Below the pieces are notes generated by a model, which was given only the letters and a program-made list of their open reading frames with translations, was not told the DNA's origin and ran no database searches. A stretch of DNA of 64,000 nt, taken from contig CM097885.1 of the NCBI GenBank assembly GCA_044892525.1, positions 67,270,001 through 67,334,000 of the forward strand. Direction: 5' to 3'. Origin of the DNA: Schmidtea polychroa (lineage: Eukaryota). Shown one piece after another: positions 1-64,000 of this stretch. The position numbers and the translations under genes are program-made. Numbering within the stretch: the stretch's first letter is position 1; every line of letters starts with the position of its first letter.

Positions 1-477
1 GGTTCGAATCTCAATGGACAAGTTCAATCTAGTGAACACAAATCTAACAATCTAATGAATTTCAAATGTATTAACATTCCAGCTGAAGATTTATTCAAAA
101 GAAACAATTACCAATGTCTTAAGTTTTATTTAAAATTATTTTTAGACAGAAAATTTTCGTCGTCAGCGAAAGTAAATATTACTAGTAAATATTAACTTTG
201 AAGGATTTCTGCATGTCGAATTATTTTATAATCATTTATATTTATAATTTCATTAATTAATTTTTATTTATTAACGGTTTAAAAAATAAAACATTTTAAT
301 GTAATTTATTTATTTGTGAATAATCTTCAAAATAAGTGATAAATTACCATATTATAATGAAAATAAATGAAATTAATTCTAAACTACCTATTTGTTTGAT
401 TGTGTCAATAACGATTACTTTAAGGTTAATTCTATAAATATGCGAATTAATTTTAGAATGAGTTTATAGGATGGACA

Positions 478-933
478 ATGGCTGCAAAAATTTTATTGTT
501 TATTTTACCATTAAGTGTTTTGACTGTGGATTATCAAAATCCAGAATCTAATTCTGTTAAAGTAGATGAAATCGTTTTAAGAAACATTTACAATGGGAAA
601 TTAATTGGTGATTTTTTCATTTTTATTTCAAAGAACGCAATTGAAATTTTTTTTTATTTTAGGCTGCAAATACCAAAACTTGTGTCCAAATAATCGAGTT
701 TGTTATAATGGTAATTAAGATGAATTAATTTTATAAATGAAATTCGTTATAATTCTAGATCAGTTATTCGGTACTTGTGTAAGTCAATCGGATAATGCAA
801 ACTTCATATACGAATTGGTCGTTGAATTTCAAAATATTCTTGAATTGGCAATGAGAGATTTGTTTGAGGAAAATTTTAAATGGGGCGATTTTTACACTCA
901 GTGTTTTTTGCAATCGGTTTTAATGTCTTCAGA
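478..933 (+). CDS. PTPRN: IA-2 exons 1-3: signal peptide and RESP18-homology domain
   Basis: [16 protein letters not shown] is a signal-like N-terminus. Introns 608-662 (55 nt) and 711-758 (48 nt). Spliced [26 protein letters not shown]...[16 protein letters not shown] resembles the Cys-rich RESP18HD (GC..C..C.NDG.FG.C ... F.W.DD.TQ). Confidence 0.85.
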
Positions 934-3900
934 GTATTTTTTTAATTTTTGATTTTTATGTTTTATTTTTACATTTAATAGATATTTTTTAAATTCTAAA
1001 AAAATGAGTAAAAATTTTTTTATTAATTGCTAATTATTTGTATTTTTTAATATTTTTATTTTATATTTTGATTTTCGGAGCTGCTGAATGAATTTTATTT
1101 TTTATATGAATTATGAGGATATTCAAATATTTTTTATTAATTGAAAAATCTATTTACTGTTAATGATGATGGGTTGAATTTATTTTTATTTACAGTTATG
1201 GAAATAAATAAATAAACGAAAGAGATAACAGTGGAAAATTCTCATGTCAGTAGAGGTGTGGAAAAGTAATTGTATTTGCGGCATTACAAAAATAAAAAAA
1301 CATTAAAAAAGTAAATCAATAAATAAGCTTTTGCTGTAAAACATTTATTAAATGTAGAAATTTTCCATTATAAAATAATCATTTTCAATCTGACAAAATT
1401 TAGCTCGAATTGGTCAAGTGCTTACTGATTTTCTTTTATTATTCATTTTTTTGCCTTTTCATTGGCTTAAAATTAATTATANNNNNNNNNNNNNNNNNNN
1501 NNNNNNNNNNNNNNNNNNNNNNNNNNNNNNNNNNNNNNNNNNNNNNNNNNNNNNNNNNNNNNNNNNNNNNNNNNNNNNNNNNNNNNNNNNNNNNNNNNNN
1601 NNNNNNNNNNNNNNNNNNNNNNNNNNNNNNNNNNACAATGTATGTATGCCCGCTCTTGACTCGGGAGTGGTTAGAGCTATCGTTTTGAAACTTTCGTTAT
1701 TTGGTAGATACTTTGTTAATGAGGAACGCTATTGTTTGTGAGGTCGATCGGGCGATAGCTTCAGTTATTTTAGTGAGCAGAAGTGAGGTAAAGTCGGATT
1801 TTTTAGAATTTTTTTCATACATTTTCTAACATTACTCAATTTATACTCGTACTATTGTGCTGAAATTTTGCTATACGGTAGATAGATCTTAGACGAGGAA
1901 CCCTATTGCTTTTTTAGTGCATCGGTAGATGGCTTCAGTTTTTTAAGTGAGCTGAAGTTTAATTTTTCATACATTTACTATCATAGTTGTATATATGTAT
2001 TATTAATGCTATTGAGTTGATGTAACCATGAAATTTAGAGTATTTATTTATGTTTCAGACAATGTATGTATTGCAACGTAATGTAAAATAAATACTTTGC
2101 ACATTATAATTATTTTTTTATAAATCAATATAGTTTTGATTATCATAAATAATATAAAACAATAAAGTGATAATTTAAGTCTTTTGCTGCGAATGATGTA
2201 TTTAATGAAAAGATTTTCGACTATAAGATTGACAAGGACTATCTTATAGTCGAAATTTTTTCATTAAATACATTATTCGCAGGAAAAGGCTTAAATTATC
2301 TTTTTATTGTTTTAAATAATAAATGCTGCTACGAAGAAATCATCACTTTATACCATAAATAATATAAATAGAGATGAAATTTTGTAATAATACACTTTTT
2401 CATTAATTTGAATTTTTTTGTAAGTTAATGTTTTTTCTATAAAATCGTAGTTGTGTATGAAGATTTCTTGAGGGGCATTGCAACATATGCCGGGATTTCG
2501 CTAAATATAAAATTGTAAATATAATATTAAAATAATTATTAACTTTTCAGATGTTTAAAAATTTTAATTTACTTTTTTATTTTAAACCAATAAAAAGGCA
2601 GGAAATTAGTATGAAAGGGAATTTTTTCTAGATTATGAGATATATGGAAAAGTATATTATTTAATGGATTCATTAATTACAATATTTTGAATATATTTCA
2701 TTTTAAAAAGTTGGAAATATATTTGTGAATTCTGTGAAACTTATTTTTAATAAATGGTTTTTGTATTTTTCGAATGACTAACTGGATAAAATGAAGTTTC
2801 AAAGTGATATACAGTGTTATTTCTAATTGTGGACTAGTTTTGAGCTTGATTGGTGGTTCTTATTGGCTCTAAGCAACTTTATGACTGGACCCTAAAATAG
2901 AATCACCTCAATATCAGACCGCATAAAATCATGCAACTAGTTTGTAAATATAAATTTATATAAATAAACTTGATAAGAGCGATATACAAAAAATATGAGA
3001 TATTTGATAAGGTCTGATGACAGAGGTAAGATTCTATTGTCTAGTCACAAATTTATTGGCTTTGATCCCGGGCAAGATCGATTTTCTTATATGGCACCGA
3101 TAAAATCCAAATAAGTCCGTAACTAATCGCAAACTAATTAGGAATCGCATTGAACATCACTTTAAAACTACTAAATTTAGAATATACTGTAGTAGCCCGA
3201 ATATAACGCGACAATTTTTAACATTTTATTTTTATTAAATTTTGGTTTAAATTAATTAAATTTATTGTCATGAATATAACCTATGTATTACTTTTAATTA
3301 CCTAACCAAACGCTTATCTGATTGAATTTCCCTTAATTTTAATTTTTTTATGAGTATTTTTTTTCTAAATTCGGGGTCGCATTATATTCGGGCTAATACG
3401 GTATTTAACTGGCGATTGTTGATCAATCATAAGAGTTCATCTTTCTAATCTCTTCTTTATTCTTATTATTTTTAACTTTAGATTTTTTATTATGTTCAAA
3501 AGCTGGCGCAAGCGTACAGGTACGTAGGGTCGATTGGTCAGGGGTTTAATTCAAGGTTTTTAATTACCTGCATATTTTTAAAATCTTTTTTATCCAAAAT
3601 ACACGGGCTTTCGGCAATGGTTTGTTTTGATATGAAAAGATACCTTATTATTATAAACACCTTATTAGATTACCTTACCTTGTATGGATTCTACTTGGAA
3701 TAAGTTTGATTTTTATGCCTAGAATTGGCTTGATTTTTGATAAATTTATAGATTCAAGTTTTTAAAGCTATTTTCATTTATTCTCTTCATATATTTGGTC
3801 TCGACACAGGTTTTCTTTTAATCCATCATTTTTATCATTGAAATCTCACAATCAAGAACTTTTTTTCACTCTCAATTCAAACGTTGCGAATCGCTTATTT

Positions 3901-6900
3901 GTTCTAGTTTCATGTAAGCTCATTCATCAATTTTATCGACAGTTTAATTCAGTTACGTGAATGTGTTGATAAATCAGCTTCTTACATCTTTGTTAGTGAT
4001 GACCATTTTTTTGTTATCTTTCCATAGAAATTTAGTTTCTTCCGTTAGTCTCTTCCAATAAGTTTTCTGATAGTAAGTTAAATTATATCTTGCTTGTTTG
4101 TTCCAATAATATAAAATCAACTGTCTTCACTGTTTCCTTGTGATTGCATTGATATGTTCACTTTTAGATTGGTCGCTAGTAATGAGATTTTCAAAAAAAA
4201 TACATTCAATTGTACAATAATATTAAAACATAAATATTATTGTTTAATAAGTATCACTTCAATATTAATCACCTAACAGTTATTTTATGACACAAATGAT
4301 TTTAAAAACTTGAGTTAATTAATTGACTAAAAATGTTTAGAAAAAATATTGCTCTCAAAAGATAATAAATATTATTATTTAATAACTCTTACATATTTTT
4401 ATGCATATTCTCAAGTTAAAAAAGCTTTTGTAATTTAGTTTTATTAACACATTGTATGCGGGAAACGTACTAGTACGTTTTTTTACGATTAGCACTTGAG
4501 CGCGGGTCCCGTACTAGTACGTTTTTTGAATTACTGACATGATTAAAAATCGAATACTTTTTTTTGGTTTATTGTTTTGTTTTGTTATTTATTATTTTGG
4601 TAAGTTGATGAAAACACGGCCTAGTCCATTTTCAGAGACCGACTGTAGCGGTCACTATACCACCATTTGAAGAAATTAAAAAAATATATAATGTAATTCG
4701 AAAAAATTAAAACTATATATTTATATTTAAATTTTCATATTTACGATATTATTATAAATGTTCCCACCAAAATAAGAAACGTTGGTTAAAAATTTAAATA
4801 ATTTTCAATTTATTGAGATTTTACTGAAAAACTAAATTTTCCCAAAAAAACCCCGCTACAGCACAAATCCGCCAAAAAATGTACCCACATACAATGTGTT
4901 AAGAATTTGTGTTTTCCGGTTGTTAATTAAATTGCTTATTTTAATTTAATGAAAAAAAGTATATTATTAACAAACAATTGGTTGTCCTGTGAAGTTATTG
5001 TCCTTAAGAAATTTGAAAAGGAAAACAGGAAATATGAATTGAAAACATGTTAAACCACGTTATAACATGCAAAATACAGAAGCAATACATGCGTTATAGC
5101 CTAGTTTTAAGTTGCACGAAACTTGATGAAATTTGGTATATAGACTTATAGATTATGAAGTTCATAAGTCTTCCCGTAATTTTATGTAGTTGGAAAATAT
5201 TGTTTTCATTGTAAAGAGGCCTTACATCCTAATGACTTTGTAAATCCAATATTTTCTCAAATGCCTTTACCCACTTATTCCGTTTTCTAGTACAGTAGAC
5301 TCTTGATTATCTAGAATGATAAGGAAAGGAAAGAACTTCAAATTATCTATCAAAAAATAATTTGGAAAAAAATAATAAGAAATCCAATTTCTTTTAAATT
5401 ACGACAGCAACGAAGTTTATTCTTCTCTGTTATCAACCAGTTATTTCCATGACTTTGGATATTTGAGTGTCTATTGTTCATCTAAAAAGTAATAGTACTG
5501 AATTATATATACGATTGAAATAAACTAAATAAAAATAAAGTAGGTAACATAATTTATGAACTTATGAATATTTTTACCTTCATATTTGATTATAAAAATT
5601 CTTATAAGAAAACTTTTACTCAACATTAGGTTATTCCCAAAATTTAGTTGACATTTTTGTTAGGATTAGGTCTAGAGGAAGTTATTTGTTTGCAGGAGTT
5701 AAATAACTTTCATAATTAAAATTTACTTTATTTACTGGTGGAAATGATAGTTATAAAAGAATAATACATTTTATTTAATAAACTAGTACGGCAAAGTTTT
5801 ATTTCTGATTGTATATTTAGATTTTATAATGGAAAATATTTTCTTACCTTGTTATTTACTAAGCCACTACCTTTTAATAAGCCTTTACTATTTACTAAGT
5901 CTTTTTCAGTTACAAAAATATTTTGAAACTTTTCTAAGACAGTGACTTATAACACGAAAACAGGGTAAGTAACTATTCTAAAGTATATTAAAGCTACACT
6001 CACAATTTACATTTCTACTCTTAAGGTTTACTATGATATTTTTTTCTGTATATTTCTTATATAGTTCAGCAACTATCAATATGAACATAGACTTTTATCT
6101 CACTCATGACCAACTTATTAAACAAAAAAAAATAAAAATTCGTCTGTATTGACTTTTAACCTAATAAATGATAGTATGAAACTGGAAGTTTTTTTATTTG
6201 CCAGTCAATTGGAACTAATAATCACTGATTATCTTAAATATTTAATAAATTATAACATAAATCTTTTCTGCAAGTTTTTAGCTTTATTAAATGAGGATTT
6301 TCAATTATGTAAAGATTATTTCATAATTGAAAATTCTCATTAAATAAACTTAAAACTTGAGATAAAGACTTAGGGTTACCACCTTTTTCCTGACCGATAT
6401 ACAAACACTCAAACCAATTAAAAAAATAATAATTTAAATAAAAAATCAATTTTATAATAAGTGTTTCAATAATATTTATTTAAATATTAATATTAAATGT
6501 ATAAAACGAAAAAACAAAAAATTAAAATTAGCACTTTTTATTTCATAATATATTAAATAAATATTTCAGTCATTATGAAAGAATTATCACTTCTTCCAGA
6601 TATATTTTTTGTTACTTTTGGCAGCCTCAAGAAGCTTTGGTTTAGTTTTTATATAGTCATAAAATTCTGAGCAAGACATTTCAAAATTTAATTTCAGTTG
6701 TAGTTCTGCTTTAACAATTTCTTAACAGTTAGGCTAACCTACTGAAAATTTTTAAGAGCACAATATTTACCCTTCAGACAAATTGAAGAAAACTCGTTAC
6801 AAAAACTTAACTTTAACTTTTATTAACAAACAGTTAGTGGCATTAAGTTAATGTAAAACTATATTTTTAAGCTAAATTAATTTTTTTTTATTTTTTTACA

Positions 6901-9900
6901 TGGAATTTAATTAATTGATACAATAACCGAACATTTTAACGTTCGGTCTGGGTGCCAAATGAACAACGAACAATTCATTTGATTGCCGAACTGTTCGTGC
7001 GAAAACCGAACGGGTGGTAAGCCTATAAAGACTTATTATATCATTTATTAATTATTTAACATTTAATTTATGCTACTACCAAGAAATTATCATTTTCTAT
7101 TTAAAAGTGCTCCATTTTAGAAACTGATAAATTTTTTCTTTGATTTCTAAAAAAATATTTTTTCCAGTTCAATCCTTTTTTAATTGGTTTAATTTTTGCA
7201 TTTTCGCAACATTATTAACTCAATACTTACATCAATTAAAACTCACTAGGAAATAGCAAAGTACTGCAGTGAAAATAATTTTCATCATTTTTACTATTTT
7301 ATATAGATAAAGAGAATTATATATAAAATATTTTCACAATTATATTTAGTTTATAAAAAGAAATATTGCCACATATTTGCGGTACCTCATTCAATATATT
7401 TTTATTTTTTGATGTGCTTAATTTTTAAAAACTAGGCAACACATTAGTTAATAATTATAATAATTTATGAGTTAAGATAAATTAATAATGATAAAAATAT
7501 AATAATAAATAAATTTATCAATATTAGTGTTACTTTGTGTTAAATATTCATATCAGTAAAAATCTTTATTTTTTTAGTAACCTTTAATCTGTTTTTCATT
7601 TTTATTTTCATTTTGACAAAAGATCAATTATTTTTTATTATTATAACACAAAATCTACATGTAGATTTACAAGAATCAGGGCCTTTTATGTTTTTTATAA
7701 TTTTTATTGTCGTTTTTTTAAAACAAAATATACGTAACTAATGCTAATTTTTTAAAGTTTATATATTTACCAGAGAGAATTCTTTAGTTTAACTTAATAA
7801 ATTTCGTTTTTCTAAGGTTTTTTTGTGGTGATGATAGAATGTTTAAACCTGAAGCCCGCATAATAGGTATCGCAAGAAAAAACATTTTCCGTAATCTCTA
7901 TGCACGTAAAAGGTTTATTTTAACAAAAGAGTAAAATTTTAATCACATCATTTCTTTAAACACAATTTAAAGTCATTAAATTCTTGATACAATTATCTAT
8001 AATGTTTTTATATCAAGAACATTTACAACTAAATTTTTCAGTTTAAGCCGCTGGAGCTTTAACGTGTATTTGGGTAAATAATGAATTTAAATAGGAGAAA
8101 CAGAAGACGGATTATTAAAAATTTTTCATGGATAAAATTATTTTTAATTCCTGCGATATACGAACTCTTGCATTCCCGATTCAATTAATTTTGTTTTACT
8201 GAAATGCTATTAATCATCCTTTATTGATTGTTTATGATTTGTTTTATTCCTAGGATAATGTTCAATTTATTTTTAGATTTTATATTCTAATTAAAAACCA
8301 TTAATTTTTGGGCTTTTTGTAAAAGACAAATCTATTTTGTTGGTCGGTTTTGTTGAAATTTTGATCATTCATTTTATGGCAATGAATTGGATTTATTTAG
8401 AATTTTTAATTTTAAATTTATTGCATTTAAAAGATCAATGACTGTTTGAGATATATACAAGAATTTATAGGTTTATAAACTTTTATAAGTCAAGAAAAGA
8501 TTGACCCATCATTCAATATTCTAGGGGATAGTTCTATATATCTGTCCATTCTACCTTATCATTTCATATCTCGGACGAAGTTCTGGTTTTGAGATACAAT
8601 AACGAAAAATAATAATATAATAACTAACCGTGGAGCATATAAATAAGTAAATACCTGAATAATTTTCATTAAAATAGTTAAAATTATATTTCTTTACTTT
8701 TTTTTGTTTCTCGTGAATATATTTTTCTGGAAGATGTTCATACAATTTTATAGTTTTATAGAAACAAAAATCAACCCATAAAAACACAGTTTTTAGTATA
8801 AATTCTTTAAGCACCAAATCTGTTAAGGTCAAGTACATGTTTTCAAAATTTTAAGTTTTAGCGCTGTAAACACAACTTCGATGTGTTTGTGTCTGAAAGT
8901 GGCACCAAAATTATAATAAATTTAGCACAGCCTTTATCGAGTGTTCTAAATGATTTCCCAATATATTCACGCTCAATAAAGCACTGATTCTCAACTTTTT
9001 TTTTGATTTGAGGAACACCTGTAAAAACTTAAGAATTTTTATGGCATAAAAGTTGTATGTAATGTAATTCTTGTTAATTTGTTATTGTTGTTCCCCTTTT
9101 TCGCTAACAAATGAAGAAAACCAAATTTCTTTCAAATTTTCAGTTTTAAAAAATATTTTTCAATCGCTAAGGAGTAAATTTTATTTATTTATATGCGTCA
9201 ACGTATTGAAATTCTTTTTTTATTGACATACTATGATAAATTGGATTTTAAAAAGTTTTTAAAAGTTTTTACAATAAAAAAAATAAACGAGTTGAGAATC
9301 ACTACAATAAAGACTCTTGCAAATTTCTAGTTATTCTTCAAATTTCATTGACCTATTGTCATTAACCAACAATCAAAATATATGGGATATAATTTGTAAT
9401 TGTGATAAAATTATTTTTAATTCTTAGGAATTTCAATTTCATTTTATATTTATACCAATAATTTATAATAATCGTTTCACTATCTGAATTTATTTATCTA
9501 TTTATCTATTCTTGATATGACACATTTTAGACAAATAGAAAACACAATTAATCTCCATCTGAATTAACAAAATACTCCATTTTCTCTGTAAAATGGATGC
9601 AAATAACGTTTAAATTTGCTTCTAATTTAAATTTGTGTTTATTAGATTGCAACAATTTCTCGACATTCAACATTGTAAACCGACAATTGATCCATTAATT
9701 GCTCTTGACCCAGAGAATTTACAACTTGATCAATCGCAAAAGAAAGAAGATTTAGAAATAGTGGTTCCGAGAATTTACACTCGAAAACAAAAGTCTCAAG
9801 GAAGTGAAGCATTTTACAACAAAATTCGTGAAATGTTACATCAAATCCAAGACAAGAAACGCATTGATTCGCAATGTGAATTTTCGGATTTCTTTTAGAT

Positions 9901-12900
9901 GTAAATCGATCTTAATTTTCAGATGAAAATCGAGAAATGATCAATCCCAAATCAAACAGTGAAGAAGCGAAATCTGTGACAAAGGTTAATTACGCAGGTG
10001 AATCACTGATTTTGGGTTTTCTTTTCATTTAAAAAAAATTTCCTTAAGATCCAAAACTTATTCGGAAAGTATTAAAAGTCGCTAAAAGAAGATCGAATGA
10101 TTGGGTTTGGTTAAAATTTAATAAAAAGTAAAATTCAACAACTGACTTTTTTGTTTTAATGAATTGATTAGCTATTGTTTGTTTATTTATTTTTAATTAA
10201 TTAGTTAATTAATTAAATAAATAAATTATAAAATAACCCTTTGATGTATATTTTGAATATTATTAAATGAGCATAGAATAATCTTTTAAAAAATTACTGG
10301 AATGTTTTATGACACATTTTGTTTGTAATTTATTATAAGTATTTTGATTGGATATAAATCTGACTTCATTAATATAAAATTTAAAACATAAATCATTTCA
10401 AATTTTGTTAAAGTAATTTTAAAAATATTTAAAAAATAATTCTAAAGTATTATTATTAAAAATTTGTGAAACTGAAAATTTTTTATGGATTTTTCTTATA
10501 ATTTTTATTTTTAATTTTTTTAAAAAATTTTTAAATTTTTAAAAAATAATTCGAGAGAATTGCTCGTAAAAATATGTGATACAATAAAAATTCTTTATTT
10601 TAATTTTATTCCTTTGATTTGATTTTTTTAATTTTCTAAATGTTTTTAAAATATTTAAAAAATAATCTGAGTATTATTATTAAAAATTTGTGAAACTGAA
10701 AATTATCTATTGGGATATAATTTGTAATTGTGATAAAATTATTTTTAATTCTTAAGTATTTCAATTTCATTTTATATTCATACCAAAATTCACACAAAAA
10801 TTTGTGAAACTGAAAATTATCTATATTTATTTTATGGATTTTTCTTTTAATTCTAATTTCTAATTCTTAAAGTATTTTTAAAAATAATCTGAGAGAATTA
10901 TTCATAACAATTTGTGAAATAGTGAAAAATTTTAATTTTATTCCTTTTAATTTAATTTTTTTAATTTTCAAATTATTTTTAAAGATATTTACTCCAAAAA
11001 CTTTGTGAAACAGCGAAAATAATTTCTTCCTTGGAATCAAAAAATAATCCGGTTTAACAATTTCATTTACTTTTTCGCCAATTTTGGATGTTAGTTGAAA
11101 TATTTCTTTAATTATTTGATGGAAGGAAATAATTTTCTCCATTTTATAATTTTAAGAGAAATTTTCTCAGTTTATTTGTTAGAGATTCATAGAACTTATG
11201 AAATTACTTGAAAGAAATTTTTAAAATTTTAAAAACTTAGAGTCATTCTGAATTTTAAGTTGACTTCAATATCACACATTTTGAAAACTTTGGCTAGATT
11301 TGATATACAATGAAATCATGAACAGAATACTGAATAAATATAAAAATTAATAGAAAACATAGAAAACATAAATAACAAAAATAACAAGCAGAAAATTTAG
11401 GTTGCATAGAATTAAATATTGATTTTTCGCCAGAATGAAAATAAATGAAATATCATCAACAAAAATACCATTGTAAATATTAATTAAAAATATCAAATTT
11501 ATAGCATTTTCATAATAAATTCAACTATTGTCATAATAAACAAAAGCCATGTACAATTTATAATAACTTTTAAACATACAATCAAAAACAAATTCTCAAA
11601 AAAGTTTGAAGGATTATTATAATAAAAACCCAAATGTTTCAAATCATTCTAGGAAAATAAATCCGCATTTTTGTTTTCTGACAATTTTCTGAAATCTGTT
11701 AATATTTTTAAAACGCAACTCACCTAGTTAATGTATTTTAATACATTATATTGTAAATAATCGACTCATATAAAACTGAATATTACCATTGCATAGAATC
11801 GTGTAAATTTTGAATCAGCTGAAGCTATGGGATTTTGGTAATATTTCATTAAAATGAGTCGCGGTATTCGGAGGATTAAAAAAATTGAAAACAATAAAAT
11901 TACAAAATTAAAAAAGCCTCAAAACATTAAAAATTAAAGGATAAAATTTTAAATGTTTTTAAAAGATTTTTAAGTTTTAAATTTTGTGTTTTAGACTTTA
12001 TATTAAATTTGTCAGATTTATTGTCAAATCAAAATGCAGATAACATTCTAAAGAAACGGAATCACTTATTAAATATTTCAGGGATTTTCTAATGTAAATT
12101 GAATAGGATTATTTCATAATCGATAATTTATTTATCCTATTATTTTTTGATTATTATATATTTAATTTTGGCTGCTACCAAGATAACNNNNNNNNNNNNN
12201 NNNNNNNNNNNNNNNNNNNNNNNNNNNNNNNNNNNNNNNNNNNNNNNNNNNNNNNNNNNNNNNNNNNNNNNNNNNNNNNNNNNNNNNNNNNNNNNNNNNN
12301 NNNNNNNNNNNNNNNNNNNNNNNNNNNNNNNNNNNNNNNNNNNNNNNNNNNNNNNNNNNNNNNNNNNNNNNNNNNNNNNNNNNNNNNNNNNNNNNNNNNN
12401 NNNNNNNNNNNNNNNNNNNNNNNNNNNNNNNNNNNNNNNNNNNNNNNNNNNNNNNNAAAGAAAGGGAAGAAGGATGAACACATTGGAAAATTAATATAAA
12501 ATTATAATCTCTATATGTTATATGAATCCAAACGTTTCGGGTAAGAGAAAATTGAGATGATGAAAAATCATCCAATTTAATCAAACTTCCTACAATATAT
12601 ATTTATCTTTTAACTGTTTTGTTAATTAACTTGAAATAAATATATCTATTTTCTCAATATTTGAGATTTCCATCTTTTCACAAGTTAAAATAGTAAATTC
12701 TGCGAGAAGACTCTCCATTAATAATCTTATCCATTCACAAACAGCTTTTGAAGATCTAACCAATTTTTATATAAATGTAAAATAATTTCTTTTTTATAAA
12801 TCTAAAATATAATTTATTTATCAACAAATTGAATTTCCACAAGCATAAATAAGCTACGTTTCAATAAGAGAAAAGAATAGAGGCTGTAGAAATAACAATT

Positions 12901-14001
12901 CCTAAATGGTTGTCTATTCATACGGTGATATCATATTAAACACAACTACATGGTAAATATGAATTCAATTACATGTTTAGGGAATAAATGTGTGACCACT
13001 TTGTTGTTTTAATGAGACGTCAAACGTGTTTACAACTCCAAAATAAATATCATTATCATCCTTTATAAATATAACATTTACAAATTTCTCTGAATTTACT
13101 CTGTGTTTATTTCGAATCAGTCTTCTTTTTAATTTTACAGGATAAATTACTATGGTATCTCCTTACTTAAATTAATTTTCTTTATTTTAATTTGTCTTTT
13201 AATTTCTCCCTAACACCTTTTTTCGTATTTCATAACTGAAATAATCTCCTTACGAATCGAATAATATGGGATCCATACACTTCCTGTGCTGAAAAGATTT
13301 CTTTGTAGTATATTTGTAATAAATTAGTTATTAAGAAGTGAATTGTTTCTCATCAATTTTTTTGCTTTCTGAAAGATTAGCAATGTCTATGTCTTTTTTT
13401 TTGTTAGTTCAATCAATGGCGGTTTCCTGGAACTGTTCCTTTTAACAAAGCCACATTTATTTGAAATTCTTTTTGCAGTTGATCTTGGATTAAAACAAAT
13501 ACTTCTTTTATTTATTTTCATATATTTTATTGGTCAGACAGGTTTTGTAGATATAATATGTTGGTTGGTCTTCTAAAATTAACAGTAACTAAACATAATC
13601 TTTTATTGTTATTATTGTTTATTTTTTTTAAATTTAATTTTGATTGTTCCCCTTTTGAATTTATTATTGGTAAAATTTGTAATTTATTTTCTCATGTTTG
13701 ATTAAATATAAATTATCTTGATCGTTATATAATATTATTTTATAATATATGATACAACAATAGATATATGTTGAACTTATTTTAAATTTATTTAAAATCT
13801 TTTTTAATTTTAAATGGTTTTTTTAATGTAAATAAAAGATGAAAAATAATCTTGTTTTAATTGATTTTTTTCTATTACGAAAGTACTTGATGGACTTTAT
13901 TGCATTTCTTTAGGATAAGCATTAGTGATCAGCCGAAAATTTTAAATTCTGTAATTAACTCAATGCCGAATTCTGTGAATATTGTTAAGTACGAGTAAGG
14001 A

Positions 14002-14089
<88 letters not shown>

Positions 14090-17000
14090 AATAATATTAA
14101 TAACTTCCTTCGTTTTTAATTAATTATTTCTTGGTTACTTTCATTATAAATAACATCTTCCTCATTGATTTCAACAATTTCATAATCGCTATTATCTACG
14201 TCTGCTATAAGTACTATTTTCTTCAAACGAGAAATATCCATTTTCAAAAGAGCCAATTAATAACTTTTATAAAAAAAATTAATTCAAAGATATTTTACAA
14301 ATATATTTTAAAATTCTATATTGACAACTCTATTCTAATTTTCATCTTGTTAAAAAAAACATTTTATCAAATATAAATATTTTACGACATAATAAAATTT
14401 TCAACATGCTATTTTTATTCAAGATTAAACAATTATTATTAATATTGATAAGACTTTTAGTTTTCTTTTGGGATTCACAGTCAAATTTTCATTTATCCAG
14501 GATTTTGTACTCATATTTGAATACTCAGTATAATTATTAAGATATAAGTGAAGACTCAATTATATACTCGGTTCGTTAATGAATGTCGTAGTCCTTTCAA
14601 CACATCTTAGGAGATAAATGTTTCATGTAGTAATTGCAAAATTCTGATATTGACTTTTACCTTTTCATAGGATACAGTATGAAGTTATAATAATATTTCA
14701 GGATTTTATTGTTAGAATTATACTGTGTTTCAAGGGAGAATATTCGTTTCAAATCAAATTTTCCTCATTTTCTTTTAAATTTCCAAAAAACAATGATTAT
14801 GATGCGAAGTTCTCAAACTTAAAAGTAAAGGAAACTTGATGAAACAAAATCATGCATTTAAATAAATAAAGCTGATTAATTACCTTCCATGATTGGTTAG
14901 ATCCCGATCCTAGTGACTGTCAAGTGTGGAAGTTAGTACGATCAGTAGGTAAAAAGAAAGCCAACCAGTGTATTTCCCAAGTCTATCCTACCAACGACAA
15001 TCTTCTAATGCAGCTGGTTATGTGAAAGAGCTAAATTTCTATATATTATGAAGTAAACACTAATCAGAGTAGTGAAAGAAATGTCAGAGGTCCATCAATT
15101 AACAATGAGCAAGAAAAACAATACTTCAAAATTGAATAGAAGAGATGAGAAAAATTAAACGAATGAAAAAATTAACATTTCGACGTAATGGTGAATTAAA
15201 TGAGAGTAGAATTTGAGAATGCGAGAGTCTCGGGAGCTTTGCGAAGTAAATAGAAGTAAACAGGAGAAAATGAGTTATGTCTGGTATGAAATGAAAAAAG
15301 ATGTATATGTTTTCAATGTTTATTCTGATCACTTTTTTTTTAAATTTCCATTATTAATTTTATTAATACTTTTCTAAACTGATGGTTTATCGTTTCATCA
15401 TCAATAAAAAATAACCTGCTACGAAACATCTATTAGTACAGTAAGACAAATAACAAAATAATCTATTATCGACGCTCGTATCAGTAAATAATACAATTAA
15501 AAAATCGTCAACGGGAATGCCATCAGATCATTGAGAGTTCCTTTATTTCCATGATAAATTCACAAATTACATTAAAGAAAGAAATTAGACCATTTCCAAA
15601 ATAGAAACAGCCACTCGGGAAATTTAGAACTGCTAGAGGTTAACGGACCAGAAAAACATAAGTCCAAAAAAATCTTGTAAAATCGATGGTAGGTGTTATC
15701 CACTGGCATCATCGGAATGTTTAGACGATTTCTCTTGAATAACATACGATTAATAGAGAATTGATCACATTGAACCACGAAACTTGTTTAAACATTGTTT
15801 GAACTGTCGAGCGGTGACCGATCTGCGAAACCCAACATCGAAATCAACAATACGATATGAGGTCAACTGTATATATGTATACGTAGTTGCGGCATGAACT
15901 TATGGAAAATTGTCGAGTTCAGTGAAATTTGAAGTGACCATCGATGTCCGAGAATATTGCATTTGAATTAGATAAGCAGTGTATGACATCCTCAATGAAG
16001 TTCGTCCATATTATCTTTCTCTACAAACCAAGATTTGTTTCGTGGCGAAGTGAAAAGACAATGGTGACTGAGATAAACCAAATAAATCTATCGTCACAAA
16101 TTACAATGCCACTATCCTGACTGTTATTAATATTTATGTAAATGAAAATGTGATAATTACTATTATTGTTGTTACGCTTATTTTCATTGCTATTACCGTA
16201 AATTATTGCACTCATTATTATCAACATTATAATAAATTAGTATACGTATTATTGTTATTGCCATGATTCTTGATGCCCAATGATGCGGTTGAGATTGTTA
16301 TTGTTGCTATTACTCAGTAGATTTTTATTATTGTTACAATAAGCGCTATTATTAAAATTAAACTTCATTCGTGAGATTACCATTGTCAGGGGTAATTGAT
16401 TTTCTATCAACATAATGGGTCTTACTATCTTCATCACTAGGGTCATCAATTCCGGCTATGAGAACTCTTAAGCCTCGTGAATTATATTGATACCAATATA
16501 ATTGTGATTAGGGTCTTCTAGATTCTCAATATATTTTCTTCTATTATCTTCAGTGGATAGATCTTTCAAAAAGTTTAGATTGAATGTAGCTCATTACACT
16601 GTCGAAGTGGTCAGGCAAGAGTCGCTAGTACGGAGGTCCAGGCGAATGGAATTGAACTCGTTTTGAACGGAATTTGTGGAAAAATTAAACCAGATGATTG
16701 ACTTCCAGTGGAAATAAATAGAAGAAGACCAGGCGGCAATGCGAGGTTTGAGGATCACTATTCGGTAGCAGATTCGACGCCTTGCTATTCTAAGGACAGA
16801 ACATTTTATGGACGAGCGTTTGGAAAGGAACCGACTTATGTGGAACAGGAACTCATCTTAGCTGTACCAATACTCGCGCCCAGGTCGTCGAATTGGACAA
16901 TAATCTCGCCTGCTACAGGGAAAAGTCTTCCCTTAAAACCTTGTCCGAGGAAAGCGAAAGGAATCGCTCAGGACCTAAAGAACTAGCGGATGGCTGGCCA

Positions 17001-20000
17001 ATCACAAGATTTCCTAGGCCAAATCAAAATAGGTGACGTAACAGGAGGATAAAATAATTATTAATTAACACAGTTATTGTCCTTTTACTCTTCTGTTTAT
17101 GTTGATTTTGAATTATTAAAACTTTAAATTTTTTGTTCGTGGGATCTTGATCACTTGCGGATGAGTATGGAGAAGTTTCGTCTACTTGATTAGTTGATTG
17201 TATACAAGAGGGTGCGAGTGATAGTTATGACTTGATACTATCTACAGTAACTCTATGAACTCAGAGGAACGTTAGTGAATATTAGTCCTTGAATTTGGGC
17301 TTACCTGTCCTGTTATGACAGTCGCTCATTAGTGAACAGAACTAACATTGCTTGCGATAGGTTCATTGTAGAAATAACATTCTAAGGTATTGTAATAGAG
17401 GGAAAATAGTTGAAAAACAATGTGTAGGTAAGCTTTTCCTCCAAAACTACTTTTCACTGAACTTTCACAGACGGTCCTTGACTACAGATTAAAGGATTTG
17501 TGTCATCTCTCTTATTTGTTTGTTCAACTTAATCTTACTTTTATTTTATATTTTCATATCCTTACAGTAATTGCTTTACAAGTTTAAATTATTTTTACGC
17601 AGCGTAGATTAAATAAATAGGTAAGTCAATCATACCAGACAGAATACATTTATTCCTATGTACATCCTGAGTTTCACACCTACACATCCCAATCAACTTA
17701 AAAACAAGGAATTTCTATGTCTTTCTAGTCAATCACAATTACTGATCTTCAAGAAAAATCGGTAATTTTTGTTATTGTTATCCCAATTTTGGCTCTTGTT
17801 TGTTACACATGCAAAGGATTCTTATGCGAAGTTTTTCTTGGATTTTAATTGACCACTGGGGGCCTCTATACCCACCAGCTGCTTTCTTGTCTCGTTTTTT
17901 ACATCCCAATATGGATATTGAAATTGGTGCTCTAGTATTCCCCTAAGTATCGTATTTATAAATTCGGAGGTACCTAGATTCTATTGAATTATTTGAGTGA
18001 TTAAAATTTAAAATAAAACAATTTACATTATTCACTCAAAATTTATTAATTGGGGATTTAATTAAACTGACTTTGTATTTGAATTCTCGTTCGTTTACAT
18101 CACAATCATATCTCATCATCCTTCATATTCGTATTTATATAGTTTCAATTGTACTGGTGAAGCTCCATGGGTAATCTCATGTTGTAACGCAACATTCTCA
18201 CACCAAACCCTTTTCTTACTGAGAATTTCTTTGAACCATACATATTTATATCAACTGAAAATTTCCGACCGAGATCAAAGGGAATCAGTTTTTTGATTTT
18301 CACTTGAGATAGAAATAAATGTTTCGTTCTCTATAAGGATAGGTGAAAATTTTTGTTTTCATAGTCAACATCAAACGGAAATATTTTTAGCAAAATTGAG
18401 ATCGAGATAATTTACTATTCTTCAGGGGGGAAATTTGTATTTTGAAGTTAACTTGCTATCCTAAATTTATCACATATCTCCAGTGAGTCCACAGAAATTT
18501 CCCTGGTGGTCAGCAACCAATGCCTGAAATCTTTGTTTTTCTAAATAGAAAGACGAAAGGAAATACATTTTGTTATTGTTTCAATATAATGATTGATGAA
18601 GATAGAAAAACAGAGGTTTTGATTTTGTATTTACTTTTAGTTATATTGGAAATCATATGCCGTATTCTTGTTTATATTGACATTCAGAAATACATTTTTT
18701 AAAAACGTTAGGAAAATTAGCCTTAAATTAATAATTAATTATTAATTAATGAAATTGATTGAACACACGAATAAATTTCTAATAAAGAAAGCAACCGAGC
18801 ATAAGGATAACAATGATGATTCCTCAGACACATCTTCATAATCTGAGTGTAAATCAAACGCAGTTCCGGAGAAAAGAAGACGAATTTTGATACGATGGTA
18901 AAATGAAAAGTATTTGCTGTTTGGGTTGATATAGATCATAGTAAATGATCAACCTAGACCACAGTGTCTAATATATTCGCAAATTCTTGCAAATTAAGTG
19001 ATAACACCTAAAAAACTTCGAATACATCTTAAAACTAATACTTTTTGAGCAAGAAAATCCACTTAATAATCAGAAGGCCAGCATACAACAAGCAATGAAA
19101 ATCAGTTCCTATTTCAAACTATACAATTCAACGACGTATTTCTTTGGAAGCAGCTGACGTTGAAGAACAGTTGATTTCAATGATGCAAGATTGTAAAGAA
19201 ATCGCTATTTGATTGGATAAATCGACTGATATTTCCGGTCGTGCAAAAATAATGGTTTATATTTTTTGTTTTGTAAAACTTTTCCGCGTCAAACAACTAG
19301 TGATATCCTTGATAATTATATGGTAGCAAATAGTATCGAATGGTCTTGGTGTATTAGAGTCTACGGCAATGGTGCTACAGCAATGACTGGAAACATTAAT
19401 TAACTTGTATATACGTATGTGCGTTAATACACCAACAGTTACATTTACTCACTGTATGATATATAAAAGAATGAACTCAGACATGAAATCTATTTTTGAA
19501 CAGAACATAAAAGTTGTTAATTTTATCAAGGTACATCCACTAAATTCTCGTCTTTTTGCTTAATCATATCCAAATATGGATCATGAACAAATACTGATGT
19601 GTACTGAAGTTCGCTGGTTATCAAGGAGAAAGTGTTTAACAGACTACTTGAATTATAGGATGTTGTGAGAAAATTTCAAAGAATTTAATCAATGTGAAAA
19701 ATGGGATTTACTATTTTGAGCGACATTAATAAAGTTTGGCTGATAAGAAGTCAGAGTAATTATCATGCAATTCTGCAACCTGTCATCGGGCATTGAACTG
19801 CTGAGTGTTTGACTTTATTACGTTCATATGTGAAAACTGGATTCACAAATTGTAAGTAGAGCCATACATGGTGAGTAGATGCAACTTTTTAACATTGGGA
19901 AACTGTTCCTTTTGGTTGCTTTCTGACCAAAACTTGAAAGTACCACTTTCTTTGAAATTTTTCTTCAATGAACTCGAATATTGGATATCGACAAGCAGCA

Positions 20001-23000
20001 AACTGCAGTGAACCTTCATCAAGCAAAGAAGTAGCTTCTTCGCATTTGAAGAAAAATCACTTTCAGGAGAAATTTTAAAGGGATCAAAATCACTTGAAAA
20101 ATCTTGTGCCGAAAATTAGTGAATATCAAAAAGCACATCGATATTTTTACTGATTCATAGTCAATTTTTTAATAAATATAAACTCGAATTTCCTGTCAAT
20201 ATTTATTTGATTGTTATCGTTTTTCAATTCTAATTGTTGTGATTCTTCACAATTTACAATTAAATCCCGTAAATACGTAAGCTTCACATTTCATCATATA
20301 ATCATTATATTCTGCAAGAAATTCTTTTATAACTTATTTCATTAGACACAATTTTCGAAGTAATGGAAATAAATTTCCAAGGTTCAAAACTTTTTATTTA
20401 AACAAAATTCGCAAATCACCAAAATCACTTTTTCAAACAAACAAAATCTGAAATAAAAAAGCATAACATTAAAATTAATTTCCAAAAAACTTGAATAATC
20501 CAAATTAAAAAATCGAAATATCTCGTGAAACCTCGCGTCTATGTGAGCACACAGGATAGAAATACCTTCGCAACGCGCACACAGATGCGACANNNNNNNN
20601 NNNNNNNNNNNNNNNNNNNNNNNNNNNNNNNNNNNNNNNNNNNNNNNNNNNNNNNNNNNNNNNNNNNNNNNNNNNNNNNNNNNNNNNNNNNNNNNNNNNN
20701 NNNNNNNNNNNNNNNNNNNNNNNNNNNNNNNNNNNNNNNNNNNNNNNNNNNNNNNNNNATCATTTAGATGGAGATCAGATCCTTCAATATTTAATTTCAA
20801 GCTTCATTCGGATTCAGTTTTTCGTTCGGAAAACGTGACGAATTTTTTTAGTGGGTTTTTTTAATGTTATGTATAATATTGATATTGATATTTATTTCGT
20901 TATTTTAAGTCTGCTCAATTAATATTTTGCAGTGATTGCACTAAATTGAATCAACATTGTGTAAATTATTAATTTAAAATATGTTAATAAGTTAGAAATG
21001 TTAAAAAGGCGATTAAATGTAGTTTGTGTCATTTACTTATATCACTTGTTAAAGTTCTGTTTTTCGCTTCAAACCTCAAGTAAAATTTTTAATTTATAAA
21101 AATGATTTAGCATCAAATTATAAGGATTTTAGATGAAAATAATACAATAAGTCGTCGACTTAAGTAACATTGATTACATTGATTCAGGTAATGAAATAAG
21201 AAGTTTCACGAAAGTTTTCATTCCGAAATATTTAGGAGGTTGTCCCAAAAGTTATGTGCTGTTGAAATAATCAACTTTTTATTACGTGAGTCTCGTAAAA
21301 AAAATATAAGAAAGTGAATAATAATATGTCAGTATAACAAAATTTTCAGTATTATGCAATTATTCTTTAATTCCGGATAGAGCTTGCAATACCGGGATCC
21401 CGGTATTACCGACATTTTTAATACCGTTCAATACCGGTATTAATGACCACTTAATACCGGTATCCGGTATTAAATTTTTTTGCTGTAAGTTAACATTCAT
21501 ATCATTTTTATTTAACTATTTTATTTTTTATAAGTAATTAGCATATGTTTAGGTGTTGTCATGTTTAAAGATTAAATCTAATTTTGAAATTTAAAATCAT
21601 AATTATAATTAATAATCATTAATTCAATTGATAAATAGCAGATAGGTAAAGGTAAGTTAAAAGTGTGAAAATTAATTATTGTATAAGTAAAATTTTTATT
21701 TTCTATATATTTATATAGATAGCGGCGCTATCATAGCGCACTGCTGCGGTTTTTTTAAAAATTAAAAATAATAAAGAATAGCAAGATTTCTGCCGTTTTA
21801 ATAAGTGGGTACAAATATTCAAAAAATTCTGTAATTTACTTAAAGTTAAAACGCTGTTTTTTTAGCCATGGAAAACTATGTTTTTGAGGAAAAATCAGCT
21901 GATGAAAATTCCGTATGGTTCTATTTTCTTCGTGAGAAAAAGGGACAAATTTCAAAATGTAAGAAGTGTAACAAAGTAATAAAGACGCAAGGAGGTAGTA
22001 CAAGTGGTTTGCATACCAACCTAAAGACACTCCACCAAATTAATTTAAAAAAAAGGAATGCTCCGAGCTCCAACCTCCTGATTGAAATTGAGCCAGAACC
22101 ATCAACTTCTAAAGTGAACAAAGTTTCTAGCGGGAAAATAACAACATTTTTCGTTTCGGAAACGGACAATTCTTTGCCTGCAGTTTTTGCTCGTATGACG
22201 GCATGTGACGGTTTGTCGTTTAACATATTTTGCACTTCCGTGGATATCAGAAAAGGTTTAACTGCCAGAGGGTATGAAAATATACCAAAATCTATAAACT
22301 CTATAAAAAATTTAGTTGTGCAGTACAGTGAAAAAATTCGTGCAAATATGATTAAAGAGTTAGAATCTCAAATTCTTTCGGGACAACGATTTAGTCTTAC
22401 ATTTGATGAATGGACATCGGTAAAAAACCGACGTTATTTAAATATAAATGTTCATGCTGGCATCAAGAAATTCTGGAACCTAGGATTAGTTCGCGTGCAA
22501 GGATCATTGCCTGCAGAAAAGTGTGTTGCCATCGTTGAAGAAAGGCTTAAATTATTCCAAGTTTCTTTAAATAAACACATTGTGTGCATTACAACCGATG
22601 GTGCATCTGTCATGACCAAAGTTGGAAAGTTGATTTGTGCAAGGAAACAACTTTGCTTAGTTCACGGAATTCAATTGGCTGTCATTAAGGTTTTATATAT
22701 AAATATGACACACCAAAATTTAGAAAATGAACATTCTAATTGTAACGTATACAAGTAGTATACAAGTATTATATAAGTGATCAAAATGATAGTGATCTTG
22801 ATGATAATAGTTTATCCATACTTCAAGAAAACAATGCAATTGACTGTTTAATTATTCATGAACAGATAGGGCCATTGATTAAAAAAATAAGAAAGGTTGT
22901 GAAGCTATTCAGACGTTCGCCAATGAAAAATGATAAAGCTTTACAGAAACATGTTAAAGAACAATTTGGAAAGGAACTGAATTTAATTCTAGATTCTAAA

Positions 23001-26000
23001 ACACGTTGGAATAGCTTACTTGCCATGCTAGAACGCTTTGTCCAGTTAAATAACTGCATACAAAAGGCTTTGATTGATTTAAATTTAAATGCCGAAATAT
23101 CATTTTCGGAAATTGATTTTTCTTTAGCATCATCAGTTATTTCAGTTCTTCTTCCAATCAAATTAACTGTTGAAGCTTGTTGTCGTCAAGATGCTACTCT
23201 TCTTATCGCAGATGCAGCTTTACTATTTATGTTTAATCAATTGACAGAACAGAATACTGCTTTAAGTAATGAATTCAAAGAAGAGCTAATTATTCGTATA
23301 AAACAAAGGCGTACTGATTTATCGAGTCTACTACAATACCTGCACAATCCTACTGAATCAGCAGATGACGACCAAAATGAAATTTTTAATCGAATTAACA
23401 ACGCAACAATTATAAAAATAATTATAAATTTATTGGAACGCTTATATACTATCGATGTCATCGATATTGAAAACATAGGAGCCTCTTCCATCGACGTTTC
23501 TGAGTTACCTGCTGATTCTGAGCCAGAAATTCTAAGTTCGATGACAATGAACGAAAACCTAGAAATGGCAATTTCCAAGAAAGTTAATGTGATGAAGACT
23601 GCGAGTGGAATTTCAAAAACGATGAATTCTAAAGTACTTTATAAAGTTATAAAACAGGAACTAGCATACTTCGAAGTAGAACATATTAGAGGAAAATATC
23701 TTCAACTAGTATATGACTGCCTTATGTCCATACCACCAACTAGCGTCGAGTCCGAAAGAGCCTTTTCAGCAGCAGGGCTGTTGTGCACAAAAATTCGATC
23801 CAGCTTAAGCGACAAAACTCTTGATAGTTTAACATTTTTGAGGGCATATTTTAAAGGCAAATCACAAGTTGTGATTCACAACAATAGGACATAGGACTTA
23901 TTATTCTTATATATTATTAATTATATTATTACTCTTTTTTTATTTTATATTTTTTTTGTCTTTTGTGGCACTTTAAAAAAAAGTTTATTGTTTCGAATAA
24001 TTCGTTATTGAATTAAATATATTTTTTTCTATTTTTTGCGGTGTAGTTTTGCTTTTTTTGTTTTTTCTTAAATACCGGTATTAATACCGGGATCCCGGTA
24101 TTAATATAATGAAATACCGAAATACCGGTTTTGAAAATTTGATCCGGTATTGCAAGTCATAATTCCGGACCTTGAGTCTCGGTTAATTTTCCACAAATTT
24201 CGAAATTAAGGAATACATTATAAAAGGGATTTTGATAAAAATTTTGAAAAAATTTTTTACACTCAAAAAATATATTATATTATTGAGATATAATTAATTT
24301 TTAAACAAACTATTTCAAAAATCAATATAATTCACAGTTTTTACAACAAAACTACGACTTTTCTTGGGAATAATTTCTCAAAAAATACGAAGAAATTCTT
24401 GACAATTTCATAATTATGAATTTTAATGAAGTATTTATAAAGATATTAAATGATACAATTTCAACTATTTTATGCCTTCAGAATTGTATCCTTAGAGACT
24501 TAAATAGGGAGAAATACAAAAATAGTCATTCAACATTTTTTTACTTATTTTATTTATTTATAAAGTATATTCTCCTTCTTTGTTTTACTTCCATAATTTG
24601 AAAAAATGTGTATATACAATTTTTTCTCAGTGATGAGCAACTTCTTTTGGTAAAAGGCTAAATTCAAAACATTTACTCATCCTAGCTCGACTTTATTGGG
24701 CTTGCACATTTAATGTCACTTTGAGTCATAAATATAAATTATGTAGAGACATAAAATTCCATAACTAAATTATAGAAATGAACAATTAAAAAGGCAATAA
24801 ATCTCCTACTGGCTCAAAACGAGAGTATTTTGAAACATCAATATTCATTACCTTATATTCGCAGAATCATCTGTAAGGTTGACGCCCGTTGATTAGAAAG
24901 AACTACTTATGTTTAAATCTGGAATAAAACTAAAATCTATTGATAACAAATATATTCACTGCCGTCAAAATGATAATATTCATGGAAATGTATAAATTTC
25001 TGTATGTATTGGTCAAGAAATTGAGCTAGTCACTGAAATAGTCATGAACTAAAAGGATTGAAAACTCCTTGTTTGAAATATAGGACTGTTTTAATTTCAC
25101 TAACCCATTAAAAACCCTTATACAGGTTTCTTTTAAACTAAAATACCTTAATTCGTGAGTTTAGGTGGTTTAGTCTAGTCGAACAGTCAAGTTAATCTTT
25201 ATAAATTTATTTCGACTTTGGTTGGGTTGTAAAAAGACAATATTGAGTTCGATACTTTATGTCAAATTAATGAATTCTTATTCTTTTTTGATATCTTAGA
25301 AATAAAATGGCATTAATTATATATAAAATATCGGTTCACTTTAATCCTCTACACCAGTGATTCCCTTTGGTTCCGCGAGATTTCGAGCTCTGGCACTAGA
25401 TATTTTCAGAAATTTTAGGAATTTATTAAAAATAAGAGTATTAACAAAAAGTAAAGACACTTTCGGTAAATTTAATGGATTTTGAGAAAACGAGAAAGAT
25501 TGCTGGTGGTTGACTGTTAAGATCTTATTGTCATTAGTTATTTACTGGTTAATTATAATGATATTGTTATCGGTTGTGATTAGAGGGTGCCTTTTCCCGG
25601 GTTTTTTCTGTTCCCGTGAAACGGGAATTTTAAAAAAAAATTTCTGGGAATCCCGGGAATATCGGGAACAGAAAAAAACCCGTGAAATGTTTTCTGGAGA
25701 AAAAGTTATAACTTTAATATAACAAAGGCATGTTTTTAACTAGTTTTAAAATAATATTCTATCCAATAAATAAATACATATTAATTGTATCTTTTTAAAT
25801 TTATTGGTTTAATAAATAAGTTTTTAAAAAACAAAGACAATCAAGCGAGTAGTTGCTTAACGAAGTTCTTTTTTTTGTACAAAAATTTGACGACGCCGAG
25901 ATACCTTTTCACTTTTGACCGAGCTGGTGAAATGCATCCAACAAATCTTGCAAATTTTTTGTTATATTTTTTGTACAACCGTATATTTGAAATTCTTGTT

Positions 26001-29000
26001 TTAAATTTTTTGTTTGAGTACCTGTAAATCTTTCTTCAAACCTTTTAGTTTTTAATGCTGCATTTATGGCACCATTTAGCCTTTCATTTATATCTAGAAC
26101 TAAACAGTTTTGAGCTGCAAATGAATCTTCCTCACAAAGTATATCGTCATCAACACCAGCGCATTGATTCTCTTTTTCGAATAACCGTATAAATATTTTA
26201 TTAGCACAGTGAATAATGTAGCCATTGATGATGAAGGCAAGTAAATCTAGTGTGTGAATATACTTAATCAAAGTTACAAGATGTTGATTTCTCCGTTCTC
26301 TAATAGGAATAATTAGAACGTCCAACAACTCTTTTAAGATATTACCGTATTTTCGCGCATAAACCCCGCATACGCGCATAACCCGCACACGCGTATGCCC
26401 TGCACAAATTACAAAATAAGTAAAAACAAAATCGTACGACCGCACCCTTATATACCCCGCATGTGCAAAGTGAGACTTGCCGTAAACTACCAGTACATAA
26501 GGTTGTTGCTTATCAGACGTCTGTCCCTCGAGACGCAATCGTACTGCAGTTGTTGTTCCAACAAGCGATACATGGAGTGCAACACGCGTGTGAAATACGA
26601 TACGAGCCTACGTCGTATCTGTAGTATGTTGTTTTGACAGAAAGTCGTTGACCTAGTTATCTGGTGATGGTAGGAGAAAGATTTGCTGCAGCAGCTGAGC
26701 TGGGCCCTACGATTGGCCTGATTGTGCATCGGCTGGTGCTCGGCCTTATTGTGTAGGCTATTAATTCCTGGGGTAATCAGCAGCACGGGTATTCTTGTAG
26801 TTTGAACTTCGTAGCGTATAGTGTGCAGCACGTGCAATTAAAGTGTATTAAAAAAAGTGTATAAATTCTAATCAGTACTCAGTAAAGTCTTTTAAGCCTA
26901 AAAATGCCAAAGCGTAGTTCATATACAGCCGATTTTAAGCTGCAAGTTTGTGCAGTTGCTGCTACAAAGGGCAATAGAGCTGCTGGAAGACAGTATGACG
27001 TTGATGAAAAGTCAGTTCGCGAATGGCGAAAAGACATTGAAAGTCTACAGCAAATTAATCCCCGCAAAAGAGCTCGTCGATGGGGAAAGGTTAGATGGCC
27101 ACAGCTGGAGACAAACCTCGCAGCGTGGGTTCGCTCTCAGCGTGAAAACAACAGGGCAGTGTCAACTGTTGGTATCAAACTGAAGGCGAAAAAAATGGCT
27201 GCTGAAATGAAGATGGATAATTTCACTGGTAGCAACAACTGGGTTTTTAAATTCATGACACGTAATCAGCTGTCGGTTCGTGCACGGACAACTGTTGGCC
27301 AGAAACTGCCAGAGAATTGGGAAGTGAAAGTTAACGACTTTCAGGAATTTGTTAGAAAGGATATCGTTGAACAGAATTTAAATCCTTCTGCTGTCTATAA
27401 TATGGATGAGGTACCCATGTCTTTTGATATTCCGGCAACTCGCACTTTAGCGGAAAGTGGTTGTAAAACGGTTGCTATTACCACAACTGGACATGAACGC
27501 ACCTGCTTCACGGTTGTCCTGGCGTGCTCAGCTGCCGGTGAGAAGTTGAAACCATTGATTATATTCAAAAGAGTGACAATGCCACGTGAGAAACTGCCTC
27601 AGGGAGCAATCGTACTGTGCAACAAAAAAGGATGGATGAACACGGACGTGATGAAAGAGTGGACTGAACGATGCTTTCGTGCTAGACAGGGTGGATTCTT
27701 TCTGTCAAAGTCGTTGTTGATTTTTGATGCAATGGCTGCACACAAAGAGCCGTCTGTTCACAAACAGATCAATAAGACCGGTGCGCACATTGATGTCATT
27801 CCGGGTGGCTTAACGTGTAAGCTTCAGCCACTTGACATCGCTGTTAATCATCCATTCAAGTGTTTTGTCCGCAACGAATGGGAGAAATGGATGAGTGAAG
27901 GAGAACACACATTCACACCATCAGGAAAGCAGAGACGTGCTACGTACATTGAAGTATGCAAATGGGTTCTGGCAGCGTGGCAGCAAATCAGCACTGAAAC
28001 TATTCGCAATGGTTTCAAGAAGGCTGGCCTGCTAACAGTTAGTGAAGCTAATTCAGAGCCAGCAGTAGAGGGCAGCTTCATTTCGGCCGGCAATGTGAAC
28101 GCTGATACTGACGATGATGATAGTGATGAAGAGTCGATTTATGACCCAACTGCTGTTGCCAACATGCTTCGCTTATTTGAAGAAGACAGTGAATATGATA
28201 CGAGTTTCGATGGCTTCACTAACTATAGCGAGGACAGTGACATTAGTGAGACTGGCGATTGATTGCGGCTGTATTGCATGCATTGTAGTCTATACGTTTC
28301 GACACTACTGGTATCGGCAAATTAGTTTAGTTGCTTACCTACTTGTTACATTTGATTACTAGTATATTAAAGATTCTCTGCCGCATCGGTACTATTTGTT
28401 TTCTTGAGGTTTATAATGAGATGTTCATAAAGCTTTCCAATGTACATTTCACAACCACACAGCGAACTATAGGAGGTATAAAGACCCACCGGTATGTCCA
28501 TAGTTTCCGTTATGCTATGTTTATGAGTAAAATAAATTTTGTAAACCCCGCACCTTTGTATACCCCGCACAGCTGCCATTCGTTTGGAAAAACTTGTATA
28601 ACCCGCGGGTTATATGCGCGAAAATACGGTATTGTTGTTTCCACGCAAAGAATCAAATAAAAATTTCAAAATCGCATCGGCTGTTACAAGATTTGCATCC
28701 CGTCTACCTAATGCTTCAAGAGCTAATTTAATGAGCTGCAGTGCGCTCTAAACATTTGACAATATTAAAATGCTATTTTCATTCAGTAAAGTAGGCGAAC
28801 CTAATACATTCAATGCCTTCCGAACTGAGTCAATAATTTTTAAAAATCTTTCTATCATGGTGACAATGCTGTTCCATCTTGTCTTACAATCTAAAAGCAA
28901 ACTCAGTTTTATCCCATGCTTTTCTTTGACATGTTCTTTAAGTATGGAATTTCGTTTTAGTGATCTTTTAAAAAATTTTACAATATTTCTTATCATTTTC

Positions 29001-32000
29001 AATGCCTTATTAATATCATCACGTTTACGATTTTTGGTTCTAGCATCATTTGGTTCAACATCACCATCAGAGGCAGAAAGTTCATCGGAAATCGAGCTAT
29101 ATTCATTTTCACTGGTATCACTTTGATCATCATTATTTACAATATCTTTTTCCGTTTTTTTATAAATTACATCAATAACAGCTAAATGTATACCATGATT
29201 ATAACATAACTGGTGAATATATTCGGATAATATTCCAAATCTTACCAAGACGGCAGCACCATCTGTGGTCGATACCAAAATCTAGTAGCTTTGAATTTAC
29301 CAATTCCTCTGTTTTTTCAGATGTACAACTTCCTTCGATTGCCACTAATCCTAAGTTTATATATTTAGTATCAAAATGAACATTTATATTGAGGTAGTGC
29401 CGGTTTCGTAAACTAGTCCATTCATCTAATGTAACACTGAATTTACCACAAAGATCTTTATGCGATTGAATTTTTGCTACCACCTCACTTTTTGCAGACT
29501 TATAAAAGTCATGAATTAATTTGTCTTTGGGGCGTGGTTCTTGTTGTTATCCCATTCTGAGTTCTTTAGTTCTTCAAACAATGCGCCATAATCAACATCG
29601 TCTTGTTGATCCCCATTGTCAATAGTTTTTTCCCATAAATTTACATAATTTTCAGATGAATAATCTATTGTAAAATCACTGGAATCTTCGTTTACAATCA
29701 TAATAGGGTTTAAAAATTGAAAAATAATTAAAATTATTGACTATTTTTAGGAAATCATTTTTTGAATATAAAGGAAATATTTTATCATCAAAACACACCA
29801 TGAAAAAAATTTACAAGGCCGTTTCATAATTATTTTCATTTTTTATAATATTTTACCTTACCAAAATTCACTGGACATCATATGATGTCCAGGGGTTTGG
29901 GGTTAGAAAATTCAGAACATCATATGATGTACAGAGTAGTTAAAGGGTTAATAAATCCAATACCAAGAGAAATTAAAACTACCGTATCTATCAAAGGAAT
30001 TCCCACGGAGTTGTATGCTATTTTTAATTTATTGTTCAGGTTTACTTGTTGCTAATTTATTAAATGCATTTTCATAAACAATTAACATACAATAATTTAC
30101 TAGAATTTACCCGTATCTGTCAGCGATTCATCAATACTTTTTAATTTTAATTGACAACTTAGCATTATTATTTTGTTACTATTTGAAATCAACTTTCCCT
30201 ATTATTTGATGCATAATTTGTTCAATGTCATTAAGTAGATCTTTTATAACTGCTACATGTTTTTGTAAATATTTTACGAATTCATTTATTATAAGAATTA
30301 AAAGAATACATTTGTTTAAACCTTTAGATGGAGATGCAGATAAATCCGAATACTATTGAATAGACCTTGTTTTTAATATCTACTGAATGTATTATGTTCA
30401 CTTGGTCGTTCTACATGTGTTTCAAATTTTCAAATTACTATTATATCATATATCTTTGTTTTTACGGATAATTGACACATTTTCTGACTTTTTATGAAAT
30501 TTACTTCCGTACTTAATATAGTTATAATTCACTTGAAAAAGGCAGTGCTGAAAATTCGTGAATATCAAAAACATCGATATATTTACTGATTCATAGTCAA
30601 GCTTTTTAATAAATACAATGGAAAAGAAATCAGTGGTGAAATTTGAAAAAAAAGTTGTTATAATAATTATTTCATTTTATAATTTTAATTATTATAATGC
30701 AATTAAAACAAAAAAATACAAACAATATCAAATAATACTTCTTATTTGTTTATTATTTTAATAATTATTTTAATAACTTCTGTAATTATTATACAAAATA
30801 TATTGTCTACTTTGAAATCGTTACAGACATCTATAATACTCTGCCAACATATCCTAAATGAAAATTTGTTTATTTCCTATATTTTGTCGAGTATAACTTA
30901 TTAGAATGCTGTATATAATCTCATTACAATATTCGGGTTGCAGTTACAAGTGGGGAAATTTCATTCGAAATTTATTCCGTCTTTTATCCCTATAAGAGAT
31001 AAATCTTACATTGAATGTTTAAATATTTGGAAAATAATATTCCACTTTTATTATTGAAATGAGAGAAGCTTAATCAAGATGAATGAAATGTAATTTAATT
31101 TTATTTCAGCAAAGCATATAAGTAGAACTTCAAAATTCTGTGGGAATATGTTTCAATCTCTCTAGAATGAGCGTAGACTAATTAAAAATCTGATTATTTT
31201 TGCGTGTCGTAAAATGATTTTTAGAATATTATTTCATTTAGTAAATTATTTGTATATTTATACTATTACGAGAATGAGTTTTAAAACTCAACATTTTCCA
31301 GTTACTTCATTCCATCCCTATTAGACTTACCGTATATACTCGCGTATAAGTCGAGTAAATTTTAAGAGGTTTTTAAGTCCTAAATTGGAAACCCGCGTAT
31401 AAGTCGAAGTAACAAAAATAAAAAAAAGGTTTAATGATTTCATTAAAAATTAATTTGTACGTTTTTTGACCCGCGTATAAGTCGAAGTGGCTATTTTGAC
31501 TTGAAAATTTGACGTAAAATTCTCGACTTATACGCGAGTATATACGGTAATAATTATGTATAAGTTGGTGCACACTAGTTGAAGTGAGTCACCATTTACG
31601 TTTAAATGAAGTTATTCAATTTCTTAAAAATGGTTTTCAGGTAATTTTTTTAATTTCAAGTAACTTTTAAGACTTGAATTTTGATTTTATATAATTATGA
31701 GATCATTATAAAAAATCATTCTTAAATATTACCTTTTTCACGGATATTAAATTATTTGTTAGGAATCGAAAAATTGAAATTTTGGAGGCCGTGCAATTTT
31801 GTTGGAATAGGAAAATTAGCATTTCTTCTAAAGTGGAATAAAAATTGGCTTCGACGAAATCCAATAAATTATTTCCCTGTTCTTCTGAAATAATTTGTTT
31901 TCTGCCACCTCTTTTCCCTTTGCTAACTGCCTCATATTTTTTATATTTATAAATGATTGCTTTAATTGAAGGTTTGGTCATTCCTAGTAATCTTCCAAAT

Positions 32001-35000
32001 TCTTGGTAATTTTCCCCATTCCCAAAGGCATTAATAAACCGAATTTTGTCATTTTCTGTATATCTATGAAAATATTAATTTATTAAAATAATTTATTTAA
32101 ATTTACGATTTGCGAATTTCTTTCTGTAAATCAAAAGAGGTCGAAGGACCTCCTTCAATATTTGAAATGCTACCTTCACACATACTGTAAAATATTTTAA
32201 TGTTTTGTAATTTAATGAATAAATCTTACATTGTATTTTCTTCTTTTTCTCTTAAGCTCAAGGTAGAGCTGTCGGATTCTAAATTAAAAGTATTTTCTTT
32301 TAATAATTTTTTAATAATTTCAAAATAACTATATTTTAACAATATTTTAACGGTTATTTATTTCGGAACAAAAAACACTAAGAAATTTGCATGCATTTTT
32401 CATTGTGTGTTTTTGTGTTGGTGTGTTCAATTATTTTTCTTTCACCTTCACAAATTCTATACAATTCTATAGGAACAATAAATTTCTACACACAGGTAAA
32501 TGAGTGTGTTCCTATACTGTAAATTTATTGATTTTTTTAGATTATAGAAGTTACTAAATTTCGGAATTAGGTGTATCTATTGCAATTTGTAATACCGCCC
32601 ACAAATTTCTTGCCTTTCTGTGACATCAAGGTGTGCAAAATTATGAAAAAAATTTAGATTGGCTGTGCACACATTCTTGAGTACTTCCAGATTTATGTAG
32701 ATTATTTTGAATTAAATTAAATTTGTTTTCTAGAATTATTTTATTTTCAGTATACACACATTTGTAATTTGTCACTTTGCGCATTAGTTGTCATCGTGCA
32801 TTTTATTGATTGTTTAAAACAATCAAGTTATTTAATAATTTTCTTTTTTATTTCGTTTTAGGGAGATTTTTTCACTATATTTATTTAATTATTTTTTCTT
32901 ATTTTCCTTCTTGATTTCTGTACTTATTTGTCATAGCTCCTTCGTGTGCAAATTCGACTGATAACATTCCTTATTAATTTGATAGTGGTCCTTCATATGT
33001 AAATACGACCAATAATCATTCTTAATTTCTCATCTTATTAATTTGTTCTTTCATTTATTATTCTCTTTTCGAGTTGGCAGATTTTTCGAATGCATTGTTT
33101 TTCCCTTAGCAGTGTTGTTTATAGTAATTCCTTGTGTTTGTCATTTGTTTTCCTCGTTTCGTTGTCAATAAAGTCAAGAAATCGCATCACAAAAAAATGA
33201 TGCAATACTAGATGTGTATATGTAATTATTGTGATATTTTTGGCAATCACAAACCAAATTACAAATTTATTTTCTGTTATAAAAAGTTCTGTCTACTTGG
33301 AAAGTAATGGGAGAGCTGTGGGCTTAAGTGCTCATTCTACTACATAGCTTTAAATTGATTTACAAAAACTAGCCCTACATTTCTAACATTTTCGAGGACT
33401 AGGCCTGCTGGTTGAGAAACACTGATATATTATATGTATAAAATAAAAGTATACTTGGTGATAATTATGTATTTTCATTTTCTGTACTTTGCCTAAATCC
33501 AGCAAAAGAAATTCTTCCCGCATTTCCTTGCGAAATTGATCAGCCTATTCTAAAGCGTCGGCGTTACTATGATATTCATCTTTTCTCTATTGTATTTCCA
33601 TGTCTAAACTGCTAGGATGATCCATGTTTGAAATTGAGGAGTGATAGCTTTCTTAGTTTTCATCATAAATGTAATAGCTTTGTGATCTGTTCTTCGTATA
33701 AAACCTTTACCATATAAATAATTCTTAAAATGATTCGTAAACTTAAATATAGATAACAATTTTTTTCGCTTAATTAATGTTTATTCGTGGTCCGAGATCC
33801 ATTCGCAAAGTCTTTTTCTTTATTTCCTGTTTGAGATAATACAGCACCGATGCAATCAAAGCTAGCATCTGTATCCAATATGAACGGCTTAGTAAAATCT
33901 GGAAATTTTAAAACAGGTATAGACGTTAATTTTAGTTTTAAATTTTGAAAAGAACTTTCACAGTCATCTGTCCACAGTAGTTTCTTTTGTTTACTACCAC
34001 ATAGCGCTTCTAATACTTTTGAGTCTTTTGTAATATTTTCTATAAATCTACGATAATAATTTGCTAGGCCTAATAATCCTCTCAAACTTTTTACATATTT
34101 AGGTCTATCAAAATTTTTAATAGTTTCTATTTTGCTTTCGTCTGTTCGTAATCCATTTTCTCCAATGACATGACCCAAAAACTTTACGTCATTCTTTTTG
34201 AATTGACATTTAGATGAGCTTATTTTTAGGTTTGCTAATTTAATATTTTGAAATACTTTTTCAAAAGTTTTATAACGTTCATCTAGTGTTTTGGAGAAGA
34301 TAAGGATATCATCAAGATAGACAATTGCTCCTTTCCAGTTCAATTTGCCAAGGACAAGATTCTTAAGTCTTTGAAATGTTGCTGGTGTAAGAGCTATCCC
34401 AAATGGCATTCTAATGAAGTACTACTGCTTGTTTTTCGTTGAGAATACGGTCTTTAACTTTTAAGCTTATTGAAGTTCTGCCTGATAATAAGCATTCCCT
34501 AGATCAATGGTTAAAAAAATTAGATCCATCTATTCTTCGGTATTTGGAATTTATTACATTATTCAAAGCACGATAATCAAAACATATTATTATATCACTA
34601 CTGTTTTTTCTTTTTAACGCATACTAATGTTGAATTCCAAGGTGATGTATTTCTTCAATCTTTCCTGTTAAATGCACTGGTTATCGTCTAGGGTTGATTA
34701 CAATTGGACTACCTTTTGTAATTATTTCCTGCTTTAATAATTCGATCTTTCCAACGTCTCATTTATATTTCATAAAAATACAGCTATAAACATTTATTAG
34801 ATTATTTAAGATTTTATCTTTACAAATATCGCTATTAAATAAATTTTCAGTAATTACATTTATATTATCTTCACATTTCTTTATCAGCAATTTAATACCA
34901 ATTTTTTTAAAAAAATCTATTCCCCCTATTAATTTTGTATTTATATCTTTGGGTACTACGAATTCCACTACTTGGATTAGAAAAATCTTATCTATTTTTA

Positions 35001-38000
35001 CTTGTTTCAAATTTCAATTGTGCTGTCGTTTGCACATCTTAACTTCAAATTACTATTGATGTTCGTTATATTTAAATCAATGACATTATTTAGTGATTGT
35101 TATAATAAATTTGAAAGTTACACTTTGTTTTTTCCATTACTCAATAGAAGCACTTTGGAATTGATGAAGAGATGTAGAAAATTAATGAAAGAAAAACTAT
35201 CAATTATTGGATTGGATATGTGTGATATAAACTGTGAAGTTGGTCTATTTCGGTTCTTGCTTAGATGGTGTTCAGATCTTCGTTTTGAATATATATGTCA
35301 TGGGTGCAATGCCACATACATTGGAAATTGATTAATATTAATAAACACAATTTTGTGAAAAATTTATTGAAATGTTGTTTGATTTCAGCTTTTGTGAATT
35401 TTAAAAGTTTTAAGATTTTAAAACTTTTATAATTTTTAAAGTTTGAATTGAAAAAACAGAATTTTGTGAATTTTTAGCGAAATTAATTTTAAAAAAATTA
35501 ATGAATTAGTTAATTAGTTTGTTTAAAAAAGAGCAATTTAGATTGATTTAGTTTGAATTTCAATTCTACCTGAAGATGACAGTGATTCTGTCGAAATATG
35601 TTGTAGTAAAATATATATATTGGATTTGGTGCTTTTCGTTATACTATTGGTAAATTGAAAATTACCAATTTTTTAAATAATACTATCATCGATAACAGTT
35701 ATCTTAGCTCCTGTGTCTAAAAAAATACTATTTTTACATTATTTATCAATACAGTGACACTCGGTCTTCTTTGCAATTTATCATATACGTTATTTTCTTC
35801 TTCGCATTTGAAAACGCTTATTTTATATAAATAATTAAATTTATGTGACGATTCTTTAAAAAATCCATCCATACAATACTTGTCAATATATATGCTACGG
35901 TCAATTCGATTATTCTTGGCATTATTAATAATGCCCGGTCATTATGAAATATGACTGGTCATTGTGAATAATGCTGGAAATTGAAAGGCCAATTTGAGAA
36001 ATTTTACGACAAACTAGGATAATTTTAATAGGTCAATATTAATACCAATATTAATACCAATATTAATATTAATAGAATATTAATTAACCGATGTTAACGG
36101 ATGTAAGTGATATGAAGCATCGTTTCGACGAACAACTGAATGAATCGTACTTATCCAAAGGTCAGAATACACAAATTCTCACAAAACTACAATACTTGGA
36201 GTTAATAGAAAAGGTAGCAACCATTTTTTCTCTTCTTAGAATTTCGTCTTTGGTTCTTCGATATTTTCTGATATTTTAAGAATATCTCACAATCTTACTC
36301 GTCTGAGTCCCTTAAACACACATTTATTCATTATATTTAAGATTTTAGAGTATACAAATAAAAATTTCCTTTATAGGGCATACCATAAAACCTTGAACGC
36401 AATGTACATCCGTATGTTACCGACCTAAAATGAGTTGAAAAAGTGTCTATTATACTTCAAATTTTGCGGTAACTCTATCTAACAAATAAAAAAGAATGTG
36501 AAAGTTAAAGAAGATTATTCGGAATTATCAATAGAATTTGTGTGAATGAAATTGCAAGTTTAATTGTTTGCATAAATTGTATTTTTATTCTCAAACTGCA
36601 AATTAATTCTTTTTCAATTAACTCATTTCCAATTAGTTTTTATGAATAATAATATATTTTATTCCATTATTTATATAAATTTAATATTTCAGATAATCAC
36701 AAAGACATCATACCTGGGTATACGATTCTAGATACTGGTTCCGGAAGGGTAAGTTTTCATCACTTCTATAAATTAATTGCAAGAAAGGCTCCTTTTTCAT
36801 TAAAATTAAATTGATATTTTTTATTGTTATACTTTTATTGAAATATGCGATGGTTAAGGCGCAGGAATAATATTTGATTCTCATACTACATATGCACATA
36901 AGACAGGAACCCATAAAACGTTCCGCATTGTCCAAGCCAACTCATAACCTTTCATGCAGATGTGCTCGGGTTGAGTCGGATAAATCTTGAATTACCAGAT
37001 CTGCATTTGAAACGTGTAATTGTGAACAATTTGGTTCGGGAATGAAATTTTCAAAAGATACATTACGTAACAGGATGATTGTCAAAAATTTGAAAAGTGA
37101 ATTAAGAAATTTTTATTAAAAATCTTAATGATAATTGAATATTATTATATTTGCGACCGGCGTCTCTTTATTCATGACTTGCTGGTCATCTGTTTCATGG
37201 TCTGTGAATGTCTCTGCACTAGATATTTTATGTTATTTGTTTTGCATGAGATGTTTTTTTGCTTTTTGTTTATATGTTCTTCAATTACCAATTAGTAAAT
37301 TTTATTTAAAGATTTTTCCAATTTACAAGTTGAAACATAAAAAAGAGTCGCAAATCCTTTATTTTACACTTCATTCAGAGAATATTTTTTCAAGTATTTT
37401 CCTTCGTTAAATTTTTTGATTTCTGGTTAGAGAAGAAATTTGTGTGTTTCATATGCAATTCTGTTTAGCACTTTTATTCAAACTAATTAATTTATATTGT
37501 ATGTATAAAAATGACAAAAATATATCAAAATAAAAATCTAGTGAATCCTTCTAAATTTCATCAAATTTTTCGTGAGTTTTCAGAATAAGTGAAAAAATTT
37601 TTAATATTTGTCAATTATAATTCAGATTTTTCTCTAAATTTTCAGTGAAATCGATTCTGTTTAATTAAATCTGAATTTTACAATGAAAAAATTATTTTGT
37701 ACAATGCCATTTTACCATTGTCGTGTTTGTGATGTCCGTTAGGTGAAAGATCAAGGTAGTTTTGCCATTTTAGTGCAGATTGTAATAAGATATAATTTGA
37801 TATTAAAATCCAAGATTTATTTATAAAATCTGCTGATTGACATTGATCGATTTGATCGGTTTCTTCAACTTCAGCAACTTCTTCTGATGATTCTATTTCT
37901 TCATCAACTTCAATGATGTTGTTGAATTTAATTTGTGAATTTCGGAAAGTAAAATTAAAGTATATATATTAACAAATATATTTTAATTACTTATTATAAT

Positions 38001-41000
38001 ATTTAATTTTAATATATTAATATCTTATAAATAATAATAAATTTTGTATGATAATTCTGATATTGTGACCAGCACATAAATTATGTCGTCAAATGTAAAA
38101 TATCGCAGTGTCATCAAGTCCCTTGTTTTGAAAGGCATTGAGAATAAATTAGAATAAATCATTCAACACCTACAGTCGATTTACAGCTGGATTGGAGAGT
38201 TTCCGATGAAAAATGACAATTGTATCAGAAAATGGTTCTCTCTGAATGCAGAATCAGTATCAGCTAACTAGCGAAACGTCTCTACATATCAGTACTTTCC
38301 CTACTCATTGCATCTTAAAGGATTTTGGCATCAGGAAACTCTGTTCGCTCTTTGTTCCTAGATTCATTAATGGTAAAATTGCTGCTCATTGCCTGGCTTG
38401 ATGGATATTAAAATATGGCGATGCTTTTCTTCAAAACATTGTAGACTTGAATTCCAAGTGAATCAGCCATACGCAAGCTCCTCAGTGGTGCATTGCATGG
38501 ACGGGCTGCCATTCTGACTGTGTTCTGGAACATTCGCGGCATCAATAAAATGGAATTTCTGGATCGTAAAGCCACAATGAACTCCCAATATTATAATGAA
38601 CTCATGCGTATTGTGCGGAAACGTCGATGAAATTCTCCAAGCCTGTGTCTCTGGTTGTTGCATGACAACACTCCAATTTATACTTACTTTCTCTCCACGA
38701 CCACAACAGAAGAGGTGCATTTCATATTGTAGTGCACCCTCCATACAGCCTGGATCTTGCTCCCAGTGATTTTGTGCTATTCCGTCATCTCAAAAACATC
38801 TAAAAGATCACCATTTTTAATCCGATCTTTCTTGATCCAAATTTCTTCGAAAATGCATTTGTGGAGCTTCTTTGTCGCTGTTAGAGATATGTGGAGGAAA
38901 ATTGCTTTTATATTGAGAAATGATCTATTGTTGGAGTATGTAACTGTAATAAAAATTTGAAACTGATTTGACTTTTTAATCTTGCCGAGTTCAGACTTAC
39001 CTAATACACCACGTATTCAAAGTCAATGTCGAATTTACCCTTGTACTTTGAAATTTAGGTCTTCTTTATCTGTATTTTTTCTCAGAAAAAAAAGGAGCAC
39101 ATAATATAACTAAATAATAACAAAAATAATTTTTTAAAAATTGTTAAAAAACAGCATACGAGTAGCAAAACATTTGTTATTTTATATTTTATAAAAATTT
39201 TAATTATACAATGCTTTTAAATATCCCTAATTACATATAAATATGTTGTTGAAAAAATGTTTTATATGTATTTTATTTTTTGAATTTATTGAATTCTTTT
39301 TATATTCATCTAGATATATTAATATTAGTACCTTTAGAATTACTTTAATATTTTTCATATGCAATTCAACAAATGCAACATCCTTTTCAAAATGAAATTC
39401 CTGAAAAAATACCAAAGTTTTACTCAGGGGTTCAAAATACAAAAATGTTTTTAAAAAAATAATAATAGACTTCTCGGACTTATAATCCCTTTTTTATTAT
39501 ACTTGTTCATGGAAGTGTCTCGAAATTAGTTTTTATATGAAAATTTGAAGTCACAAGTATAAATAGTTTTGCATTTGATCTGAGTTCACTTGAACAGAAC
39601 TTTTTTTTAATAAAAATAAAAAATATTTTTTAAAATTAAGATCTTCGATCTTACATTTTTGGTGTTTCGTGAGCTGCATTTAAATAGCTCGAGGACAGCA
39701 TTTGGCCCGCGAGCCACACTTTTTGAGCCTTAACCACCAATAAAGTTTTTAATTGATTTTACATCTCAGCATCAACTGTTCTGACTATTTCTATTTTTGT
39801 AAAACCCCTTATAATTTTCCGCTTCAAATGTTTTTAAATAAATAATTCCCCAGGAAATTATTAAAGGTTTTACGTAATGTCTTAATTGTATACAAATAAG
39901 TACAAATTAGCGTTGTTTTAATTTAAAAAATCTTGATACGACTACCTAAAATATAAATCCGGTTTTGAACATTTGAATTAAATTTTTAATTTTATAACAT
40001 TGGCAAATATTTCTGAAATTTTATTTTTATATTTGTACAATAAAATATTTATTGTTATTATTTTATTAATTTTTGTTTAAATTAATATATATAAAAAAAT
40101 CAAAATTTTCAATTTTTGTTTTAATTTTTTATCTATTTTTTGATATTGAATTAAATTTTTTATTTATCTAAATAAAAAATTTGGAAACATTTTTTAAAGA
40201 GCCTTATAATTCTTATCACATATGCTCCAAATTTCATAATATGTGTTACTGATTGTGGGTTTAGGATATTCTCTCCTTCCCTCTATGTTTCCTTTGGGTA
40301 TTGAATATATGCTCTTGAAAAAAATAAATCCTATAATATAGCCAATAAATATTTCTGTTGTTTTATTCAACTGTTAAATGAACTGTTAAATCGGTTTACA
40401 GTTACAATTGAACTGGTGAAATGCTATTTTCCTTGTGATCGTGATCCCAACTGATTCTATATTCAAAACAACAGTAACAATAATTATCTCATTTGGTGAT
40501 ATATTCCAATTATCTCCACAAAGAAATATTAATTATTCCCAATGGAGAAATTCTTAAACCACACGTCAATTTCACTGTTATTTTTTTCTGTTGTTTTAAC
40601 TAAGTAGTTGGGAACAGTTCCATTAATTAGCAACAGGAAAGACTTTTGATGGGAAATATTTTTGTATTATTAAGAAGGAAATATCCCAATAAGCGATTTG
40701 TTTAATAAGTAATTAACGCATTTAATTATATTTACATAATGAATTTATCATTGACAATTTAGTTTTCATTTCTTGTCCTTGTCCTCGTTGTTGTCGTGCT
40801 GATTTGTAGCATGCACTCATTGGTAGAATTCTATGATGACGAAAAATCGATGTCGTGTTAGTGTGTTTATGCGGAACCAATCTGAATTTGAGTCGTTTTG
40901 CTTTTGTATCTATTTGTCTGTGTGTTGTTGAGTGGGTGGATAGATGGATATCATTCTCATTTTTCTCCTTTGAGATTTTTTGATGAAAACAAAATGATTT

Positions 41001-43296
41001 TAGTGTAGGTTGTATCTCCAATGGGAATTGACTTTGCTGTTGACTTGTATGCGTGATTTATGCGTTAGAATTCATTCGTATCTATTAATTCTATTTATAT
41101 GCTTCTTCCTGAATATGACGTAATGAATATTCATTTTCATTGTAACTTGGTGAAATATTTATGGTATGTTGATAATTATTTTCATCAATTACATAATCAT
41201 ATGGAGGGAGCAGTCGACCCGGGTTACATAATCCATGGGCAGGGTGAAATTATCTTTAAAAAAATTGTTTCTTTTGTTATATTTTTCGAAATCTCTACAA
41301 AATTTTAGATATTTCGTTAACCACTCCTTTATTAAATCTTTATACTACAATTCTATTAAAATATCAATTAACAAAGGGTCTTCTGGTCGTGGGCGTCCGC
41401 AGGAATTTTTCCAAGGGGGGAGGGGCAAAAATATTTTTTTTACCAAGTAGACAATTTTTCTAAGTGGGAAGAGAGTTGACAAAAAATGCATGTGTATAAT
41501 AAATATTTGGGGACTTTTTTTCGTTTATTTGCAAAATAGAACTTTTTTTTATTAATTTACAAAATAGAACACTTTTAAAACCAGAACGTCAGTTAATATT
41601 GAAAGTTTTTATACAAATAAGATGATTTGAAATCATTGATTTCCAGATATAATTAATAACATTAAAAAAACAGGAAGCCTCTTTCAATTAAATTTTTTTA
41701 TTAAATTTTTTTGTCTTGCGTTTTTCCAACATTGTTTGAGCGCATCTATTAAAATGTGTTTAAATTAATCAAAAAATAGAATTTATTTCGGAAATTCAGG
41801 GGGGGCAAGTGGGGGCCCTTTCGGACGCCCATGCTTCTGGTAGTTTCAGCTACTCGTCCTGCGGTAAACTGCCTAGTTACGTCACTAAATGGGACCAAAT
41901 CACCTTGACAGAAAAAAATACAATGGAAAAAATTAGCTTTTTTTATTGTTATTGATCAGTTTGTGGCGGTGAGATTAAAAGAATTAATTTTTTTAGATAA
42001 TATCGATGAGTCTGAAACTGTCACGTATAATTTGAATATATCGACTTTTTCAAATTTGAATATAAATTTAAAGAATTGAAATATATTAATTAAATTACAA
42101 CCAAAATGTGTTTAAATAAAGGTGACATATTTGTTTCAGTTTTGTCAATAACACACTTTTAATTTTGAAACAAACAATCATTATTTCTGTGACCATCAAA
42201 AATTCAATCTATAAAACCTTCCATCGTTGCGATTCGGGTACAAAACAGATCGCGCCTCAGTTCTGTCAAATGCACCTCAAGATATAAACAGATTTAACCA
42301 ACATGTTTTAGAATGTTCATTATCATCGACCTAATCTACTCGATTTGTTCGTCATCGAATTCTGTATACTTTACTATCTACAGAAGTTAATCAACTCGCT
42401 GCAAAAACAGATTACATTTCGGTTCTATCAAATCTACCTATCAAAACATATGTTTTGGAATGTTCCTCATCATCAGGCTAATCTGCTGGATGTTCTTGTC
42501 ATTCAACCCGGTATGCTTGAATCAATGCATCCACAGAAGTTAATCAACTCATTGTTTAGTTTAATACTAATTCTGTCTAGTTCACTGACGTCGAGGCTGA
42601 TCAAATGTCTTTGCATATATTCAACTGATCACGAAGAAAATACCTATACGAATAAACTTTGGAGATTTCTTTTACTTATTAGTCATCTTGACTACATAAT
42701 TTTATGTCCCAGTTGCAAAATATCTTAGCCTACGCCTCAGTTCTTGTGCTATTTCTATCGTCGAATGCTTATAAGCATTTATCAAAAGAAAAAATATTAT
42801 TTTGCATGATCTCTTATGTAATTTTATTAGCTTACGTGCTGCTCTCTCATTATGTTGTGTAAGGATTTGTAGAAACGACCAAGTTTATTTCCCACTTTCA
42901 TCAAAATTTCAAACTGATATTCAGCATCAATTAAATGTTTACTTCATTTTATAATCATGAACGGTTTCACTTTTATTCAAAATTTCTCATAAGCTTATAT
43001 TTTGTTAAGTGAAAATTTCCATCATTTTTTGCAGCTTTGTCTCACTCATGTCACTGATTTTGCTATAAATAATGCAAAATAAAAATCGGATCATTTAGTA
43101 AAATAAATATTTCTACTTTGCGCTGAAAATGATGCAGATTAAAAATTTTTTGAGTCGTAAATCTAGTTATTGAGGAGCTATTTGTTTCTAGGACTCATGG
43201 GGGTGGCCGGACAAAATGTCATATGTCGTTGAGTGTGACCAGTACCCATAGGGGGACAAAATATTTTGTCGGATAAACTCTGAGTATATATATAAT

Positions 43297-43327
<31 letters not shown>

Positions 43328-46300
43328 GTATAAAATGATGATTGCTTGGTAGCAGCATTTATTATTTAAAACAATAAAATGATAATTTAAGCCTTTTGCT
43401 GCAAATAATGTATTTAATGAAAGAATTTTCGACTATACGATAGTCCTTGTCAATCTATCGTATAGTCGAAAATTCTTTCATTAAATACATTATTTGCAGC
43501 AAAAGGCTTAAATTATCATTTTATTGTTTTAAATAATAATAATAATAATAATAATAATATTATGTTATATTTCGTCCGGTGATATTTTGTACTAGTACCC
43601 TCATGGGTGTCCGCAGGTAGGGCAAGGGGGTGGCACTTACGCATCCCTGGATTGAACTAAAGATGTTTAGTTTACTGTGACTATGATTCTGGTGCTTTGA
43701 TATATTTGGCTTATATCACAGGCTGAATTAATATTATCAGCTCTGTTGCAATAACAACTTTACAAGTGAAAATGATATTGAAAATTAGTTTGTTTCAAAT
43801 TATCGTTTAAGTTGGATTGTATTGTATGTTCTATTGAAATATATCTATAATTTTAAAATTTAGAGAGGAGGTTTTCATATAAATGTACACGTATTTCTTT
43901 AGTTTTAGGCCATAGGATTTATAAGTGTTAGAGAATTAATTATTTATAAGAAAACGGGTTTAGATATGTAGGTTTGACGTTGTTATGTAATTATTGTAAT
44001 TATCTCAAACCGTAAAGGAGTTTTGTAAAAAGTAAAACTTAATCTTCTAAGTCAAGAAAAAGGAATTTACTTAGAAGCCTAATTAATATAAAATTTCAAT
44101 TTTGCCCCCATAGAAAAAATCCCGCTAGGACTCTCAATCAAAATTTATCATTTTCAATTTCTTTTTGTTTTATTGTGAAATTTCAAATTTTTTGCTAATA
44201 GTGCTTTCAACTAAAACTATAAAAGATCAAAAAATGAACAGTATAAATATTGAATATATTTATTCTTTAACCTCATTTATAATATTGATCTAAGAAGCAG
44301 AAAAGATATTTTTCCTAGAATTATTAACTCATACTTCCTATTCTTGTTTATAAATTTCATCGTCTTTTGGTGAGTGTTCAGAATTAGACAAATGGAGATG
44401 ATTAATTTAATTATTTGATAATCATTCTGAAATTAATTTAAATGAACAATTAAGTAGAGCTAAAAAAGGTTATTAAACAGAAAGAATAGATCCATTTATA
44501 TGAACGTTGTGTGAAAGAGTTGTGAAAATTTTGGGTTAATGTCCAATGTTGTTGATTTTCATCTCATTCGGGAAATCTTTTACATTTATTTTTTCCAAAT
44601 TCTACTTAATATTTCAATTTCTATGAGAGATTAGATATAATTTTGGCATATTTATCCGCATTGGTCAATTCATAACTATTCATAATTAGCTGCAGTCTCC
44701 GATAAGACAGGAAGAAATTCGAAGTGATCAAAATTTTGTCATCACATTGGTCATATGTTCTGTCGTATTTCTCGGAGTAATTCTCGTGTTGATTGGATTT
44801 TGCATTCAAAAGTTTCGATACAAGAAAGATAAGCTTGGTGACATTTTGAAGTCGAAGTTTCCCGATAATTCATCTTCAAGTTATAAGGTAAGTTTTATTA
44901 TATTTGGAATTATTTTTAAAAATATTTTTCAAAAAATTTCATTTTTATATGTTAGATAGAGATTTTTTGAAATTCATATTTGTTCTCGACATACTTTGAA
45001 TTCGACTGTTTTTAGGAATTGTTTCGAGTGTCAAATAATAAAGATACAGCAACAGTCAAAAGTAAGCAAGGTGTCGCGAGGATGAATAGCAAGCAGCACA
45101 GTGGAGATACACCAGCTGCTTCGTCTCCCGTTTCAACACGAAGTAGTACTTCATCATGGTAATCTCATTTCATACATAAAGTGAGCAAAAGAAGTATGGA
45201 AACATGAGGTAGAAATTTGTTTCTTTTTTGACCATTTTGTTTTACTAATGCTTAGAATCCTCTCATTTTATATACCAACATAGTTTTATGAGGGCTTTCA
45301 AATGGTACTATTTGTGAAGCAATATGATGTTTTTAAAACTATATTTTTATTGATATTTTGTAAACATACTAAATTTTGAATCAAAAAAGTATGGAAATAT
45401 TTTACATTTCTATGATTTTGTTTAAATGCATCAATTATACATGTGTTTCTGGAATTTTCAACGGCAGTATAAAAGCAGCATTCATCATTTCATTTCTATT
45501 CCGAACGAACTTTCTTTACAACTCAGCAGTCTTCAGAAAGCCCACATAAAACTATACCAAAAATCACTAACGGGAAAATTCATGGTATTCACAGAATGAA
45601 ATGATTAAAGAAGAAACAAATTTTTATTTCATGTTTACATACTTTTTTTGCTCACTGTGTATATATTTTTTCAAACAGATAATAAATACTTTCTAAAGTT
45701 TATATTATATTTAACCATACCAAATACTGTAGGGGATCTAGTTTTACGACAAGATTAGGTTTTTTTGTTTTAATATTAATTTTTATATCTATCAAAATAA
45801 TATATCTATTTTTCGTCTATTTAGCATTGAGTTTGATACTTTGAAAGGTGATCATGTGTTGACTTGTTTTGTTTTTGAATATTTCGCAATATAATTTAAA
45901 TGTTATATCTGAGATATAGAAAAATTCACATAACTAAATGTCATTATATATGAAAACTATAAATAATAATAAAGTACGACAATCAAAGAACATTGCCATG
46001 ACTCTTGTCTTCAAAAAAGTCGAAGTTATTATTGTCAACTTAAAAAACACAAAAAAAGTTATGTAATATCTCTAAAATTCTAAAATTTTATATCATATAA
46101 AAAGGATTCATGTTCATAGGAACAGTGATCATATGAATAATACAACTTCATAAATTTCTACGTTGAAGTTTAGTCAATAAGATATTTTATAAAAAAAATT
46201 GGTTGTATAAAAAATGCCAAAATAAAGATTAGACTGCGATCATTAAAAAAAATTTTTTTTGAGAGGAGAAAAATACGTTTCGAAAAATGTTGGAATGACT

Positions 46301-46966
46301 CACTATCTTTCCTATATCTCTACAATGACTCATCACACACATGGTTGATTCCAAAATGTCCGTCGTCTCATAACGCTGTGAATGATTCATGCTTTTATTC
46401 ATCCATTGAGATGCGACTGTACTTGATGGCTTACACGTCTCTAATTAAGATTAACCTCTTTCCTGTGCGGCACGTAATATTACGTTGTGGCTTTATTTTC
46501 ACAGGATGTTGAATATGGACTAAATTTTGATGCTCAAAACACTTATTTCTAGCCTTTTTATGTTACTTTCATAGTTTCAAAATTGTGTTTTTGTCAAAAA
46601 ACATACAAAATTAAAATTCTTCATTTTGTTGGTTTTTTTCAAAAAATAACTCCACATTATGCAAAATTTTGAAAAGAAATTCCACATTAAATGGGTTAAT
46701 TGAAATATCTAATTGTTTCAGTAGTCCAGTAATATTAGGAGGCAACGACAGCATAAAAATGGAATACTTTTCTTATTTTTTGATTCACAGAAGTTAAGTG
46801 AGGACCGTACGAATCAATAATTAATAATAAAGTTTCTCTATTAAAACCTGTTTTCTTTTATGTGCTTGTCTAAAATTTCATCACTCCACATACTTGTTTT
46901 GTTTACATCTACACAACATCCATTAACCACTTTTGGTTTAATATATCAAATATTTTAAAGCAATAA

Positions 46967-47033
<67 letters not shown>

Positions 47034-50000
47034 TTAGGACAGATGAAATGCAAGTGGCTACAAATATGGATATTTATACCGGACATATGATTTTGGTAAA
47101 AATAGAATAATTGAAATTTAATTTCTGATAATTCCTTCAGTCCTATATGGAGAAACATCAAAAGAATAAAGACATCTTTCAATCGGAATGGAATTCGATT
47201 CTATCATATGAAACTGAAGATGCAAAAACTGAAGCTGCCATAGAAATTGAGAATCTCCCTAGGAACCGCTACCAGGATAAAATACCATGTTTGTTTTATT
47301 ATTTTTATTAACAGAATAGAATATTTCACACAATTATAGATGATAAGAGTAGAGTGGTACTGAAAAATACAAAAAATGGCAATTATATTAATGCTAGTAT
47401 CATTGTAAGAAACTAAATGGTAATGATAATAAAAATGATTTATTTTTGTATTGTAGGTGGATCATGATCCCAAATTACCCGTATATATTGCAACTCAAGC
47501 TCCTTTGGAGAAATGGGTAGCAGAATTTTGGCAAATGGTCTGGGAACAAGGAGTAGTGGTTATTGTTAATTTAACTGAAATGAATGAGAACGAATCCGCT
47601 CATTATTGGCCTAAAGAAGGATCTCAAATCTTTAATATTTACGAGGTAAACATTTTTTGTCTATTCTAAATAAATGGCGTAATCAATTTCTTGTGAGTCT
47701 GAAGGATACAACAACGGGCAAGAATATTAAAGATGTGATTCTAAAATGTGCGGAAGATCGACAGTTAGATTTTAAAAAAACTTATTGGTATTACAACCGA
47801 TGGAGCACCGTCTATGATAAGGGAAAATATAGGATCAGTTGCTTTAATTTGCAAACATATTGAAAGTTTGGAACAAAATTAATCATTTTTAGATTTATTT
47901 ATTTGTCATTGTTTTTTACATATAGAAAATTTATGTGCTCAGACATTGAATATGTCTCATGTGATATCAGTTGTCATTAATATTATTAACAGAATAAAAA
48001 ATTATTCATTAAAACACCGCCAGTTTCAAGAATACCTTTGGGAATTGGAGTCCGAGTACTGTGACCTAATATATTACGCCAAAATACGATGGTTGAGTTG
48101 TGAGAAATGTTTATTAAGATTTTGGAACCTCAGAGAAGAAATTAGAATTTTTATGAACGAAAACGGCGATGACGATCCACAATTATACGATGAAAAATGG
48201 TTGCTGGATTTGTGTTTCGTAATAGATATCATAACTAAAATAAATGAACTAAATCAGAATCTTCAAGGAAATAAATTATTGCAAAATTGAAATTTTATGA
48301 AAATCAACTGAAATCGAATAATGCCACCAATTTTCCTCATTTAAATGATTTCGAAACGCTAAATAAACCTATTTCCCAATATTCAAATAATATTAGAGAT
48401 CTTCTTGAAGAGTTTCAAAAAGATTTGCTCACTTACAAAAATTTGAGCAAATGTTCAATAATTTCAATTGTCCATTTAATATTGATGTGAATTCAGCTCC
48501 AGATCAGTTACAACTGGAACTTATCGATATACAGTCAAACTCAGATATGAAATTTAAGTTTGAGGACATTAATATAGTAGATTTTTATGCAAAATACATG
48601 CGCGTACGCAGGGGGGGGGGTTACTGGGGGTTTAACACCCCCCATGATTCAAACAACAATATAAAAAACTATAATTAATAAATATATAAACTTAAAACAA
48701 TTTAANNNNNNNNNNNNNNNNNNNNNNNNNNNNNNNNNNNNNNNNNNNNNNNNNNNNNNNNNNNNNNNNNNNNNNNNNNNNNNNNNNNNNNNNNNNNNNN
48801 NNNNNNNNNNNNNNNNNNNNNNNNNNNNNNNNNGCAAAAATCTTGAAACCAACAATATATATTTAATCAAAGAATTTATAAATAACAAGTTTTAATTTTT
48901 TACAAAAACCGCCAACTCCAAATTATTTAAACAAAAAGATATCTAGCTAGTGAAAACCAAAGACCGTAACAGGATTACCGATGCAAATTTGACGAATCAA
49001 TTACTACAAAATTAACAGTTGATATTAAAAAAATTTCCAATAAAATAAATAAACAAATTTCTCGTTAAATTTCTAATGTAATTTACTTAAATATACATAT
49101 CATTGTTTATATCTGTGTACGTGCTCGTTTGTGCGTACCTATCTCTTTTTTGCACGGGTGGGCTAAAATTGAAATTTGTTTGTTCAGGGGAGTGCGGCCC
49201 AGTGCCTTTTAAATTACTAAATTTTGGGTTAAGAGTAATTTGATTTGGACATGGCTAGTTTAGTGCTTGATGAAGATAGCTAAACTGTTAAAATATGTTT
49301 CAAATATGTATTTTAAAATGGTGTTTTTTTTGTTAATATGAATAAATTACAAGTGTAATTATTTAATATTATGTCTTCAATTTTTGCTCGAATTGATTCT
49401 TTATCATAAATCATATTTTTTTTTAAATAGGTCAATTTGGTGTCCGAGCATATATGGAGCGATGAATATTTGGTGAGAAATTTCTATTTGAAGAATTTAA
49501 ACAATACGGAAACCCGAACTGTTACACAGTTTCATTTTATCAGCTGGCCAGTTGATAAATTACCAAGCAGCTCGCGTTCAATTTTGGAGTTTAGAAGGTA
49601 ACAGTACTAGTAAAATACCAATATTAGTAATAATTTTTGAAAATTTCCTTATATCCATATGTAAAGTATGAATTATAAATTTTAAATTTATGTTGGCTAT
49701 TTTTAAAAAGAAATATGTTTCATTATTAGATGACAATGGGTCAATATTTGTTAAGAGTCAGACAAATTTAAACTTACATCAATTATAGCTTTTCCTGCAA
49801 TTTAATAATTTTCAAATTTTGTATTTTAGAATTGTAGAATTATAAAATTATAAAATTATTTTGAAATTTGTTTGGCTTTGTTTGGTTAGTCACAAATAAG
49901 TGAATTTATATATTTTTTGTAATTTTTTATTTTCTAAATTTCAGACGTACAGAATCTGAAAAAAATTAAATTGCAAGCGGCTTACAAAGGCTAAGTTCAC

Positions 50001-53000
50001 AAAAGATTTGTAAAGTTACAAAAACCTTTAGGAATGTTTCATATATATCAAATATTACAATTTCTTTTATAATATCAAAATGATAAAAATTTAAATTATC
50101 GAATTGTTTTACTTTGAAATTTAAAACACTTTTGTTTTTGAAAAAAAATAGACAAGGCAAGAAATACAAAGCATTCATTTCTTCAGAATAAAATAGCCAT
50201 TTATTATTATCCAAATTTTGTTAACATTACAATGAGTATCTTGAGAATCATCATTTGACCTCGGGTTATTCCCTAGTTCTTAATGTTCTTGCCTTTCCAA
50301 GATAAGCTTACATCTGTATTTATCTGGATTTAAGTTTCTGAATTGAATGTTACCAAAAATCAATTTTTGTCAGTTGGATTCTATTTCTTCATTCATTTTG
50401 AATCGATACATATATAAGTCCAAGTATAAAATATAAATTTCATAACATAATGTCTTCAAACCAATTTTCTCAGACTTTAATTTCGATGCTGTGTTTAAAT
50501 TTTCAAATTAAAAATAAAATATTAAAAGTTATAAATCAATAATAAATTTATAATTCTAAATATGAACATTTACAAATCATTGAAATTAAAATTTCAGTAA
50601 ATAAACCTTAGTTTTAATTTAAATAACATTTTTAGATTTAAAATTTCAATGTTATTTACCCAATAAAATATTGGATTTTTCCTTTATCAATAATACGCAA
50701 ATCCGAAAAATAAAAGTATAATAAAAAATATTTGAACTTTTGTCAAAATGATATTTCTGGGCACAACCCCATTATGTAACAATATGAAGACCTCCTTAAT
50801 TCGAAGAATAAAAGAAAGACGCTCAAACTTGTCTAATCTAATACAATATCTTCATAAAGGAAATCAAGCTCAAAAGATATTTGGTTCTGATATTATATGT
50901 GGTATTATATTATCTGATATTACATAAAGGTTAACTAAAAAAGATTTAGTAAATTTAATTGTGAATCTTATACAGCGGCTTTCATCAACCCTAGCTGAAA
51001 CCAAACCATCAGCTTCTGAATCTGAAACGGCTGTTGACGAAGATGTCATAAATTATAATGGGTCACCTATGAATTTAGCATTACAAGAACAGCTGGATAT
51101 GACCATAAACAATGAATTAAAAATTAAAATAGTGCTAAAAACAATTCGAAATATTAACGACTTGACCAAAATTATCAGCAAAGAAATAGAAATATTTGAG
51201 GAAGACAGCACGCTTGGTATTAACCTGGAATTGGTTTACGATTATATTTTAACTATTCCCCCAACAAGTGCGGAAGCTTAACGGCTTTCTCTTTTTCAGG
51301 GATGTTATGTACCAAAATTCGTTCTTCTTTAAATGACGAAACTTTAAATAATTTATGTTTTTGAGATCATATTTTAATACTAAATAATTCTTTATTTTTA
51401 TGTCTATCTGTTTTAAATAAATCGGTTTTAACCATTTTGTTACTTTAAACGATAAAAGTTTTTGAACTTTTTATTTATCCTTTTGTATTTTAATTTGTGC
51501 TTTTTCCCATTTTTGAATACCGATACCGGTATTAATACCGAAATACCGGTATTCAAATTTTTGTCCGGTATTAGAAGCATGGGCGTCCGCAGGATTTTTT
51601 CCAAGGGGGTGGGCAAAAATATTTTTTTTACCAAGTAGACAATTTTTCTAAGTGGGAAGAGTTGAAAAAAATGCATTTGTATAAAAAATATTTGGGGCAT
51701 TATACAAAATGGGACTTTTTTACGTTTATTTACAAAATAGAACTTTTTTTCATTAATTTACAAAATTGAACACTTTTTTAAAACCAGAACGTCAGTTAAT
51801 ATTGAAAGTTTTATACAAATAAGATGATTTGAAATCATTGATTTCCAGATATAATTAATAACATTAAAAAAACAGGAAGCCTCTTTCAATTAAATTTTTT
51901 TATTAATTTTTTTTGTCTTGGGTTTTTCCAACATTGTTTGAGCGCATCTATTAAAATGTGTTTAAATTAATCAAAAATAGAATTGTTTTTCGGAAATTCA
52001 GGGGGGGCAAGCCCCCAACCCCCCCCCCCTTGTGGACGTCCATAATTGGAAGCCCTAGTTATAAGTAGGTAATTTGTGGTCACACTAACACAGGGATGAG
52101 CAAACTATGGGCCCCCTTTTTTTGAAGTTTAGGAACAGTTTAATGATTACTTTACGTAATCATTGACATCAATTTGTTGTAACAATAAAAGGAATTATAT
52201 TATTGGAACACAAATGTTTTGGCATTGTTTATTGTCTAAATATTATTACGCAATGAATTAAATAATCATAATTTGCATGAATGCTGATTGGTTTATTAAT
52301 GTTGTACAATTAATATTTTTATGCAAGTATGTTTTAATTTTATTGGATACATCTTCTCGAATACGAAGTAACTAATTCAGCCATGGCCAACCGGTGGCCC
52401 GCGAAGCGTTTTGATGTGGCCCGGACACAATTTTAAACATCAAATCAATAATTGTCTTTTAAAATTCATATTCGAATTAAGCATGTTTTTAATTTAAAAA
52501 ATTGATTCTAAGTTTACTTGAATCGTAAAAACGAGCAGCACCGGCGCTCGAGTTTCAGATGATGTGTGAAAATTGCATATTGCCACCTTCGCATTCCATA
52601 ATAAGAGTAAAAAAAACGATAAATGCATACAAAACAAAAATATTTTTCACAGATGGAACAATATTGTTCAAATTGGATTAGTTATTAAACAATAGAATGG
52701 AAATTGTTATGAAAATAACAAATTTCTGTACAATTTTGCCGCCTTTTGTATTTTTCCGCCGTGGCGCCTGCGTGAAAATCACGCATCGTACCCGCCTCAC
52801 GCCGGGCCTGAAAACGAGTTATATTTATTTAAATAAATGGCCCGTGATAGTATTTTTCCGAAAATTTGGCACTTCGATTGATTTGGGTTGGCCACCACTG
52901 AATTAATTGATATCTGAAAATATATTTCCATGTAGAACGATACTATTATGTGATAAAATAAATTTTGATGTTTTCACTTTTACTGCTAAATGGTGATTAG

Positions 53001-56000
53001 CAGTGCAACCCCTTTATTTTGTTTATCAGTAATTTCGAAATATCAGTAAAATGTTTTCAGGTAAGTCCAGCAAAATTGATTAATTATTTTAATTCTTTAT
53101 TAACTTTTTATTTTCTCCAATTTCAACTGTTTTCTGACTGCTGCTTAATTTAGCACTGCCATTTATTCATAGACAAAAGTGATAAATTAGAGTCGAGTAA
53201 AAAATGTGAAAATATGGGACATTAATTACCATTAATCATGTATTTCTTTTTAATCATCACAATTTTCTATCCTTAGAAGAGAAATATTTTTGAATCTGTT
53301 TTGTACTTTTTGAAAATTTGTATTATTAATTTATTTCATACTTAACAAATATATACACCTAAACCTCGATTTGCGTTCTTAATTGGGACCGTAGAAAGTC
53401 GACGCAAATCGAAATCATTTATCGTATGTGTTTATACCAGTTTTTCATTAATTTGTATCTTGTAGTAAATTTCATGAACAAATCCAATTTTTATTAATAA
53501 AAACATGTTTTATATCATAAGTTTTATATCAACAAAAACTTTAATTCATTATAAATTAAATAAATAAAAAACCTAAAATATTATTAAATTAAAACAAAAA
53601 GTTCGCTAAATTCATAAAAATTATTATTTTTACATTTGATAATTTTTTAAATCCTTTAATTCATTTTAAACTTAAATACCTCACATTGTTGCATGATTAA
53701 TCTTTTTTGTTTGGTCAAAATAAATTTTATTTGCGGTCCCTGAAAATTTTACATCTTAAAAAATTATTAAAATTTATCAATGCTAATTGAAATTTTAACG
53801 ACGCAACTTTGAAATGACGAAAATTAATTAATGACGCAAATCGAGGTTTAGGTATATATGTTCTTAAATATCGTTGATTAAATGATGTTGTTAAATGTTG
53901 TTATGTGAGAGTTTGTAGAGCCCGGCAGAGTCTCCAGTAAAAGTATCGGGACAGTCGGAGTGCATGTATGTAAATTAATAATTAATTTGCGACTACGTTA
54001 ACAATATTTATATATTTATCAAAAAAACAATATAATCTTTATAGATCAATTGTCTAAATTACCGTTTAAAAATTGTCCTTCTATAAATGAACGGATTAGT
54101 GGGATGTCCAATACCAATTTCTGTTAAATGATATAAATTCTTTGAGTATGTAGGATCCGCGCGGAATCGTGGCAATACAAGAATTTGAAATATGATAGTA
54201 ATTTATATTCCAAATATAATTCTTTATTAATATTGGTTGGACTTTCTTCTATGTTTTATATATATATATATATATTAGGGTGGGTCGAAAAATTTTTTTT
54301 TCTCCAAACATGCATAAAACGTTGTGCTTATGCTAGAAAATGAAATATCCCTGCAAAAGACTGCTGTTTAAAAGGGTTTACAGGTCCCAACTTTTGTTTG
54401 TATGTATTAGTACTATCCCAGTAAAAATGCTCGCACACGTGCCATTGTAAATTCATCCTGCAAGCAGTCACACGCTTGCAGAAAGACCATTTTTGACATG
54501 CTCTATTCACAAGTCCAAGCTAACGCGTGCATGTATAGAGAGGTTAATTCACGGAAGCACCTTCACACAAGCACTCACAAAGACAATTTCTTCTGAACAA
54601 TACTAACACAAACACTACAGTCAACACATAATCCACATGGATACTACTAGTCAGTCTAAACTCAGATAATTTAATTTGTTTCGATTGGATGTCAAGTGTT
54701 TGCTGGACCTAATTAAAAAAGTTAACTTGATGATTCACTTTTATTTTGCCAGAGCTGAGTACAGAAGAGCAGTTATGAAGGGACAGAGAAATAAGCAATT
54801 TCGCAAAACAAGAAGTAAATCACGTCATTGTCTGTTTGGTCAAACTTGTGAACTACCCAGAAACCAATTACCTACTTGTGAAGATGTGTTTCGTGATTAC
54901 TGTTACAATGAGAAATGTACACAATTTCATACTGGCTTTAACGAACAAGCAACTCTTCTCACAAATAAGGTGAAGGAAATTTATATGAAGGCAAGTATCC
55001 CAACTGTTGAGTTCAGTAGTATTGTGGTTCGTGTCAAGCGACTAATATCAAAAGTGCGTGAATTAGAGAAGTATCCAGAATGCAAGAGGTCATCTGCCAA
55101 ATTTCAAGATAAGTTAAGCTCGTTTTCCAAATTGTTTGACATATGTTGCTGCAAATGTTTTAATGATGGTGCTCGTGGAAGAAGTCAGTGTACATGCCGA
55201 TTGGCCTTGAAAATTCCTACCTTAGAGTGGGAGTTCTGGATTGACCAACAAACTACCAGAAACATGAAAATCGGAAATACGGACAGACAGGAAACCTCAA
55301 AATTGAAGAGAAAACAAACGAAAAGCAGCCCTACAGGAAAAGGAAAACAAATGAAAAATGAAATAATGGACACTGAAGTTAACGATCTACATCCGACCTC
55401 AAGAAGTGACACGGAGAGTGAAGCCGCTAGTGATGAAAGTAAAGATAAGTTAGACAATTCAACAGAAAGCTCAGAGTCAAGCGTAGAAGAATGTGATGAA
55501 TTTCAAAATAGAAGACATTATCCTGAATTAAGTAAAGCTGTTGACAGATGTGGTGTGAGCAACAGAGACACGTGTTTGCTAGTAAACGCTTTTCTGAAAG
55601 ATATGGAACTGTTATCCTCTCAAACAATCATCGATCCCGCAAAATTACGGCGTCAGAGAAAGTACTGGAGGGAGAGAGAAATTGAACAGCATTCAGCAGA
55701 AGCGAAAAACTTGATTTGCCTCGGTTTCGACGGGAAACAAGATTCCACCTTACTTCATAGAAGGATCCTAAAAGAGGAGCATTATGTGATTGTCGCCTTT
55801 CCAGGGGATACATATATCGATCATGTTGTACCTCAAAGTAGTAAAGCTGTGGATATTGGCAAAGAAATCATGTCAATCATCGTTAGCACGCAGTCCTCAC
55901 TGACCCTTCAAGCAATTGTGTGCGATGGAACCAATACAAGCATTTTCGGAGAAAAGTTGGGAGCAGTAAATGTCCATAAATCTAAGTAAAATGGTTTGAT

Positions 56001-56077
56001 TCGATTTTTCTATACCAAAATACAACTTTTTAACCATGTTTCCTTTCTTGAACTCAAAATTTATTAACATTCGATAT

Positions 56078-56118
<41 letters not shown>

Positions 56119-58319
56119 TTTTTTTCATTTACAGAAGATTTGTCTTTAATGTAATAAACCAATGATCTTGGTAAGCCAATGAAGGGTTAACTGCTTTATC
56201 ATTATATTCTTTCACTTGGTACATAAATCTATTCGCCGTTAAATTTATATGATAACAATTATCTTAAATAATAATTACCATTTCCGATGTTCTGTATTTA
56301 ATATTATCTGATTATTTTGAGACCCGGGGGATACGGAAAGCGGAAAGTAATATTGATAGATAAGCCTTAACTATAATATGTTCATGAATATATTTTGGAA
56401 CCTGAAAATGTCAAAAAAAAAGATGTTAATATGATATAAATTTCTTTTAGTCCTAAATGATTTTATAACGTAAAATGCACACTTTAGTTAGAAAACTTAT
56501 TTCTTCTATTTTCATCAGAAATATATTTCTAATATGCAAATATTATATAGTATTTTGATTATTACAAAGTATTTTTCATTTGAATTTAAGTTCATTTGAA
56601 TGGTTAAAATATTTTCTTTATAAATAATACAAGNNNNNNNNNNNNNNNNNNNNNNNNNNNNNNNNNNNNNNNNNNNNNNNNNNNNNNNNNNNNNNNNNNN
56701 NNNNNNNNNNNNNNNNNNNNNNNNNNNNNNNNNNNNNNNNNNNNNNNNNNNNNNNNNNNNNNNNNNNNNNNNNNNNNNNNNNNNNNNNNNNNNNNNNNNN
56801 NNNNNNNNNNNNNNNNNNNNNNNGTTAATAAAAGTTATCGATCGAAATCTACGCCCATTATTATACATTGCAAGTATGATTATTTATTTGGTTTCTTTAT
56901 TATTTTAATATAACAATTCGGCCCAATTTTATTAATTGAAAATCATACGATTAATGAATTTAACACAAAATATATAATGTTTAAAAAATCACCGGTGAAA
57001 AACAAAAAACAAAGGCAACCAATCTAGTTTGAATTCGAATTATTTACCTGATTTTCAAGCATATATGGTCCGAATGAGACAGGAAAATGTGATAGAAAAC
57101 AGACTAATATAATATTCGGAAGTTTTGTCGGTAGGTTGAGCACATGCAATAGTGATACCAAAAATGTAGGTTATCAAAATATCTTATTAATAAAATGATA
57201 TTAAAAAACTGTTTTAAAAAATTTCCATTTTTGCAAGGTTTAATGAAATTTTCTCCGCAAATTGTGGAATAAAATATTTCCATAAATATTCAAGACAAAA
57301 TAGCTAAAAATTATGACCACCTTTTAAAAAATGTTTTCAAATTTTTTATTTACAAAAACACAAAACATACTGAATTTAAAAAATAGAAATTGTATTTACT
57401 AAAAAAGGAAAAATTTATTTATTTTAAAAGTAAAATTTAATTCAATCACAAAAATGTGGAAAACATATTTAAAAAGTTGAAAATTTTGTTTTTAGGATTT
57501 ATTTTAGAATTTTTATTACATTAATTTTAAACAAAAATGATTTGTTTATTATATTCATAGAAGCTTTATTCTGCTGATGCCCTGTGCTAAGGACATTCAG
57601 CATAATATATCTTTGTTAAAAGATTTGATTCAAGTATAAAAGTGACTTTAAAATATATTGTCGATTATTGCATATTGCCATGAACGAAACAAATCTTTCT
57701 TGATTGATAATCTTCTGAAAATTTAATAGTATAAGATACCTTAAACACATTTATTTTTATACATTTTTATTAAAAGAGTTCAGTAATACGAGATAGCTCT
57801 TAGAAAACATTTTTCACCCTTTGCATCATAAAAAATCATTCGAATAATAATTGCATGAAATCAACTTCTGAGAATAAAAATATTAACTTTTTAATTTTAC
57901 TTCTCATTATGGAATTTTTGAGTTTCGAATATTATTATTTTTTAGTGACGGATGTGGACGTACCGGAACCTATATTCTTTTGGATTTAATTCTAAACCGA
58001 ATTTGCAAGGGTCTTAAAGAACTGGATATTGCTGCAACTTTAGAACATCTAAGAGACCAGAGAATGCATTTAGTAAAGACTGAGNNNNNNNNNNNNNNNN
58101 NNNNNNNNNNNNNNNNNNNNNNNNNNNNNNNNNNNNNNNNNNNNNNNNNNNNNNNNNNNNNNNNNNNNNNNNNNNNNNNNNNNNNNNNNNNNNNNNNNNN
58201 NNNNNNNNNNNNNNNNNNNNNNNNNNNNNNNNNNNNNNNNNNNNNNGGAGCAGTTTGGATTTGTATTGACCACAATATCAGAAGAAGTCAATAACATTCT
58301 CAAGATTCTCAACCAGTGA
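478..58319 (+). CDS. PTPRN: IA-2/PTPRN-family (PTPRN/PTPRN2, ida-1) receptor-type tyrosine phosphatase-like protein, multi-exon gene
   Basis: Phase-compatible GT-AG exons: 478-607, 663-710, 759-933, 9646-9875, 9923-9997, 10049-10127, 20768-20850, 36693-36748, 44690-44887, 45016-45158, 47038-47095, 47141-47288, 47340-47404, 47457-47645, 49431-49597, (start in gap)56824-56873, 57946-58084, 58248-58319 (TGA). The joined peptides match IA-2 hallmarks: [101 protein letters not shown]. Confidence 0.93.
2152..2346. mobile_element. Foldback/hairpin MITE, diverged copy of the 43359-43539 element in opposite orientation
   Basis: Imperfect inverted arms of about 80 bp. The loop ATTGACAAGGA is the reverse complement of the loop in the other copy. 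Both copies share a one-sided AAATGCTGCTAC..ATCATCA extension. Confidence 0.75.
3187..3401. mobile_element. pogo-type MITE
   Basis: 26-bp TIRs C(T/C)GTA(G/T)TAGCCCGAATATAA(C/T)GCGAC with 3 mismatches, TA on both flanks. Confidence 0.8.
4448..4898. mobile_element. piggyBac-type MITE
   Basis: TTAA on both sides, TIR CACATTGTATG(C/T)GGG, subterminal palindromes GTACTAGTAC. Confidence 0.8.
6371..7025. mobile_element. hAT-type MITE
   Basis: TIR TAGG(G/C)TTACCAC and a perfect 8-bp TSD TAAAGACT (6363-6370, 7026-7033). Confidence 0.88.
9646..10127 (+). CDS. PTPRN: IA-2 exons 4-6: pro-region and basic processing site
   Basis: The phase-2 acceptor at 9645 continues [15 protein letters not shown]. 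Introns 9876-9922 (47 nt) and 9998-10048 (51 nt). Ends ...[17 protein letters not shown] with a KRR basic site; phase-2 donor at 10128. Confidence 0.75.
12500..13700 (-). pseudogene. Probable highly degenerate non-LTR (LINE) reverse transcriptase remnant
   Basis: Fragmentary minus-strand peptides (QFVDK..ILDL, LDLQK) resemble the RT region around LDLSKAFD. Many stops; boundaries are approximate. Confidence 0.3.
14004..14086. repeat. (ATT)n microsatellite
   Basis: Seen directly, one interruption. Confidence 0.95.
15570..17042 (-). mobile_element. Possible degenerate LTR-retrotransposon 5' part (LTR start, gag-like, Asn-rich tail)
   Basis: Minus strand begins TGTTAC at 17042. Gag-like fragments ([13 protein letters not shown]) are followed by an Asn-rich stretch. 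Heavily decayed, with no diagnostic intact motif. Confidence 0.3.
17600..18480 (-). mobile_element. Penelope-like retroelement remnant (RT C-terminus / GIY-YIG region)
   Basis: Minus-strand fragments such as [27 protein letters not shown] resemble the PLE motif LPFLDV...TSVYRKPT. Degenerate. Confidence 0.4.
18900..19727 (+). pseudogene. Buster/ZBED8-type hAT transposase fossil
   Basis: Frameshifted motifs in the expected order: [71 protein letters not shown]. Confidence 0.8.
19770..20060 (-). pseudogene. hAT (GTF2IRD2/SPIN-like) C-terminal dimerization-domain fragment
   Basis: [28 protein letters not shown]...DDRLQNCM resembles FGSTYLCESAFSxMNxIK. Confidence 0.65.
20768..20850 (+). CDS. PTPRN: IA-2 exon: SEA-like ectodomain part ([27 protein letters not shown])
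   Basis: TTTAG acceptor directly after an N gap, phase 2 in and phase 1 out (GTGGGT donor). Aligns by eye with human VVGPALTFRIRHNEQNLSLADVTQQA. The phase fits the next exon. Confidence 0.6.
21378..24161 (+). mobile_element. Near-intact full-length hAT DNA transposon (2784 bp)
   Basis: Perfect 8-bp TSD ATTCCGGA (21370-21377, 24162-24169). 18-bp TIRs TAGAGCTTGCAATACCGG / TATGACTTGCAATACCGG. AATACCG subterminal repeats at both ends. Confidence 0.95.
21868..23894 (+). pseudogene. hAT transposase (BED finger + DDE + dimerization domain) split by an 11-bp tandem duplication
   Basis: BED finger (VWFYF..C..C....STSGL), [37 protein letters not shown]. Removing one GTATACAAGTA copy (22758-22768) joins ORFs 21868 and 22875 into one 671-aa frame with no stops. 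Confidence 0.9.
26345..28629 (+). mobile_element. Intact autonomous pogo-family (POGK/Passer-like, DD35D) transposon
   Basis: TIR CCGTATTTTCGCGCATA identical over 17 bp and similar to about 25 bp, TA TSD (26343-44, 28630-31), single intact transposase ORF. Confidence 0.95.
26904..28262 (+). CDS. pogo transposase, 452 aa: Brinker-type HTH + CENP-B HTH + DDE_1
   Basis: [35 protein letters not shown], then [17 protein letters not shown] and [13 protein letters not shown], with 35 residues between the 2nd and 3rd Asp. Acidic tail. Confidence 0.95.
   Translation: MPKRSSYTADFKLQVCAVAATKGNRAAGRQYDVDEKSVREWRKDIESLQQINPRKRARRWGKVRWPQLETNLAAWVRSQRENNRAVSTVGIKLKAKKMAAEMKMDNFTGSNNWVFKFMTRNQLSVRARTTVGQKLPENWEVKVNDFQEFVRKDIVEQNLNPSAVYNMDEVPMSFDIPATRTLAESGCKTVAITTTGHERTCFTVVLACSAAGEKLKPLIIFKRVTMPREKLPQGAIVLCNKKGWMNTDVMKEWTERCFRARQGGFFLSKSLLIFDAMAAHKEPSVHKQINKTGAHIDVIPGGLTCKLQPLDIAVNHPFKCFVRNEWEKWMSEGEHTFTPSGKQRRATYIEVCKWVLAAWQQISTETIRNGFKKAGLLTVSEANSEPAVEGSFISAGNVNADTDDDDSDEESIYDPTAVANMLRLFEEDSEYDTSFDGFTNYSEDSDISETGD
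29720..29947. mobile_element. piggyBac-type terminal fragment
   Basis: Ends AAAGGG|TTAA (29948-51). Subterminal palindromes ACATCATATGATGT occur twice. No matching other end found; left boundary approximate. Confidence 0.6.
31330..31547. mobile_element. pogo-type MITE (218 bp)
   Basis: Perfect 26-bp TIR CCGTATATACTCGCGTATAAGTCGAG, TA TSD, two internal ACCCGCGTATAAGTCGAAGT repeats. Confidence 0.92.
31706..32330 (-). pseudogene. IS630/Tc1-like transposase N-terminus encoded on three exons; DDE domain missing
   Basis: Introns 32229-32185 (45 nt) and 32106-32064 (43 nt) keep the frame: ...[14 protein letters not shown]...[67 protein letters not shown] (HTH + GRP-like motif). Confidence 0.65.
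32450..35000 (-). mobile_element. Ty3/gypsy pol remnant (RT-RNase H, decayed integrase)
   Basis: [66 protein letters not shown]. The order RT-RH-IN fits gypsy. Outer boundaries approximate. Confidence 0.88.
35002..35610 (+). mobile_element. Penelope-like element 3' remnant (GIY-YIG start plus terminal hammerhead motif)
   Basis: [14 protein letters not shown] (35285-35326) matches the PLE endonuclease motif YKFxCPGCNASYIG. A hammerhead motif follows about 240 nt downstream. Confidence 0.65.
35566..35606 (+). ncRNA. Minimal type I hammerhead ribozyme motif (Penelope type)
   Basis: CTAC-CTGAAGA-T-GACAG tgatt CTGTC-GAAA-T AT G-TT-GTAG. Stem I CTAC/GTAG, core CUGANGA, 5-bp stem II, GAAA, mini stem III, NUH site. 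Confidence 0.7.
36693..36748 (+). CDS. PTPRN: IA-2 exon: end of SEA-like domain ([19 protein letters not shown])
   Basis: TTTCAG acceptor and GTAAGT donor, phase 1 in and 0 out. [11 protein letters not shown] matches IA-2 GLQILQTGVGQ. Confidence 0.8.
38083..39013 (+). pseudogene. mariner (DD34D-type) transposase fossil with 3' TIR
   Basis: [42 protein letters not shown]. The 3' end ...CTTACCTAATACACCACG|TA is mariner-like. Multiple stops and frameshifts. Confidence 0.88.
41388..41833. mobile_element. hAT-type MITE (CATGGGCGTCCG family)
   Basis: TIRs C(G/A)TGGGCGTCCG, perfect 8-bp TSD CTTCTGGT (41380-87, 41834-41). Near-identical to 51578-52044. Confidence 0.92.
43359..43539. mobile_element. 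Perfect hairpin/foldback MITE: 85-bp arms, 11-nt loop
   Basis: Arms 43359-43443 and 43455-43539 are exact reverse complements; (TAA)n tracts lie on both flanks. Confidence 0.9.
44690..45158 (+). CDS. PTPRN: IA-2 exons: transmembrane helix and juxtamembrane region
   Basis: 44690-44887 encodes the TM segment [23 protein letters not shown], followed by QKFRYKK (donor GTAAGT at 44888). 45016-45158 encodes ELFRV...[12 protein letters not shown]. The junction creates a YKEL motif. Confidence 0.9.
45179..45657. mobile_element. Tc1-type MITE starting 20 nt after an IA-2 donor site
   Basis: Imperfect TIR of about 45 bp, (C/A)AGTGAGCAAAA..AAGTATG.AAACATGA...AATTTGTTTCTT, flanked by TA/TG. Confidence 0.7.
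46455..46695. mobile_element. Probable piggyBac-type MITE
   Basis: TTAA on both sides, CC..T/..GGG ends, subterminal palindrome ACGTAATATTACGT. TIR match is weak. Confidence 0.45.
46967..47032. repeat. (AAT)22 microsatellite abutting a splice acceptor
   Basis: 22 perfect units followed by ATTAG|G at the exon starting 47038. Confidence 0.97.
47038..47645 (+). CDS. PTPRN: IA-2 exons: N-terminal half of PTP domain (4 exons)
   Basis: Introns of 45, 51 and 52 nt. Peptides [19 protein letters not shown] / [17 protein letters not shown]...RNRYQDKIP / YDKSRVVL...NYINASII / [16 protein letters not shown]...FWQMVWEQG. Confidence 0.95.
47670..48596 (+). pseudogene. GTF2IRD2/SPIN-like hAT transposase fossil
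   Basis: [71 protein letters not shown]; frameshifted. Confidence 0.85.
49431..49597 (+). CDS. PTPRN: IA-2 exon: VNLVSEHIW...[27 protein letters not shown]
   Basis: AATAG acceptor, GTAACA donor. Close to the IA-2 segment [22 protein letters not shown]...ETRTLTQFHFLSWP. Confidence 0.95.
50795..52057 (+). mobile_element. 3' remnant of hAT related to the 21378 element; its TIR is split by a MITE
   Basis: [48 protein letters not shown]; AATACCG repeats; reconstructed end CCGGTATTGGAAGCCCTA. Confidence 0.85.
51578..52044. mobile_element. hAT-type MITE (CATGGGCGTCCG family) inserted in a hAT TIR
   Basis: TSD ATTAGAAG / ATTGGAAG (7 of 8 match); body near-identical to 41388-41833. Confidence 0.9.
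52378..52900. mobile_element. hAT (Charlie/MER-like) MITE
   Basis: TIR CAG(CCA/TGG)TGGCCAACC, TSD AACTAATT / AATTAATT, GGCCCG subterminal motifs. Confidence 0.75.
53356..53854. mobile_element. Tc1/mariner-superfamily (Tigger-like) MITE
   Basis: TIR (C/T)ACCTAAACCTCGATTTGCGT, TA flanks. Confidence 0.82.
54275..56035 (+). mobile_element. hATm-type transposon, internal-deletion derivative
   Basis: 5' end TTAGGGTGGG. The ORF (likely ATG 54775, open to 55989) has hATm motifs [58 protein letters not shown]. Sequence from about 55945-56035 resembles the inverted 5' subterminal region. Confidence 0.75.
56824..58319 (+). CDS. PTPRN: IA-2 last three exons: P-loop and C-terminus
   Basis: 56824-56873 [16 protein letters not shown](N), with its 5' end in the gap. 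57946-58084 [46 protein letters not shown]. 58248-58319 [23 protein letters not shown]. Confidence 0.92.
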
Positions 58320-60172
58320 ATACTTGAATAGAAAGGAAAATTGTTTACATAATTTATGTTTATCACCATGAACTTATTTACAAAAGATTATTGTCACTCG
58401 CAATCATCTTACATGTTGTGTTGTGAAACTTTGATTATTATCAGAATTCTCTTTTGTTGATTCGTGGACGTCTTTGTTTCTCGGGTTTTGTGATTAGTTT
58501 CTAATTTGGTAGATTTTTGTGATACGTAATATAAATTGACATGTAATATATTTAAATATTAATTCTATTATTATTATTTATCATATTGATTATTATTATT
58601 ATATTTGTCAACAATTTAAATATGATTATATTTATAATATTGTAGAATTTTATCAATATCTATAATTGTTAACAACATATCAGTATATATAAGTTTAAAA
58701 TACGATACACAAACGGAAACAAAAAATATGTCAGAAGTAGAGAAGAAAAAAAATTTGTTTTAATATCTAGAAAATGACAAGGAGTTTAAAAAAACAGAAA
58801 ATATCAAAAACGTCAGTAGTATCGAAAGAAGAATCCAAACAAATTTCCAATTACCAACAGTTCANNNNNNNNNNNNNNNNNNNNNNNNNNNNNNNNNNNN
58901 NNNNNNNNNNNNNNNNNNNNNNNNNNNNNNNNNNNNNNNNNNNNNNNNNNNNNNNNNNNNNNNNNNNNNNNNNNNNNNNNNNNNNNNNNNNNNNNNNAAT
59001 GAGGTTTTAGGTTAAAATAGATGGTTATATGGTCAAATTTTTAGGGTTAGGACGATTTAGAGTTATTTCAGGGTCTGTGATGGGCGAAATTTAAACTTAT
59101 TTATATTTGATATGATGGATTTAACTATGTAAAAAGGATTGATTAATAGTCTAATTTTAAAGGTAATATAAATATTAGGTCTCTGATGGAACAGATTGGA
59201 TTAGGTTGAGGAGTTTATATGGCGGGTTTAATTTGCAATATAATAAAATTAATAATGCTGGGTTATTAATTAATATGTCGGTTAATCTCTGACTCCTCAT
59301 GTCCTTTTCATAAATCAAATAACTAAGACGACGATTTTCACGTAAAATCTTAAGGAAGTCTGAAACAGGAAAAGAAATTGTTCACCATTATTTTATTTTG
59401 CACATATTTATAAATGTTTTTCAAAGAATTAAACAATCATTTTTTAGAAGAAATTTTTAATTGATTTGGTAAATTTTATTTAATAAATATTTAATAAAAT
59501 TTGACTTTGTTCTGATATATTAAGTGCAAGTTAAGATCATCTCAGCATCTTTGAGACCTCAACACGTACACAGAACTGCAAAGTTTAAGCAAGTTACTAT
59601 ATTTAAAATTGTATTGGCACAAATAGTAATCGACAAACATATTTCAAAAGACATTAGGCGAGAATTATCACAAACTTTAAGATAGCAGTTTGTATGGAAA
59701 AACTGTTCGATTTTATTCATTTTTTTTGCAACTGTCAGTTTTTGCAACTATTTTATGTTTAGTGGCGAATTCATTGATAATCTCGAGACATTTTTTAAAA
59801 AAATTCGAAAGTACTAGCAATCGTATTTGTTATAAAATATAAAAGAATTTCAAATTTTACGTCTTTATTTCTGATGTTATTAAAAATAAAAGTAAAAATT
59901 CCAATATCGAATATTTTTTTTCTATGTATTTATTAGTTAAAATTATTATTTTATTGACATTGAAATAATATAATTAAAATTTATTTAAGTGATCATTGAA
60001 ATACAGTCTGAATTTTAAGAAAATAATTAATTTTTAATGATTCCTCAAAATATGCAATTATTAAAAATAAATAAATATTTAATTTTTTTTAAATAATAAT
60101 TTTAATATTTTTTAGAGTACCTAATTTGTTTAAATTTACTAATGTATTCCTGTTTATTTGTTTATTTTTAAA

Positions 60173-60620
60173 ATGACCAGTGAAAATGATGGTATTCAAA
60201 AGTTACTAGCTGCCGAAAAGGAAGCAGCGAAGAAAGTAAATGAAGCTCGAAAACGTAAAATTAGTAATTTTTCATGTGAATGAATTTTGGTTGATTAGAA
60301 AAAGCTAACAAACTACGCAAAGCAAAAGAACAAGCACAAAAGGAGATTGAAACTGAGAAGGCATTGATGGAACGAGAATTCAAAACTAAACAAGAAAAAG
60401 TACATTTTAAATAAAATATTAATAAATTTAGTTAAAACCATATTATTAGATTTTAGGAAGTCGTGAAGATTACGAAAGAAAAATTAAGGAAAATACAGAC
60501 AAGCAAATGAAAGAAATTGTTGAAATGGTTGGAAAAAATAAAGAGAAAGCGATTAAAAGATTATTAGAATTGGTATTAGATATTGAAATGGATGTTCATA
60601 CCAATTTTAGAAAAACCTGA
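60173..60620 (+). CDS. ATP6V1G: V-type proton ATPase subunit G (117 aa, 3 exons)
   Basis: Exons 60173-60254, 60299-60399, 60450-60620; introns 44 and 50 nt. MTSENDGIQKLLAAEKEAAKKVNEARK...LRKAKEQAQKEIE...LLELVLDIEMDVHTNF matches the V-ATPase G signature GIQQLLxAEKxAxEKVxEARK. Absent from the ORF track because it is spliced. Confidence 0.93.
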
Positions 60621-60838
60621 GTAATTTTCGATCTTATAAAATAGCATAATATTGTTGATTTAATTGAAATAAATTTCCGCGTTTATTTACTGAAATTGAA
60701 TTAATTACAAAATTATGAAGTAATTTGTGAAAGTTCTGTGAATAATTATTATAAATTATCTGATGTTGTGTTATGTCATCTATTGAATATTTTTATCAAT
60801 TGTATAAATTAACTGATAATGGAACCAAGATTCAATTT

Positions 60839-60876
<38 letters not shown>

Positions 60877-61491
60877 ATCCAACAATAAGAGTGTAGATAA
60901 ATCTATATTGATTAAGTATTTATAACTAGATTCTAAAAAGGCATTCTAAAGGTAGTGATTATAAATATATATGGACTAGCTGGATATGTTTCATCTTTTA
61001 TCTGCACTTTTATTGTTTGTGCCTTTATAATGTCCATACTATCACATCCTATTAAGTTTATTCTTCAAACTTGACACCTTTTATTATTTATTTCGGCCGA
61101 GGAAATATTTTAAATATAACTTCTTTTTTTCAAAGTTAAACTTTTAATACAAATGGAATTCCTCGATTGCCCGAAAGACAGAGAAACGACTGACATCGAT
61201 AATTCCAAATTTGTTTTTTCTATAATTAATTTTAAGTGAAAGTTTCGTAAAAATATTAAACTCATTTAAAGATCACCTCTTCTCAGAGAACCCTTTGGAA
61301 TAATAAGCTACCCATATCAGAGACTGTGACTAACCGTACCTTTTTGAAGTTATACCTGCATTTAAAAAGTGTCTTTAAAATAGAATTTAATTATATTTTT
61401 TTAAAAAGCATCAGATAAAAATAAAATATATTTGAAAAATATAATAAAATGAATAAAATATATAAAAGCGGCTCAAGCAAAAAATATAAAA

Positions 61492-62593
61492 TCAAAATCT
61501 GATGGTCAGCGTGCTATTTTTCTGCAAACTTTTCTTTAGCATATTCGGTATATTTTGGTCTGTTACTGCATCTTGAAAAACCAACGAAGAATTAATATCG
61601 GAAACTATATGATTCCGACCCTGCTGCCCGACGACATCGTTGTACTTGCAATGATATCTGAGCAATCTTCTACTTTGATAAAGACTTAAGTTATACAGAG
61701 ATGGAGGTTCATCTAAAGTGCTTTTACAAAATATAATATATAGTAGACGTTTTACTTGTAATTTTACTAAAATATTTAATTTCTACTTCACAATGACCCC
61801 AAACAGAGCTTACCGTTGGATAAAGAGTTTTGCCTTGCAATCCAGCATGACATATCCCAAGAAAGTCATTACCAATTACAAACGATAAGGAACCTTGATA
61901 CATATCTAAAATCAAATAAATCTTTTGAGGTACTTTAAAAGTTTTTCCCATAGAACACATTTTACGCATCTTCGTAACATCGGGATACTTTTCAGAACAA
62001 ACTGGATTATCTGATTCTTTACCATGCACTTTCATTCGACTTACTATATCCCAGCCCCATGATTCGTTATCGTGTCCAACAAGCGACAAATAGTGGTCTT
62101 CCTGCAACTTAGCTTTGTCTGTCGCTACACCAACAACAGCGTGAGTTCCTCTCATTGTCTGAGGCCAGTTAATTTCCCAAATATGAATACCTTCTGAATA
62201 ACCGCGATTACCTCTGATGGCATCTGTGGAATTAGCTATAGGACTTCTATGAAAAACAAAAGGATTTGACTGCAACAAATTTATATTGAATGATTTCTGA
62301 TTTTCCGACCATGAGTTTTCCAGCCTTTCACTATTTTCAACGCTGGGTTCGTCAAACATGAAAGGTATCCAATGCGATACGAACATTTTGGTCATCTTTG
62401 ATGGATACAAAGTGATCTCAGTCAACATTGACAAGCGATAAAATGAAAATTTTTTCAGCATCCACCTTTTGTAGCGTTCATTTAAAAAATCCTTTTCCGA
62501 CTTTAAAACTTGCGGAGAAACATAAAATGTAAATATATGATTGTTACTCACCTCGGAAAATCTTCTGCGGATATTTTCAATAATCTTTGCCAT
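61492..62593 (-). CDS. SPSB: SPSB/gustavus-like SPRY-domain protein with divergent SOCS box (about 348 aa, 2 exons)
   Basis: Exon 1 (62593-61768) has SPSB-type SPRY motifs (FHRSPIANSTDAIRG, RGTHAVVGVAT, ESWGWD, LYPTVSSVWGHCE). A 55-nt GT-AG intron (61767-61713) is followed by in-frame exon 2 (61712-61492): NEPPSLYNLSLYQSRRLL...IPNMLKKSL...*. Confidence 0.85.
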
Positions 62594-64000
62594 TTGATAA
62601 TCCTATAATGAAGTCCATATTAAACAAAAATTTAAAAACTCACATTAAGAGTAACCTTTCTATAGATTCATTCAGTATGAATTGAAAAATTAAGGTAAAG
62701 GCAGCCATTGATATACAAATTATTTGCATACCGAAACACCTGAAATGCTAAACTTTGTAATCGGTGGCCGACATCTCACCGATTTATAAAGATAAGATTA
62801 TCAGAAATTCAAAAGATTTGATTAAAATACATTTCGAAGTTTTCATGAAAATATTTAATTTGATGAGGAATGAAGTTACAAGGTATAATTATTGCTGGTC
62901 AGTGAACTGAACCCTTAAGGGTTATTTGAACTCATTCGATATAACCAGTGGAGTATGAAAAGGTTTCCGTTAAAAATCTTTGACACAAATTTGCGGAATT
63001 ACCCAAACTAAAATGTGGTAGTTTAACACTAGTCAAATAAATGTAAAACGTGATTGGAAAAATAATTTCACCATATTAGTTATCACAACGCTCGATTCAA
63101 CTTTAAATGTTATATTCGCATAAACCAGTGATGCACAAACTTTTTCGGACTGCGACTAGGATTGCCATCGCAAATCTGGGTCTCGCCTGGAGACAATAAC
63201 CCGGTGCCCGGAGATAACTCACTGAGTCTCCGAGCAAAACACAGAGAAGTGGTAACCCTAGTCTCTGCACTATAATTAATAGAATATAATTTCTATCAGC
63301 CTATTAAAATCAGTAGCAATTTAATTACATGAAAAGTAACTATCAATATAACTTACCATTTATCATCAATCAACACGGAACACGGATTATCAAACTAGTC
63401 TAGACCCTCTGAAAAGACTGACTGAAAAGACACAAAAAAAGATTCTTTATCAACGTCACCAATTTTAAAATTCAAAATAGCATTCGAAAATTTCTATTCA
63501 AATTTAAAACCTTCATTCAACGTTATATAACTTAAAAACTAAGTTATCACATTCTATTTCAAAACTACTTAATCACTCATATTAATATTTAAGATATTAA
63601 AGACTGTCATGTAATCATGATTGTGAAACATGAGACTTGGAATAAGTCGAAACCACAACGAAATAGTAGAAATATTAACTTAAAATACTAAATTAAAAGT
63701 GTACAACAATCGAGTTTTCTCAAAATTATATCATCATTTTGGTGCCCCCATGCTCCTGCTGTTCTTCCACGCCCACGAGGATCACCCTATTCACCAGCTT
63801 CTGAAAACATGGATTAAGTTTTTATTTACCATTTTTTATTTACAATTCCGATTAAATTGTCCTAAACTGGAAATCTATGCTAGAAAAACATTGGCATAAA
63901 AAATGAAATAAGTGTGAAAGGATAAGACCACCAGAAAGTGTTACCATAATAGTCTGTGTAAACTGTGAGGGTAAATAGATTCTCAAAATTATTAATTTGA

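Follow-up and report, generated by a model that had tools for sequence, protein, structure and literature searches.

A Penelope-type minimal hammerhead motif, probably a silent passenger, in an intron of an IA-2-type gene of Schmidtea polychroa

Hammerheads of Penelope-like elements and the motif at 35566-35606

Minimal type I hammerheads are known from the pseudo-LTRs of metazoan Penelope-like elements, and an example from Schmidtea mediterranea stands in the supplement of Cervera and De la Pena (2014, PMC4209133), where its row reads CUGAAGAU, with a stem II and a loop of 5 bases each, in an extracted text that has some letters dropped. In that study, single motifs of this class gave no cleavage and dimers gave little. 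The Poseidon element PAc of Anolis carolinensis (Frangieh et al. 2024, PMC11167929) is autonomous and has been tested in vitro; its hammerhead cut only together with the protein of the element and was dispensable for insertion, hammerhead mutants inserted normally, and in the experiments of that paper no RNA reads ended at the cut site. Non-autonomous Chlamys such as MRC1 (PMC8557442) and the non-LTR retrozymes (PMC7229834) have kept a pseudo-LTR while the coding part is deleted, and they occur as head-to-tail and inverted copies, as do the elements described here; by analogy, the short internally deleted elements of R2 (PMC6765202) are a further likeness. Domesticated ribozymes, such as the intronic hammerheads of amniotes and the HDV-like ribozyme of CPEB3, also lie in introns and in sense to the host gene, and they are few in copy number and conserved across species (PMC6765202).

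The motif studied here is found on the forward strand at 35566-35606 of the window, by which we mean the whole 64-kb stretch of Schmidtea polychroa DNA that was analysed. Read directly, its 41 bases form the full layout of a minimal type I hammerhead, as the first-pass annotation had proposed. Positions within it are given in the usual hammerhead numbering. Stem I is made up of CUAC (35566-69) and GUAG (35603-06), and it is followed by the core box CUGAAGA (35570-76), an extra U between positions 9 and 10.1 (35577), stem II (GACAG at 35578-82, loop UGAUU, CUGUC at 35588-92) and the GAAA box (35593-96). Then come U15.2 (35597), G16.2 (35600), U16.1 (35601) and U17 (35602), and the predicted cut site lies after U17 at 35602, in a GUU triplet. 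The CUGANGA and GAAA boxes, U16.1-H17 and stems I and II are thus all present, the pair G10.1-C11.1 is G35578-C35592, and all 11 core bases are intact. The old start codon of the Penelope element is at 35576-35578, at stem II of the hammerhead.

The motif was the sole hit of a descriptor scan over both strands of the window, while 100 dinucleotide shuffles gave 0.08 hits per window with the loose descriptor and 0.01 with the strict one. In the whole genome the core pattern matched 2,364 times and its reversed control not once, and a chance match is rejected on these two grounds. An Rfam search of 33000-38000 returned no hammerhead family at E values up to 10. A covariance model trained on other Penelope families in the same genome, with 23 motifs, scored the motif at 44.4 bits (E about 1e-11, a rough value), with the runner-up at 18.7 bits. 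When 17 related motifs were aligned, 95% of the cells were paired and 5 of 11 pairs had changed on both sides, counts that lean towards structure because the sequences were picked by motif patterns, and for which the stem I cells of one row were treated as gaps. Folded as a monomer, the motif is predicted to form stem II alone (z -0.6), and the predicted probability of stem I is 0.00 with either 50 or 150 flanking bases. The motif of an intact Penelope family (family B, below) likewise gives 0.00 for stem I, so that this folding test does not tell live motifs from dead ones. A weak core-like string at window position 83 was set aside, having merely a 3-pair A-U stem.

In its core boxes, the extra base between 9 and 10.1, the G10.1-C11.1 pair and the 4-base stem I, the motif is like those of PMC4209133, and the likeness extends to the AU-rich palindromic stem III of the family and to the occurrence mostly as single copies from truncated elements. 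It is unlike them in the sequences of its stems, in a subfamily where U17 is fixed and U4C is carried by most copies, and in a palindrome that is broken at 16.2 in the window copy. On its sequence and that of its kin, the motif belongs with these minimal hammerheads from the pseudo-LTRs of Penelope elements, and it would work as they do.

A non-coding insertion within a gypsy remnant

Sibling alignments and flank comparison place the motif in a non-autonomous, Penelope-derived insertion of 583 bases on the forward strand, 35059-35641. Its parts are, in order, a post-tail piece, a GIY-YIG stub, an AT-rich pseudo-LTR, the hammerhead and a short tail, which stops at +66 from the old start codon. 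The stub, which the first-pass annotation had noted as a GIY-YIG fragment beside the motif, is real. Found by tblastn with the proteins of intact elements, with E values of 1.5e-4 and 0.005, it covers 19 residues (35269-35325, forward strand), 13 of them shared with the protein of an intact Penelope at the lower E value, although Pfam gave no hit for the stub alone. The insertion is bounded by an 8-base target-site duplication, TACTATTG at 35051-35058 on the left and TACTATTG at 35642-35649 on the right. Seven relatives of the flanks were compared, and the flanks overlap, as at an empty site, by exactly these 8 bases in five of them and less cleanly in one, while the right flank is absent in the last. 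Weak internal inverted similarity (about 70%) was also seen in the AT-rich pseudo-LTR, at 35326-35507.

The flanks belong to a broken Ty3/gypsy-type remnant on the reverse strand, with RT and RNase H pieces at 33604-34421 and flank similarity reaching to about 35893. Since this flank is 81-89% identical to its relatives, whereas the siblings of the Penelope insertion align to 35062-35641 at 92-95% identity, the Penelope insertion would be the younger of the two, nested within the gypsy remnant.

Siblings of two sizes are present, a short form of about 635 bases that has a single GIY-YIG stub and a longer one of about 860-875 bases that has two, and the window copy is the short form minus a further 51 bases or so at 35326. 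The RT is absent, and proteins of intact elements match only GIY-YIG in all three siblings tested as well as in the window (35269-35325). Some siblings stand as same-strand pairs with their motifs 839-862 bases apart, a spacing that leaves no room for an RT in these non-autonomous units. Tandem arrays beyond pairs were not seen in the subfamily. Unlike the derivatives of the MRC1 and retrozyme type, the subfamily keeps a minimal hammerhead and one or two GIY-YIG stubs, and it bears marks of retrotransposition, namely target duplication, 5' truncation and an optional tail. In the longer sibling form (e.g. L044, L054, L066 and L068) the two stubs lie in a row, L044 and L054 can be read for about 250 codons before a stop, and the most numerous branch of the subfamily is the one with U4C.

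The 3' ends of 40 copies, counted by exact words, fall at +56-75 from the start codon in 18 cases and at +96-115 in nine. Such a two-stop pattern resembles the 30-40 base tail of Penelope elements (PMC8557442, PMC11167929). As in PAc (PMC11167929), stem II of the hammerhead holds the start of the reading frame, the ends of the copies cluster at two points behind the hammerhead, and the target is AT-rich. The subfamily differs from PAc in having no RT, and in its stops near +66-70 and +101-107 versus +111-118.

Intact relatives and the spread of the subfamily

Intact Penelope elements are found in the same genome. Frames without a stop, 873 and 862 residues long, came out of a protein search; they contain an RT and, at the C-terminus, a weak match to GIY-YIG. 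Hammerheads stand at both ends of the intact elements L092, L094, L095 and L099, which agrees with the Penelope origin first claimed for the motif, a claim that a lack of related motifs at intact ends would have refuted. Family A (L092 and L093; G000:C1:59829500-59836500 and C1:111244000-111251000) has the frame of 873 codons and hammerheads 2,771 bases apart, whose stem III palindromes are UAUA and UUAA in similar numbers. Family B (L094, L095 and L099) has the frame of 862 codons, 63% identical to that of A, and a hammerhead with a 6-pair stem II that lacks the AUG there. The family A motif agrees with the window motif in its extra U and in having GACAG/CUGUC as stem II, and the first codons after the old start in the window are similar to the N-terminal part of the family A and family C proteins. 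The exact autonomous parent of the subfamily was not found among the intact families, which match it in patches only, at 70-77%. A literature search, mostly outside subscription journals, brought up no publication on this Penelope subfamily.

The subfamily pattern, with loop UGAUU, occurs 241 times in the genome, and the exact 41-mer of 35566-35606 once. The first-pass annotation overlooked that the motif has hundreds of nearly identical sisters. The end branch of the window copy is 0.013 long and its nearest sibling is 95% identical. U17 is present in 31 of 32 subfamily motifs, versus C17 in 39 of 41 motifs of intact family A and 16 of 16 of intact family B, and the triplet at the cut site is AUC in those same proportions (39/41 and 16/16). 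U4C is carried by 120 of 197 exact subfamily matches and U4 by the other 77, the window copy being on the U4 branch. On a tree of 34 rows U4C is a single change; this was so in 69% of the bootstrap trees, and none of 500 shuffles was as low. In vitro, U4C strongly lowered activity, yet it was sufficient for a viroid in vivo (PMC3088659).

From the share of U4C among the exact matches, together with U17 and the laboratory data on U4C, it follows that the subfamily may have spread with a ribozyme core that was weakened but not surely dead, and we regard it as about an even question whether it kept on spreading after U17 and then after U4C had arisen. The intact families, in contrast, keep U4 and C17. 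The subfamily therefore offers a natural test, of modest value, of whether cleavage by the Penelope ribozyme is needed for mobility, and a spread after the weakening of the core would parallel in nature what was seen in vitro, where insertion can do without cleavage. Rare changes are fewer inside the motif (16 of 1,353 cells) than elsewhere (197 of 8,980; p 0.013, with 33 of 39 copies kept), but a reading of this as selection on the motif was set aside, since the copies had been picked by a pattern inside it.

The base that sets the window copy apart is not the one first singled out. U15.2 had been taken as a deviation that gives a wobble, with U15.2C as its reversion, but among the first 100 subfamily matches listed 94 read UAUAUU after GAAA, and the intact families read UAUAUC or UUAAUC there, so that U15.2 is the state of the family and U15.2C cannot be the reversion. 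A published flatworm Penelope motif appears to carry U15.2 as well (supplement of PMC4209133). Among those 100 matches UAUGUU was seen in the window copy only, and the base at 35600 (16.2) is A in all 33 aligned siblings, which makes the G of the window, as read in the assembly, a private A>G change. The palindrome of 15.2-16.2 and loop 3 is AUAUAU in the family and AUAUGU in the window copy, where it is no longer self-complementary. A crippling effect of G16.2 is not apparent, as the six-pair stem III duplex is predicted at -0.8 kcal/mol with either A or G.

The host intron and the question of cleavage

The host gene on the forward strand is of the IA-2/PTPRN type, and for two of its downstream exons the top match in PDB is PTPRN2, also known as receptor phosphatase N2 or IA-2 beta, with E values of 3e-23 and 5e-22. 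An upstream exon lies near 13975. Contigs that join 20850 to 36693 define an intron of 15,842 bases (20851-36692, GT..AG), and spliced contigs also define the downstream exon of 56 bases, 36693-36748. The hammerhead has the orientation of the gene, and 1,086 bases separate its end from this exon, in line with the roughly 1.1 kb stated at first. The joint was present in contigs of all three RNA-like runs X1, X2 and X3, from two studies, and not in one other run; the runs are taken as RNA by guess, and the contigs speak neither of RNA level nor of RNA ends. The spliced contigs mean that mRNA is made, and this is compatible with some molecules being cut. The genome of Schmidtea polychroa is AT-rich and has 781 Mb, and the sense orientation of the insertion in the intron is most simply due to chance.

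Within the IA-2 gene no second intact hammerhead core was found in the window by the descriptor scan or the covariance model, although seven stretches of N, together 1,201 bases, could hide a partner. A second hammerhead-like sequence at 49266-49304 (forward strand), in a later IA-2 intron, is a dead relic and was rejected as dimer partner, for its GAAA box reads AAAA, it has no matching arm for stem I, and it is 13.7 kb away. The triplet GUU belongs to a low class, below AUC and AUU (PMC8879150), and in the predicted duplex a pair between A14 and U17 becomes possible.

Taken with the copy number, the boundaries and target duplication, the nesting in the gypsy element, the kinship with the ends of intact elements and the spliced joint, the motif is very probably the pseudo-LTR hammerhead of a 583-base non-coding Penelope insertion with an 8-base duplication, and a likely silent passenger of the IA-2 intron. 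Of the two readings first offered, that of a decaying relic is the best. The family would be an internally deleted Penelope that has kept the start of its old reading frame, which in the anole element is the region bound by a Penelope protein. An intact element would supply the protein that binds the transcript of a paired non-coding unit, and its RT and endonuclease would copy this transcript in trans, at a nick in AT-rich DNA and beginning at the first of the two preferred points behind the ribozyme, and if the copying halted after about one unit, one hammerhead would be left. In the parent, cutting by the ribozyme would require either a second copy to pair with or the protein of the element. 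Having no partner, a U17 and a wobble at 16.2, the lone copy would seldom or never cut the pre-mRNA.

It could still be that the copy cuts on occasion, alone, paired in trans with sister transcripts or helped by a Penelope protein, at a rate too low to have consequences for IA-2. The core is intact, the anole hammerhead is assisted by its protein (PMC11167929), intact helper elements are present in the genome, and family-like sequence occurs in an RNA-like run, where it is not assignable to this copy. The low class of the GUU triplet, the A14-U17 pair permitted by U17 in the predicted duplex and a stem I that is not predicted to form in context speak against such cutting, and we find it unlikely. 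Less probable still is a weak co-transcriptional cut that tunes the splicing or the level of IA-2 mRNA, for which one could invoke the sense orientation, with the 3' splice site 1,086 bases further on, as well as the intronic ribozyme with an effect on its host that is described for Cpeb3 (PMC10919898). The insertion is a young repeat copy inside another dead element, the motif differs at one of its 41 bases and shows nothing that points to protection, and among more than 2,300 cores in the genome sense intronic copies would be expected by chance. With hundreds of young sister copies and no predicted fold of the monomer, it differs from the domesticated intronic ribozymes. The effect on splicing of the long intron that the first-pass annotation had considered finds no footing in a motif with no dimer partner, a GUU triplet and a spliced joint in two studies, and a role in splicing is unlikely.

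That the unit is a non-LTR retrozyme, which makes circular RNA between two hammerheads, is hardly credible. The same-strand pairs of some siblings would fit it, and a Penelope origin has been proposed for retrozymes (bioRxiv 10.64898/2026.07.22.740005). The retrozymes are, however, described as tandem repeats of roughly 300 bases, each with a canonical type I hammerhead (PMC7229834), whereas the window holds a single, longer copy with one hammerhead, minimal in type, and with remnants of a reading frame, and U4C is present in both copies of two of the three same-strand pairs read.

As a locus the silent passenger matters little, being one of thousands of Penelope ribozyme ends. If the lone copy did cut the IA-2 pre-mRNA, debris of repeats would have become a regulator of host genes. 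We give very little chance to the idea that lone sense intronic Penelope hammerheads, the one in IA-2 included, are, as protein-assisted ribozymes, conditional cut sites used when intact Penelopes are expressed, but were it true, the protein of a retroelement would act in trans on many host pre-mRNAs.

Several other remnants lie in the window. Around the dead relic there is a short repeat of about 115 bases (49256-49370, forward strand) with 73-80% identity to about 20 other places, and one relative of it (L109:1507-1549) reads UUGAUGA with GAAA and U17. The IA-2 intron that holds the insertion also has transposase-like frames on the forward strand at 21850-23891 (302 and 382 codons) and 26886-28259 (458 codons), both with high depth in a DNA-like run. 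A Tc1-type HTH remnant lies on the reverse strand at 31706-32074 (Pfam HTH_SB, E 1e-5), a mariner-type piece on the forward strand at 38451-38630 (Transposase_1, E 1e-7), and a forward frame of 439 codons at 54670-55986 is a further candidate transposon remnant. Just after the IA-2 gene, at 60143-60411 on the forward strand, there are exons that we take to resemble V-ATPase subunit G.
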